Shown in pieces: positions 1 to 32,000 of a DNA stretch of 32,000 nucleotides. The translations under genes were made by a program, and so were the position numbers. How positions within the stretch are numbered: the first letter of the stretch is position 1; the number at the start of each line of letters is the position of its first letter. The stretch is from Phaeodactylibacter xiamenensis. Its GTDB lineage: Bacteria; Bacteroidota; Bacteroidia; Chitinophagales; Saprospiraceae. A model generated the notes under the pieces. The model was given only the letters and a program-made list of their open reading frames with translations, did no database searches and was not told the DNA's origin. Location of the stretch: contig NZ_JPOS01000020.1 of NCBI RefSeq assembly GCF_000759025.1, positions 218,883 to 250,882 on the forward strand, read 5' to 3'.

Positions 1-1
1 G

Positions 2-958
2 GTACACCGTGGAGTTGTGAACCTGCAGGGCACGTAGCTTGGGTACCTTCCCTTCTGAAAGCAGCTTTATAGAATCTTCTTCCACATCAGCACTCAGCAG
101 TACACGGAAGCGCGCGATGTCCTCCTTATAAATCTCCATAATGGATTCGTTGAGCCAGTTGGTGCCGAAACTGACTCTGGGACTGCGCTGCCGCATATGT
201 TCATTTGTGGTACGTACATCCAGGGCCTGCTGGAACAACGCAATACGGCTCTCATGCCACAAGCGCTTGCCGAAGACAATAGGCGAATTGGCAGCCACGG
301 CAATAACGGGGGCAGCCAGAACTTGCGAGATATTGTACAACGGTGCAAAGTTGTTGGGGCTTACCTGCAGGTGGACCTGGAAGCTGGTATTGCAAGCCTC
401 CAGCAGTGGAGAATTATGCCGCAGCAGCAGTTCGTCAATCCCCGAAAGCCGAAGCTCATAGGCACTGCCCTGCAGCTGAGAATTGATGGCCTCCATGAGT
501 GCATAGTAACGCTTTTTGGGCGTCAGGTTGTGCATCTCCAGGTCGTATTTGCGCAGCGTTGGCAGTATACCGGTCAGGATGAGCCGGGCTTTCATGTCCT
601 TTAGCCGGTCACTAATCTTGTCTAGTTTGCCGGCATTCTCTTTTTCCAGCTCGCTTAGGCAGTGCCCGGTGAACTCCCGCGGGTCGAGGTTGGTCTCCAG
701 GTTGAACTTCGCCAGCTCCGTCTCCACCCAGTCGTAGTCCTTCATGTGGTCGAGCGCCTCCATGGCAATTGTAGCCGGCTTGTAGGTTTTTCGGTGCACC
801 AGGCACATCTCCTGTTCCGCCCCGATACGGACGATGTCCTTTTCAAACCAGTCGTTGTCCAACATGTACTCCAATGCCTGTACATCCCGCAGCAGCTTCT
901 TAACAAACTGTTGCATAGATACTTCATCCTGTACCAGAGAGACTCTTTGCTCGCCCAT
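2..958 (-). CDS. Carboxylate-amine ligase / glutamate-cysteine ligase family 2 (GCS2)-like protein. N-terminal 319 codons only; the 3' end runs off the window.
   Basis: This edge ORF is absent from the supplied track. I read + strand triplets 2-4 through 956-958 and found no TTA, CTA or TCA, so the minus frame is open from ATG (958-956) to the window edge. The translation MGEQRVSLVQDEVSMQQFVKKLL..RIGAEQEMCLV..NTSFQVHLQV..VAANSPIVFGKRLWHESRIALFQQ has the GxExE / HxH / SP..G....SR spacing I associate with YbdK-type GCS2 enzymes. The track ORFs in 94-1030 are shorter alternative-frame shadows. Confidence 0.5.
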   Translation of the reverse strand, partial: MGEQRVSLVQDEVSMQQFVKKLLRDVQALEYMLDNDWFEKDIVRIGAEQEMCLVHRKTYKPATIAMEALDHMKDYDWVETELAKFNLETNLDPREFTGHCLSELEKENAGKLDKISDRLKDMKARLILTGILPTLRKYDLEMHNLTPKKRYYALMEAINSQLQGSAYELRLSGIDELLLRHNSPLLEACNTSFQVHLQVSPNNFAPLYNISQVLAAPVIAVAANSPIVFGKRLWHESRIALFQQALDVRTTNEHMRQRSPRVSFGTNWLNESIMEIYKEDIARFRVLLSADVEEDSIKLLSEGKVPKLRALQVHNSTVY

Positions 959-1111
959 AAGTGTGTCGTTTTGTTCAACTGCTTAAATATAGTTGATAAT
1001 TGGAAAGGCAAGCATAAATTTAGTTTTTAATTTTGCTTGCCCGGGCGGCGTGAAAAAAGAGCAATCTTTAAGATGTCCCACGCACACAATCTTTCCGGGC
1101 ATTCGGTTGTT

Positions 1112-1648
1112 ATGAACATTATGAAGCAATTGGTTTACATCTTCCTCACAGTGCTCATCTTCGCTGCCTGCCGCCGTGATAACCGGCAGCCGTTGTTTGA
1201 TTTGGCTTACCCGAATTTCCGCTTCACCATTCAAGCCGGTGAAAGCCCTGTGCTTCCGGGGGCTTACGCCATTCGCGGGGTGGCTACCAATATTAACTTC
1301 TTCCTCAACCAGAACAATACGGATACCTCGGCGATTTCTGAGGTGAGTGCCTACTCGGCAACCCTTCGGTGCCTGGATGGGTTTGATTATGTCTTTATGG
1401 AGGGGGTCTCGGTACGCATATGTGAAGATGGGACAGAAAACTGTACCCCTGCCGATGAAGTCTTCTACATCGATCAGCTGCAACGCTACCCTGAAGATGA
1501 CCGCATTGACCTGCTGCCCGGGCTGCGGAATGCCAAGCGGGATTTGTTCCGGGAGAGTGTCCGGCTGGAAATTGTTGTCTTCTTTGCCTATTCTCCACCT
1601 GCCAACTATGCTTCGCAACTGGATATGGTCTTCAGGGCCTACCGGTAA
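1112..1648 (+). CDS. Hypothetical lipoprotein
   Basis: Track ORF 1037-1648. An internal ATG at 1112 (or 1121) gives MNIMKQLVYIFLTVLIFAAC, a signal peptide with a lipobox-like FAAC. I recognise no family. The antisense ORF 983-1618 lacks any such features. Confidence 0.55.
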   Translation: MNIMKQLVYIFLTVLIFAACRRDNRQPLFDLAYPNFRFTIQAGESPVLPGAYAIRGVATNINFFLNQNNTDTSAISEVSAYSATLRCLDGFDYVFMEGVSVRICEDGTENCTPADEVFYIDQLQRYPEDDRIDLLPGLRNAKRDLFRESVRLEIVVFFAYSPPANYASQLDMVFRAYR

Positions 1649-4162
1649 TTAGAAGTAAAAAGCCACACCGCCCCTCAACCCAAAACGCCTTGCCTGTGGG
1701 TTATCAAGGTAGTTTAGTCGCCATACGGCTTCAATTTGGAAGACCTTCAGGATATTCTCAATGCCCACACTGGCCTCCATGTAGGGATGTTGGCTCGGTG
1801 CCCGGAAGCCCGGATAGGTGTTGACATCGGTAGGCTCGAAGAGGTTGAGCCGGTTGACATCGCGGTTGGCATTGGAGAGGCGGCCCATCACCGCTTTGAA
1901 GGTCGCGTAGGAACGGAATTTAAGCTTTCGCAAAAGCGGGATGTGGTTCAGGAAGAACCCATCGAAGTGGTGTTCCAGCATCAGGCTGGCGTAGGTATCG
2001 CTGGCAAACTCATACCGCGTCATCATATTGAAAATGCTGCGCCCCACCAGATAGCCCTCATTGCCGGGATGGACTTCCATCAACAGGAAGGGAACGTTGC
2101 CAAAAACTTTGCCGGCCCGTATGCGGTAGGACATCCAGCCTACAGGGTTCATATAAAAGTAGTGCCGGTAACTCAGGTTGAGCTTATGGTAGGTGTACTG
2201 CCCGCCGAGCAGGTCATCGACGCCCAGGGTATACTGGAATTCAATAATGGGGTGCTTGGATCCAAAGCTGTTGCGGCTGAAGTCTCCGTCCACAATCATC
2301 TCATCCTTGACGTACCGGGTTTTGAAAATGATCTCCGTTGTGCGGATGGTCGTATCAATATCCGTCAATCGGCCCGGGTCCGATAAGTAAGCAAAGTTGA
2401 AGCCGCGCCCGTCGGGAAAAATACCGCCGTAGGGGTCCATTTCCCGATGCAGGAAGGTGACGCGGTTGGACAAGCCGTTTTTCCAAAAGCGCTCGTAGTA
2501 GACCTTGCCCTCTCTTACACGCATCAACTTCATAAGCAGGTCACGCCTGAAAAGCCCGGAAAACAAATCGCCCTGCACAAATTCCTCACTATTCTCGCTG
2601 TTGAGGCTGATGTCGTTTACGTAAGCCAGGCCGGCAGTGGTCCTGGGCTTGCGGCTCATAATCCAATCCACATTGCCCCCGTATTTGAATTGCTGGTCCT
2701 GAAGCCCGTAGGCCAGGAAGCCACCAAGCCGTAGGTTTTCACTGAATAGCCGTGTAGTCCGCCCCCCAATACTGAAGCGGTCGCCTTCCACCGGATTGAA
2801 GCTGTAGAGGGAGGAATAGGGCCCGATTTCCACTTTGCCAATTTGCAGGTAGCCGACGAAGACAGTCTCCAGGACTTCCACATAGGTCTTGAACAAAGGC
2901 ATATTCTGAATGCTGTCCACCATGGTGTAGACCTGCTGTTCCGTTTTGGAAAGCGGCTCGTGGCGGGCAGCCTGCCAGAAGGAGTCATTCTCTACCTTGA
3001 CTTCATCGAGCAGGTAAAATTCTTCCTTTTCAATGTAATCCTGTTTGGTGCCGACCTGGTTGAGGCGCATGTTTTTGAAGGTCTCGGTCCGCCGGGCGAT
3101 CATCCCGGGCGCATTTTCGGCGGGGGAAAAGTCGACCACCATCTTTTTCTTGACCGGCACCCAGTTGGGTACCTCCCCTTTTGGCTCGTATTCTTCGTGT
3201 ATGATGATGCGGCTGACCAGGTTGATGTTGGCATCGGGCGTCATCCGCATATTGGCACGCTGTACCGCAAAGGTGGAATCTGCCACCCAAAAGTCGCCGT
3301 AAAAAGTTGGCTCCTGCTTGCGCTTGGGCTTAAACTTTAACTGATGGCTCCAGTACCCATTGACCATGGCGCTGTCGATGATGTAGTACTCGTAGTAGTT
3401 GAGCCCCGATTTGGAAAAAGGGCTGGCGAAGGGTTTGTCCAGCACGTAAACCCAGTCATCGTAAATACTGTACTCCAGGTGGATGCGCTTGATGTATTCG
3501 ATGACAGTCTGATTGTTAGTGCCGGTAGCGCGTTGTGCTTTGATAATGCGTTTGGGCTGGCCCGCATCCTTCACATACAGCACATCGGAGAGGACCTCAT
3601 TGATGTAAATCGGCAGGAAGGGCTTCTCATCCGAAGTGCTGTCGATATTCTCGAAGATGAAGTCGAAAGGCTTGAGGAGCTTCTTGTTGCGCAGCTCTGC
3701 GTCTATGTTTTCCAGGTCCAGCTCAATTTTAGCGTAGCTTTCGTAGGCGTAGGACTCCCGGGCGCTCATGCGGGTTTCCGGTTTGTTGTCAATAATGCCC
3801 TTCACAATGGCATTGGCCGGATTTTCCCCGGCAATGACCACCACCTCGTTGAGGGTCAGGCTGGAGCCGCCAAGGTAGAAGTTGATCTCCTGCTCTGCGA
3901 GGTCCGGCAGCACGGGCTTACGCACCACATTATAACCGATGGCGCTCGCGCTCAGGCTGTCTCCGGGCTCCTTGACCGTAAGTTCATAGTAACCATCCAC
4001 ATCCGTAGAGGTGCCTTTGGTGGTGCCTTCGAAAAATACGTTGCTAAAAGGTACGCCCTCCTTGGTATCCTGATCGATCACCCGGCCACGCAGCGTCACC
4101 TGCCCCAGGAGTGGAGCGGCTGTAAGCAGTAGCAGTAGGATAAATATTGGACTTTTCATCAT
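1649..4162 (-). CDS. Carboxypeptidase-regulatory-like domain / DUF5686-type large outer-membrane-associated protein
   Basis: 837-aa ORF. It has an N-terminal signal peptide (MMKSPIFILLLLLTAAPLLGQ) followed by VTLRGRVIDQDTKEGVPFSNVFFEGTTKGTSTDVDGYYELTV, a typical CarboxypepD_reg beta-sandwich. The long C-terminal region ends in an aromatic residue (..GVAFYF), as in Bacteroidota DUF5686 proteins. Its stop codon abuts the stop of the convergent gene at 1648/1649. Confidence 0.75.
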   Translation of the reverse strand: MMKSPIFILLLLLTAAPLLGQVTLRGRVIDQDTKEGVPFSNVFFEGTTKGTSTDVDGYYELTVKEPGDSLSASAIGYNVVRKPVLPDLAEQEINFYLGGSSLTLNEVVVIAGENPANAIVKGIIDNKPETRMSARESYAYESYAKIELDLENIDAELRNKKLLKPFDFIFENIDSTSDEKPFLPIYINEVLSDVLYVKDAGQPKRIIKAQRATGTNNQTVIEYIKRIHLEYSIYDDWVYVLDKPFASPFSKSGLNYYEYYIIDSAMVNGYWSHQLKFKPKRKQEPTFYGDFWVADSTFAVQRANMRMTPDANINLVSRIIIHEEYEPKGEVPNWVPVKKKMVVDFSPAENAPGMIARRTETFKNMRLNQVGTKQDYIEKEEFYLLDEVKVENDSFWQAARHEPLSKTEQQVYTMVDSIQNMPLFKTYVEVLETVFVGYLQIGKVEIGPYSSLYSFNPVEGDRFSIGGRTTRLFSENLRLGGFLAYGLQDQQFKYGGNVDWIMSRKPRTTAGLAYVNDISLNSENSEEFVQGDLFSGLFRRDLLMKLMRVREGKVYYERFWKNGLSNRVTFLHREMDPYGGIFPDGRGFNFAYLSDPGRLTDIDTTIRTTEIIFKTRYVKDEMIVDGDFSRNSFGSKHPIIEFQYTLGVDDLLGGQYTYHKLNLSYRHYFYMNPVGWMSYRIRAGKVFGNVPFLLMEVHPGNEGYLVGRSIFNMMTRYEFASDTYASLMLEHHFDGFFLNHIPLLRKLKFRSYATFKAVMGRLSNANRDVNRLNLFEPTDVNTYPGFRAPSQHPYMEASVGIENILKVFQIEAVWRLNYLDNPQARRFGLRGGVAFYF

Positions 4163-4214
4163 CTCTTGGACGTAAGCTATATCTTTGTGGCCACTAATTC
4201 AACTCTTCGCGATA

Positions 4215-4820
4215 ATGTTATTGCCCTTTTTCGACAAAAATCAGATTGAAGCAGGCTGCGATGAAGCCGGGCGCGGCTGTCTTGCCGGGCCGGTCTTTGC
4301 AGCTGCTGTGATTTTACCAACAGATTTTGAGCACCCGTTGCTCAATGATTCCAAACAATTGTCAGAAAAACAGCGGTACGAAGCGCGTAAAATCGTCGAA
4401 GCCGAAGCCATTGCATGGGCTGTAGCGCAGGTGGCCCCAAAAGAAATCGATGAGATCAATATTCTCAACGCCTCCTTCCTGGCTATGCACCGGGCCATCG
4501 CTCAACTCGACCCCATACCGGAATGCCTGCTCATCGACGGCAACCGCTTCAAGCCTTATCAGGACCTGCCCCACCACTGCATCATCAAGGGGGATGGAAA
4601 GTACCTGTCGATCGCTGCCGCCTCCGTACTGGCCAAAACCTACCGCGACGACTATATGATGCAGATTCACGAAATGCACCCCCACTACGACTGGCACAAA
4701 AACAAAGGCTACCCCACCAAAGCACATCGGGCGGCTATACAGGCGCACGGGGCTACGCCACACCACCGGCAGTCGTTCCGCCTGCTGCCTAATGCGGAGC
4801 AGGGGCGGCTTTGGGCGTAG
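4215..4820 (+). CDS. rnhB: Ribonuclease HII
   Basis: [55 protein letters not shown] matches RNase HII catalytic motifs. The track ORF begins at a TTG (4185). ATG 4215 ([10 protein letters not shown]) is the more likely start. Confidence 0.9.
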
Positions 4821-4951
4821 GGTTTTGGTTGATTTCAGGGTAGCATGAGGTAACGTAGTATTTTGTCTTAGGCTGGAGCCAAAGGTTTAGGGCATTGCAT
4901 TGCAAAGCTTGAGGCACTATGCTCCGCTTCAATGCACCCAACTCCAGGCGC

Positions 4952-5060
4952 AACTTTCCCCCTCTGGAGGGGGGCAGGGGGAGGAACTTTCCCCCTCTGG
5001 CCGCTTTCGCTCAGTTGCTACAGCGCCGGGACAAGAGTGGGTAAGGGGGAGGAACTTTCC
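4952..5060. repeat. Short imperfect direct repeats, (GGGGGAGG)AACTTTCC(CCCTCTGG), three copies, with a small CCCCCT/AGGGGG hairpin
   Basis: AACTTTCCCCCTCTGG occurs at 4952-4967 and 4985-5000. GGGGGAGGAACTTTCC occurs at 4977-4992 and 5045-5060. The site is the intergenic region at the rnhB-proximal edge of the island. Confidence 0.6.
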
Positions 5061-5184
5061 TGAAAAAGGTTGACTTCCATAATTTACTCCAGAGCAGACT
5101 ATCCAAATAATCATCAGCCTCCCAATTTATAAATTAACAATGCTGATTCGTATATTTACACTCCAAGCACCAATCCACCATGAT

Positions 5185-7038
5185 ATGCCCCACTTAAGAT
5201 TACTGTTTTTTATCCTTTTACTGGCTAGCCTTTCCGATGGCCTACGCGCTCAGGCTACAGGCAACAACTACGCCCACTTCTTCTATGTCACCGACTTCCA
5301 GCCCGGTTGGGAAGACCTGCCGGAAACCGGGCGTGAAGCCCGCAATATTGGTCAGGTACTGGAAAGTGACTACAACTTCACCGTGCAGTACCACCGGGAG
5401 GTGGAAAAAGCAGACATCCTCCAGAAGATCGCCGAGATCAACAGCCGCAAATACGGCAAAAACGATCAGGTACTCTTCTTTTTCTCCATGCACGGCCACT
5501 TCGACAAATCCGCCGACCGCGGCTACCTCGTACCGGCAGATGGCAAAATACCCCGCCTTGACGCCTACGGGCAAACCTGGCTCAGCTACGACGACCTCGG
5601 CAGCTACATCACGAAAAATCCTGCCGAGCATGTCCTCCTCGCTCTTGATGCCTGCTACTCCGGTGCTTTTGGCGACCGCTACAAGGGCGCACCCGATGCC
5701 CTGCCCTGGGAAGGTGCAGGCGATTGTCAGCAGAAAGCCCAGTTAGCCCTGCAGCACGACAGCCGGCTGTACTTTTCCTCCGGCAGCCGGGAACAGCGCA
5801 CCCCAGCCAATTCCCTCTTCGCCAAAAAATGGCTGGAAGCCCTGCGCAACGGCGCCCGCACCGGTTTGGTCACCTCCCGCGACCTGCGCTACTACCTGGG
5901 CGGTATTTCCTACCCCACGCCCGAGGGCGGCTCTTTTACCAGCCGGCACGAGGCGGGCGGGGATTTTGTGTTTCTGCACCGCTCAGCTTGCCAGGGTAGC
6001 AACAGCAGTGATGGTACAGATGCCGCAGAGGAGCAGCTATGGGCACAGGCGCAGCGCCTGAAGACCAAGGAAGCCTACGCCTTTTACCTGCAAGCCTACC
6101 CCAATGGCCGCTACCGGGCGCAGGCGGAGGCGAAGATTAAAGTCTTTGAGCAGGGCGAGACTATAACGCCCTCCTCTACCACCCGCCGGCGCGACCTTCC
6201 GGATATGCTCTTCGTGGAAGGGGGGACTTTTCAGATGGGGAGCTCGGATAGTGATGCCGGCAGCGATGAAAAGCCGCATACGGTCACGGTGGATGACTTT
6301 TACCTGCATCGTTTTGAGGTGACGAATTCGGAGTTTGCCGAGTTTCTCAATGCCAAAGGGCGGCACGAATACAATGGAGCAGAATGGTACGATTTGGATG
6401 ACGAAGATGCCCGAATAGAGCAACGCAGCGGCACTTATACTACGAAAGGAAGCTATGGTAAACACCCGGTAACAGAGGTGACCTGGTACGGCGCAGTAGC
6501 TTACTGCAACTGGAAAAGTGAAGCATTGAACCTTCAGCCCGTGTACCGGATCAGCGGTACGAACGTAAGCGCGGACTGGAACGCGGATGGCTACCGCCTG
6601 CCTACGGAGGCGGAGTGGGAGTTTGCGGCGCGTAGCCGGGGAAAAGATTACAAGTATGCATGGGGTAATGGGAAACCCAATGGAAATATAGCAGATGAAA
6701 GTGCCAAAAAAGAGAATTCCGGATGGACTATTTGGGAAGGATACGATGACGGATATCCAGGTACGGCTCCTGTAGGAATGTTCGAGCAAGGTACACTAGG
6801 CTTTTCAGATTTATCCGGCAATGTCTGGGAGTGGTGTTGGGACTGGTACGATAGTGATTATTATAAAAACAGTCCCAGTCGTAACCCCCGTGGCCCCAGT
6901 ACGGGCTCTGGCCGGGTTCTACGGGGCGGCTCCTGGGGCCTCTTACCAGCCTTTCTGCGTTGTGCTTTTCGTTACTACTCCGCCCCCGGCCTTAGTAGCA
7001 ACTTCATAGGGTTTCGCCTCAGCAGGGCAGGTCGTTAG
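5185..7038 (+). CDS. DGR target protein 1: secreted caspase-like (peptidase C14) domain fused to an FGE-sulfatase / C-type-lectin-fold variable domain
   Basis: Signal peptide MPHLRLLFFILLLASLSDGLRAQA from ATG 5185. The caspase-type His/Cys dyad context is present (VLFFFSMHGH.. and LLALDACYSGAF). The C-terminal FGE-sulfatase motifs are FVEGGTFQMGS, HPVTEVTWYGAVAYCNW, YRLPTEAEWEFAARS, GNVWEWCWDWY, RGGSW..RCAFR..IGFRL. The last ~41 codons are VR1. Confidence 0.85.
   Translation: MPHLRLLFFILLLASLSDGLRAQATGNNYAHFFYVTDFQPGWEDLPETGREARNIGQVLESDYNFTVQYHREVEKADILQKIAEINSRKYGKNDQVLFFFSMHGHFDKSADRGYLVPADGKIPRLDAYGQTWLSYDDLGSYITKNPAEHVLLALDACYSGAFGDRYKGAPDALPWEGAGDCQQKAQLALQHDSRLYFSSGSREQRTPANSLFAKKWLEALRNGARTGLVTSRDLRYYLGGISYPTPEGGSFTSRHEAGGDFVFLHRSACQGSNSSDGTDAAEEQLWAQAQRLKTKEAYAFYLQAYPNGRYRAQAEAKIKVFEQGETITPSSTTRRRDLPDMLFVEGGTFQMGSSDSDAGSDEKPHTVTVDDFYLHRFEVTNSEFAEFLNAKGRHEYNGAEWYDLDDEDARIEQRSGTYTTKGSYGKHPVTEVTWYGAVAYCNWKSEALNLQPVYRISGTNVSADWNADGYRLPTEAEWEFAARSRGKDYKYAWGNGKPNGNIADESAKKENSGWTIWEGYDDGYPGTAPVGMFEQGTLGFSDLSGNVWEWCWDWYDSDYYKNSPSRNPRGPSTGSGRVLRGGSWGLLPAFLRCAFRYYSAPGLSSNFIGFRLSRAGR
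6902..7025 (+). repeat. DGR variable repeat 1 (VR1)
   Basis: Gapless alignment to TR 9051-9174. All 26 mismatches I counted lie at TR adenines, and every TR C/G/T position is identical. VR1 encodes GSGRVLRGGSWGLLPAFLRCAFRYYSAPGLSSNFIGFRLSR. Confidence 0.9.
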
Positions 7039-7050
7039 GTTTTAGTCTTT

Positions 7051-7296
7051 TTATTTTTTTACAGATTCCCTTAGGAGGGGCATGGCTCGTACGAGCCATG
7101 CCCCTCTTTCTATATATGGCCTATATGCACCAGCATATATAAGAGTGAAATGCATAAGGATATATTGAAAATTGGCACGGTATTTTCAGGAGTATAGGCG
7201 TATATATAGTCAGCATATATGGAATTACGAATCTTTACACTGCCGTTTGATGAGGTTTCGGAAGGTTTTCCGGATGAGATTATCACGCAGTTTTGC
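7051..7296 (+). repeat. Copy 1 of a ~245-bp duplicated post-VR segment (hairpin, AT-rich leader, 5' end of the HRDC gene)
   Basis: It aligns by eye at roughly 85-90% identity to 12991-13235. Shared pieces are TTAYTTTTTTACA, the GC hairpin, TATATATGGCCTATATGCAYCAGCATATATAA, CAGGAGTATAGGC, and ATGGAATTACGAATCTTYACACTG..GATGAGGTTTCGGAAGG..GAGATTATCACGCAG. Confidence 0.8.
7075..7106 (+). terminator. Perfect 14-bp GC-rich hairpin (loop GTAC), 50 nt downstream of VR1. Either a terminator of target 1 or a DGR target-site hairpin.
   Basis: GAGGGGCATGGCTC (7075-7088), GTAC, GAGCCATGCCCCTC (7093-7106). A homologous hairpin occurs downstream of VR2 at 13014-13043. Confidence 0.6.
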
Positions 7297-7710
7297 CAGA
7301 ATAAGAAGGTGTACAGCATGAAAACGCACTTTTTTGAAGAGGAAGGCCGGCACTTTTGGTCCGTTGCCGTGCAGTATGAAGTGGTGCTAAAGGGAGAAGA
7401 TAAAATACGGGCATTGGATGATGCGCAACAGCTGCTTTATGAGCGGCTCCGAGAATGGCGTAAGCAATACGCTGGAGATTTAGGTATCCCCGTATACCTG
7501 ATCGCTACAAATGCGCAGTTTTTGCAAATGATAAAGATGAAATGCAGAACGCTGGAGAGCTTAAAGCAAATAAAGGGTTTTGGCAGAAAACGGCTAACAA
7601 AATACGGAGCGCATATTACCAATATCATTAAAGACTTCTATGAGCGGGGCAAGCAGGTGCAATCCGAACAGGAAGCTGCTGGCAAAATAGATGATTTACC
7701 TTTTTCTTAA
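7219..7710 (+). CDS. HRDC-domain DGR accessory protein
   Basis: The C-terminal half, LYERLREWRKQYAGDLGIPVYLIATNAQFLQMIKMKCRTLESLKQIKGFGRKRLTKYGAHITNII, follows the RecQ/RNase D HRDC pattern (LR.wR...A...g.P.y.I.....L..m....P....eL..I.G.G..k...yG). It lies immediately upstream of avd and the RT. Confidence 0.8.
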   Translation: MELRIFTLPFDEVSEGFPDEIITQFCQNKKVYSMKTHFFEEEGRHFWSVAVQYEVVLKGEDKIRALDDAQQLLYERLREWRKQYAGDLGIPVYLIATNAQFLQMIKMKCRTLESLKQIKGFGRKRLTKYGAHITNIIKDFYERGKQVQSEQEAAGKIDDLPFS

Positions 7711-7720
7711 ACTCACACTC

Positions 7721-8065
7721 ATGGCACAACCTCAGGATTATCCGTTATTCAACCATTGGTATCAGACGACTGATTGGCTTTTGGAGCGCTGTGAGCGAAT
7801 GCCCAAACATACTCGCTTTACGGTGAGTGGGCGAATGGCCAATCTGGCGCTCGATACGGTAGAATTATTGCTCGAAGCTATTTATTCCCGCGAGCGTAAA
7901 GAGTTGATTAAAAAGATCAACATGAAGCTGGAAAAACTGCGGTTTTTCAACCGCCTCTGTAAGGACCGCTCGTATTTGAGTGTGACCCAATATGAGTTTT
8001 TGGCACGAGCCATCAATGAGTCCGGCAAAATGTGCGGCGCATGGGCAAAAAGTAGTCCGTCATGA
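7721..8065 (+). CDS. avd: Accessory variability determinant (Avd)-like four-helix-bundle protein
   Basis: 114 aa from ATG 7721: MAQPQDYPLFNHWYQTTDWLLERCERMPKHTRFTVSGRMANLALDTVELLLEAIYSRERKELIKKINMKLEKLRFFNRLCKDRSYLSVTQYEFLARAINESGKMCGAWAKS. Its size, predicted helicity, the P(K)xxRF motif, the basic patches, and translational coupling to the RT (ATGA overlap) all fit DGR Avd proteins. Confidence 0.75.
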   Translation: MAQPQDYPLFNHWYQTTDWLLERCERMPKHTRFTVSGRMANLALDTVELLLEAIYSRERKELIKKINMKLEKLRFFNRLCKDRSYLSVTQYEFLARAINESGKMCGAWAKSSPS

Positions 8066-9051
8066 AAAGATATGGGCAATTATTCGATGACTTTACCTGC
8101 TTTTCCAACTTGTTTTCCGCTTATAAGAAAGCCCGGAAGGGAGCTGTTGGAAAACCTTCAACTCAGCAATTTTCCTTTCAATTGGAGCCTGCTTTGTTAG
8201 AGCTGCAACAGGAATTAATCAACGGCAGGTATAAGCCAAGTGCTTATCGTTATTTCAAAATATTCGACCCTAAGGAGCGGATCATTTCCGTTGCTTCCTT
8301 CAAAGACAGAGTAGTGCATCATGCCTTAATCAATCTACTGGAACCGATCTACGAGCGTTGTTTCATACACGACAGTTATGCTACCCGTAAAGGGAAAGGC
8401 ACGCACTTAGCCATAAACCGGGCACAAGCCTTTATGAGGGGGCATCAATGGTTTTTGAAGACAGATATTGACAAATACTTTGATAGCATCAACCAACAAG
8501 TATTGATCGCACTACTCAATCGTAAAATTAAAGATCAGCGATTGTTGAGCGTAGCCAAGGGCATTATACAAAATGGCGGATCAAATGGGGTAGGCCTTCC
8601 TATTGGCAACCTAACCAGCCAATTCTTTGCGAATGTTTACCTCAACCCCTTCGACCACTTTGTAAAACAGCAGCTCAGCGCAAAATACGTCCGGTATATG
8701 GATGATTTTGTCTTGTTTTCAAAGAATAAAGAGACATTGAAAAGCTACAAAACAGCTATTGAAAGCTACCTTTCAGCGCAATTAAAACTGCACCTGAAAG
8801 AGAAAGCGACCTTCATCAACCAAGCGGCTAACGGGTTAACATTTCTTGGTCGAAGGATTTTTCCCAAGACAATAAGGATCGCCCGACCTAACGGCAAACG
8901 CATGTTACGCCGGATGAAAAGCAAAGAGCAAGTCTACAGAAAGGGAGGTTTAGATCAAGCTGCTTTTTTGCAAAGTATGAACAGCTACTGGGCACAGTTG
9001 CAACCTTTTTACGGATTAAGGCAGGAAATTTTACAAGGGCAGTCAGCATGA
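8062..9051 (+). CDS. DGR-type reverse transcriptase
   Basis: RT motifs are present: FKIFDPKERIISVASFKDRVVHHAL, the DGR-characteristic LPIGNLTSQFFANVYL ((I/L)GxxxSQ where group II intron RTs have QG..SP), and the catalytic RYMDDFVLF (YMDD). At 329 aa it is compact, with no maturase or endonuclease extension. Confidence 0.92.
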   Translation: MKRYGQLFDDFTCFSNLFSAYKKARKGAVGKPSTQQFSFQLEPALLELQQELINGRYKPSAYRYFKIFDPKERIISVASFKDRVVHHALINLLEPIYERCFIHDSYATRKGKGTHLAINRAQAFMRGHQWFLKTDIDKYFDSINQQVLIALLNRKIKDQRLLSVAKGIIQNGGSNGVGLPIGNLTSQFFANVYLNPFDHFVKQQLSAKYVRYMDDFVLFSKNKETLKSYKTAIESYLSAQLKLHLKEKATFINQAANGLTFLGRRIFPKTIRIARPNGKRMLRRMKSKEQVYRKGGLDQAAFLQSMNSYWAQLQPFYGLRQEILQGQSA

Positions 9052-9174
9052 GGGCTCTAACCGGGTTCAACGGGGCGGCTCCTGGAACAACAAACCAGCC
9101 AAACTGCGTTGTGCTAATCGTAACAACAACACCCCCGGCAATAGTAACAACAACATAGGGTTTCGCCTCAGCAA
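9051..9174 (+). repeat. DGR template repeat (TR)
   Basis: 124 nt containing 39 adenines. In the target frame it reads GSNRVQRGGSWNNKPAKLRCANRNNNTPGNSNNNIGFRLSN, with 9 AAC, 3 AAT and 2 AAA codons. It is identical to VR1 and VR2 at all non-A positions, apart from one T/G difference with VR2. No plausible ORF covers it. Confidence 0.9.
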
Positions 9175-9273
9175 TACAGTTAAAGTCTGAACAGTCAGCT
9201 CTACGGACATGGCTGCCGTACACGATCTGTCCCGCTGACTGTCCTGCACCCTTGAGGGTCAAATACAACTAGA

Positions 9274-9311
9274 AATGCATTGCTTGGTACGGAGACGGAA
9301 GAGCAGTGCAT
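9274..9311. terminator. Hairpin between the convergent DGR cassette and the minus-strand operon (probable bidirectional terminator)
   Basis: AATGCATTGC (9274-9283) pairs with GCAGTGCATT (9302-9311), 10 bp including one G-U. It is followed by CTTTCTC on the + strand. It lies 7 nt from the stop of the minus-strand gene ending at 9318. Confidence 0.5.
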
Positions 9312-9317
9312 TCTTTC

Positions 9318-10019
9318 TCACCCCCCCTTCCGAAAAAACGAAAACACAATCTGCCCCACGTAAGCCCCCAGCACACTCTCCACCAGCGCCAGCCAGGTAT
9401 TCATCTGTGCGAAGGAGAAGGCAGACTTGGCCTTCAGCTCAATGAAGAGGAGTAGGAGCAGCCCGTAGATGGGCAGCAAAAAATAAGAGAAGGTGACGAG
9501 CGGGCCCGAAATATACCGGGGCGGCTCCGGCCCTTTGTGGTGCTGCCGCAGGTAGTCGGCCACCATCACAGAGATGTAGGCGGCCAGAGCAGGGGCCAGC
9601 AAAGCCACGGTACCCTGGAATTGGTCATTGCTAAAGCCACCCGTGCTCCAGTGGTAGGACAGCCGCAGGATGACGGCTACCTTGATGAGGCACAAGAGGT
9701 AAAACAGGCGTTTCTTGAAAGTAGCCTCCGTGAGCAGGCGGCGCCGCTTTTTGCCGGGCGTGGGCTCATCCGGCAGGCGGCTCACCCAGTCGGTAAGGCT
9801 GTGGGTGATTTGGGCGTGGGCGCGGGAGTATTCCTCGTAAGAAATCAGCCCGGCGTTCCACTTCTCGTGGTGGTTCTGCGCACGACTGCCAAGTACCGTG
9901 AGGGCGTTGGCGATGTCGCTCAGCCCGGAGTACTCGGCGTATTCGAGGGCAGCGGCATTGGCGGCTTCAAGCTTGCCCTGCGTGATGAGCTGCCGGATGG
10001 AGGATTTGGTGTGGTCCAT
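9318..10019 (-). CDS. Hypothetical membrane protein: ~85-aa helical N-terminal domain plus about 4 predicted TM helices
   Basis: 233 aa. The N-terminal region is MDHTKSSIRQLITQGKLEAANAAALEYAEYS..LGSRAQNHHEKWNAGLISYEEYSRAHAQITHSLTDWVSRL. A basic linker (GKKRRRLL) follows, then hydrophobic segments LFYLLCLIKVAVILRL, GTVALLAPALAAYISVMVADYL, LVTFSYFLLPIYGLLLLLFIEL and WLALVESVLGAYVGQIVFSFF. It is 3 nt downstream of the preceding gene, so the two likely form an operon. Confidence 0.6.
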   Translation of the reverse strand: MDHTKSSIRQLITQGKLEAANAAALEYAEYSGLSDIANALTVLGSRAQNHHEKWNAGLISYEEYSRAHAQITHSLTDWVSRLPDEPTPGKKRRRLLTEATFKKRLFYLLCLIKVAVILRLSYHWSTGGFSNDQFQGTVALLAPALAAYISVMVADYLRQHHKGPEPPRYISGPLVTFSYFLLPIYGLLLLLFIELKAKSAFSFAQMNTWLALVESVLGAYVGQIVFSFFRKGG

Positions 10020-10022
10020 AAG

Positions 10023-11018
10023 CTAGGGGCGTTCCAGATAGCGCTTCAGGTCTTGCTGAAAGCGGTTGACGTAAGGGATGAGGAAGTCGTCTTCAAAGTC
10101 GGGCTCCATATCCATATAGCCGCTGCTGCGGGGCTTGTATACGCCGGAGCCGAATTTGCCCGTCAGGCTACCCGTGAGGAGGTAGCCGTCATCAGTGGGG
10201 GTGTAGTGGAAGGTGAACTCCAGGCGCTCCCGGCGCATATCGTTGCAGTCGCCCCACCACAGCTCCACGAAATCGCACCAGAGGGACTGCTCTTCGTCGG
10301 TTAACACTTCGCGGCAGAGGTCGGAGACGTGGAATTTGAGGACATATTCGTTATTGAAGTCGGTTTGTTCCACTTCGGGCTTTCGCTCTTCGCAGCCTTC
10401 CCGGGGCTGCTCATAGCGCTGCCGGGCGTAGCGCAGTACCGCATCGAAGACTTCTTGGCGGCTACGCTTTTTGTCAATAGCGACTTCGGATGTCCCCACC
10501 GCTTGCTCCACCCTGGGCAGCTCTACCGGGATATTGAGCGTCTGTGCTTTGCAGGCATTGATGCGTTTTTTTTGCTGTATGGCATTGTCAGCCTCCCATA
10601 TCCAGTAGTAGAAACAGGGGTTGTAACCACTGCCGGAAGCCGCCGGCAGGTACACCTGTATATTGCCCTGCGCGGGCGGAATTTCCATAAAGCGGACGAA
10701 GGTATAGTAGAGGGTTTCGTCCAGCGACTCGCCGTCTTCCTGCTCTGCCAGGGTTTGCTGCAGTTCGTTCCAAAGGGCAGCGCCTTCGTCGGGGTTGGTG
10801 GTGCGCAGGCTGAGCCACAGCTCCAGTTCCATGCCGTTTTTCGCCAGCTTGGCTTCATCTACTTTCAGCACTTGCCCGTAGCCTTTGGCATCGAGCCAGC
10901 GCTGGTAGAGGCGGGCTTTTTTGTTGAAAAAGTCGGCATCGTCGCCCAGGAATACCTGCGCGTGAGGCTCCAGAGGTAGGCACAAAAAAAGCAGCGATAA
11001 GAGGTATGGTATCTTCAT
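10023..11018 (-). CDS. Hypothetical secreted protein
   Basis: The track ORF runs 10023-11039 and starts at a TTG. ATG 11018 gives MKIPYLLSLLFLCLPLEPHAQ, a signal peptide. The protein is cysteine- and tryptophan-containing and acidic. I recognise no family. It is transcribed divergently from target 2. Confidence 0.6.
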   Translation of the reverse strand: MKIPYLLSLLFLCLPLEPHAQVFLGDDADFFNKKARLYQRWLDAKGYGQVLKVDEAKLAKNGMELELWLSLRTTNPDEGAALWNELQQTLAEQEDGESLDETLYYTFVRFMEIPPAQGNIQVYLPAASGSGYNPCFYYWIWEADNAIQQKKRINACKAQTLNIPVELPRVEQAVGTSEVAIDKKRSRQEVFDAVLRYARQRYEQPREGCEERKPEVEQTDFNNEYVLKFHVSDLCREVLTDEEQSLWCDFVELWWGDCNDMRRERLEFTFHYTPTDDGYLLTGSLTGKFGSGVYKPRSSGYMDMEPDFEDDFLIPYVNRFQQDLKRYLERP

Positions 11019-11138
11019 AACCATGGGGTTTGCTGCCAAATTACTGAATTTGTTATACTTGTTGCGGCTTCTCCCATCTTCAATTCGGCTCAGCCTGTAA
11101 TTTTTGTACTTTTACACAGTGTTCAAACCCTCTACGCT

Positions 11139-12891
11139 ATGACTTTACCCCGTTTTCTACCTTTAATGGTGCTGCTGTTTTTCAGCTACAGCCTTTCCGC
11201 CCAGTCCGCCCTGCGCGATGGCAAAGACTACGCCATTTTCTTCTACTGCACCTCCTTTGACCAAGGCTGGACATCCCTGCCGGAAACCGAAGAGGAGGTC
11301 AAAGCCATCGGTAACCTTTTGCAGTCGGACTACGGTTTTCAGCTCCACTACGTCAAGAACCCCAGCAAAGCAGACATCAAGGATGAAATCACGAAGTGGA
11401 ACGCCCGCGTACGCCCCAATGATCAGGTGCTCTACTTCTTCTCCACCCACGGCTACTACGACGCCGCTGCCGACGAGGGTTTCCTCGTTCCGCACAATGG
11501 AAAGCTGCGGGATACCTACGGCGATACCTGGCTGAGCTACGCCGAACTGGGCCGCCGGGTGACCAAAAGCAACAGCAAGCATGTGCTCCTGGCGCTCGAC
11601 GCCTGCTACTCCGGTGCCTTTGGCGACCGATACAAAGGCCAACCCGGTGGTACCCCCTGGGAAGCCGATGCAGACTGCGCCGATCAGGTAGAAAACGCCC
11701 TGTCGTACCCCACCCGCCGCTACTTTACATCCGGCAGCAAAAACCAACGAACCCCCGCCCGTTCCCTCTTCGCCCGCCGCTGGCTGACCGCCCTGCGACA
11801 GGGGCAGGAAAAAGGAGTCGTGCGTATCCGGGACTTACGCTACCACCTGGGTAGTATTCCCAATCCCAAGCCAGAGGATGGCTCCTTTACCGGGCATGAG
11901 GATGGTGGATTTGTTTTTGTGCACCGCTCGGCTTGTCAGGGTAGCGGCAGTGGTGGTACGGATGCCGCAGAGGAGCAGCTCTGGGCACAGGCGCAGCGAC
12001 TGAAGACGAAGGAAGCTTACGCTTTTTATCGGCAAGTGTACCCCAATGGCCGCTACCGGGCTCAGGCGGAGGCGAAGATCAAGGCCTTTGAGCGGGGCAA
12101 GACTATAACGCCCTCCTCTACCACCCGCCGGCGCGACCTGCCGGATATGATCTTCGTGGAAGGGGGCAGTTTTCAGATGGGGAGTAGCGATAGCGATGCG
12201 CATGATGATGAAATGCCCCATACGGTCACGGTGGATGACTTTTATATGCACCGCTTTGAGGTGACCTTTGAGGAATACGATCAGTTTTGCGAAGCAACCA
12301 GTCGGAAGAAGCCGGATGATGAAGGCTGGGGGCGTGGAAAGCGCCCGGTGATCCATGTGAGCTGGTACGATGCCGTAGCCTACTGCAACTGGAAGAGCAA
12401 ACAAGAAGGGCTACAGGAGGTATACCGAATTAGCGGTACAAGCGTGAGCGCGGACTGGAACGCCGATGGCTACCGCCTGCCTAACAGAGGCAGAGTGGGA
12501 ATTTGCGGCGCGCAGCCGTGGTGGCAATGATAAATGGGCGGGGACTTCTTCGGAGTCAGCTTTGTCCAATTATGCAAACTACTATGAAAGTGGCTCAAAG
12601 GGTGGCTACATGCAAACGGCACCGGTGGGTTCATTCCGAGCTAATAAGCTGGGCCTGCATGACATGAGCGGCAATGTCTGGGAGTGGTGCTGGGACTGGT
12701 ACGATAGCGATTACTATAAAAATAGCCCCAGTCGTAATCCCCGTGGCCCCAGTACGGGCTCTTACCGGGTTCAGCGGGGCGGCTCCTGGCGCGGCGAGCC
12801 AGCCCGACTGCGTTGTGCGTTTCGTCTCGGCGGCACCCCCGGCTATAGTAGCCTCTTCATAGGGTTTCGCCTCAGCAGGACCGCGGAATAG
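11139..12891 (+). pseudogene. DGR target 2: caspase-like :: FGE/CLec paralog, interrupted by a +1-nt frameshift near 12483-12484
   Basis: Track ORFs 11139-12530 and 12466-12891 are two frames of a single gene. Target 1 has CCTACGGAGGCGGAGTGGGAG (LPTEAEWEF). Here the sequence is CCTAACAGAGGCAGAGTGGGAA, and deleting one A restores LPTEAEWEFAARSRG. The signal peptide (MTLPRFLPLMVLLFFSYSLSAQS), the dyad context (FFSTHGYY, LLALDACYSGAF) and the FGE motifs are all retained. Confidence 0.8.
12755..12878 (+). repeat. DGR variable repeat 2 (VR2)
   Basis: Gapless alignment to the TR. Of the 27 mismatches I counted, 26 lie at TR adenines. The exception is TR T9115 versus G12819. VR2 encodes GSYRVQRGGSWRGEPARLRCAFRLGGTPGYSSLFIGFRLSR. 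Confidence 0.88.
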
Positions 12892-13013
12892 GCAGTGCTC
12901 CTGCCTTTCAGAAGATTCTGCGTCCCAGGGGGCGGGGCGTTAGATTTTATCTTTTCTCCGTCCGCTGAAGCCCTTTAGGGCGCAGGCGGGTTACTTTTTT
13001 ACAAAACAATCAG

Positions 13014-13043
13014 GAGGGCATGGCTCGAAAGGGTCATGCCCTC
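13014..13043 (+). terminator. GC-rich hairpin homologous to 7075-7106 (13-bp stem with two G-T/G-U pairs, GAAA loop)
   Basis: GAGGGCATGGCTC (13014-13026), GAAA, GGGTCATGCCCTC (13031-13043). Confidence 0.55.
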
Positions 13044-13155
13044 TTCCTATATATGGCCTATATGCATCAGCATATATAAAGGTGAAATGTATACGGATAT
13101 ATTGGAAATTGGCCCCTTCGTTTCAGGAGTATAGGCATATATATAGCCAGTATAT

Positions 13156-13235
13156 ATGGAATTACGAATCTTCACACTGTCCTTTGATGAGGTTTCGGAA
13201 GGAGTTCCGATGAGATTATCACGCAGTAGTTTTGC
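13156..13235 (+). pseudogene. Remnant of the 5' end of an HRDC accessory gene
   Basis: ATGGAATTACGAATCTTCACACTGTCCTTTGATGAGGTTTCGGAAGGAGTTCCGATGAGATTATCACGCAG matches 7219-7290. It has a 1-nt deletion (GGAGTTCC-GATGAG versus GGTTTTCCGGATGAG). Similarity ends after ~80 nt, and no avd, RT or TR follows. Confidence 0.7.
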
Positions 13236-13430
13236 TTTGCTGCTGAGAAGCGCTGTAAGATTGGGAATGGGAGGAGGCGTCAGGGGGGCATCTCCTGAAT
13301 AGGGTCGATTCCTAGCCCCCACCAGACGCTTGCGCCACAGCTGGCTGCAGCGTAGGGGCACGTGGGAGACGCGTTGTTCGTGGCGCTGGGAACGGGGAGT
13401 AAAGTATGGTCCTTGGCTTTTGGGTAAAAT

Positions 13431-13471
13431 GTGGAGACAGCAGGCACTTTTAAAGTTCCTGCTGTCTCCAC
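13431..13471 (-). terminator. Rho-independent-type terminator of mnmG
   Basis: A perfect 14-bp stem: GTGGAGACAGCAGG (13431-13444) pairs with CCTGCTGTCTCCAC (13458-13471). It directly abuts the mnmG stop codon (13472-13474). A short T-run (ATTTTACCC) follows on the minus strand. Confidence 0.7.
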
Positions 13472-15337
13472 CTACCGCCCCATATGCACCAGCAGGACCG
13501 AAATATCCGCCGGAGAAACTCCGCTGATCCGGCTCGCCTGGCCCACCGTTTCCGGGCGGATTTGGGATAGCTTTTCGCGGGCCTCCTTGGAGAGGGAGGT
13601 CAGCTGCTCGTAGTCCAGGTTGTCGAAAAGGCGGACATTTTCCAGGCGGTTCATCTTATCGGCCCGCTCGCGCTCCCGCTCAATGTAGCCCTCGTACTTC
13701 ATATCCGTCTCGGCCGTCTCTATAAACTCAGGCTCATAGTTGCCCAGGAACTCATCCAGGGCAGGAAGTACGGTGCGCAGCCCGGCAATATCCACATGCG
13801 GGCGCAGGAGCAGGCTGTGCAGCTTCACTTTTTGCGAGAGCGGCTGCGAACCCAGGCTGTCCAGGTAGCGGTTGACTTCACCAGGCTCCACGCTGAGCTT
13901 GCGGGCAAATTTACTGATGGCTTCACCAGCTTCCTGCTTGGCCAGTACGCGCTGCATGCGCTCTTCCGCACCTTGGATGCCCAGCTCTTGTGCCAGTGGC
14001 GTCAGACGGAGGTCGGCATTGTCTTGCCGGAGCAGGATGCGGTACTCTGCCCGGGAGGTAAACATGCGGTAGGGCTCCTTGGTGCCTTTGTTGACCAGGT
14101 CGTCGATGAGCACACCGATGTAGCCATCGGAGCGGCGCAGCACAAATGGCGCTTCCTCCCTGATGGAAAGGTGGGCATTGATACCGGCGATCAGTCCCTG
14201 ACAGCCGGCCTCTTCGTAACCGGTGGTGCCATTGATCTGTCCGGCGAAGTAAAGGCGGTCGACGAGCTTGGTTTCCAGCGTAAGCTTCAGCTGCGTAGGC
14301 TGGAAGAAGTCGTATTCGATGGCATAGCCCGGGCGGAACATCTTGGCATTTTCAAAACCCCGGATTTTCCGCAGTGCTTTGTACTGCACATCCTCCGGCA
14401 GGGAGGACGAAAAGCCATTGACATAAATCTCAACGGTATTCCAACCCTCGGGCTCTACAAAAAGCTGATGCCGGTCGCGGTCAGCAAAGCGGTCGATTTT
14501 ATCTTCGATGGAAGGGCAGTAGCGTGGCCCCAGGCCCTGAATGCGCCCGTTGAACATAGGGGAGCGGTCAAAGCCTTCCTTCAGCGTGTCGTGCACCTCC
14601 TGACTCGTGTAGGCAATGTGGCAGGGGCGCTGTTTTTTCAGCGTTGGAGTATCGGTGTAGGAAAACTTGCCCGGATCTTCATCACCGGGTTGTTCCTCCA
14701 GTTGCGACCAGTCGATAGAGCGGCCGTCGAGGCGGGGTGGGGTACCGGTTTTCATGCGGCCGGCTTCGAAGCCCAGCTCCACGAGTTGTTCGGTGATACC
14801 CTTGGAAGCACGTTCGCCCGCCCGGCCACCACCGAATTGCTTTTCACCGATGTGGATAATGCCGTTGAGGAAAGTGCCATTGGTCAGGATGACTGCCTTT
14901 GCGGGGATTTCCAACCCCAGGCTTGTATGCACACCGGTTGCCCGGCCGTCTTTCACCACAATACCTGTGACCATTTCCTGCCAGAAGTCGATGTTAGGGT
15001 GCTGCTCCAGCAACTCGCGCCATTTGGCTGCAAAGAGCATACGGTCGCTTTGGGCCCGCGGGCTCCACATAGCCGGCCCTTTGGAGCGGTTGAGCATGCG
15101 GAACTGCACCATCGTGTGGTCGGTCACAATACCGGAGTAACCACCCAGGGCGTCAATCTCCCGTACAATCTGACCCTTAGCCACCCCGCCCATAGCCGGA
15201 TTGCAGGACATCTGCGCGATGGTATTCATATTCATAGTGGCGAGCATCACTTTGGAGCCGAGGTTAGCTGCTGCTACTGCGGCTTCGCATCCGGAGTGCC
15301 CGGCACCCACTACAATCACATCGTATTCTGGAAACAT
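13472..15337 (-). CDS. mnmG: tRNA uridine 5-carboxymethylaminomethyl modification enzyme MnmG (GidA)
   Basis: [66 protein letters not shown].. carries the FAD-binding GxGxxG and is canonical MnmG sequence throughout. The start is taken at ATG 15337 rather than the upstream extension to 15394. Confidence 0.95.
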
Positions 15338-15489
15338 AATCGTTATCGGTCTTGTAAATTTCGGACTTGCAAAAGTACGGTATTCGCTTGACAATCAACA
15401 GTACAGCCCGGATTTTCGTTCAATCTGCCGTTCTGGCAATCCGAAAGGCAAAGTTGGGGTTGAAGAACAGCGCCCTTTGTCAAGGCACC

Positions 15490-16047
15490 TTAATTTTTCC
15501 ACTTAATATTGCAGCCCGTGCTAGGGTACTGCTGCTCTGGTGGCGGGTCGCCGGCAAGCAGGTGGTCGAGGGCAGCCCGGAGGTCTTCGCCAGTCAGGGG
15601 CACATCGTTGTTGGGGCGGGAGCCATCGAGGCGGCCCCGGTAGTAAAGTTTGCCGCGCCCATTGAATACAAAAATATCCGGGGTACAGGCGGCATCGTAA
15701 GCTTTCGCTACTTCCTGCGTCTTGTCATAAAGGTAGGGGAAGGGGTAGCCCACTTTAGCAGCCGTCTTTTTCATTGCCTCCGGCCCATCCTGAGGATACT
15801 GCACGGCATCGTTAGAGCTAATAGCGGCAAAGCCAATCCCTTTTTTCTTGTAGGCATTGGCGAGGCGCACTAATTCCGGGTTAACGTGGATCACATAGGG
15901 GCAGTGGTTGCAAAGGAAAAAGATGACTGTGCCATGGGGCGATTCCACGTCCCCCAGCTGAACGGTCTCTCCGGTCACGGTGTCTTCCAGACTAAAGTTG
16001 GGCGCTACAGTACCCAGTTGCATCATTTTTGATTCAGTAAATGCCAT
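15490..16047 (-). CDS. Thioredoxin-fold (AhpC/TSA-redoxin-like) protein with a CxxC motif
   Basis: 185 aa. The sequence GTVAPNFSLEDTVTGETVQL..GTVIFFLCNHCPYV..GFAAISSND..YPFPYLYDKTQEVAKAY.A.CTPDIFVF is a typical thioredoxin-family fold with a CNHC redox motif. Confidence 0.75.
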   Translation of the reverse strand: MAFTESKMMQLGTVAPNFSLEDTVTGETVQLGDVESPHGTVIFFLCNHCPYVIHVNPELVRLANAYKKKGIGFAAISSNDAVQYPQDGPEAMKKTAAKVGYPFPYLYDKTQEVAKAYDAACTPDIFVFNGRGKLYYRGRLDGSRPNNDVPLTGEDLRAALDHLLAGDPPPEQQYPSTGCNIKWKN

Positions 16048-16123
16048 ATATTCGTTGCTTTGTTATAAGAAAGCCGGAAGGCGCACTTTTGTTTGGAGCA
16101 GAGCGGCGGGTATGAAGAGAAAT

Positions 16124-16157
16124 AAAAAAAGCTGACCCCGGGTTAAGGAGGTCAGCT
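16124..16157 (-). terminator. Rho-independent-type terminator on the minus strand, ~75 nt upstream of the thioredoxin-like gene
   Basis: The minus strand reads AGCTGACC-TCCTTAACCCGG-GGTCAGCT followed by TTTTTTT (the + strand A-run at 16124-16130). Confidence 0.6.
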
Positions 16158-16557
16158 ATCTGAGAATAAATTCTCACTAGATGTTAGTGCCTGTGTACCA
16201 AATCATTTTGGTACTTCCTGGAAAATTAGACATCACAAGCTGAAATTCAGGATTCTCTGTCTACTCCCTCTTACTCTTTTCGATCTTTTTAGATCAATGG
16301 TAAAACGAAGTTACTGTGCATATCCGTTTTATGCGGAGGAAGCAAGGAGCTGATAGAATTCAGCAATTCAGAAACCCTTGTCTCAAGTAATCAAAAGAAA
16401 TAAAAAAGTTTTTGTGTGTGTTTTTGTTTGAGTTTAATCGCTGTTTAAACCCCGTATTTCTGTTGCAATGTCAATTATTACGTGCAAATAAAGGAAAAAG
16501 ACATCAGTATGATATACAAAATATCAACTTTTGTGACATGGGAAACGGGTATTTATT

Positions 16558-17391
16558 TTATTTTTCTATGCATAAGTCACTGATAACTAAGACATAGTTG
16601 TCGACAACATGAATATCTGTTGCGGTAGTTGCGCCTTCGAATCCGGAGATCATCCCGTCTTGAAGTTCTGCCCGCGCCAAAGCAGTAAGTTGTTGAGCAA
16701 CAGGCAGGTAGGACCAGTGCCACTTCTCTTCGTTGTAGCCATTTGGGCGTTCGGGGCCTTTGGGGGAATACGGCTGACAAAACCCAAAGCCAGGAGCGTG
16801 GGCGGTAAGCCAGGCATAGATTTTTTGCCCTTGCCCTTCCTCAAAGTAACGGTTGTTGAAAGCATTTAAATCGATATCCGTGCCCCAGTGGTGCCTGGAA
16901 GTGCCCGGCATAGAGGTGTATTTTAGAATTTCCAGCGCCCGCTCTTTGGGGTCCGGAAAGGCCTGAGCGGCATTCTCACCTGAAGAGAGCTTCTGCTGCC
17001 CGGTCCATTTGCGTTCCCAGATACCTTTTTGGTAATTGAAATTGCGGGTGGCAGACCGGATGACGAGCTGTATGCCATCTGCCTGTGCTGCTTCGTACAT
17101 GGCTAAAAATGCATTATAGGTGTCTTTTCGGAGCAACATGCCTTCGCGGTCGGCGTACCGGGCGGGTACCTGCACAAAGTCTGGGTGCCCGGAGGGGTCA
17201 AATTGCCCCATAAGGTACTGTGTGTCAAAGCCCATAGCACGGGCTTTTTCCAGATCAGTGGTGTCCTTTGTCTCGGTCAGGGGGCTTTTGGCTGTATCCG
17301 GTGCTTCTGCTTGCGTGGCTTGCTGCGCCTTATCCGTTGCAGGCTGGCAGGCCATGCAAAACGGGAAAATCAGGAAAATGAGGTGCTTCAT
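16558..17391 (-). CDS. M15-family D-alanyl-D-alanine carboxypeptidase (VanY-like) lipoprotein
   Basis: Signal/lipobox MKHLIFLIFPFCMAC. The SATRNFNYQ.. and TSRHHWGTDIDL motifs fit the zinc ligands of peptidase M15B. Confidence 0.75.
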   Translation of the reverse strand: MKHLIFLIFPFCMACQPATDKAQQATQAEAPDTAKSPLTETKDTTDLEKARAMGFDTQYLMGQFDPSGHPDFVQVPARYADREGMLLRKDTYNAFLAMYEAAQADGIQLVIRSATRNFNYQKGIWERKWTGQQKLSSGENAAQAFPDPKERALEILKYTSMPGTSRHHWGTDIDLNAFNNRYFEEGQGQKIYAWLTAHAPGFGFCQPYSPKGPERPNGYNEEKWHWSYLPVAQQLTALARAELQDGMISGFEGATTATDIHVVDNYVLVISDLCIEK

Positions 17392-17397
17392 AAAGTG

Positions 17398-18816
17398 CTA
17401 AAATTCAAAGGTTTTTTGTTCCACAGGGTAGCCAAAGAGGTAACGCTCTTTGATTAGGTTGGCGACCTGAGTGGGCACCATACTTTCCCACTCTTCATCG
17501 CCGGCGCGGAGCATATGCAGGACTTCCTTGGAGAAGATATGCAGGACATCGGGATTGAAGCCCTCGACGTCTACAATTTGCCGGTTATCCAGCAGGTGCT
17601 TGTATAAGAATTTTACGCCTTCCGGGATAGGTACGTTTTGAGCATTGATGATCTCGCCGCTTCCTTCCTGCAAGGCCGGATAAACGTAAAACTTTACATT
17701 GCGGGTGAAAAGTTGCCCAAAGGCAGCGAGTAACCGCCCATCCAGGTTTTGGTAGTATTTGGTATTGATCAGTTCCAGCAGCTCGCGCACCCCAAGGACG
17801 AAGCCCAGCTTCTGGACTTTAAAATCAGAAAGATAGGTGGCCATTTTTTGCTGTTGCTGGCAATCAGAGACTACCACGGTCTGCCCCATAGTGTTGAGGA
17901 GCTCCGCCCGGTCCAGAAAATCCTGCTCGTCGAGTTCGCCTGTACTGCAGAGGTTGTCCAGCGTAATTTCGGTAAGCAGAAAAGTGCGCCGGGGATCCGT
18001 TTCCGCCTCATTCCTGAATTGGGCAAAGGAGGCATTGATCATATCCATATTGACCAGTGTAGCCGGTCGGAAACTGCCGCGGACCATCATCACATGCCTT
18101 TTGTACAGAAATTCGGAAGCGTGAACATTCTGCCGGTCCGGCCCAAACATGGCCACATCAGTCAGCTTATTCTTGACCATCCAAAGGCTGAGCAGGCGAT
18201 TGTCAAGGTCTTCAAAGTCTGGTCCGGTAAGGCGAACCATATCAACTTTCACCCGGCCGTGTAGCCCGTCCATTAAGGATTGTAGCATGACTTCGGGGTC
18301 GTCGTGGTAGCGATAGCAGCCGTAAATGAGGTTAACCCCCAGTATGCCGATCGCCTGTTGCTGCAGTTGATTGTCGTTGTCGAGCATTCGGACATGCAGG
18401 ACGAGATCATTGGTGCCCCCGCCGGGCGTCAGCTGAAAGCGGATACCCAACCAACCATTACCTTTGATGGTGCGGGTGTAGTTGATGGCTGCCACAGTAT
18501 CTGCAAAAACGAAAAAGCGGGTATCAGGCCGCTCATTGGTCAGCCTGGAGCGCATCAGATCATACTCGTGGTTGAGCATTTTGTACAAGCGCGCCTCACA
18601 GACATAACGGCCGGAGACTTCTTCCCCGTAGATTTTGTCAGAGTAGGTTTTGTCATAAGCGGACATGGTCTTGGCAATCGTCCCTGCCGCAGCGCCCACC
18701 TGAAAGAAGTAGCGGGCGACTTCCTGACCGGCTCCAATCTCGGCAAAGGTGCCGTAGATGGAAGGGTCGAGGTTGATTTCCAGAGCTTTCTGATCGGTTT
18801 CTAGTAGTTGGCGCAT
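17398..18816 (-). CDS. Conserved hypothetical protein
   Basis: The track ORF runs 17398-18891 and starts at a TTG. ATG 18816 gives MRQLLETDQKALEINLDPSIYGTFAEIGAGQEVARYFFQVGAAAGTIAKTMSAYDKTYSDKIYG. From memory, I have seen this block in Bacteroidota proteins with inconsistent database names. The function is unknown to me. It is 6 nt from the downstream M15 gene. Confidence 0.6.
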   Translation of the reverse strand: MRQLLETDQKALEINLDPSIYGTFAEIGAGQEVARYFFQVGAAAGTIAKTMSAYDKTYSDKIYGEEVSGRYVCEARLYKMLNHEYDLMRSRLTNERPDTRFFVFADTVAAINYTRTIKGNGWLGIRFQLTPGGGTNDLVLHVRMLDNDNQLQQQAIGILGVNLIYGCYRYHDDPEVMLQSLMDGLHGRVKVDMVRLTGPDFEDLDNRLLSLWMVKNKLTDVAMFGPDRQNVHASEFLYKRHVMMVRGSFRPATLVNMDMINASFAQFRNEAETDPRRTFLLTEITLDNLCSTGELDEQDFLDRAELLNTMGQTVVVSDCQQQQKMATYLSDFKVQKLGFVLGVRELLELINTKYYQNLDGRLLAAFGQLFTRNVKFYVYPALQEGSGEIINAQNVPIPEGVKFLYKHLLDNRQIVDVEGFNPDVLHIFSKEVLHMLRAGDEEWESMVPTQVANLIKERYLFGYPVEQKTFEF

Positions 18817-18940
18817 GGGCAGTTGCAGTTTGTCTGTACAGTAGCAGTTCAGAAGCAAATGTACTAATTCTGCCCGTGAAAGCGGGGGCAATTTGAGCTT
18901 TGTCGGGGCTGGACTTTCGCATCAGGCCCCTCAGGCAGGG

Positions 18941-19393
18941 TTAGGGGGCAACCTGATGAGCCTGCAATGCCTTCAAATCGACAAATTCCAGCGCTTTCTC
19001 GTGGGTGGCTGCCAGTCGGACCGGAGGCGCAACACCGGCTTCATAGGCTTCTTTCCAGCGCAACGCGCACAGGCACCAGCCATCGCCGGGCTTAAGGCCG
19101 GGAAAGCGGTACTCCGGGCGTGGTGTGCTGAGGTCGTTGCCTCTTGACTTAGTGAAGGACAGAAACTCAGCAGTCATTTCGGCGCAGACCACATGCGTGC
19201 CAAAGTCATCTGGGCCGGTATTGCATACACCATCCCGGTAGAAGCCGGTCATTGGGTCGGTACAGCAGGACTGAAGGGGCTCACCAAGTACATTTTTAGC
19301 TCTAGTCATTGTTCCTTGTGGGTTTTGTGCCTGTCCGCAACTCAGGCTAAGGCAGCAGAGCCCGGACAATATGAACAGTAATCGGATCGGCAT
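18941..19393 (-). CDS. DUF2237 family protein with N-terminal signal/lipoprotein sequence
   Basis: PLQSCCTDPMTGFYRDGVCNTGPDDFGTHVVCAEMTAEFLSFTKSRGNDLSTPRPEYRFPGLKPGDGWCLCALRWKEAYEAGVAPPV matches the conserved DUF2237 core. Confidence 0.8.
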   Translation of the reverse strand: MPIRLLFILSGLCCLSLSCGQAQNPQGTMTRAKNVLGEPLQSCCTDPMTGFYRDGVCNTGPDDFGTHVVCAEMTAEFLSFTKSRGNDLSTPRPEYRFPGLKPGDGWCLCALRWKEAYEAGVAPPVRLAATHEKALEFVDLKALQAHQVAP

Positions 19394-19443
19394 GATCGCA
19401 GGGTTTTGGTGTTCACAACAGCCCAGCCGGGACAGGGTTTACT

Positions 19444-20424
19444 TCAAACCAGCTCTTTCGCTACAGAGCCGGCGACTTCCAGGCCCGCATGCCGCCCTTC
19501 CCCCTCGTAGAGCGTGGTTTGGCCTTCCTGCAACCGGACGTGTATTACAGACTGAAGGCTTTCGTTCACCTTTCCGGCCATTGCTCCGGATATTGGCGCG
19601 GCAAGAGTGCCGGTACCGCCCCGTTGCTGTGCATTGATTTCCAAAACAGCCCCTCGGCGCTTTAGCACGAGCTGTACAGTTCGGGAAGGCTCGTCCAAAT
19701 GGACTTTCAGACGGGCATTATTGTAGGTGGTAAAAGCCCAAAGCCGGCCTTCCAGCCTGAGCCCGGCAAGGAATCCGGGGAAGTGGCTCCCCAGCCAGGG
19801 GATACGGGCTACGGAGGCCATCAGGCAGGCGCCTTCTGTTTGGGCGAGGTGGTTGGTCTGCATCCATATCCAGCTGGAAGGGAAGGACCTTCCCCAGTCT
19901 TTTTCGATGTAGCCTATCCCCCCTGTGAAGTCCACAGGCTCACCATAAACGCTCAGCTGCCCCTTCAGCTTATGGTGGAGGCTGACGATGCCATGGTAGC
20001 ACTCCATGAATGGGACAAAGCTGTACCAGCCCATGATACCGGGAGCGCCAAGGGCGGATGGCCAGGGTGTGGTGCCCTTAAAGATGAGTTGGCCCGATAA
20101 TTCCGGTAGTGCGATTTCCAATTGGTCGGTTGCAAAAAGATTGTTGCCCAGCCGCACTTCAAAGCGGTCTGCGCGGGGCGTGAAATCGGCGGCGGTAAAT
20201 TCGTGGTAGGCGGAGGTGCAGGCTTTGCCATCCAACCGCTGAATAAAAGCATGCTGCTGCCCTTGCTCATCCATTGAAATGCCGGGAATAAGCGCAAACG
20301 CATGGCGCTCGCAGGGGCTGACAATCTTAAAGTACCAGCCTTCAAAGTAATTTCGGGACTTGCCCCATCCATGGTAGCGGTCGGGGTTCCAAAGGGCTTT
20401 CCATCGGGCAGCGAGGTGTTGCAT
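19444..20424 (-). CDS. Tocopherol cyclase-like protein
   Basis: NYFEGWYFKI.., GYIEKDWGRSFPSSWIWMQTNH and the overall length of 326 aa fit the tocopherol cyclase (VTE1-like) family. Confidence 0.7.
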   Translation of the reverse strand: MQHLAARWKALWNPDRYHGWGKSRNYFEGWYFKIVSPCERHAFALIPGISMDEQGQQHAFIQRLDGKACTSAYHEFTAADFTPRADRFEVRLGNNLFATDQLEIALPELSGQLIFKGTTPWPSALGAPGIMGWYSFVPFMECYHGIVSLHHKLKGQLSVYGEPVDFTGGIGYIEKDWGRSFPSSWIWMQTNHLAQTEGACLMASVARIPWLGSHFPGFLAGLRLEGRLWAFTTYNNARLKVHLDEPSRTVQLVLKRRGAVLEINAQQRGGTGTLAAPISGAMAGKVNESLQSVIHVRLQEGQTTLYEGEGRHAGLEVAGSVAKELV

Positions 20425-20519
20425 AGCACAATCCGGCTTGGTGAGCCACCAAATTACACTTTCTGTGCATCATTACAGGTGTCGGAGACTACCAGAAAGG
20501 GCCATCAAATCCATAAATT

Positions 20520-21053
20520 ATGTTTCCGAAACCTAAACGCCGTGCCGCCCATCAGGTAGAAGCAGGTGCTATGGCCGACATTGCCTTTTTATTGCTGATT
20601 TTCTTTTTGGTTACTACGACCATCATCCAGGAAAGCGGGCTACAGGTGCGCCTGCCGGCCTATCTGCCAGCGCCTGTACAGCCATTGCCGGACCGAAACG
20701 TACTCAGCGTGAAGATTAACGCTGGCAATCAGTTGCTGGTGGAGCAGGAGCTACTGCCTGTTGCCCAGCTGTCAGCAAAACTTACGGAATTTGTCCAAAA
20801 TCCTGCCCGGTCGCCTAAGTTGCCCTCCTCGCCCCGGCATGCCGTGGTAGCGCTGCAGCACGACCGGGGCACAAGCTACGAGGTCTATCTTACTGTTTAT
20901 GATCAGTTGCTGAAAGGCTATCAGAAGCTTTGGCAGGAAGAAGCTCAGCGGTTGTACGGGAAAGCCTATGAAGAACTTAAGCAAGCAGAGCAGCGGGTGG
21001 TCCGCAGCGCTTTCCCGCTGGTGATTTCCGAATCCGAGCCCGTTGAATTCTAA
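20520..21053 (+). CDS. exbD: ExbD/TolR-family biopolymer transport protein
   Basis: The N-terminal region is basic. It has a single TM segment (MADIAFLLLIFFLVTT), followed by the pattern ..LQVRLP.. ..LSVKINAGNQLLV... No exbB or tonB gene is adjacent in this window. Confidence 0.75.
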   Translation: MFPKPKRRAAHQVEAGAMADIAFLLLIFFLVTTTIIQESGLQVRLPAYLPAPVQPLPDRNVLSVKINAGNQLLVEQELLPVAQLSAKLTEFVQNPARSPKLPSSPRHAVVALQHDRGTSYEVYLTVYDQLLKGYQKLWQEEAQRLYGKAYEELKQAEQRVVRSAFPLVISESEPVEF

Positions 21054-21067
21054 TACGGAAAAAGCCA

Positions 21068-21086
21068 CCCCCGGAGTTTCCGGGGG
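21068..21086 (+). terminator. Short GC hairpin after exbD
   Basis: CCCCCGGA-GTT-TCCGGGGG followed by CAGCTTTTGC. Confidence 0.5.
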
Positions 21087-21159
21087 CAGCTTTTGCTCTA
21101 AAGCATTGCAGAATTTATTAATCGGCTAACGCCCCAAAGAGTGGTTAGCAGGGTAAGTC

Positions 21160-21810
21160 CTAGGCGCTCACTTTGACCCGCTGGGTAATAAGCTCCTGTT
21201 CGTTTAGTTTGCCAAAGTGATACCCCTTGGCAGTGAAGTGCTCCAGGACCTGTGGCAGCACCTCGCGCAGCTTATCTTCGGCCTTCACGCTGTCGTGGAA
21301 AACGACAATTGAGCCGGGCTCTGCATTGTCGACTACGTTGGCGAGGCATTGCTCTGTGGAAATTTTCGGGTCGAAATCACCGCTGAGGACATCCCACATC
21401 ACAATACGGTAATGCCGCTGCAGGAACTGTGCCTGCTTAGGCTTCAACCGGCCATACGGGGGGCGGAAAAGCACGGAGTTCATCCGGTTGGCACAATGAC
21501 GCACATTATGGAAATAAGGAATGTTCTCTGTGGTCCAGCCATTGAGGTGGTTGAAAGTGTGGTTGCCCACTGCATGCCCTTCGCTGAGGACCTGTTTGAA
21601 AACATCCGGATATTTGCGGACATTATCGCCAACGCAGAAGAACGTCGCCTTGGCGTCGTACTTTTTGAGCTGCTCCAGCACCCAAGGGGTAACTGCAGGC
21701 ACAGGCCCATCGTCAAAAGTCAGGTAGATGACTTTCTCATCAGTGGGGATCTTCCACGTAAAGTTGGGGAAGAGATTTTGGATAATTTGAGGTGTCTTAA
21801 CGAGGTACAT
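21160..21810 (-). CDS. Polysaccharide deacetylase (NodB homology / CE4) family protein
   Basis: VIYLTFDDGP, ATFFCVG, GHAVGNHTFNH and LFRPPYG are the NodB-domain motifs. Confidence 0.85.
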   Translation of the reverse strand: MYLVKTPQIIQNLFPNFTWKIPTDEKVIYLTFDDGPVPAVTPWVLEQLKKYDAKATFFCVGDNVRKYPDVFKQVLSEGHAVGNHTFNHLNGWTTENIPYFHNVRHCANRMNSVLFRPPYGRLKPKQAQFLQRHYRIVMWDVLSGDFDPKISTEQCLANVVDNAEPGSIVVFHDSVKAEDKLREVLPQVLEHFTAKGYHFGKLNEQELITQRVKVSA

Positions 21811-22140
21811 AACTCCTTTTGATTAAATGTTCATGGTATAGGAAAACGGGCGCTCCTTCAGAAGCAGCCGTGTTTGATTTTCAGACTAAGGAGGATTTCC
21901 CCCGTTAAACGGGTTAACGCTGGCAGGCTCTGCGAAAATGCTTACCTTTGTGCCTCCCGAGGTATCGGCTCAGTGTCGAAGAAAGTAGATGAATAACTGG
22001 TCAGACTGGGCATTTAAAGAGTACAACGTATCAAGTGCTTTTTTTGCTGCCTGAAAACACTAGTTTTTTCAAAAAAAATTTCTAAATGGCGCAACCCATT
22101 CTGCCCGGCTCGTTGAAATGACAAAAAGCATTCAAATTCA

Positions 22141-23877
22141 ATGGAAAATATGAGGCTTCGATTTGCCCCCAGCCCGACCGGGGCACTACACATTGGCGGT
22201 GTCCGCACCGCACTTTACAATTACCTGCTGGCCCGGAAAAACGGCGGCACTTTCATACTGCGTATCGAGGATACTGATCAGACCCGCTATGTGGAAGGAG
22301 CAGAGCAATACATTGTTGAAGCACTGGAATGGTTGGGGATCACTCCGGACGAAGGTCCTGGCATTGGTGGTGACTTTGGGCCTTACCGTCAGTCGGAGCG
22401 AAAGGATATCTACCTTAAATACACACAGCAACTGATTGAATCGGGCCATGCTTACTATGCGTTCGACACTTCAGAAGAGCTGGATGTAGCCCGGGAGAAA
22501 GACCCGACATTCAAATACGATGCCATGGCCCGCCTGCGCATGCGCAACAGTATCAGCATGAGTGCTGAGGAGGTAGAGGCGGCATTAGATGAAGGGATTC
22601 CGCATGTTGTGCGCCTTAAAGTCCCGGATAACGAGACCATCCTTTTTGAAGACATCGTGCGGGGAGAAGTTGCTTTTGACAGTTCTGAGCTGGACGACAA
22701 GGTTCTGCTCAAAGCCGATGGCATGCCCACCTATCACATGGCAAACGTAGTGGATGACCGCCTGATGGAAATTACCCATGTGGTAAGGGGAGAAGAGTGG
22801 CTGTCGAGCACAGCACACCACGTTTTGCTATATCGGAGCCTGGGCTGGGAGCAGGAAATGCCTGCGTTTGCCCACCTGCCGCTCATCCTGAAGCCTGCGC
22901 CGGAAAGTTACCTTGACAAGTCGACGATTCCAGCAATGGCCAGCCGAATGGCAGAGGAGTTTGCCCGTAAGTATCCGGAGCATGCGGGATACAAGGCGGA
23001 GGTATTCGCCCTGCAAACGTTCCAGGATAAGAAAAATATTCCTGCCAACCTGAAAGAAAAAGAAAAAGATCAGGCCGGCAAGGCTGCTTTCAAAGCTTTT
23101 CTCAAAAGTGCGTTGTATGGTAAGCTCAGCAAGCGGGACGGGGACCGTTTAGGCTTCCCGGTATTCCCACTCTCGTGGAAGGGCGCAACGGCAGAAGACA
23201 GCTTTACGGGCTTCCGCGAGTACGGTTTCCTGCCGGAAGCGGTGCTCAACTTCCTGGCTCTGCTGGGCTGGAACCCTGGCGATGAGCAGGAAATGTTTAA
23301 ACTGGAAGAGCTTGTGGACATCTTTTCGCCTGAGCGGATCAATAAATCAGGCAGCCGTTTCAATATCGACAAAGCGAAGTGGTTTAATCAGCAGTATATG
23401 ATCAAAGCGGACGATGCCCGCCTGGCACGCCTCGTCCGTCCTATACTGGAAGCCAATGGACAACAGCCTTCTGACGCCTTTGTGGAGGGCTTTGTCAGCC
23501 TGATGAAAGAGCGGGCCGTAACGCTGCCCGATTTCTGGGAAAATGGCTACTACTTTTTTGAGCGCCCCCGGAGCTATGAAGAGAAAATGATACAAAAACG
23601 CTGGCAGCCGGAACGCAGCGAACAGTTTGCGGAGCTCGTTAAGGATATGGAACAGCTGACTAATTTCTCTGCCGATGAGATCAAAGCCGCTGCAGAGCGC
23701 TTTATGGAAAAGCATGAACTGAAGTTTGGGGAGGTGCTGCCAATGCTTCGTCTGGCGCAGGCGGGGACGATGAAAGGGCCGGCGATTTTCGAAATGATGG
23801 AACTGTTGGGGCAGGAGGAAGCTATAGCCCGGTTGAAACTCGGGTTTGAGGCATTTGATAACATTGTTCAATCCTAA
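22141..23877 (+). CDS. gltX: Glutamate--tRNA ligase with a ~70-aa insertion before the KLSKR (KMSKS-type) motif
   Basis: RLRFAPSPTGALHIGGVRTALYNYL (HIGH), RIEDTD, GPYRQSER, PTYHMANVVDD, ITHVVRGEEWL, GKLSKRDGD. The 575-578 aa length exceeds the roughly 500 aa I recall as usual for Bacteroidota GluRS. Confidence 0.93.
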   Translation: MENMRLRFAPSPTGALHIGGVRTALYNYLLARKNGGTFILRIEDTDQTRYVEGAEQYIVEALEWLGITPDEGPGIGGDFGPYRQSERKDIYLKYTQQLIESGHAYYAFDTSEELDVAREKDPTFKYDAMARLRMRNSISMSAEEVEAALDEGIPHVVRLKVPDNETILFEDIVRGEVAFDSSELDDKVLLKADGMPTYHMANVVDDRLMEITHVVRGEEWLSSTAHHVLLYRSLGWEQEMPAFAHLPLILKPAPESYLDKSTIPAMASRMAEEFARKYPEHAGYKAEVFALQTFQDKKNIPANLKEKEKDQAGKAAFKAFLKSALYGKLSKRDGDRLGFPVFPLSWKGATAEDSFTGFREYGFLPEAVLNFLALLGWNPGDEQEMFKLEELVDIFSPERINKSGSRFNIDKAKWFNQQYMIKADDARLARLVRPILEANGQQPSDAFVEGFVSLMKERAVTLPDFWENGYYFFERPRSYEEKMIQKRWQPERSEQFAELVKDMEQLTNFSADEIKAAAERFMEKHELKFGEVLPMLRLAQAGTMKGPAIFEMMELLGQEEAIARLKLGFEAFDNIVQS

Positions 23878-23890
23878 AAATAGTGAGCCG

Positions 23891-24091
23891 ATGGCCAGTA
23901 AAAAAAATAAGGAGGAAGAAAAGGAGGAGCAACCCGGCGTACACAAGGATTTGAAAGGCTTCGACATAAAAATTAATGAGTTTGGAGAAATAACTTCAAA
24001 CCTTGATGTCGAAAAAGTGAATCAATTTCTGGATAAGAACGTAGAAGATAAGAAACTAAAAAGCCGGAGGTCGGAAGATGAAGAAGAATAG
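23891..24091 (+). CDS. Small highly charged hypothetical protein (66 aa)
   Basis: ATG 23891 gives MASKKNKEEEKEEQPGVHKDLKGFDIKINEFGEITSNLDVEKVNQFLDKNVEDKKLKSRRSEDEEE. I recognise no family, so coding status is uncertain. Confidence 0.4.
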   Translation: MASKKNKEEEKEEQPGVHKDLKGFDIKINEFGEITSNLDVEKVNQFLDKNVEDKKLKSRRSEDEEE

Positions 24092-24588
24092 ACGCTTCTG
24101 GCCCGATTTTGGACGAAAGCAAAAGTATGGACCCACCTGCTATCTGACGAAAGCCAGGATAGTTCCAGGCCCCGCGTGACTCCGGAATAAAACAAAGCAG
24201 CAGTGACTTCCCTTTTGGGAGCGCTGCTATTGAAGTTTGATGGTAGCTTTTAGTTACTATCGTCGATGCAGCACAACGAAATGGTAATTAAGTGCTACTT
24301 AAGCAATTAGGGGGGAGGATTGTGGGCCTGATTGCTGGTTTTTGCATATTTTGTGACTAGTTTTTGCGTATTCCCCTGGTGTTTAGTCTATCGATGACAA
24401 CCGCTTGAGCATAAAACCAAAACCGATTGAACATGCACTTCTTAGGCAACCTAAGACCAAGCCCCGGGCATCCCTGCGCCTATTGGTATTGGTCATTCAA
24501 GCAGGAAAATTTTATTACCCAAACATACTTTGGTGGGGCCTCTATTTGAGGGCCTTACAATGGAATCATCCCATAAATTAACACAATC

Positions 24589-27500
24589 ATGACGAGACGA
24601 CTACACGCTTTACTGGTCTGGGGAGTGCTGCTAATCAGCTTTTCAGCCCCGCTTCAGTCTAAAGCCGCGGATGGTCCTAACCCCCCTGAAAAACCGTCAT
24701 CAACTTTTCGGGGAACAGAAGAACTGCCGCCGATACTGATCCCGCCCAACGATACTATAGTGGATGGTATTTGCAACATCCCTGTGGCGGACACCCTCTT
24801 GCTGTTCAATCCAATGGATCTGAATGACTCTATCTTCATTCTTCCGGTAGACAGTACGGCAAGCAACGGTACCATTCTGCCGGGCACTCCTCTTTTGAAT
24901 GCCATTTCGGTGTGTGGTGGCCCGGATACCCTTTACCGCATTTGGCGGGGTACGTTCGCCGATATGACAGAGGCAGAGGCGGTCCAACGGATCATTATCA
25001 CAGAGGATACAGAACCTCCGATTTCCAACTTCACCATCAATCTGGACACCGTTATTACCTGCGAATTGGGCGAGCCGACCTTTGACTCCTGGAGGCAAAG
25101 CCGGTTGTTTGCCGTTAACAGTAACCTGGAAGATTGTACCGGGATTCTTTCTGTGAATACCAATATGCCACCATCTTCTTATGTGCCAGGCCCCTGTGAT
25201 ACACTTGAAGTGACTTTTACGATTGAAGACTTTTGTGGGAATATTCGCAACTACGAAGCGTCCTTCATCACTATAGACACCATAGCCCCCGTACTGCAAA
25301 ATGTACCAGACACTATACAAGTGAGCTGCGACACCATACAGCAGTACCTGATGAACAATCCGCCTTCCATGGTCACCGCTATGGACAATTGCCGGGACAA
25401 TCTCACCGTAGGTTTCCAGCAGGATACCATCCCCGGGCCACAGGCCTGCCCGGAGCATGATTTGGATATCCGCCGTAGCTGGTTTGTTACGGATTCTTGT
25501 GGCAACTTCACTTCCGCTGTTCAGGTCATCCGGGTACGTGATTTCTCAGCCCCTGATTTCACCCGTCCGCCAGACATCACCATTTCCTGCGATGCAGACC
25601 CTCTTGACCTTAGTATTACAGGTACTGTAACAGATACGGTGGATGCCTGCGGAGGGCCGATTACCGTTACTTTCTCTGACGAAACAGCACCTGGAAATTG
25701 CGACAATAGCTACTTTATCGAGAGGCAATGGGTGGTGGAAGATGTGTGTGGCATTTCTACTTCTGTTAATCAGCTGATTACTGTCAGAGATACTATCGCG
25801 CCATCCTTTCTTGTGCCGGCAGATACGACTGTGAACTGCGGGGACGAAGATGATTTTTCCATTACCGGGGAGCCCACAATGCAAGCGGACAATTGCTCAG
25901 GGTTCAACGAACTGACGACTGAACTCCTCTCCGAAACGATCATTGCGGGCAGTTGCGAAAACGACTATATCCTTGAGCGCGCATGGCGTGTAACCGATGA
26001 GTGCGGGAATGACAGCATTCAGATTCAGCAGGTAACAGTAATCGATACCATTGCGCCGGTCTTTTTGTCGGCGCCCTCAGACCTGACGGTCACCTGTATG
26101 GCGGGTACGGATATTGAAACCCTCTACAGCAACTGGCTGGAAAGCTACGGTGGCGCTCAGGCAGGCGATGCCTGTACACCGGTGGATAGCCTGAACTGGA
26201 ATACTTTTGAAGCCGGAACGAATCAAACGGTTAGCAGCACGCCTAATATTATTTGCCCTTCCGGCAGCGACACCCTGCTGATGCAGGTCGTGGATTTTGT
26301 TGTTGATGATGGGTGCGGAAACTCCACCCTGGAGCAGGCAACATTTATCGTGATTGATAATACGGCGCCTACATTTGTGGAGTGTCCGGAAGATGAAGTG
26401 ATTGGGACCAATTTTGGGCAGTGCTCTGCCAATTATACTTTAGAAGTACCCTTTATTCAGGAGGAGTGTGCCAGCTCATCCTCTGTGGTAAATCTATTTG
26501 ATAATGCAACGATCACTTCCAATGCTTCCCCGGGACAGGAGGCGAGCGTGCCCGTCAACCCTATTGTCTTATCGTTCCCAGTAAGCCAGCCACTGCCCAT
26601 CAATGCACAAGCCGGGGGGCAGCTCAGCTTGCAGCTCCAGAATGTGGATGCAGAAGGTACCACAGAGTACTTTAACGTTATCGGTGAAGATGGTACGCCC
26701 ATTGGCCGTACCGGAAGGGCGATGGTACAATGTGGAAATGCGGACACGCTGCTCAGTGTGCCTAAACCGCTATTGGACCTTTGGGCAGTGGATGGCGTGA
26801 TCGAAATTCGCCTGGAGCCTAATATTCCAACCACACAGCCCGGTAGCTTTGCGATTAATGCGCTTTGCAACCCCGCCGGTACTGTACAGGCTAACCTTAT
26901 CTTCCCGATAGCTGAACTCAACGATCTGCGCTACGAATACCGGACGAATAACAACCCTCGTGTACTGGTTGACCCTATTGCTCCGGCTATGGTGACGTTG
27001 CCTATTGGCGAAAACACCATCACCTACTACATTTCAGACTGTGCGGGCAATATAGACAGTTGTGTACAGCAAGTGGTGGTGGAAGATCAGGAGCCTCCAC
27101 AACTGACCTGTCCTTCTGATATCGCTCAGCCACTGGAACCAGGCACCTGCTCCGCTGAAGTGACCCTGCCACTCCCGGACAACATCACGGACAACTGTGG
27201 CCTGGAGTCCCCCTACAGCCAAACTATGCCCGGCGATACCGCAAGTGCCTGGCTGACTTACACCTTTGACCCCAACCTCAACGATTATATCGCCAACCCG
27301 AAGACCTATACCTTTAACGGAGTGGCCGCCAATGCTTTTAATAATGTCAATTTGCTGATTGATTTACAGGGGGATTTTAGCTCTTCCGGGGCATTCTTCC
27401 ACATCATTGGCGATAATGGAGACACCATAGATGTTACTCCGCAGGGCATTGCCAGTTGTGCCAATCCGGGGCAATACGCCGTGAGTATTCCTGCTGCGGA

Positions 27501-30500
27501 TTTCAACGCCTGGGCAAGTGATGGCAGTGTAACCTTTACGCTTCAGCCCAGCTTTATTCCGGTACCTCCGGGCGGGCCCGGCGATGGGATCAACCCCTGT
27601 GATGCCATGGCGGTGGACGGAGACGGTGAAACTGACAGCCTCAGCTATGCTTTCGTAAGCCTGGTTTACCAAACGGTGACGCCTTTTTATTATGCAGAGG
27701 GGGCTACCGAAATTCCCTACACACAGATGACTGCACCAGCCTTGTCGCCAACCCACGAGTTCAATGTGGGCGAAACAACGGTGTATTACATCGTGCAGGA
27801 CGAGGTCGGTAATCCGGATACCTGCAGCTTCATTGTCGATGTCCTTGACAATGAAGCTCCTGTGGCGCTTTGCAACCCTACCGTCGTGGAAATCAATCCA
27901 TCCGGTATTGAACCCGATACCGTGAGTGTGGATGAGTTTGATGCCGGTAGTTTCGACAACTGTTCGATTGATACGATGTACCTCTCACCTAATACGTTTA
28001 CTTGTGATGAGGCTGGCACTACGGTGATGGCTACGCTTACGGTTGTGGATGTCGTAGGTAATGTTTCTACCTGTACCCGTCCAATCCGTATTGAGGCAGA
28101 GGCGCCCATACCCACCTATAGTTCTGGTATTTGTGGTGGAGATACGCTGAACCTCTTTGCAAATCCGCCTGCAGCAGAGGGGGGTATAGTGTATACTTAT
28201 GAATGGCGTGGGCCGGATGGGAATATCATTTCCACCCAGCAGAACCCGGTTATCCCCAACGTGGACGAAGATGATTCAGGAGCCTATGTGGTAACTATTG
28301 AAGGATTATCGGGCTGCACAGCGGAAGGTGTGGTTAATGTGGCCGTCAGTGGGTTGCCTCTTACCCCGGTATTGCAGGCAAACGCCCAGCAGTGTGGCGA
28401 TGAACCGGTGGAATTGAGCTCCTCCGTTGTGCTGAGCAATGCAACCTATTATTGGTACGAAGGGCCGTTCCCCAATGGCACGTTGATAACCACCACGAAT
28501 CAAGGTAGCCTAACCTTGCCCGCCTACAATCCCCAGCAGCCTGAGACCCGGTTCTACTACCTTATCATTGAAGCCAATGGTTGCCAGTCAGAGCCCTCCG
28601 GATCGGCACATGTTACGTTGACACCAAGGCCTACTGCATCGGTCAACGCAGCTGTTATTACCGAGTGTGAGGGAGGCTCGGCTTCATTGGGCACCTCTGT
28701 TGCAGGGGCGAGTATTACCTATCAATGGACCGGTCCGAATGGCTTTTTCTCTATGGCGCAGATTCCTCCGGTGATCAATCCACTGGAAGAAGAAAATGCC
28801 GGGGTTTACAGCCTGACGGTTTTCCGAAATGGCTGCCCTTCTGAACCGGCGCTTTCCATCATTAATGTGATTCCAAAGCCAGGGCCCTACCAAATTGCGG
28901 TGCAGACTAACCCTTTCTGCGAAGGGGACAAAATAACCCTTCAGGCACAGCCAGCCGGTGCAGCTTCCTACATCTGGACCGGGCCAGACCTGAACGAGAT
29001 TACCACGACTACGAATACACTCATTCTCGATAATGCAAATGAGACGCATAATGGAGCCTGGACTGTACGCGGGGTTCAGTTTTCCTGTGTCTCTGATGTT
29101 TCTCCGCCCGCGAATGTGGTAGTGAACGAACGGCCCAATGCTATGGCAGCCACGAGTATTTCTCCTGAAGATCCACTTTGTGAAAGAAGTGTTCTGCAAC
29201 TCTTTGGTACCCCAAACTTATCCGCAGCGAGCTACACCTGGAATGGGCCTAACGGCTATTTTTCAGTGGTGCAAAATCCGACAATCAATCAAGTTGGGCC
29301 TTTACGCTCCGGCACCTATACCCTCACGGTCACTACCGAACAGGGATGTAGCGATACGGCTTCTGTCAGTGTTGAGGTCATCGAAGCTATTGATATCATC
29401 GGTGTTAGTAACAGCGCTCCTGAATGTTTGTATGGGGCAACGGATGTAACGCTTCAGGCTACCGTTTTTCCTGTCAATGATGGAACCTATGATTTTCTCT
29501 GGACAGGTCCGGGCTATAACTCTTCTGACGAGGTCGCTGTTATCGAGAATGTAACGGAGGCTTTAAATGGAGGCAGCTATTCTCTTGTCGTGTTTACAGA
29601 GGAAGGCTGCCCTTCACTGCCGGTAAGTACGACGCTGCAGGTGAAGGATGCCCCCCCGCGAGCCCCGACCCCTACTAACCCTTCCGCTACGTATTCCTTT
29701 TGTGAAGGCGAGGAACTGACCCTCACCACGCCAATGGTGACCAATGCAACCTATATCTGGAATACCCCGTCCGGGCCAGTAAACACAGGGCCGGATAACA
29801 GTATAACGATATCTAATCTCACTACGAATGATGCGGGAAGCTATCAGGTGTCCCTCATTGAAGATGGCTGTCCCTCTGTTCCTTCTCCCGTTCGTACCAT
29901 TCAGGTGAATGCCAATCCAACGGTGGAGGCTTCCAGTAACAGCCCTGTTTGCGGCGGTGCGCAGTTGCAGCTTTTTGCAAATGGGCCGGCTGGGGCTACC
30001 TATACCTGGCAGACTCCGATGGGCACTACGCCAAGTGGACCGAATATTATTATTCCTTCTGCCAATCCGGACCTTCATACCGGAGCCTTTGTGGTAACCG
30101 CTCAGCGTGACGGTTGCCAGTCTGAACCAGATACGGTTACGGTGGTCATCAACGAAACGCTACCAGCTCCTGCCAATCTCATTAGCAATGGGCCTATATG
30201 CGTGGATGAACCGGGCGCCACTCTAACTGTCTCCATTCCCAATGGACAATCGGGTGGAGGCATTCAGTACCTGTGGTATAATGCCGGGGTGCCATTAGAT
30301 ACTACGGTCACGCCCAATTTGCTGATAACTGATTTCTCAGGTTTCGAAGGTTCGCTTACGCTGGAGGCAGAAGTGCAAACCGGCGATTGTATCTCTGACC
30401 CGTCGCCTTCTCTATTGGTTGCATTGGATACCATACCGGATGAGATGGCCATGGTTGGGCAGGACACTTTCACCTGCGCGGGAGCAGATCTGCTTGTTTC

Positions 30501-31770
30501 CGCTACGCCGGTATCGCAAAGCATAGGCACCTGGCTGGAGCTCAATGCTAATGGAGGGGCACTTGTCATTGAAAGCCCCGGGAGTGCTACCACAAATGTT
30601 TCGGGCTTTGAAGAGGAAGGTATCCGGCAACTGGTCTGGGTATTGTCCAACGGAGGCTGTAAAAGCTTTAGCTCGGACACGCTGCAAATCCAGGTAAACG
30701 TTCCTGAGCCGGCCGAGGCAGGTATGGATACTTTGCTTTGTCCTGGTGATCCAATCTTCCTAAATGCTGCCAACCCACAGGCAGGAGAAGGCAACTGGTC
30801 ACAGTCTGCCGTACAGGCCGACTTCAATGTGGAAATTGATAACCCGGAAGATCCAGGTACCGGAATTTCCGGGCCAGGATTACTGCCCGGCAATACTTAT
30901 GCCTTTACCTGGACGGTGGTCAGCGAATGCGGAATGGACAGCACTGGAGTCCTCATTACCCTGGCTGATAATAACCCGTTTGCCGGATTTGATGTGATTG
31001 TCTGCGAGGAAAACGGCGTGGCGATGCTGGCGGCGGGAGAGTCGGCGGATGGCAGCTCCGGAAGGTGGAGCTCACCGGATGAGCAGCTGGTGTTTTCCAA
31101 CCGGAACAATACTGACACAGAGGTGGCCAACCTCACAGTGGGCGATAACCTGGCCATCTGGACGCTGGACGGAGGATTGTGCGGCGATAGCTCCAGGGAT
31201 ACCCTGATTATTGATTACCAGCTACCGCCAGTAGTGCAAAATGACGATCGGACCATTGAATTTGCTGTGGAAACGATTGTAGATGTGCTGGCTAATGACG
31301 CTGTGCCGGAAGGGAGCACCCTGGAAGTGATTATGGAGCCGTTCAACGGGCGTGCGAGGGTAACGGCAGATAACCGGATTGCCTATACGCCCGACCCCGA
31401 TTTTGCCGGAACGGACGAGTTGGTTTATCAGGTTTGCCGCGAAGGATGTGCCTGTGCTGATGCCGTCTTACGGCTCACCGTTGGCGAAGGGGTAGACTGC
31501 GAGCCCCCGAATATTTTTACGCCAAACGGTGACGGGGTAAATGAAGCCTTCATTATTCCGTGTTTACTGGACACAGGCGCCTACCCAAATAGTCAGCTTT
31601 CTGTCTTCAACCGTTGGGGAGACGAGGTATACAATTCGCCCCGCCCTTATCTAAACAACTGGCGCGGCACCTTTAATGGAGAAGATCTGCCAGTGGACAC
31701 CTACTTCTATATTCTGGACCTTGGAGATGGGAGCCGGCCGATTACCGGATATCTTCTGCTTCAGAAATAA
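24589..31770 (+). CDS. Giant (2393 aa) secreted cell-surface adhesin-like protein with a T9SS type-B (gliding-motility-associated) C-terminal domain
   Basis: Signal peptide MTRRLHALLVWGVLLISFSAPLQSKA. The N-terminal half has repeated HYR-like modules (..D.IAP.F..P.D..V.C.., e.g. VVEDQEPPQLTCPSDIAQPLEPGTCSAEVTLPLPDNITDNCG). Nine ~85-aa Ig-like repeats follow (..Y.W.GPNG..S....P.I......G.Y.L.V....GC.S....V.V). Next is a cadherin-like segment (VLANDAVPEGSTLEV..NGRARV..IAYTPDPDFAGTDELVYQV). The CTD at 31498-31767 reads CEPPNIFTPNGDGVNEAFII..FNRWGDEVY..W.G......LPVDTYFYIL. Confidence 0.85.
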   Translation: MTRRLHALLVWGVLLISFSAPLQSKAADGPNPPEKPSSTFRGTEELPPILIPPNDTIVDGICNIPVADTLLLFNPMDLNDSIFILPVDSTASNGTILPGTPLLNAISVCGGPDTLYRIWRGTFADMTEAEAVQRIIITEDTEPPISNFTINLDTVITCELGEPTFDSWRQSRLFAVNSNLEDCTGILSVNTNMPPSSYVPGPCDTLEVTFTIEDFCGNIRNYEASFITIDTIAPVLQNVPDTIQVSCDTIQQYLMNNPPSMVTAMDNCRDNLTVGFQQDTIPGPQACPEHDLDIRRSWFVTDSCGNFTSAVQVIRVRDFSAPDFTRPPDITISCDADPLDLSITGTVTDTVDACGGPITVTFSDETAPGNCDNSYFIERQWVVEDVCGISTSVNQLITVRDTIAPSFLVPADTTVNCGDEDDFSITGEPTMQADNCSGFNELTTELLSETIIAGSCENDYILERAWRVTDECGNDSIQIQQVTVIDTIAPVFLSAPSDLTVTCMAGTDIETLYSNWLESYGGAQAGDACTPVDSLNWNTFEAGTNQTVSSTPNIICPSGSDTLLMQVVDFVVDDGCGNSTLEQATFIVIDNTAPTFVECPEDEVIGTNFGQCSANYTLEVPFIQEECASSSSVVNLFDNATITSNASPGQEASVPVNPIVLSFPVSQPLPINAQAGGQLSLQLQNVDAEGTTEYFNVIGEDGTPIGRTGRAMVQCGNADTLLSVPKPLLDLWAVDGVIEIRLEPNIPTTQPGSFAINALCNPAGTVQANLIFPIAELNDLRYEYRTNNNPRVLVDPIAPAMVTLPIGENTITYYISDCAGNIDSCVQQVVVEDQEPPQLTCPSDIAQPLEPGTCSAEVTLPLPDNITDNCGLESPYSQTMPGDTASAWLTYTFDPNLNDYIANPKTYTFNGVAANAFNNVNLLIDLQGDFSSSGAFFHIIGDNGDTIDVTPQGIASCANPGQYAVSIPAADFNAWASDGSVTFTLQPSFIPVPPGGPGDGINPCDAMAVDGDGETDSLSYAFVSLVYQTVTPFYYAEGATEIPYTQMTAPALSPTHEFNVGETTVYYIVQDEVGNPDTCSFIVDVLDNEAPVALCNPTVVEINPSGIEPDTVSVDEFDAGSFDNCSIDTMYLSPNTFTCDEAGTTVMATLTVVDVVGNVSTCTRPIRIEAEAPIPTYSSGICGGDTLNLFANPPAAEGGIVYTYEWRGPDGNIISTQQNPVIPNVDEDDSGAYVVTIEGLSGCTAEGVVNVAVSGLPLTPVLQANAQQCGDEPVELSSSVVLSNATYYWYEGPFPNGTLITTTNQGSLTLPAYNPQQPETRFYYLIIEANGCQSEPSGSAHVTLTPRPTASVNAAVITECEGGSASLGTSVAGASITYQWTGPNGFFSMAQIPPVINPLEEENAGVYSLTVFRNGCPSEPALSIINVIPKPGPYQIAVQTNPFCEGDKITLQAQPAGAASYIWTGPDLNEITTTTNTLILDNANETHNGAWTVRGVQFSCVSDVSPPANVVVNERPNAMAATSISPEDPLCERSVLQLFGTPNLSAASYTWNGPNGYFSVVQNPTINQVGPLRSGTYTLTVTTEQGCSDTASVSVEVIEAIDIIGVSNSAPECLYGATDVTLQATVFPVNDGTYDFLWTGPGYNSSDEVAVIENVTEALNGGSYSLVVFTEEGCPSLPVSTTLQVKDAPPRAPTPTNPSATYSFCEGEELTLTTPMVTNATYIWNTPSGPVNTGPDNSITISNLTTNDAGSYQVSLIEDGCPSVPSPVRTIQVNANPTVEASSNSPVCGGAQLQLFANGPAGATYTWQTPMGTTPSGPNIIIPSANPDLHTGAFVVTAQRDGCQSEPDTVTVVINETLPAPANLISNGPICVDEPGATLTVSIPNGQSGGGIQYLWYNAGVPLDTTVTPNLLITDFSGFEGSLTLEAEVQTGDCISDPSPSLLVALDTIPDEMAMVGQDTFTCAGADLLVSATPVSQSIGTWLELNANGGALVIESPGSATTNVSGFEEEGIRQLVWVLSNGGCKSFSSDTLQIQVNVPEPAEAGMDTLLCPGDPIFLNAANPQAGEGNWSQSAVQADFNVEIDNPEDPGTGISGPGLLPGNTYAFTWTVVSECGMDSTGVLITLADNNPFAGFDVIVCEENGVAMLAAGESADGSSGRWSSPDEQLVFSNRNNTDTEVANLTVGDNLAIWTLDGGLCGDSSRDTLIIDYQLPPVVQNDDRTIEFAVETIVDVLANDAVPEGSTLEVIMEPFNGRARVTADNRIAYTPDPDFAGTDELVYQVCREGCACADAVLRLTVGEGVDCEPPNIFTPNGDGVNEAFIIPCLLDTGAYPNSQLSVFNRWGDEVYNSPRPYLNNWRGTFNGEDLPVDTYFYILDLGDGSRPITGYLLLQK

Positions 31771-31787
31771 TTTAAATAAGGAATCTT

Positions 31788-31812
31788 TTTGCCCCGGCTC
31801 TGCCGGGGCAAA
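31788..31812. terminator. GC hairpin between the adhesin and porP/sprF genes
   Basis: TTTGCCCCGGC-TCT-GCCGGGGCAAA, an 11-bp stem. There is no clear T-run on the + strand, so its termination function is uncertain. Confidence 0.4.
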
Positions 31813-31829
31813 ATCCCAAATAAGTATTT

Positions 31830-32000
31830 ATGAAAAACTACTACCTGACCACTATACTTTTCCTGCTGCTGGCCGTTTTGGCGGAGGCGCAGCAAGAAGA
31901 CCATTTCACCCAGTTTATGCACAATAAGCTGGCATTCAATCCAGCTTATGCGGGATCGACTGGCAGCTCCCGCCTCACTGCAATGGCCCGGCAGCAGTGG
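31830..32000 (+). CDS. PorP/SprF-family type IX secretion system membrane protein (first 57 codons; continues beyond the window)
   Basis: This edge ORF is absent from the track. ATG 31830 gives MKNYYLTTILFLLLAVLAEAQQEDHFTQFMHNKLAFNPAYAGSTGSSRLTAMARQQW. The signal peptide followed by Q.D..F(S/T)Q(F/Y)....NPAYAG......R.QW is the PorP/SprF N-terminal signature. Confidence 0.8.
   Translation, partial: MKNYYLTTILFLLLAVLAEAQQEDHFTQFMHNKLAFNPAYAGSTGSSRLTAMARQQW

What the first reader, a model, noticed from the sequence alone, without database searches (positions are those of the whole stretch)
6902..12878. Complete DGR: one template repeat matches two variable repeats with adenine-only substitutions
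I hand-aligned TR 9051-9174 (124 nt, 39 A) against VR1 6902-7025 and VR2 12755-12878, without gaps.
- All 26 TR/VR1 mismatches fall on TR adenines.
- 26 of 27 TR/VR2 mismatches fall on TR adenines. The exception is T9115 versus G12819.
- All other C/G/T positions are identical.

In the target reading frame the three sequences read:
- TR: GSNRVQRGGSWNNKPAKLRCANRNNNTPGNSNNNIGFRLSN (9 AAC, 3 AAT, 2 AAA codons)
- VR1: GSGRVLRGGSWGLLPAFLRCAFRYYSAPGLSSNFIGFRLSR
- VR2: GSYRVQRGGSWRGEPARLRCAFRLGGTPGYSSLFIGFRLSR

The scaffold residues RGGSW, RCA.R and IGFRL are invariant. The last ~20 nt (CATAGGGTTTCGCCTCAGCA) contain 4 adenines unchanged in both VRs, and homology breaks right after them. That is what an IMH-like 3' boundary would look like.

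An RT with the DGR signature IGNLTSQ plus YMDD lies immediately upstream of the TR. Adenine-specific TR-to-VR mutagenic retrohoming with AAC-rich TRs is the established DGR hallmark. VR1 and VR2 differ from each other at many of the same A positions, which implies independent diversification events.
Basis: partly seen in the sequence, partly recalled or inferred. Interest (0 to 1): 0.9.

Follow-up and report, generated by a model that had tools for sequence, protein, structure and literature searches.

The report
Active diversity-generating retroelement with one retired target
This is a genuine, currently active diversity-generating retroelement in the marine bacterium Phaeodactylibacter xiamenensis that rewrites the binding tip of an exported caspase-lectin protein; it is a textbook example of a known system, not a new kind.

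Summary
The observation reproduces exactly. TR 9052-9173 matches VR1 6903-7024 and VR2 12756-12877. Every mismatch falls on a TR adenine (24/24 and 24/25; P about 1e-15 to 1e-16).

The cassette is complete:
- target 1 (Peptidase_C14 plus FGE-type lectin domain, VR1 at its C-terminus)
- HRDC protein
- Avd (NCBIfam DivGenRetAVD, above cut-off)
- RT, whose best solved relative is Bordetella phage bRT (IGNLTSQ and YMDD present)
- TR

Evidence of activity comes from assembly comparison. Two other assemblies of the same organism are identical to the window over 17-19 kb except inside VR1. There, all 22 and 20 substitutions sit at TR-adenine positions.

VR2 is different. Its gene carries a 1-nt frameshift, 111 nt replace a conserved 24-nt flank just after VR2, and it has one non-adenine change. 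It is identical in all three assemblies, so it is probably a retired target. A related strain (L088) has this gene intact, and its VR2 follows its own TR.

RNA helices flanking the TR match the cPRT-Stop and stem-loop elements described for phage BPP-1, and they covary across related loci.

This is a new member of a known kind, of modest interest.

The parts
5140..7038 (+). Target gene 1, the variable protein. It has an N-terminal signal-peptide-like segment, a Peptidase_C14 (caspase) domain with HGH and DACYSG motifs, and a C-terminal FGE-sulfatase/C-type-lectin domain. The start is probably 5185 (617 aa, WP_044219577.1).
   Evidence: Pfam: FGE-sulfatase 7.6e-66, Peptidase_C14 7e-10. PDB hits: FGE 1.6e-30, TvpA 2y3c 2.2e-24. 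Name and organism. Motifs.
6903..7024 (+). VR1, the active variable repeat. It encodes the last ~40 residues of target 1.
   Evidence: 24/24 mismatches to the TR fall at TR-A. It differs at 22 TR-A positions in L001, and at 20 TR-A positions plus a 1-nt deletion in L006, while the flanks are identical.
7075..7106 (.). Perfect 16+16 nt G+C-rich palindrome, 50 nt after VR1. It could be the target-gene terminator, a DGR target-site hairpin, or both.
   Evidence: the repeat finder I1. It is retained with compensatory changes in the 86%-identical orthologue L007. Several independent contigs end next to it.
7219..7710 (+). HRDC-domain accessory protein (163 aa).
   Evidence: Pfam HRDC 2e-14. Homologues occupy the same position in 77 of 107 related RT loci.
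7721..8065 (+). Avd accessory protein (114 aa; an alternative start at 7691 gives 124 aa).
   Evidence: NCBIfam NF033474 DivGenRetAVD, 98.7 bits against a cut-off of 80. Pfam bAvd 5e-15. Gene call.
8062..9051 (+). DGR reverse transcriptase (329 aa, WP_044219580.1).
   Evidence: Best PDB hit is 8ub7_A (bRT) at 3.6e-48 and 167.9 bits over the full length. IGNLTSQ and YMDD are conserved and invariant in 23 relatives.
9036..9047 (+). Upstream strand (AGGGCAGUCAGC) of the long-range helix that closes the TR into a loop. It is the counterpart of the BPP-1 'cPRT Stop' avd:Sp duplex.
   Evidence: MFE folds. The same geometry occurs with different sequences in related DGRs; cis against trans P=3e-14. 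The element is described in the preprint read.
9052..9173 (+). Template repeat (TR), 122 nt, 37 A, rich in AAC codons.
9176..9230 (+). Hairpin domain after the TR, closed by ACAG(9176-9179):CUGU(9227-9230). It contains a stem-loop at 9192-9215 with a UACG tetraloop (9202-9205), comparable to the Avd-binding stem-loop of BPP-1.
   Evidence: RNAalifold on 20 loci: 9 pairs, 8 with compensatory changes. Closing helix cis against trans P=4e-4. Single-sequence fold.
9231..9245 (+). Junction CCC (part of the conserved UGUCC[A/C] motif) followed by the downstream strand GCUGACUGUCCU (9234-9245) of the TR-closing helix. That strand begins 61 nt after the TR end; the BPP-1 equivalent is Sp59-70.
   Evidence: comparison
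9248..9265 (+). Small stem-loop ACCC-UUGA-GGGU followed by CAAAUA. It corresponds to the stem-loop plus adenosines of the cPRT Stop element.
   Evidence: Fold. L008 carries the compensatory AUCC/GGAU. Analogous stem-loop plus ACAAAUA sequences are visible in the relatives aligned.
9318..10019 (-). EAD11-domain protein (233 aa) with four hydrophobic, TM-like segments.
   Evidence: Pfam EAD11 4.5e-19. Hydropathy. It is always paired with the next gene in relatives.
10023..11018 (-). Uncharacterised protein with a signal-peptide-like N-terminus (331 aa; the ORF is open to 11039). No Pfam or NCBIfam family.
   Evidence: 95 homologue clusters; every hit that carries a source name is a hypothetical protein, nearly all from Saprospiraceae/Lewinellaceae-type Bacteroidota.
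11139..12891 (+). Target gene 2, a paralogue of target 1 (60% aa identity once repaired). It is split into two ORFs (11139-12530 and 12466-12891) by one extra A at 12483/12484, so it is probably a pseudogene.
   Evidence: The frameshift is present in all three P. xiamenensis assemblies and absent in L088.
12756..12877 (+). VR2, a formerly diversified repeat that now appears static.
   Evidence: 24 of 25 mismatches fall at TR-A; the exception is T9115 against G. It is identical in three assemblies.
12880..12990 (+). 111 nt that replace the conserved 24-nt flank GCAGGTCGTTAGGTTTTAGT.. immediately 3' of VR2. Net insertion is about 87 nt; it contains a terminator-like hairpin at 12920-12940.
   Evidence: No other copy in any sequence held.
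12991..13227 (+). Remnant of the target-HRDC intergenic region plus the first ~70 nt of an HRDC gene. It is 86% identical to 7051-7291.

Best explanation
The region is a chromosomal diversity-generating retroelement of Phaeodactylibacter xiamenensis (Bacteroidota). Its order is target 1(VR1) - HRDC - Avd - RT - TR.

Proposed mechanism:
1. The RT operon transcript carries the TR.
2. A 12-bp helix closes the TR into a loop. One strand is the last codons of the RT gene (9036-9047); the other lies 61-72 nt after the TR (9234-9245).
3. A structured 3' domain sits between the TR and that helix: a stem-loop with a UACG tetraloop, then a UGUCC junction.
4. By analogy with phage BPP-1, the RT-Avd complex self-primes near the 3' junction, copies the TR while misincorporating opposite adenines, and stops at the helix.
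5. The cDNA replaces VR1, guided by the invariant 3' 20 nt that TR and VR share.
6. This recodes about 14 codons (AAC, AAT, AAA) in the ligand-binding face of the C-terminal lectin domain of an exported caspase-like protein.

VR1 is being diversified now. VR2 was diversified in the past but sits in a frameshifted gene with a disrupted 3' flank, and it is probably no longer used.

Shown: the adenine-only pattern, the component identities, VR1 turnover between assemblies, TR-to-VR concerted change in a related strain, and covarying RNA helices.

Inferred: the priming site, the stop site, the integration mechanism, the export and function of the target, and the cause of VR2's stasis.
For: Adenine-only mismatches:
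- VR1 24/24 (P=2e-16) and VR2 24/25 (P=5e-15).

Components:
- Avd scores above the DGR-Avd equivalog cut-off.
- HRDC, RVT_1, and FGE-sulfatase plus Peptidase_C14 are detected by Pfam.
- The RT's best solved relative is bRT (8ub7_A) at 167.9 bits, against 99 bits for group II RTs. The IGNLTSQ and YMDD motifs are present and invariant in relatives.
- 53 of 80 related RT loci also carry adenine-biased TR/VR pairs. In most of them the TR lies just downstream of the RT and a VR about 2 kb upstream.

Activity:
- L001 (GCA_024742295.1) differs from the window at 22 positions in 19,051 bp. All 22 are in VR1 at TR-A sites.
- L006 (GCA_046290285.1) differs by 20 substitutions plus one gap in 17,009 bp, all in VR1.
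- 7 of the 22 L001 bases occur in neither the TR nor VR2, so chimeric assembly cannot account for them.

TR-to-VR information flow:
- In L088 the TR has 6 non-A differences from the window's TR. The L088 VR2 carries all 6 and differs from its own TR only at 16 adenines.

RNA elements:
- TR-closing helix, cis against trans P=3e-14, with conserved geometry.
- Stem-loop with 8 of 9 pairs covarying.
- Closing helix P=4e-4.
- Single-sequence folds agree.
- The elements match the BPP-1 description.

VR2 decay:
- Frameshift.
- Flank replacement.
- One non-A change.
- Identity across three assemblies.
Against: - No biochemical or read-level data were available. Activity is inferred from three consensus assemblies.
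- The L006 VR1 allele has a 1-nt deletion that truncates the protein. It could be a consensus artefact from a mixed population, which would mean MAG consensus sequences in this region are not fully reliable.
- I could not detect a significant contiguous TR 3'-end:spacer duplex like the BPP-1 TR117-129:Sp47-56 duplex (P=0.76). The covarying helix I found begins 2-3 nt after the TR/VR homology ends, so the priming geometry may differ from BPP-1.
- The whole-region fold is not more stable than shuffles (z=-0.83).
- VR2's stasis rests on only three assemblies.
Confidence: 0.93

Rival explanations
1. Both VR1 and VR2 remain retrohoming targets. VR2 is identical in the three assemblies only by chance or sampling, and the frameshift is irrelevant to targeting.
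For: - VR2 still has the intact 122-nt homology, including the invariant 3' 20 nt.
- Its non-A positions are 84/85 identical to the TR, although the two target genes are only 75-85% identical in DNA. Homing therefore occurred after the duplication.
- DGR homing does not require an intact ORF (established knowledge of DGRs).
Against: - VR1 differs in all three assemblies while VR2 is unchanged.
- The 24-nt flank conserved after VR1 (window and L007) and after the L088 VR2 is replaced by 111 nt directly after VR2.
- VR2 carries one non-adenine change.
Confidence: 0.2
2. The DGR is a relic with no current activity. The VR1 alleles are old standing polymorphism exchanged between strains by recombination.
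For: No direct activity measurement exists. Many catalogued DGRs are degenerate, as in the loci described in the paper read.
Against: - There are zero substitutions in 17-19 kb of flanking DNA, against 20-22 in 122 nt, all at TR-A sites.
- All protein components are intact.
- The RNA elements are conserved.
Confidence: 0.04
3. The inter-assembly VR1 differences are assembly artefacts: chimeras of the three 122-nt repeats, or consensus calls from mixed reads.
For: - Two of the three assemblies are MAGs.
- L006 has a suspicious 1-nt deletion in VR1.
- Contigs from other samples break next to VR1.
Against: - 7 of the 22 L001 differences are bases present in neither the TR, nor VR2, nor the window's VR1.
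- Errors would not be confined to TR-A positions.
- A mixed-read consensus would itself imply population heterogeneity at VR1.
Confidence: 0.03
4. The RT belongs to a group II intron, retron or Abi/DRT system, and the repeats are ordinary paralogous gene segments.
For: NCBIfam has no DGR-RT model here. The best NCBIfam hit is the group II intron RT model at 162.6 bits, below its cut-off of 300.
Against: - bRT is the best solved relative by 68 bits.
- The DGR motif IGNLTSQ is present.
- Avd is adjacent.
- No matches reached the gathering threshold in the Rfam scan, so no group II intron RNA was found.
- The mismatches are adenine-only.
Confidence: 0.01

Closest known systems
Bordetella phage BPP-1 DGR (mtd-avd-TR-brt)
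   Same: - Adenine-specific TR-to-VR mutagenesis.
- RT of the same clade (8ub7_A, 3.6e-48) and an Avd partner.
- VR at the C-terminus of a C-type-lectin-fold protein.
- A TR bracketed by an upstream:downstream RNA duplex, followed by a stem-loop and adenosines. The downstream strand begins 61 nt after the TR, against Sp59 in BPP-1.
   Different: - Chromosomal rather than phage-borne. Flanking genes include RNase HII, MnmG/GidA, an AhpC-type peroxiredoxin and VanY.
- Gene order is target-HRDC-avd-RT-TR, so the upstream strand of the duplex lies in the RT gene rather than in avd.
- There is an extra HRDC protein.
- The target is an FGE-type lectin fused to a caspase domain, not a tail fibre.
- The covarying helix at the primer position starts just after the TR/VR homology rather than inside it.
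Treponema denticola TvpA DGR (Architecture C and target category b of Wu et al. 2018, PMC5758913)
   Same: - An HRDC-containing cassette.
- The VR lies in an FGE-sulfatase-type C-type lectin domain (TvpA 2y3c, 2.2e-24; classification).
- The FGE catalytic cysteine loop is replaced by variable residues.
   Different: - An N-terminal Peptidase_C14 domain is fused to the lectin domain.
- The host is a Bacteroidota species.
- Avd and HRDC are both present.
- There is a second, decayed target.
DGR-diversified putative antigen sensors of conflict systems in multicellular bacteria (Kaur et al. 2020, PMC7159879; the PNAS 2024 paper PMC10907252)
   Same: - FGS/CLec variable domains are combined with caspase-like peptidase domains.
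- Effector-associated (EAD) adaptor genes lie next to the targets.
- Duplicated targets and degenerate loci occur.
   Different: - No STAND, MoxR or vWA NTPase component was found in the window.
- The target has a signal-peptide-like N-terminus.
- The partner genes are an EAD11 protein with four TM-like segments and an uncharacterised secreted-looking protein.
- Only one EAD11 copy was detected.

Membership tests
Diversity-generating retroelement (DGR) | TR/VR repeat pair whose differences are confined to TR adenines | tested here: met
   VR1 24/24 and VR2 24/25 in the core 9052-9173; P=2e-16 and 5e-15.
Diversity-generating retroelement (DGR) | Reverse transcriptase of the DGR clade with the [I/L]GxxxSQ motif and YxDD | tested here: met
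   Best solved relative is bRT 8ub7_A at 167.9 bits, against 99 bits for group II and at most 26.5 bits for chains named as retron Ec78/St85 RTs. IGNLTSQ and YMDD are present and invariant in 23 relatives. No formal phylogeny was built.
Diversity-generating retroelement (DGR) | Accessory variability determinant (Avd), or HRDC, adjacent to the RT | tested here: met
   NF033474 DivGenRetAVD at 98.7 bits against a cut-off of 80. HRDC 2e-14.
Diversity-generating retroelement (DGR) | VR at the 3' end of a target ORF encoding a C-type-lectin (or Ig) fold ligand-binding domain | tested here: met
   FGE-sulfatase 7.6e-66 ends at residue 627 of 632. TvpA and FGE hits cover the VR. This rests on sequence only; no structure was predicted.
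Diversity-generating retroelement (DGR) | Invariant 3' end of VR and TR (IMH / IMH*-like) that sets the direction of transfer | tested here: inconclusive
   The last 20 nt are identical in the TR and all VR alleles, despite 4 adenines. Directly after them the TR reads AUACAG and the VRs read GGGCAG. Function was not tested, and no G+C-only 14-mer as in BPP-1 is present.
Diversity-generating retroelement (DGR) | Structured RNA around the TR: an upstream:downstream 'cPRT Stop' duplex, plus a stem-loop just after the TR | tested here: met
   P=3e-14; 8 of 9 pairs covary; description. Computational evidence only.
Diversity-generating retroelement (DGR) | Ongoing diversification of the VR in populations | tested here: met
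   VR1: three different alleles in three otherwise identical assemblies. VR2: not met, identical in all three.
Diversity-generating retroelement (DGR) | Adenine-mutagenic cDNA synthesis and retrohoming demonstrated biochemically or genetically | not testable with these tools
   Requires a culture, RT mutants, and cDNA or amplicon sequencing.
EAD-linked NTPase conflict systems (Kaur et al. 2020) | Core NTPase (STAND, MoxR-vWA or GTPase) plus paired copies of the same EAD on the core and the effector | tested here: not met
   Only one EAD11 domain and no NTPase were found in the window, nor in the four neighbourhoods anchored on homologues of the 331-aa gene. A partner elsewhere in the genome is not excluded.
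Formylglycine-generating enzyme (catalytic FGE) | Catalytic cysteine pair (CxxxxC loop) in the C-terminal region | tested here: not met
   The alignment to FGEs shows the cysteine loop replaced by a shorter, VR-encoded segment. This is a binding domain, not an enzyme.

The most novel reading that the evidence does not exclude
The DGR may tune the recognition domain of an exported caspase-like protease. That protease belongs to a conserved, undescribed three-gene module found mostly in Saprospiraceae/Lewinellaceae-type Bacteroidota: a secreted ~330-aa protein, an EAD11 protein with four membrane segments, and a caspase-lectin protein. This would be an envelope-located sensor-protease system, for conflict or programmed cell death, that works without the NTPase core of the known EAD systems. 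The window would also hold a natural on/off pair of targets. VR2 would be switched off by the sequence replacement immediately 3' of the repeat, which would point to a flank requirement for retrohoming.
Probability: 0.25. Interest if true: 0.55.

Novelty: new member of a known kind. Interest (0 to 1): 0.3.

Why it matters
The organism, Phaeodactylibacter xiamenensis, has RefSeq (WP_) protein records, as distinct from the two MAGs. It carries a complete chromosomal DGR with direct comparative evidence of recent activity. The two targets behave differently, one turning over and one frozen, so the requirements for target recognition could be tested by repairing the frozen one.

The cassette also extends the RNA architecture solved for phage BPP-1 to a clade with a different gene order (RT before TR). 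In this clade both ends of the TR/VR homology coincide with predicted RNA helices.

None of this changes the current understanding of DGRs. It adds a well-documented example and a candidate model system.

Tried and rejected
1. A degenerate VR pattern search of JGI metagenomes found nothing, so no extra VR alleles came from there.

2. The Rfam and tRNA scans of the window were empty. There is no described RNA family for the TR flank and no integration-site tRNA.

3. I first considered a local hairpin at 9191-9199/9234-9242. I rejected it because L088 and L008 carry changes that break it but preserve both the long-range helix and the 9192-9215 stem-loop.

4. A test for a contiguous duplex between the TR 3' end and the spacer, as in BPP-1 TR117-129:Sp47-56, gave no signal (P=0.76).

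5. The whole-region fold z-score is not significant.

6. The 111-nt segment after VR2 has no other copy in any sequence held, so a MITE or a DGR-RNA origin could not be shown.

7. A search of phage records gave only relatives at or below 41% identity. GC content is unremarkable. There is no sign of a prophage.

8. Literature searches for Phaeodactylibacter together with DGR or retroelement found nothing.

9. Structure prediction was not run, because sequence matches to FGE and TvpA were already decisive.

Full report
**Observation.**
- TR against VR1 gives 26 mismatches, all at TR adenines.
- TR against VR2 gives 27 mismatches: 26 at adenines, plus T9115 against G.
- The two terminal positions (9051, 9174) carry the same non-TR base in every VR allele, so they are flank, not mutagenised sites.
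- The core repeat is therefore 9052-9173 (122 nt, 37 A). It has 24/24 adenine mismatches for VR1 and 24/25 for VR2 (hypergeometric P=2e-16 and 5e-15).
- A pattern made from the TR with its adenines set to N hits exactly these three sites, against none in shuffles.
- The variable adenines sit mainly at codon positions 1 and 2 of AAC, AAT and AAA codons.

**Anatomy.** The plus strand carries, in order:
- Target gene 1 (5140/5185-7038), with Peptidase_C14 and FGE-sulfatase domains and VR1 at its C-terminus.
- An HRDC protein (7219-7710).
- Avd (7721-8065), which passes NCBI's DGR-Avd equivalog cut-off.
- An RT (8062-9051).
- The TR, which begins right after the RT stop codon.

Two genes follow on the minus strand: an EAD11-domain protein with four hydrophobic segments (9318-10019) and an uncharacterised protein with a signal-peptide-like N-terminus (10023-11018). 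A second target gene (11139-12891) then returns to the plus strand. It has the same domain architecture as target 1 but is split into two ORFs.

Exact protein matches identify the organism as Phaeodactylibacter xiamenensis (WP_044219577.1, WP_044219580.1). The surrounding genes include housekeeping functions: RNase HII, MnmG/GidA, an AhpC-type peroxiredoxin, VanY and a class I Glu/Gln-type tRNA synthetase. GC content is unremarkable.

**Is the RT a DGR RT?**
- Its best solved relative is 8ub7_A, at 167.9 bits (E=3.6e-48) over the full length. The best group II intron RT scores 99 bits, and chains named as retron Ec78/St85 RTs score at most 26.5 bits.
- The residue numbering of that chain (D138, Q187, D215, D216) matches the Bordetella phage bRT described in the preprint read.
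- The DGR signature GLPIGNLTSQ and the YMDD box are present, and they are invariant in 23 relatives.
- Of 80 related RT loci fetched from species-representative genomes (41-82% identity), my adenine-bias finder located TR/VR pairs in 53. In most of them the TR lies 0-150 nt downstream of the RT and a VR about 2.2 kb upstream. Many of the remaining loci are short contigs or have the RT close to a contig end.
- Homologues of HRDC, Avd and the target occur in 77, 85 and 72 of 107 loci respectively.

**Activity.** Two other public assemblies carry the identical RT.
- L001 (GCA_024742295.1) aligns to window 1-19051 with 22 mismatches and no gaps. All 22 are in VR1, and every one is at a TR-adenine position.
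- L006 (GCA_046290285.1) aligns over 17,009 bp with 20 mismatches and one gap, all in VR1. Nothing else differs.
- Seven of the 22 L001 bases occur in neither the TR, nor VR2, nor the window's VR1. Chimeric assembly of the repeats therefore cannot explain them.
- A fourth VR1 allele comes from an 86%-identical orthologue (L007).

One caveat applies. The L006 allele has a 1-nt deletion that truncates the protein to 607 aa. This may be a real defective allele or a consensus artefact from a mixed population.

**VR2 is different.**
- Its gene has one extra A (CCTAACAGAGG at 12483/12484). Target 1 reads CCTACGGAGG and L088 reads CCTACAGAGG at the same place.
- The frameshift and VR2 itself are identical in all three P. 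xiamenensis assemblies.
- VR2 holds the only non-adenine mismatch.
- Directly after VR2, 111 nt replace a conserved 24-nt flank (GCAGGTCGTTAGGTTTTAGT..). That flank follows VR1 in the window and in L007, and it follows VR2 in L088.
- Beyond that segment, 12991-13227 is 86% identical to 7051-7291, which includes the first ~70 nt of the HRDC gene. The second target locus therefore contains a truncated copy of a target-HRDC junction.
- In the related marine-metagenome contig L088 (RT 88% identical), target 2 is an intact ORF. Its VR2 differs from its own TR at 16 positions, all adenines, and it carries all six non-adenine differences that distinguish the L088 TR from the window's TR.

That last point is direct evidence of TR-to-VR information flow at this second site in a sister lineage. 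In the window, the non-adenine positions of VR1 and VR2 are 84/85 identical, whereas the genes are only 75-85% identical in DNA. My reading is that VR2 was a working target and is now retired in P. xiamenensis. With only three assemblies this is suggestive rather than proven, and I give the alternative that VR2 is still targetable a confidence of 0.2.

**RNA elements.**
- *TR-closing helix.* Folding predicts a 12-bp helix between AGGGCAGUCAGC (9036-9047, inside the RT 3' end) and GCUGACUGUCCU (9234-9245). It closes the TR into a loop.
  - I searched the best stem between the 40 nt upstream and the 160 nt downstream of the TR in 48 related DGRs. Cis pairs scored far above trans pairs (24.3 against 18.7, P=3e-14).
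  - The sequences differ between loci, for example GGCGAAUUAUCU/AGAUAAUUUGCC and GGGCAACAGUCG/CGACUGUUGUCC.
  - The geometry is conserved: the upstream strand starts 14-19 nt before the TR and the downstream strand 58-72 nt after it. 20 of 47 loci pass strict criteria.
  - This corresponds to the 'cPRT Stop' avd:Sp duplex of BPP-1 (avd369-379:Sp59-70), which the authors also predicted in 207 other DGRs.
- *Stem-loop.* RNAalifold on 20 loci finds a stem-loop at 9192-9215 capped by a UACG tetraloop. Eight of its nine pairs have compensatory changes. It fits the description of the Avd-binding stem-loop.
- *Closing helix of the 3' domain.* A further helix, ACAG(9176-9179):CUGU(9227-9230), closes this domain and also covaries (P=4e-4). 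It leaves CC(A/C) as a junction directly before the downstream strand.
- *Post-duplex stem-loop.* After the duplex comes a small stem-loop (9248-9259) followed by CAAAUA. L008 has a compensatory change in it.
- *Agreement with the repeat boundaries.* The TR/VR homology starts 4 nt after the upstream strand and ends 2-3 nt before the first spacer helix. Both repeat boundaries therefore coincide with predicted RNA structure.
- *What is not settled.* A BPP-1-style duplex between the TR's own 3' end and the spacer was not detected. The exact priming nucleotide is therefore inference. The four invariant adenines in the last 20 nt may be either not copied or not transferred.

**The target and its neighbours.**
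- The VR-encoded segment aligns with the region of true FGEs that holds the catalytic cysteine loop, and it lacks that loop. As in TvpA, this is a binding domain.
- The caspase domain keeps its HG[H/Y] and DACYSG motifs in both paralogues.
- The N-termini look like Sec signal peptides. This is by inspection only.
- The 331-aa gene has 95 homologue clusters. Every hit that carries a source name is a hypothetical protein, nearly all from Saprospiraceae/Lewinellaceae-type Bacteroidota, and none has a Pfam domain.
- In all four neighbourhoods examined, that gene is followed by an EAD11 gene. In three of the four, caspase-FGE genes lie adjacent, with no RT within 8 kb.
- In two distant DGR loci (L019, L026) the order is 331-aa homologue, then EAD11, then a caspase-FGE target with a VR, all on one strand.
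- The DGR therefore diversifies a member of a conserved three-gene module.
- EADs are adaptor domains of conflict systems. However, neither an NTPase core nor a second EAD11 copy was found here, so membership of those systems is not established.

**Comparison and novelty.** In the scheme of Wu et al. 2018 this is an Architecture C (HRDC-containing) DGR with a category b (FGE-type CLec) target. Caspase-like and FGS combinations and EAD neighbours have been noted for DGR-linked conflict systems. No paper in the searchable library mentions a DGR in Phaeodactylibacter. I file it as a new member of a known kind: a real, complete and active DGR, not surprising to a specialist. Its useful extras are documented turnover, an apparently retired second target, and a clear RNA map.

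Noticed in passing
window 9318-11018 (minus strand); L019 5054-8807; L026 4978-9004; L115-L118: A conserved gene pair, a ~330-aa signal-peptide-bearing protein with no known domain followed by an EAD11 protein with four TM-like segments, lies next to caspase-FGE genes in Saprospiraceae/Lewinellaceae-type Bacteroidota. This holds with or without a nearby DGR. It looks like an undescribed three-gene module.
   Followed up: partly
window 12880-12990: 111 nt of unknown origin replace a conserved 24-nt flank immediately 3' of VR2. The segment contains a terminator-like hairpin at 12920-12940 and changes the last residues of the protein from RAGR to RTAE. No other copy was found in any sequence held.
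   Followed up: partly
L006 about 11720-11725 (equivalent to window ~6997): The VR1 allele of GCA_046290285.1 has a 1-nt deletion at a TR-adenine position, giving a premature stop (607-aa protein). It could be a real defective allele or a MAG consensus artefact.
   Followed up: partly
window 7075-7141 and 13014-13078: Both target genes are followed by the same pair of elements: a G+C-rich hairpin, then an AT-rich inverted repeat TATATATG(15)CATATATA. The hairpin is a perfect 16+16 palindrome after VR1 and only a 9-bp stem after VR2. Independent contigs from other samples start just past the palindrome (L002 at 7077, L008 at 7109, L088 at 7124).
   Followed up: partly
window 9174-9179 against 7026-7031: Just beyond the perfect homology the TR reads AUACAG and the VRs read GGGCAG (fixed in VR1, in the L007 VR1 and in the L088 VR2). 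This may be an IMH/IMH*-like pair of directionality determinants, and it overlaps the first spacer helix.
   Followed up: no
window 24589-31770: A 2393-aa protein with Ig-like, HYR and PKD repeats and a C-terminal CHU_C type IX secretion signal, probably a large surface adhesin. It appears unrelated to the DGR.
   Followed up: no
window 9175-9317: The 143-nt non-coding stretch after the TR is more conserved in L088 and L008 (about 92-97%) than the cassette as a whole (86-92%). This is consistent with a functional RNA.
   Followed up: yes

Follow-up and report, generated by a model that had tools for sequence, protein, structure and literature searches.

The window, that is, the whole 32,000-nt stretch of DNA analysed here, carries a DGR target gene, T1, whose product joins a putative caspase-type protease to a hypervariable C-type-lectin-fold (CLec) domain. 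With it are found the DGR, a paralogous target (T2) and two genes, ORF338 and EAD11-4TM, whose homologues recur at related loci. An earlier note on this DNA had assigned a signal peptide, a C14 domain, a linker and an FGE/CLec domain to 5185-7038, and all four are present:

5185..7038, + strand: T1, DGR target gene (617 aa; signal peptide, C14 protease, helical linker, CLec/FGE-fold domain with VR)
5185..5250, + strand: signal-peptide-like N-terminus (aa 1-22, MPHLRLLFFILLLASLSDGLRA, then Q)
5251..5991, + strand: caspase-fold domain (Peptidase_C14, metacaspase/paracaspase-like), aa 23-269, from Pfam, a domain model and Foldseek
5491..5493, + strand: codon of putative catalytic His103 (S-M-H-G), invariant in 108 homologues
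5653..5655, + strand: codon of putative catalytic Cys157 (D-A-C-Y-S-G), invariant in 108 homologues; directly after a beta-strand in the model
5992..6189, + strand: linker, aa 270-335; low-complexity hinge and three helices at aa 277-322 (AF2 secondary structure)
6190..7035, + strand: FGE-sulfatase/C-type-lectin-fold domain, aa 336-617, non-catalytic, with Pfam and PDB profile matches
6903..7024, + strand: VR1, TR/VR repeat; variable codons aa 576, 579, 585-587, 590, 595, 597-600, 603, 605-607
7075..7106, no strand: palindrome of 32 nt (perfect), some 50 nt downstream of VR1

Domain architecture and predicted export of T1

The AF2 model of T1 has a mean pLDDT of 90, and its caspase-fold domain was recognised by profile and by fold. 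Peptidase_C14 (PF00656) matched aa 36-222 at 39.5 bits, above the cut-off of 21.4, the family profile recovered caspase large subunits (E 3e-5), and the PADLOC caspase match was weak (20.8 bits). A model of the domain alone (pLDDT 90.3, pTM 0.90) was matched by Foldseek to MALT1, caspases and metacaspases in the PDB (best E 5e-10, probability 1.00, TMq 0.52-0.67); the top 50 matches were all paracaspase, caspases or metacaspases at probability 1.00, the best being 4i1p, 3v4o and 7qp1. T1 shares with the MALT1 paracaspase and type I metacaspases a caspase-hemoglobinase fold, a dyad of His and Cys, and a D-x-C motif preceding the catalytic Cys, although sequence identity to these proteins is 10-16% and T1 has no death or Ig domains.

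The motifs that the earlier note had read as dyad contexts, SMHGH in T1, STHGY in T2 and ALDACYSGAF, were confirmed in the translations. His103 aligns with the histidine of the caspase SHG motif in the profile and sits directly after a beta-strand in the model, and by homology His103 and Cys157 take up the canonical positions of the caspase fold; the C14-profile check that the note had proposed is thereby borne out, with the score above threshold and the dyad conserved. H103, D155, A156, C157 and S159 are invariant across the 108 homologues, at identities down to 38%. Given this invariance of the dyad across the family, the C14 domain is very likely catalytically competent. Its D-x-C-x-S-G motif, of the metacaspase/paracaspase type, suggests cleavage after Arg or Lys, by analogy with MALT1 and TbMCA2, which share the D-x-C motif.

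In the N-terminal sequence of T1, MPHLRLLFFILLLASLSDGLRA|QATG, a basic n-region is followed by a hydrophobic core of 11 residues (mean KD 3.0 over 10 residues by a hydropathy heuristic) and an A|Q junction, and a comparable hydrophobic N-terminus is found in 111 of the 121 sequences listed (T1 and 120 homologues), with an A-Q end in most. Because this signal-peptide-like N-terminus is family-wide, Sec-dependent export of T1 to the envelope is to be expected. It has neither a lipobox Cys nor, by Pfam, a T9SS C-terminal domain, which makes the periplasm its default destination; the earlier note was supported as to an export signal, but not as to secretion. In addition, C181 and C269 covary perfectly among the 108 homologues (both Cys in 93, neither in 15, mixed in none), the pattern expected of a disulfide in an oxidising compartment, and relatives carry TSP_3 or CarboxypepD_reg modules, which are typical of envelope proteins.

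The same window encodes a T9SS cargo protein with a CHU_C domain.

The linker motif AEEQLWAQAQRLKTKEAYAFY.Q.YPNGRYRAQAEAKIK was likewise confirmed in the translations. The palindrome at 7075..7106 may serve as a terminator or as a cis element of the DGR, and VR2 too has a related hairpin downstream of it (13014-13043).

The C-terminal domain gave a strong match to FGE-sulfatase (PF03781; 222.9 bits, aa 338-612) and PDB profile matches to FGE and to TvpA (2y3c), the latter recovered by the family profile at E 2e-53 and by fold at E 1.4e-19 (TMt 0.72). The copper-binding Cys pair of catalytic FGE (human Cys336/Cys341) was not found in T1 when the two were aligned: T1 GGSWGLLPAF---LRCAFR stands opposite human FGE GGSYMCHRSYCYRYRCAAR, and the Cys positions coincide with the T1 variable positions 585-590. 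VR1 spans aa 574-614 of 617, the last ~40 residues of the domain, and aligns with the segment of the FGE active-site groove and with the VR of TvpA. By this homology the variable residues are predicted to be surface-exposed rather than buried in the core, the case that the earlier note had named as refuting.

Diversification of T1 by the DGR

The DGR is complete, comprising HRDC, Avd, RT and TR together with VR1 and VR2:

7219..7710, + strand: HRDC-domain DGR accessory gene (Pfam HRDC 53.7 bits)
7691..8065, + strand: Avd accessory gene (Pfam bAvd 56.3 bits; NCBIfam DivGenRetAVD 98.7 bits, cut-off 80)
8062..9051, + strand: DGR reverse transcriptase (Pfam RVT_1 81.9 bits; PADLOC RT 201 bits)
9052..9173, + strand: TR (template repeat), beginning immediately past the RT stop codon
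11139..12891, + strand: T2, paralogue of T1 (C14-linker-CLec target) with a 1-nt insertion near 12484 that interrupts it
12756..12877, + strand: VR2, TR-derived repeat in T2
13039..13209, + strand: repeat D4, an 88% copy of 7102-7272 (T1-downstream spacer and the first 54 nt of the HRDC gene)

Mismatches between TR and VR fall at TR adenines in 25 of 26 cases for VR1 and 25 of 27 for VR2, with adenine making up 36 of the 120 TR bases; the chance probability of this bias is of the order of 1e-12. Eleven of the 15 variable codons of VR1 are AAC or AAT in the TR, and no TR adenine falls in the codons for its scaffold residues (G, R, W, C, P). Some 15 CLec positions are rewritten in this way, giving about 7e16 possible protein variants. 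The coupling of a caspase-fold protease to a DGR-variable CLec domain, which the earlier note had put forward, is supported.

In L072, a second public assembly that covers the locus, 22 of 15,038 nt are different from those of the window, and all 22 lie inside VR1 (6910-7004) at TR-adenine positions. Likewise, the homologue P0001, identical to T1 in start and length, differs from it at 12 residues, all at TR-adenine codons. Since every L072 difference falls at a TR adenine of VR1, the comparative evidence argues that the DGR is currently active on T1.

The DGR itself is an occasional low-GC add-on, found in few of the family's loci. Its cassette has a GC content of 0.43 against ~0.55 in the flanks, and RT was found in 5 of 71 related loci. 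A closely related syntenic locus (L003; flanks at 92-93% nucleotide identity) is without the cassette, and another (L001) has a different cassette in the same place, its RT being 40% identical.

That both targets share one architecture, as previously claimed, is true of their domains, but T2 is frameshifted. An extra A near 12484 (CCTAACAGAG, against CCT-ACGGAG in T1) splits it into two ORFs, 11139-12530 and 12466-12891. The split is also present in the independent assembly L072, where VR2 is identical to that of the window. T1 and T2 are 90% identical over a 253-nt repeat, D1 (6005-6257/11947-12199), which covers the linker and the start of the CLec domain.

The T1 family and its conserved neighbours

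T1 is one of a family of protease::binding-domain paralogues that are predicted to be exported and that occur throughout the Saprospiraceae/Lewinellaceae, with related genes in the isolate genomes of Haliscomenobacter hydrossis, Neolewinella persica and Flavilitoribacter nigricans. Its modules also occur in other combinations: P0045 joins the CLec module to an M48 metalloprotease and P0050 joins it to a pair of C14 domains, and in L003 and P0107 the C14 domain is linked with CarboxypepD_reg. These combinations speak for a functional link between proteolysis and binding. Next to the DGR, two further genes lie on the opposite strand:

9318..10019, - strand: EAD11-4TM (233 aa), EAD11 and four predicted TM helices; conserved neighbour of C14 genes
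10023..11039, - strand: ORF338, a Cys-containing protein of 338 aa with a signal peptide; an alternative start near 11018 would give 331 aa

The EAD11 domain (PF19964) scored 68.6 bits (cut-off 26) and is predicted by the positive-inside rule to lie on the cytoplasmic side. ORF338 ends 3 nt before the start of EAD11-4TM, is called as 331 aa in assembly L072, and had no match in Pfam, NCBIfam, PADLOC or the PDB. Homologues of ORF338 were found in 37 and of EAD11-4TM in 36 of the 71 loci, and every one of the 35 pairs is adjacent and co-oriented. Both genes are present in 18 of the 24 full 20-kb loci, and a C14 gene lies directly downstream on the same strand for 17 of the 36 EAD11-4TM genes. 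Across the 71 loci, the only conserved families are C14-X, ORF338 and EAD11-4TM, plus occasional DGR genes. Neither the window nor the 71 related loci showed a second conserved EAD11 gene family, and no NTPase core (STAND, MoxR-vWA, GTPase) was seen among the conserved neighbourhood genes. Nor was a TIR, nuclease or other recognised effector found nearby, or an EACC1-like small ORF, and no intergenic small ORF had a Pfam match.

Comparison with known systems

The pairing of a caspase-type peptidase with an FGE or CLec domain is not unprecedented, and the novelty implied in the earlier note was too high, as the same or related designs appear in reports of 2012 (PMC3501461), 2020 (PMC7517822) and 2025 (PMC12642450). 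A Metacaspase|FGE-sulfatase architecture was reported in 33 proteins, including one of Haliscomenobacter hydrossis (Asplund-Samuelsson et al., 2012, PMC3501461), and the H. hydrossis protein P0087 is a full-length T1 homologue (39% identity, 99% coverage). These surveys (PMC3501461; 2016, PMC4933709) describe the same two-domain architecture as that of T1, but read the FGE domain as a sulfatase-modifying enzyme and draw no link to DGRs, export or ORF338/EAD11-4TM. The orthocaspase-CLec DGR variable proteins of cyanobacteria (Vallota-Eastman et al., 2020, PMC7517822) likewise have an N-terminal caspase-type peptidase, a DGR-diversified C-terminal CLec domain and filamentous or multicellular hosts. 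They belong, however, to another phylum and are mostly predicted to be cytosolic (PMC7517822), whereas the T1 family is predicted to be exported, keeps its dyad invariant and lies among different conserved neighbours.

The earlier note was correct that multicellular bacteria have been reported to carry DGR domains of the FGE type joined to effector domains. In the conflict systems of such bacteria, EADs are proposed adaptors and FGS/CLec domains proposed invader sensors (Kaur et al., 2020, PMC7159879; 2021, PMC8195603; Dore et al., 2024, PMC10907252). Like the T1 locus, these DGR antigen-sensor loci feature hypervariable CLec/FGS sensors, peptidase effectors (trypsin, caspase/CHAT) and EADs, and are enriched in multicellular or filamentous taxa. 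They are built, however, on STAND NTPase or MoxR-vWA ternary cores, of which the T1 locus has none; here, sensor and protease form one small protein that is predicted to be exported, and the sole adaptor-bearing partner is a 4TM membrane protein. By the EAD principle of Kaur et al., the same EAD would be expected on a second protein, yet the T1 locus has EAD11-4TM alone. The Caspase-EACC1 modules (Evans et al., 2025 preprint, PMC12642450) also couple a sensor, which may be of the DGR type, with a caspase-like protease; this protease cuts a small protein next to it, which triggers membrane damage. These systems include cytoplasmic Avs-type sensors activated by phage proteins. The T1 locus lacks an EACC1-like ORF, and the NCBIfam caspase_w_EACC1 score of T1 (48 bits) is well under the cut-off of 140.

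Among binding and structural proteins, Treponema denticola TvpA resembles T1 in its FGE/CLec fold and C-terminal VR, but TvpA and Mtd have no enzymatic domain. PorK/GldK and GldJ, periplasmic lipoproteins of Bacteroidota, are also non-catalytic envelope proteins of the FGE fold from the same phylum (T1 matched PDB 9mzu, and NCBIfam GldK at 133 bits against an equivalog cut-off of 350); they are, however, structural components of the T9SS ring, neither hypervariable nor fused to proteases.

Discussion

We tentatively propose, with somewhat less than even confidence, that T1 belongs to a periplasmic ligand-sensing protease module, acting in envelope surveillance or as a conflict system. The CLec tip would bind a variable, probably foreign, ligand in the periplasm, and binding would either direct the protease to a substrate or switch it on, possibly through the kind of induced proximity found in caspases and MALT1. 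Diversified substrate targeting and ligand-triggered activation, the two functions suggested in the earlier note, are both plausible. The protease would then cleave a periplasmic substrate, for which the best candidates are ORF338 and the periplasmic loops of EAD11-4TM; as ORF338 has no detectable homology, casting it as substrate or partner is a guess based on synteny. Cleavage would be relayed through the inner membrane to EAD11, the adaptor, and to any effector that EAD11 recruits. Many specificities, supplied by a set of C14-CLec paralogues or by a single DGR-diversified one, would feed into one constant transducer. This reading is weakened by the neighbourhood, which lacks both the homotypic EAD partner that would be expected and any recognised effector.

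Alternatively, perhaps the CLec domain tethers the protease to a variable envelope target that the C14 domain destroys, with no signalling involved. Phage receptor-binding or injected proteins, competitor toxins and foreign surface proteins would be such targets, and ORF338/EAD11-4TM would then be an unrelated or loosely connected neighbour pair. The direct fusion of binding and protease domains through a short helical linker fits this proposal, as does the lack of a recognised downstream effector nearby, and the joining of the same CLec module to M48 and to two C14 domains, which are unrelated protease classes, is what would be expected if delivery of a protease to a bound target were the selected function. 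Targeted degradation nevertheless seems to us somewhat unlikely, as the linkage to ORF338/EAD11-4TM is strong and arrangement-independent in most full-context loci, and enzymes of the caspase fold generally act as switches by limited proteolysis and not in bulk degradation.

The invariance of the dyad and its surrounding motif in 108 of 108 homologues, which argues for maintained catalysis, also bears on the proposal that the CLec domain is the sole functional end of T1, a receptor or adhesin like TvpA, with the C14 domain serving only as a scaffold or in self-maturation. In its favour, the classic DGR targets only bind, the structure of TvpA (2y3c) matches closely, and the dyad has been lost in many prokaryotic caspase homologues (PMC3501461, PMC6426788). 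In addition, the basic residues at 165/167, in a low-confidence loop of the T1 model just past the catalytic Cys, could be a self-processing site. Given that invariance and the repeated pairing of the CLec module with other proteases, we consider this quite improbable.

Saprospiraceae are known protein degraders, and a trophic role for T1 is therefore conceivable. T1 would then leave the cell, in vesicles or by an unrecognised route, and attach to variable surfaces, whether of algae, of prey bacteria or of detrital glycoproteins, which it would digest for nutrition, with DGR variation tracking changing food surfaces. The export signal would suit an exoenzyme used in feeding or predation, the nearest named genome is a Phaeodactylibacter MAG, and Bacteroidetes metacaspases have been suggested to help degrade phytoplankton-derived polymers (PMC4933709). 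T1 has, however, neither a T9SS C-terminal domain nor a lipoprotein signal, whereas the bona fide T9SS cargo of the window has CHU_C, and a conserved membrane-adaptor neighbour (EAD11) is not expected of a digestive enzyme, so that we hold such a role to be quite improbable. Finally, despite the high FGE-sulfatase Pfam score and the database name 'SUMF1/EgtB/PvdO family nonheme iron enzyme', next to no probability attaches to T1 being a genuine formylglycine-generating (FGE/SUMF1) enzyme that matures sulfatases, a reading effectively refuted because the catalytic copper-binding Cys pair is missing; moreover, the matching segment is the hypervariable VR, and the equivalent TvpA domain belongs to a binding protein.

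The caspase-CLec design was thus already catalogued from genomes, and is here caught diversifying in nature. In the literature, no experimental work on it was found, in keeping with the earlier note, and we found no description of the family's predicted export (signal peptide, covarying Cys pair), of the clustering of C14-CLec genes with ORF338 and EAD11-4TM as a three-gene membrane module, or of the DGR as an occasional low-GC add-on to C14-CLec loci.

To our knowledge, a ligand or an output has been identified for only a minority of cellular DGR targets. The T1 family offers a DGR target with a built-in readout, a protease with an invariant dyad, and experimentally accessible relatives exist as isolates. 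Closely related loci with this DGR, with a different DGR and without one form a natural comparison set, and the conserved ORF338/EAD11-4TM pair provides specific candidate substrates and transducers. If T1 were only a trophic enzyme, it would be a modest extension of known DGR target diversity. If, on the other hand, the tip directs or switches the protease, T1 would be a natural protease with a targeting domain reprogrammed by a retroelement, which would be of engineering interest, and the immune logic of 'caspase plus variable receptor' would extend to the bacterial periplasm.

It is tempting to speculate further, although we regard this bolder version of the sensing module as unlikely, that C14-CLec paralogues, ORF338 and EAD11-4TM make up a previously unrecognised, immune-like system of periplasmic surveillance in filamentous Bacteroidota. 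A hypervariable lectin tip, reprogrammed by a DGR in some strains and multiplied by paralogy in others, would capture foreign molecules within the envelope; capture would switch on the metacaspase-like protease, ORF338 or the membrane protein would be cleaved, and the signal would pass across the membrane through the death-domain-like EAD11 adaptor to a cell-fate response. If true, these bacteria would possess an extracytoplasmic, NTPase-free counterpart of caspase/inflammasome-type sensing, equipped with an adaptive-like receptor.

Architecture and fold of T1

The first target of the diversity-generating retroelement (DGR), T1, was described in the earlier note as a caspase-like protease fused to a hypervariable domain of the C-type-lectin fold (CLec), and this observation at 5185-7038 is confirmed. 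Pfam profiles match Peptidase_C14 at aa 36-222 (39.5 bits; cut-off 21.4) and FGE-sulfatase at aa 338-612 (222.9 bits), and the motifs SMHGH and ALDACYSGAF as well as the helical linker are all found in the translation. ORF analysis places the start of the gene at 5140 or, more likely, at 5185, because the latter agrees with the 617-aa NCBI protein P0001 and with the N-termini of most homologues. An AlphaFold2 model of the full-length protein, built on 108 homologues, has a mean pLDDT of 90, with disorder limited to two short segments (aa 272-277 and 325-333) on either side of a three-helix linker.

Since whole-protein Foldseek searches were dominated by the FGE domain, the caspase domain (aa 23-269) was modelled separately (pLDDT 90.3, pTM 0.90). 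All of its top 50 matches in the PDB are MALT1 paracaspase, caspases or metacaspases (best E 5e-10, probability 1.00, TMq 0.52-0.67). The S-x-H-G histidine aligns with the SHG histidine of caspases in the family profile, and H103, D155, A156, C157 and S159 are invariant in 108/108 full-length homologues, down to 38% identity; in the domain model, H103 and C157 each directly follow a beta-strand, as in caspases. The D-x-C motif is presumably the one found in MALT1 (D462-M-C464) and metacaspases, where its Asp lines an Arg/Lys-specific S1 pocket.

The C-terminal domain matches formylglycine-generating enzymes (FGE) and the Treponema denticola variable protein TvpA (PDB 2y3c), both by profile and by fold. 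When it is aligned with human FGE (GGSWGLLPAF---LRCAFR in T1 versus GGSYMCHRSYCYRYRCAAR), the copper-binding Cys336/Cys341 pair is absent from T1, and true FGE activity is excluded because this catalytic pair is missing. The domain is not an enzyme and is probably a binding module. The same alignment shows that the FGE active-site groove segment is exactly the stretch holding variable positions 585-590, and by homology the variable repeat (VR) is predicted to map to the exposed ligand groove.

Export and location

The N-terminus of T1 reads MPHLRLLFFILLLASLSDGLRA, followed by Q. A comparable hydrophobic N-terminus, mostly followed by A-Q, is present in 111/121 sequences (T1 and 120 listed homologues); such a junction is what the 'Q-rule' for signal peptidase I substrates in Bacteroidetes would predict. 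Within the C14 domain, C181 and C269 (window 5725-5727 and 5989-5991) covary perfectly among 108 homologues, with both residues in 93, neither in 15 and mixed states in 0, which points to a putative disulfide of the protease domain, as expected in an oxidising compartment. TSP type 3 or CarboxypepD_reg modules occur in some relatives. Because T1 has a predicted export signal but neither a lipobox nor a T9SS C-terminal domain, its most likely location, as judged from sequence, is the periplasm; the earlier label 'secreted' goes further than the sequence supports. The window also encodes, at 24589-31770 on the plus strand, a 2393-aa adhesin of Ig/PKD/HYR repeats that carries a CHU_C signal for type IX secretion, so the organism has a T9SS, and T1 is probably not among its cargos.

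DGR activity on T1

The cassette lies downstream of T1 and consists of the following features.

Elements of the DGR and its repeats
7219-7710, HRDC gene, downstream of T1
7691-8065, Avd, downstream of T1
8062-9051, reverse transcriptase (RT), downstream of T1
9052-9173, template repeat (TR), 122 nt, beginning directly after the RT stop codon
6903-7024, VR1, about 80% identical to TR
12756-12877, VR2, about 80% identical to TR

Mismatches between TR and VR fall at TR adenines in 25/26 cases for VR1 and 25/27 for VR2, with adenine making up 36/120 TR bases. Fifteen T1 codons differ and have adenine-containing TR codons (aa 576, 579, 585-587, 590, 595, 597-600, 603 and 605-607); for 11 of them the TR codon is AAC or AAT, and the scaffold residues between them (G, R, W, C, P) are free of TR adenines. 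By our own arithmetic, about 7e16 protein variants of T1 are possible through the DGR.

Our strongest single result comes from a second public assembly of the locus (L072, GCA_024742295.1), whose contig encodes P0001 and aligns without gaps to window 1-15038. It differs by just 22 mismatches, all within 6910-7004 of VR1 and all where TR has adenine; the remaining 15,016 bases, TR and VR2 among them, are the same in both. At the protein level, P0001 and T1 differ at only 12 residues, every one of them at a TR-adenine codon. With VR1 as the sole difference between the two assemblies, the comparison argues that the DGR is active on T1 in nature.

About 50 nt past VR1 lies a perfect 32-nt palindrome (7075-7106; GAGGGGCATGGCTCGT/ACGAGCCATGCCCCTC), and a related hairpin with a 9-bp stem follows VR2 (13014-13043), each succeeded by an inverted repeat, TATATATG/CATATATA. 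They could serve as terminators or as cis elements of the DGR. A sigma-70 promoter and terminator scan was uninformative for this phylum.

T2, a decaying second target

The earlier note held that both targets share one architecture. The second target, T2 (11139-12891), does have the domain order of T1; its reading frame, however, is split into ORFs of 463 and 141 aa by one extra A near 12484 (within 12466-12530). Gene calls in L072 show this split too, which makes a random assembly error unlikely, with the proviso that both MAGs may stem from related datasets and could share a systematic error. Because the split is common to both assemblies and VR2 is identical in them, T2 looks like a recently inactivated, decaying target copy.

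Downstream of T2, 13039-13209 is a copy, 171 nt long and 88% identical, of 7102-7272, a stretch made up of the spacer after T1 and the initial 54 nt of HRDC. This copy suggests either that the target was duplicated along with the edge of the cassette or that a second cassette has been deleted. The linker and CLec start are 90% identical between the two genes (6005-6257 and 11947-12199), and their protease domains are clearly less alike (70-82%, repeat families); this difference suggests that T1 and T2 underwent gene conversion or recently exchanged a domain.

The DGR as an add-on

The DGR is an add-on to C14-CLec loci. A C14-domain profile scan of species-representative genomes yielded 71 loci, the best-matching named genome being a Phaeodactylibacter MAG with 94% identity over the C14 domain, and RT is present in only 5 of them. 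The cassette (window 7001-9000) has a GC content of 0.43, compared with about 0.55 in its flanks. Locus L003 is syntenic with the window, with flanks 92-93% identical in nucleotides; the cassette is absent from it, and a DUF559 gene and repeats occupy the same place (L003 11750-13250). This endonuclease-like gene is surrounded, at L003 12017-13188, by direct repeats of 50-80 nt that fall into several families and have G/C-rich, hairpin-like cores. At the same position, locus L001 (11829-13399) carries a different cassette, which has HRDC and a TR/VR pair of its own, lacks Avd and encodes an RT with only 40% identity.

The family and its neighbour pair

Nearly all of the best-scoring 120 homologous protein clusters combine C14 with FGE, and they come from Saprospiraceae, Lewinellaceae and Chitinophagales, including Haliscomenobacter hydrossis, Neolewinella persica and Lewinella. 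According to tblastn and all-against-all ORF clustering, only three gene families are kept in the C14 neighbourhoods: C14-X genes themselves, which occur in 70/72 sequences when the window is counted with the 71 loci and often stand in tandem, up to six in a row, and a pair of neighbours.

Neighbour pair in the window
10023-11039, minus strand, ORF338, with signal peptide and conserved cysteines
9318-10019, minus strand, EAD11-4TM, with N-terminal Pfam EAD11 (68.6 bits) and, after it, four hydrophobic helices

Both neighbours occur in 18 of the 24 loci that have the full 20 kb. The pairs are adjacent and co-oriented in 35/35 cases, and a C14 gene lies directly downstream on the same strand of 17/36 EAD11-4TM genes. 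ORF338 gave no credible match in Pfam, NCBIfam or PADLOC as a single sequence, nor as a family when ten members were run against Pfam and a profile of 10 sequences against the PDB. The EAD11 domain of EAD11-4TM is predicted, from the distribution of basic residues, to face the cytoplasm. This subtype is rare, with 37 cluster representatives in an exhaustive HMMER scan of 1.84 billion proteins, nearly all of the ~230-aa EAD11-4TM architecture; the scan gave no link to any known effector, and a literature search for 'EAD11' found only unrelated uses of the string. One protein from the scan, P0149 (1276 aa), consists of seven or more EAD11 domains in tandem (Pfam 221 bits over 7 stretches), which is odd for a presumed adaptor domain.

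In three loci, L011, L029 and L060, four to six C14(-CLec) paralogues stand in tandem and no DGR is present. For most genomes, paralogy and not hypermutation appears to be the source of diversity. Elsewhere in the window, a 497-aa ORF without a Pfam family (17398-18891, minus strand) adjoins a VanY-type carboxypeptidase gene.

A possible function, and its alternatives

Given its architecture and conserved dyad, predicted export signal, active DGR and conserved three-gene linkage, T1 may be a periplasmic sensor-protease whose hypervariable tip would bind a variable ligand. Its proteolytic output might then act on ORF338 or the EAD11-4TM membrane protein, and cleavage of either would thereby reach the cytoplasmic EAD11 adaptor. 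We put this forward tentatively, as a reading that falls somewhat short of an even chance. Against it, ORF clustering of the neighbourhoods revealed neither a further EAD11 protein nor an NTPase or recognised effector nearby, PADLOC and an EACC1-type caspase model gave sub-threshold matches only, and there is no EACC1-like ORF. Membership of T1 among the EACC1 caspases was rejected, since the match to that model lies below its cut-off and the ORF is missing.

Both the protease and the binding domain are exchanged as modules. In P0045, the CLec domain shares 69% identity with its counterpart in T1 and is fused to a signal peptide and an M48 metalloprotease (HEIGHH), and P0050 has two tandem C14 domains ahead of CLec. 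The C14 domain and linker are in turn joined to CarboxypepD_reg domains, not CLec, in P0107 and in the T2 orthologue of L003 (15998-17431; two such domains in place of CLec). Because these 'protease::binding module' fusions are repeated and independent, they argue that proteolysis and binding probably act together. The main alternative to the sensor-protease, that T1 directly destroys the target it binds, seems to us unlikely, at perhaps a chance in four. The low-confidence loop after the catalytic Cys has K/R at 167 in 92/108 and R/K at 165 in 79/108 sequences and is a candidate self-processing site; a binder whose protease merely processes itself is improbable, and so, to a similar degree, is a trophic exoenzyme.

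Relation to described systems

The earlier note's interpretation is borne out in part, for the architecture, dyad, export signal and DGR though not for 'secreted', and its novelty is lower than proposed, since related architectures precede it. The metacaspase/FGE-sulfatase combination was recorded in 33 proteins in 2012, including Haliscomenobacter, and read as sulfatase-modifying (PMC3501461), and a 2020 study described orthocaspase-CLec proteins as variable proteins of cyanobacterial DGRs (PMC7517822). In multicellular bacteria, CHAT, TIR and peptidase domains occur in or beside DGR targets, along with EAD adaptors (PMC7159879, PMC8195603, PMC10907252), and a 2025 preprint ties caspase-EACC1 modules to DGR-type sensors (PMC12642450). 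Our literature search found no paper coupling DGRs with Saprospiraceae proteases, and no C14-CLec protein that had been studied experimentally. In contrast to the described systems, the T1 family is predicted to be exported, lacks an NTPase and is accompanied by a conserved partner pair that is new. Despite its lower novelty, the T1 locus offers a good starting point for experiments.
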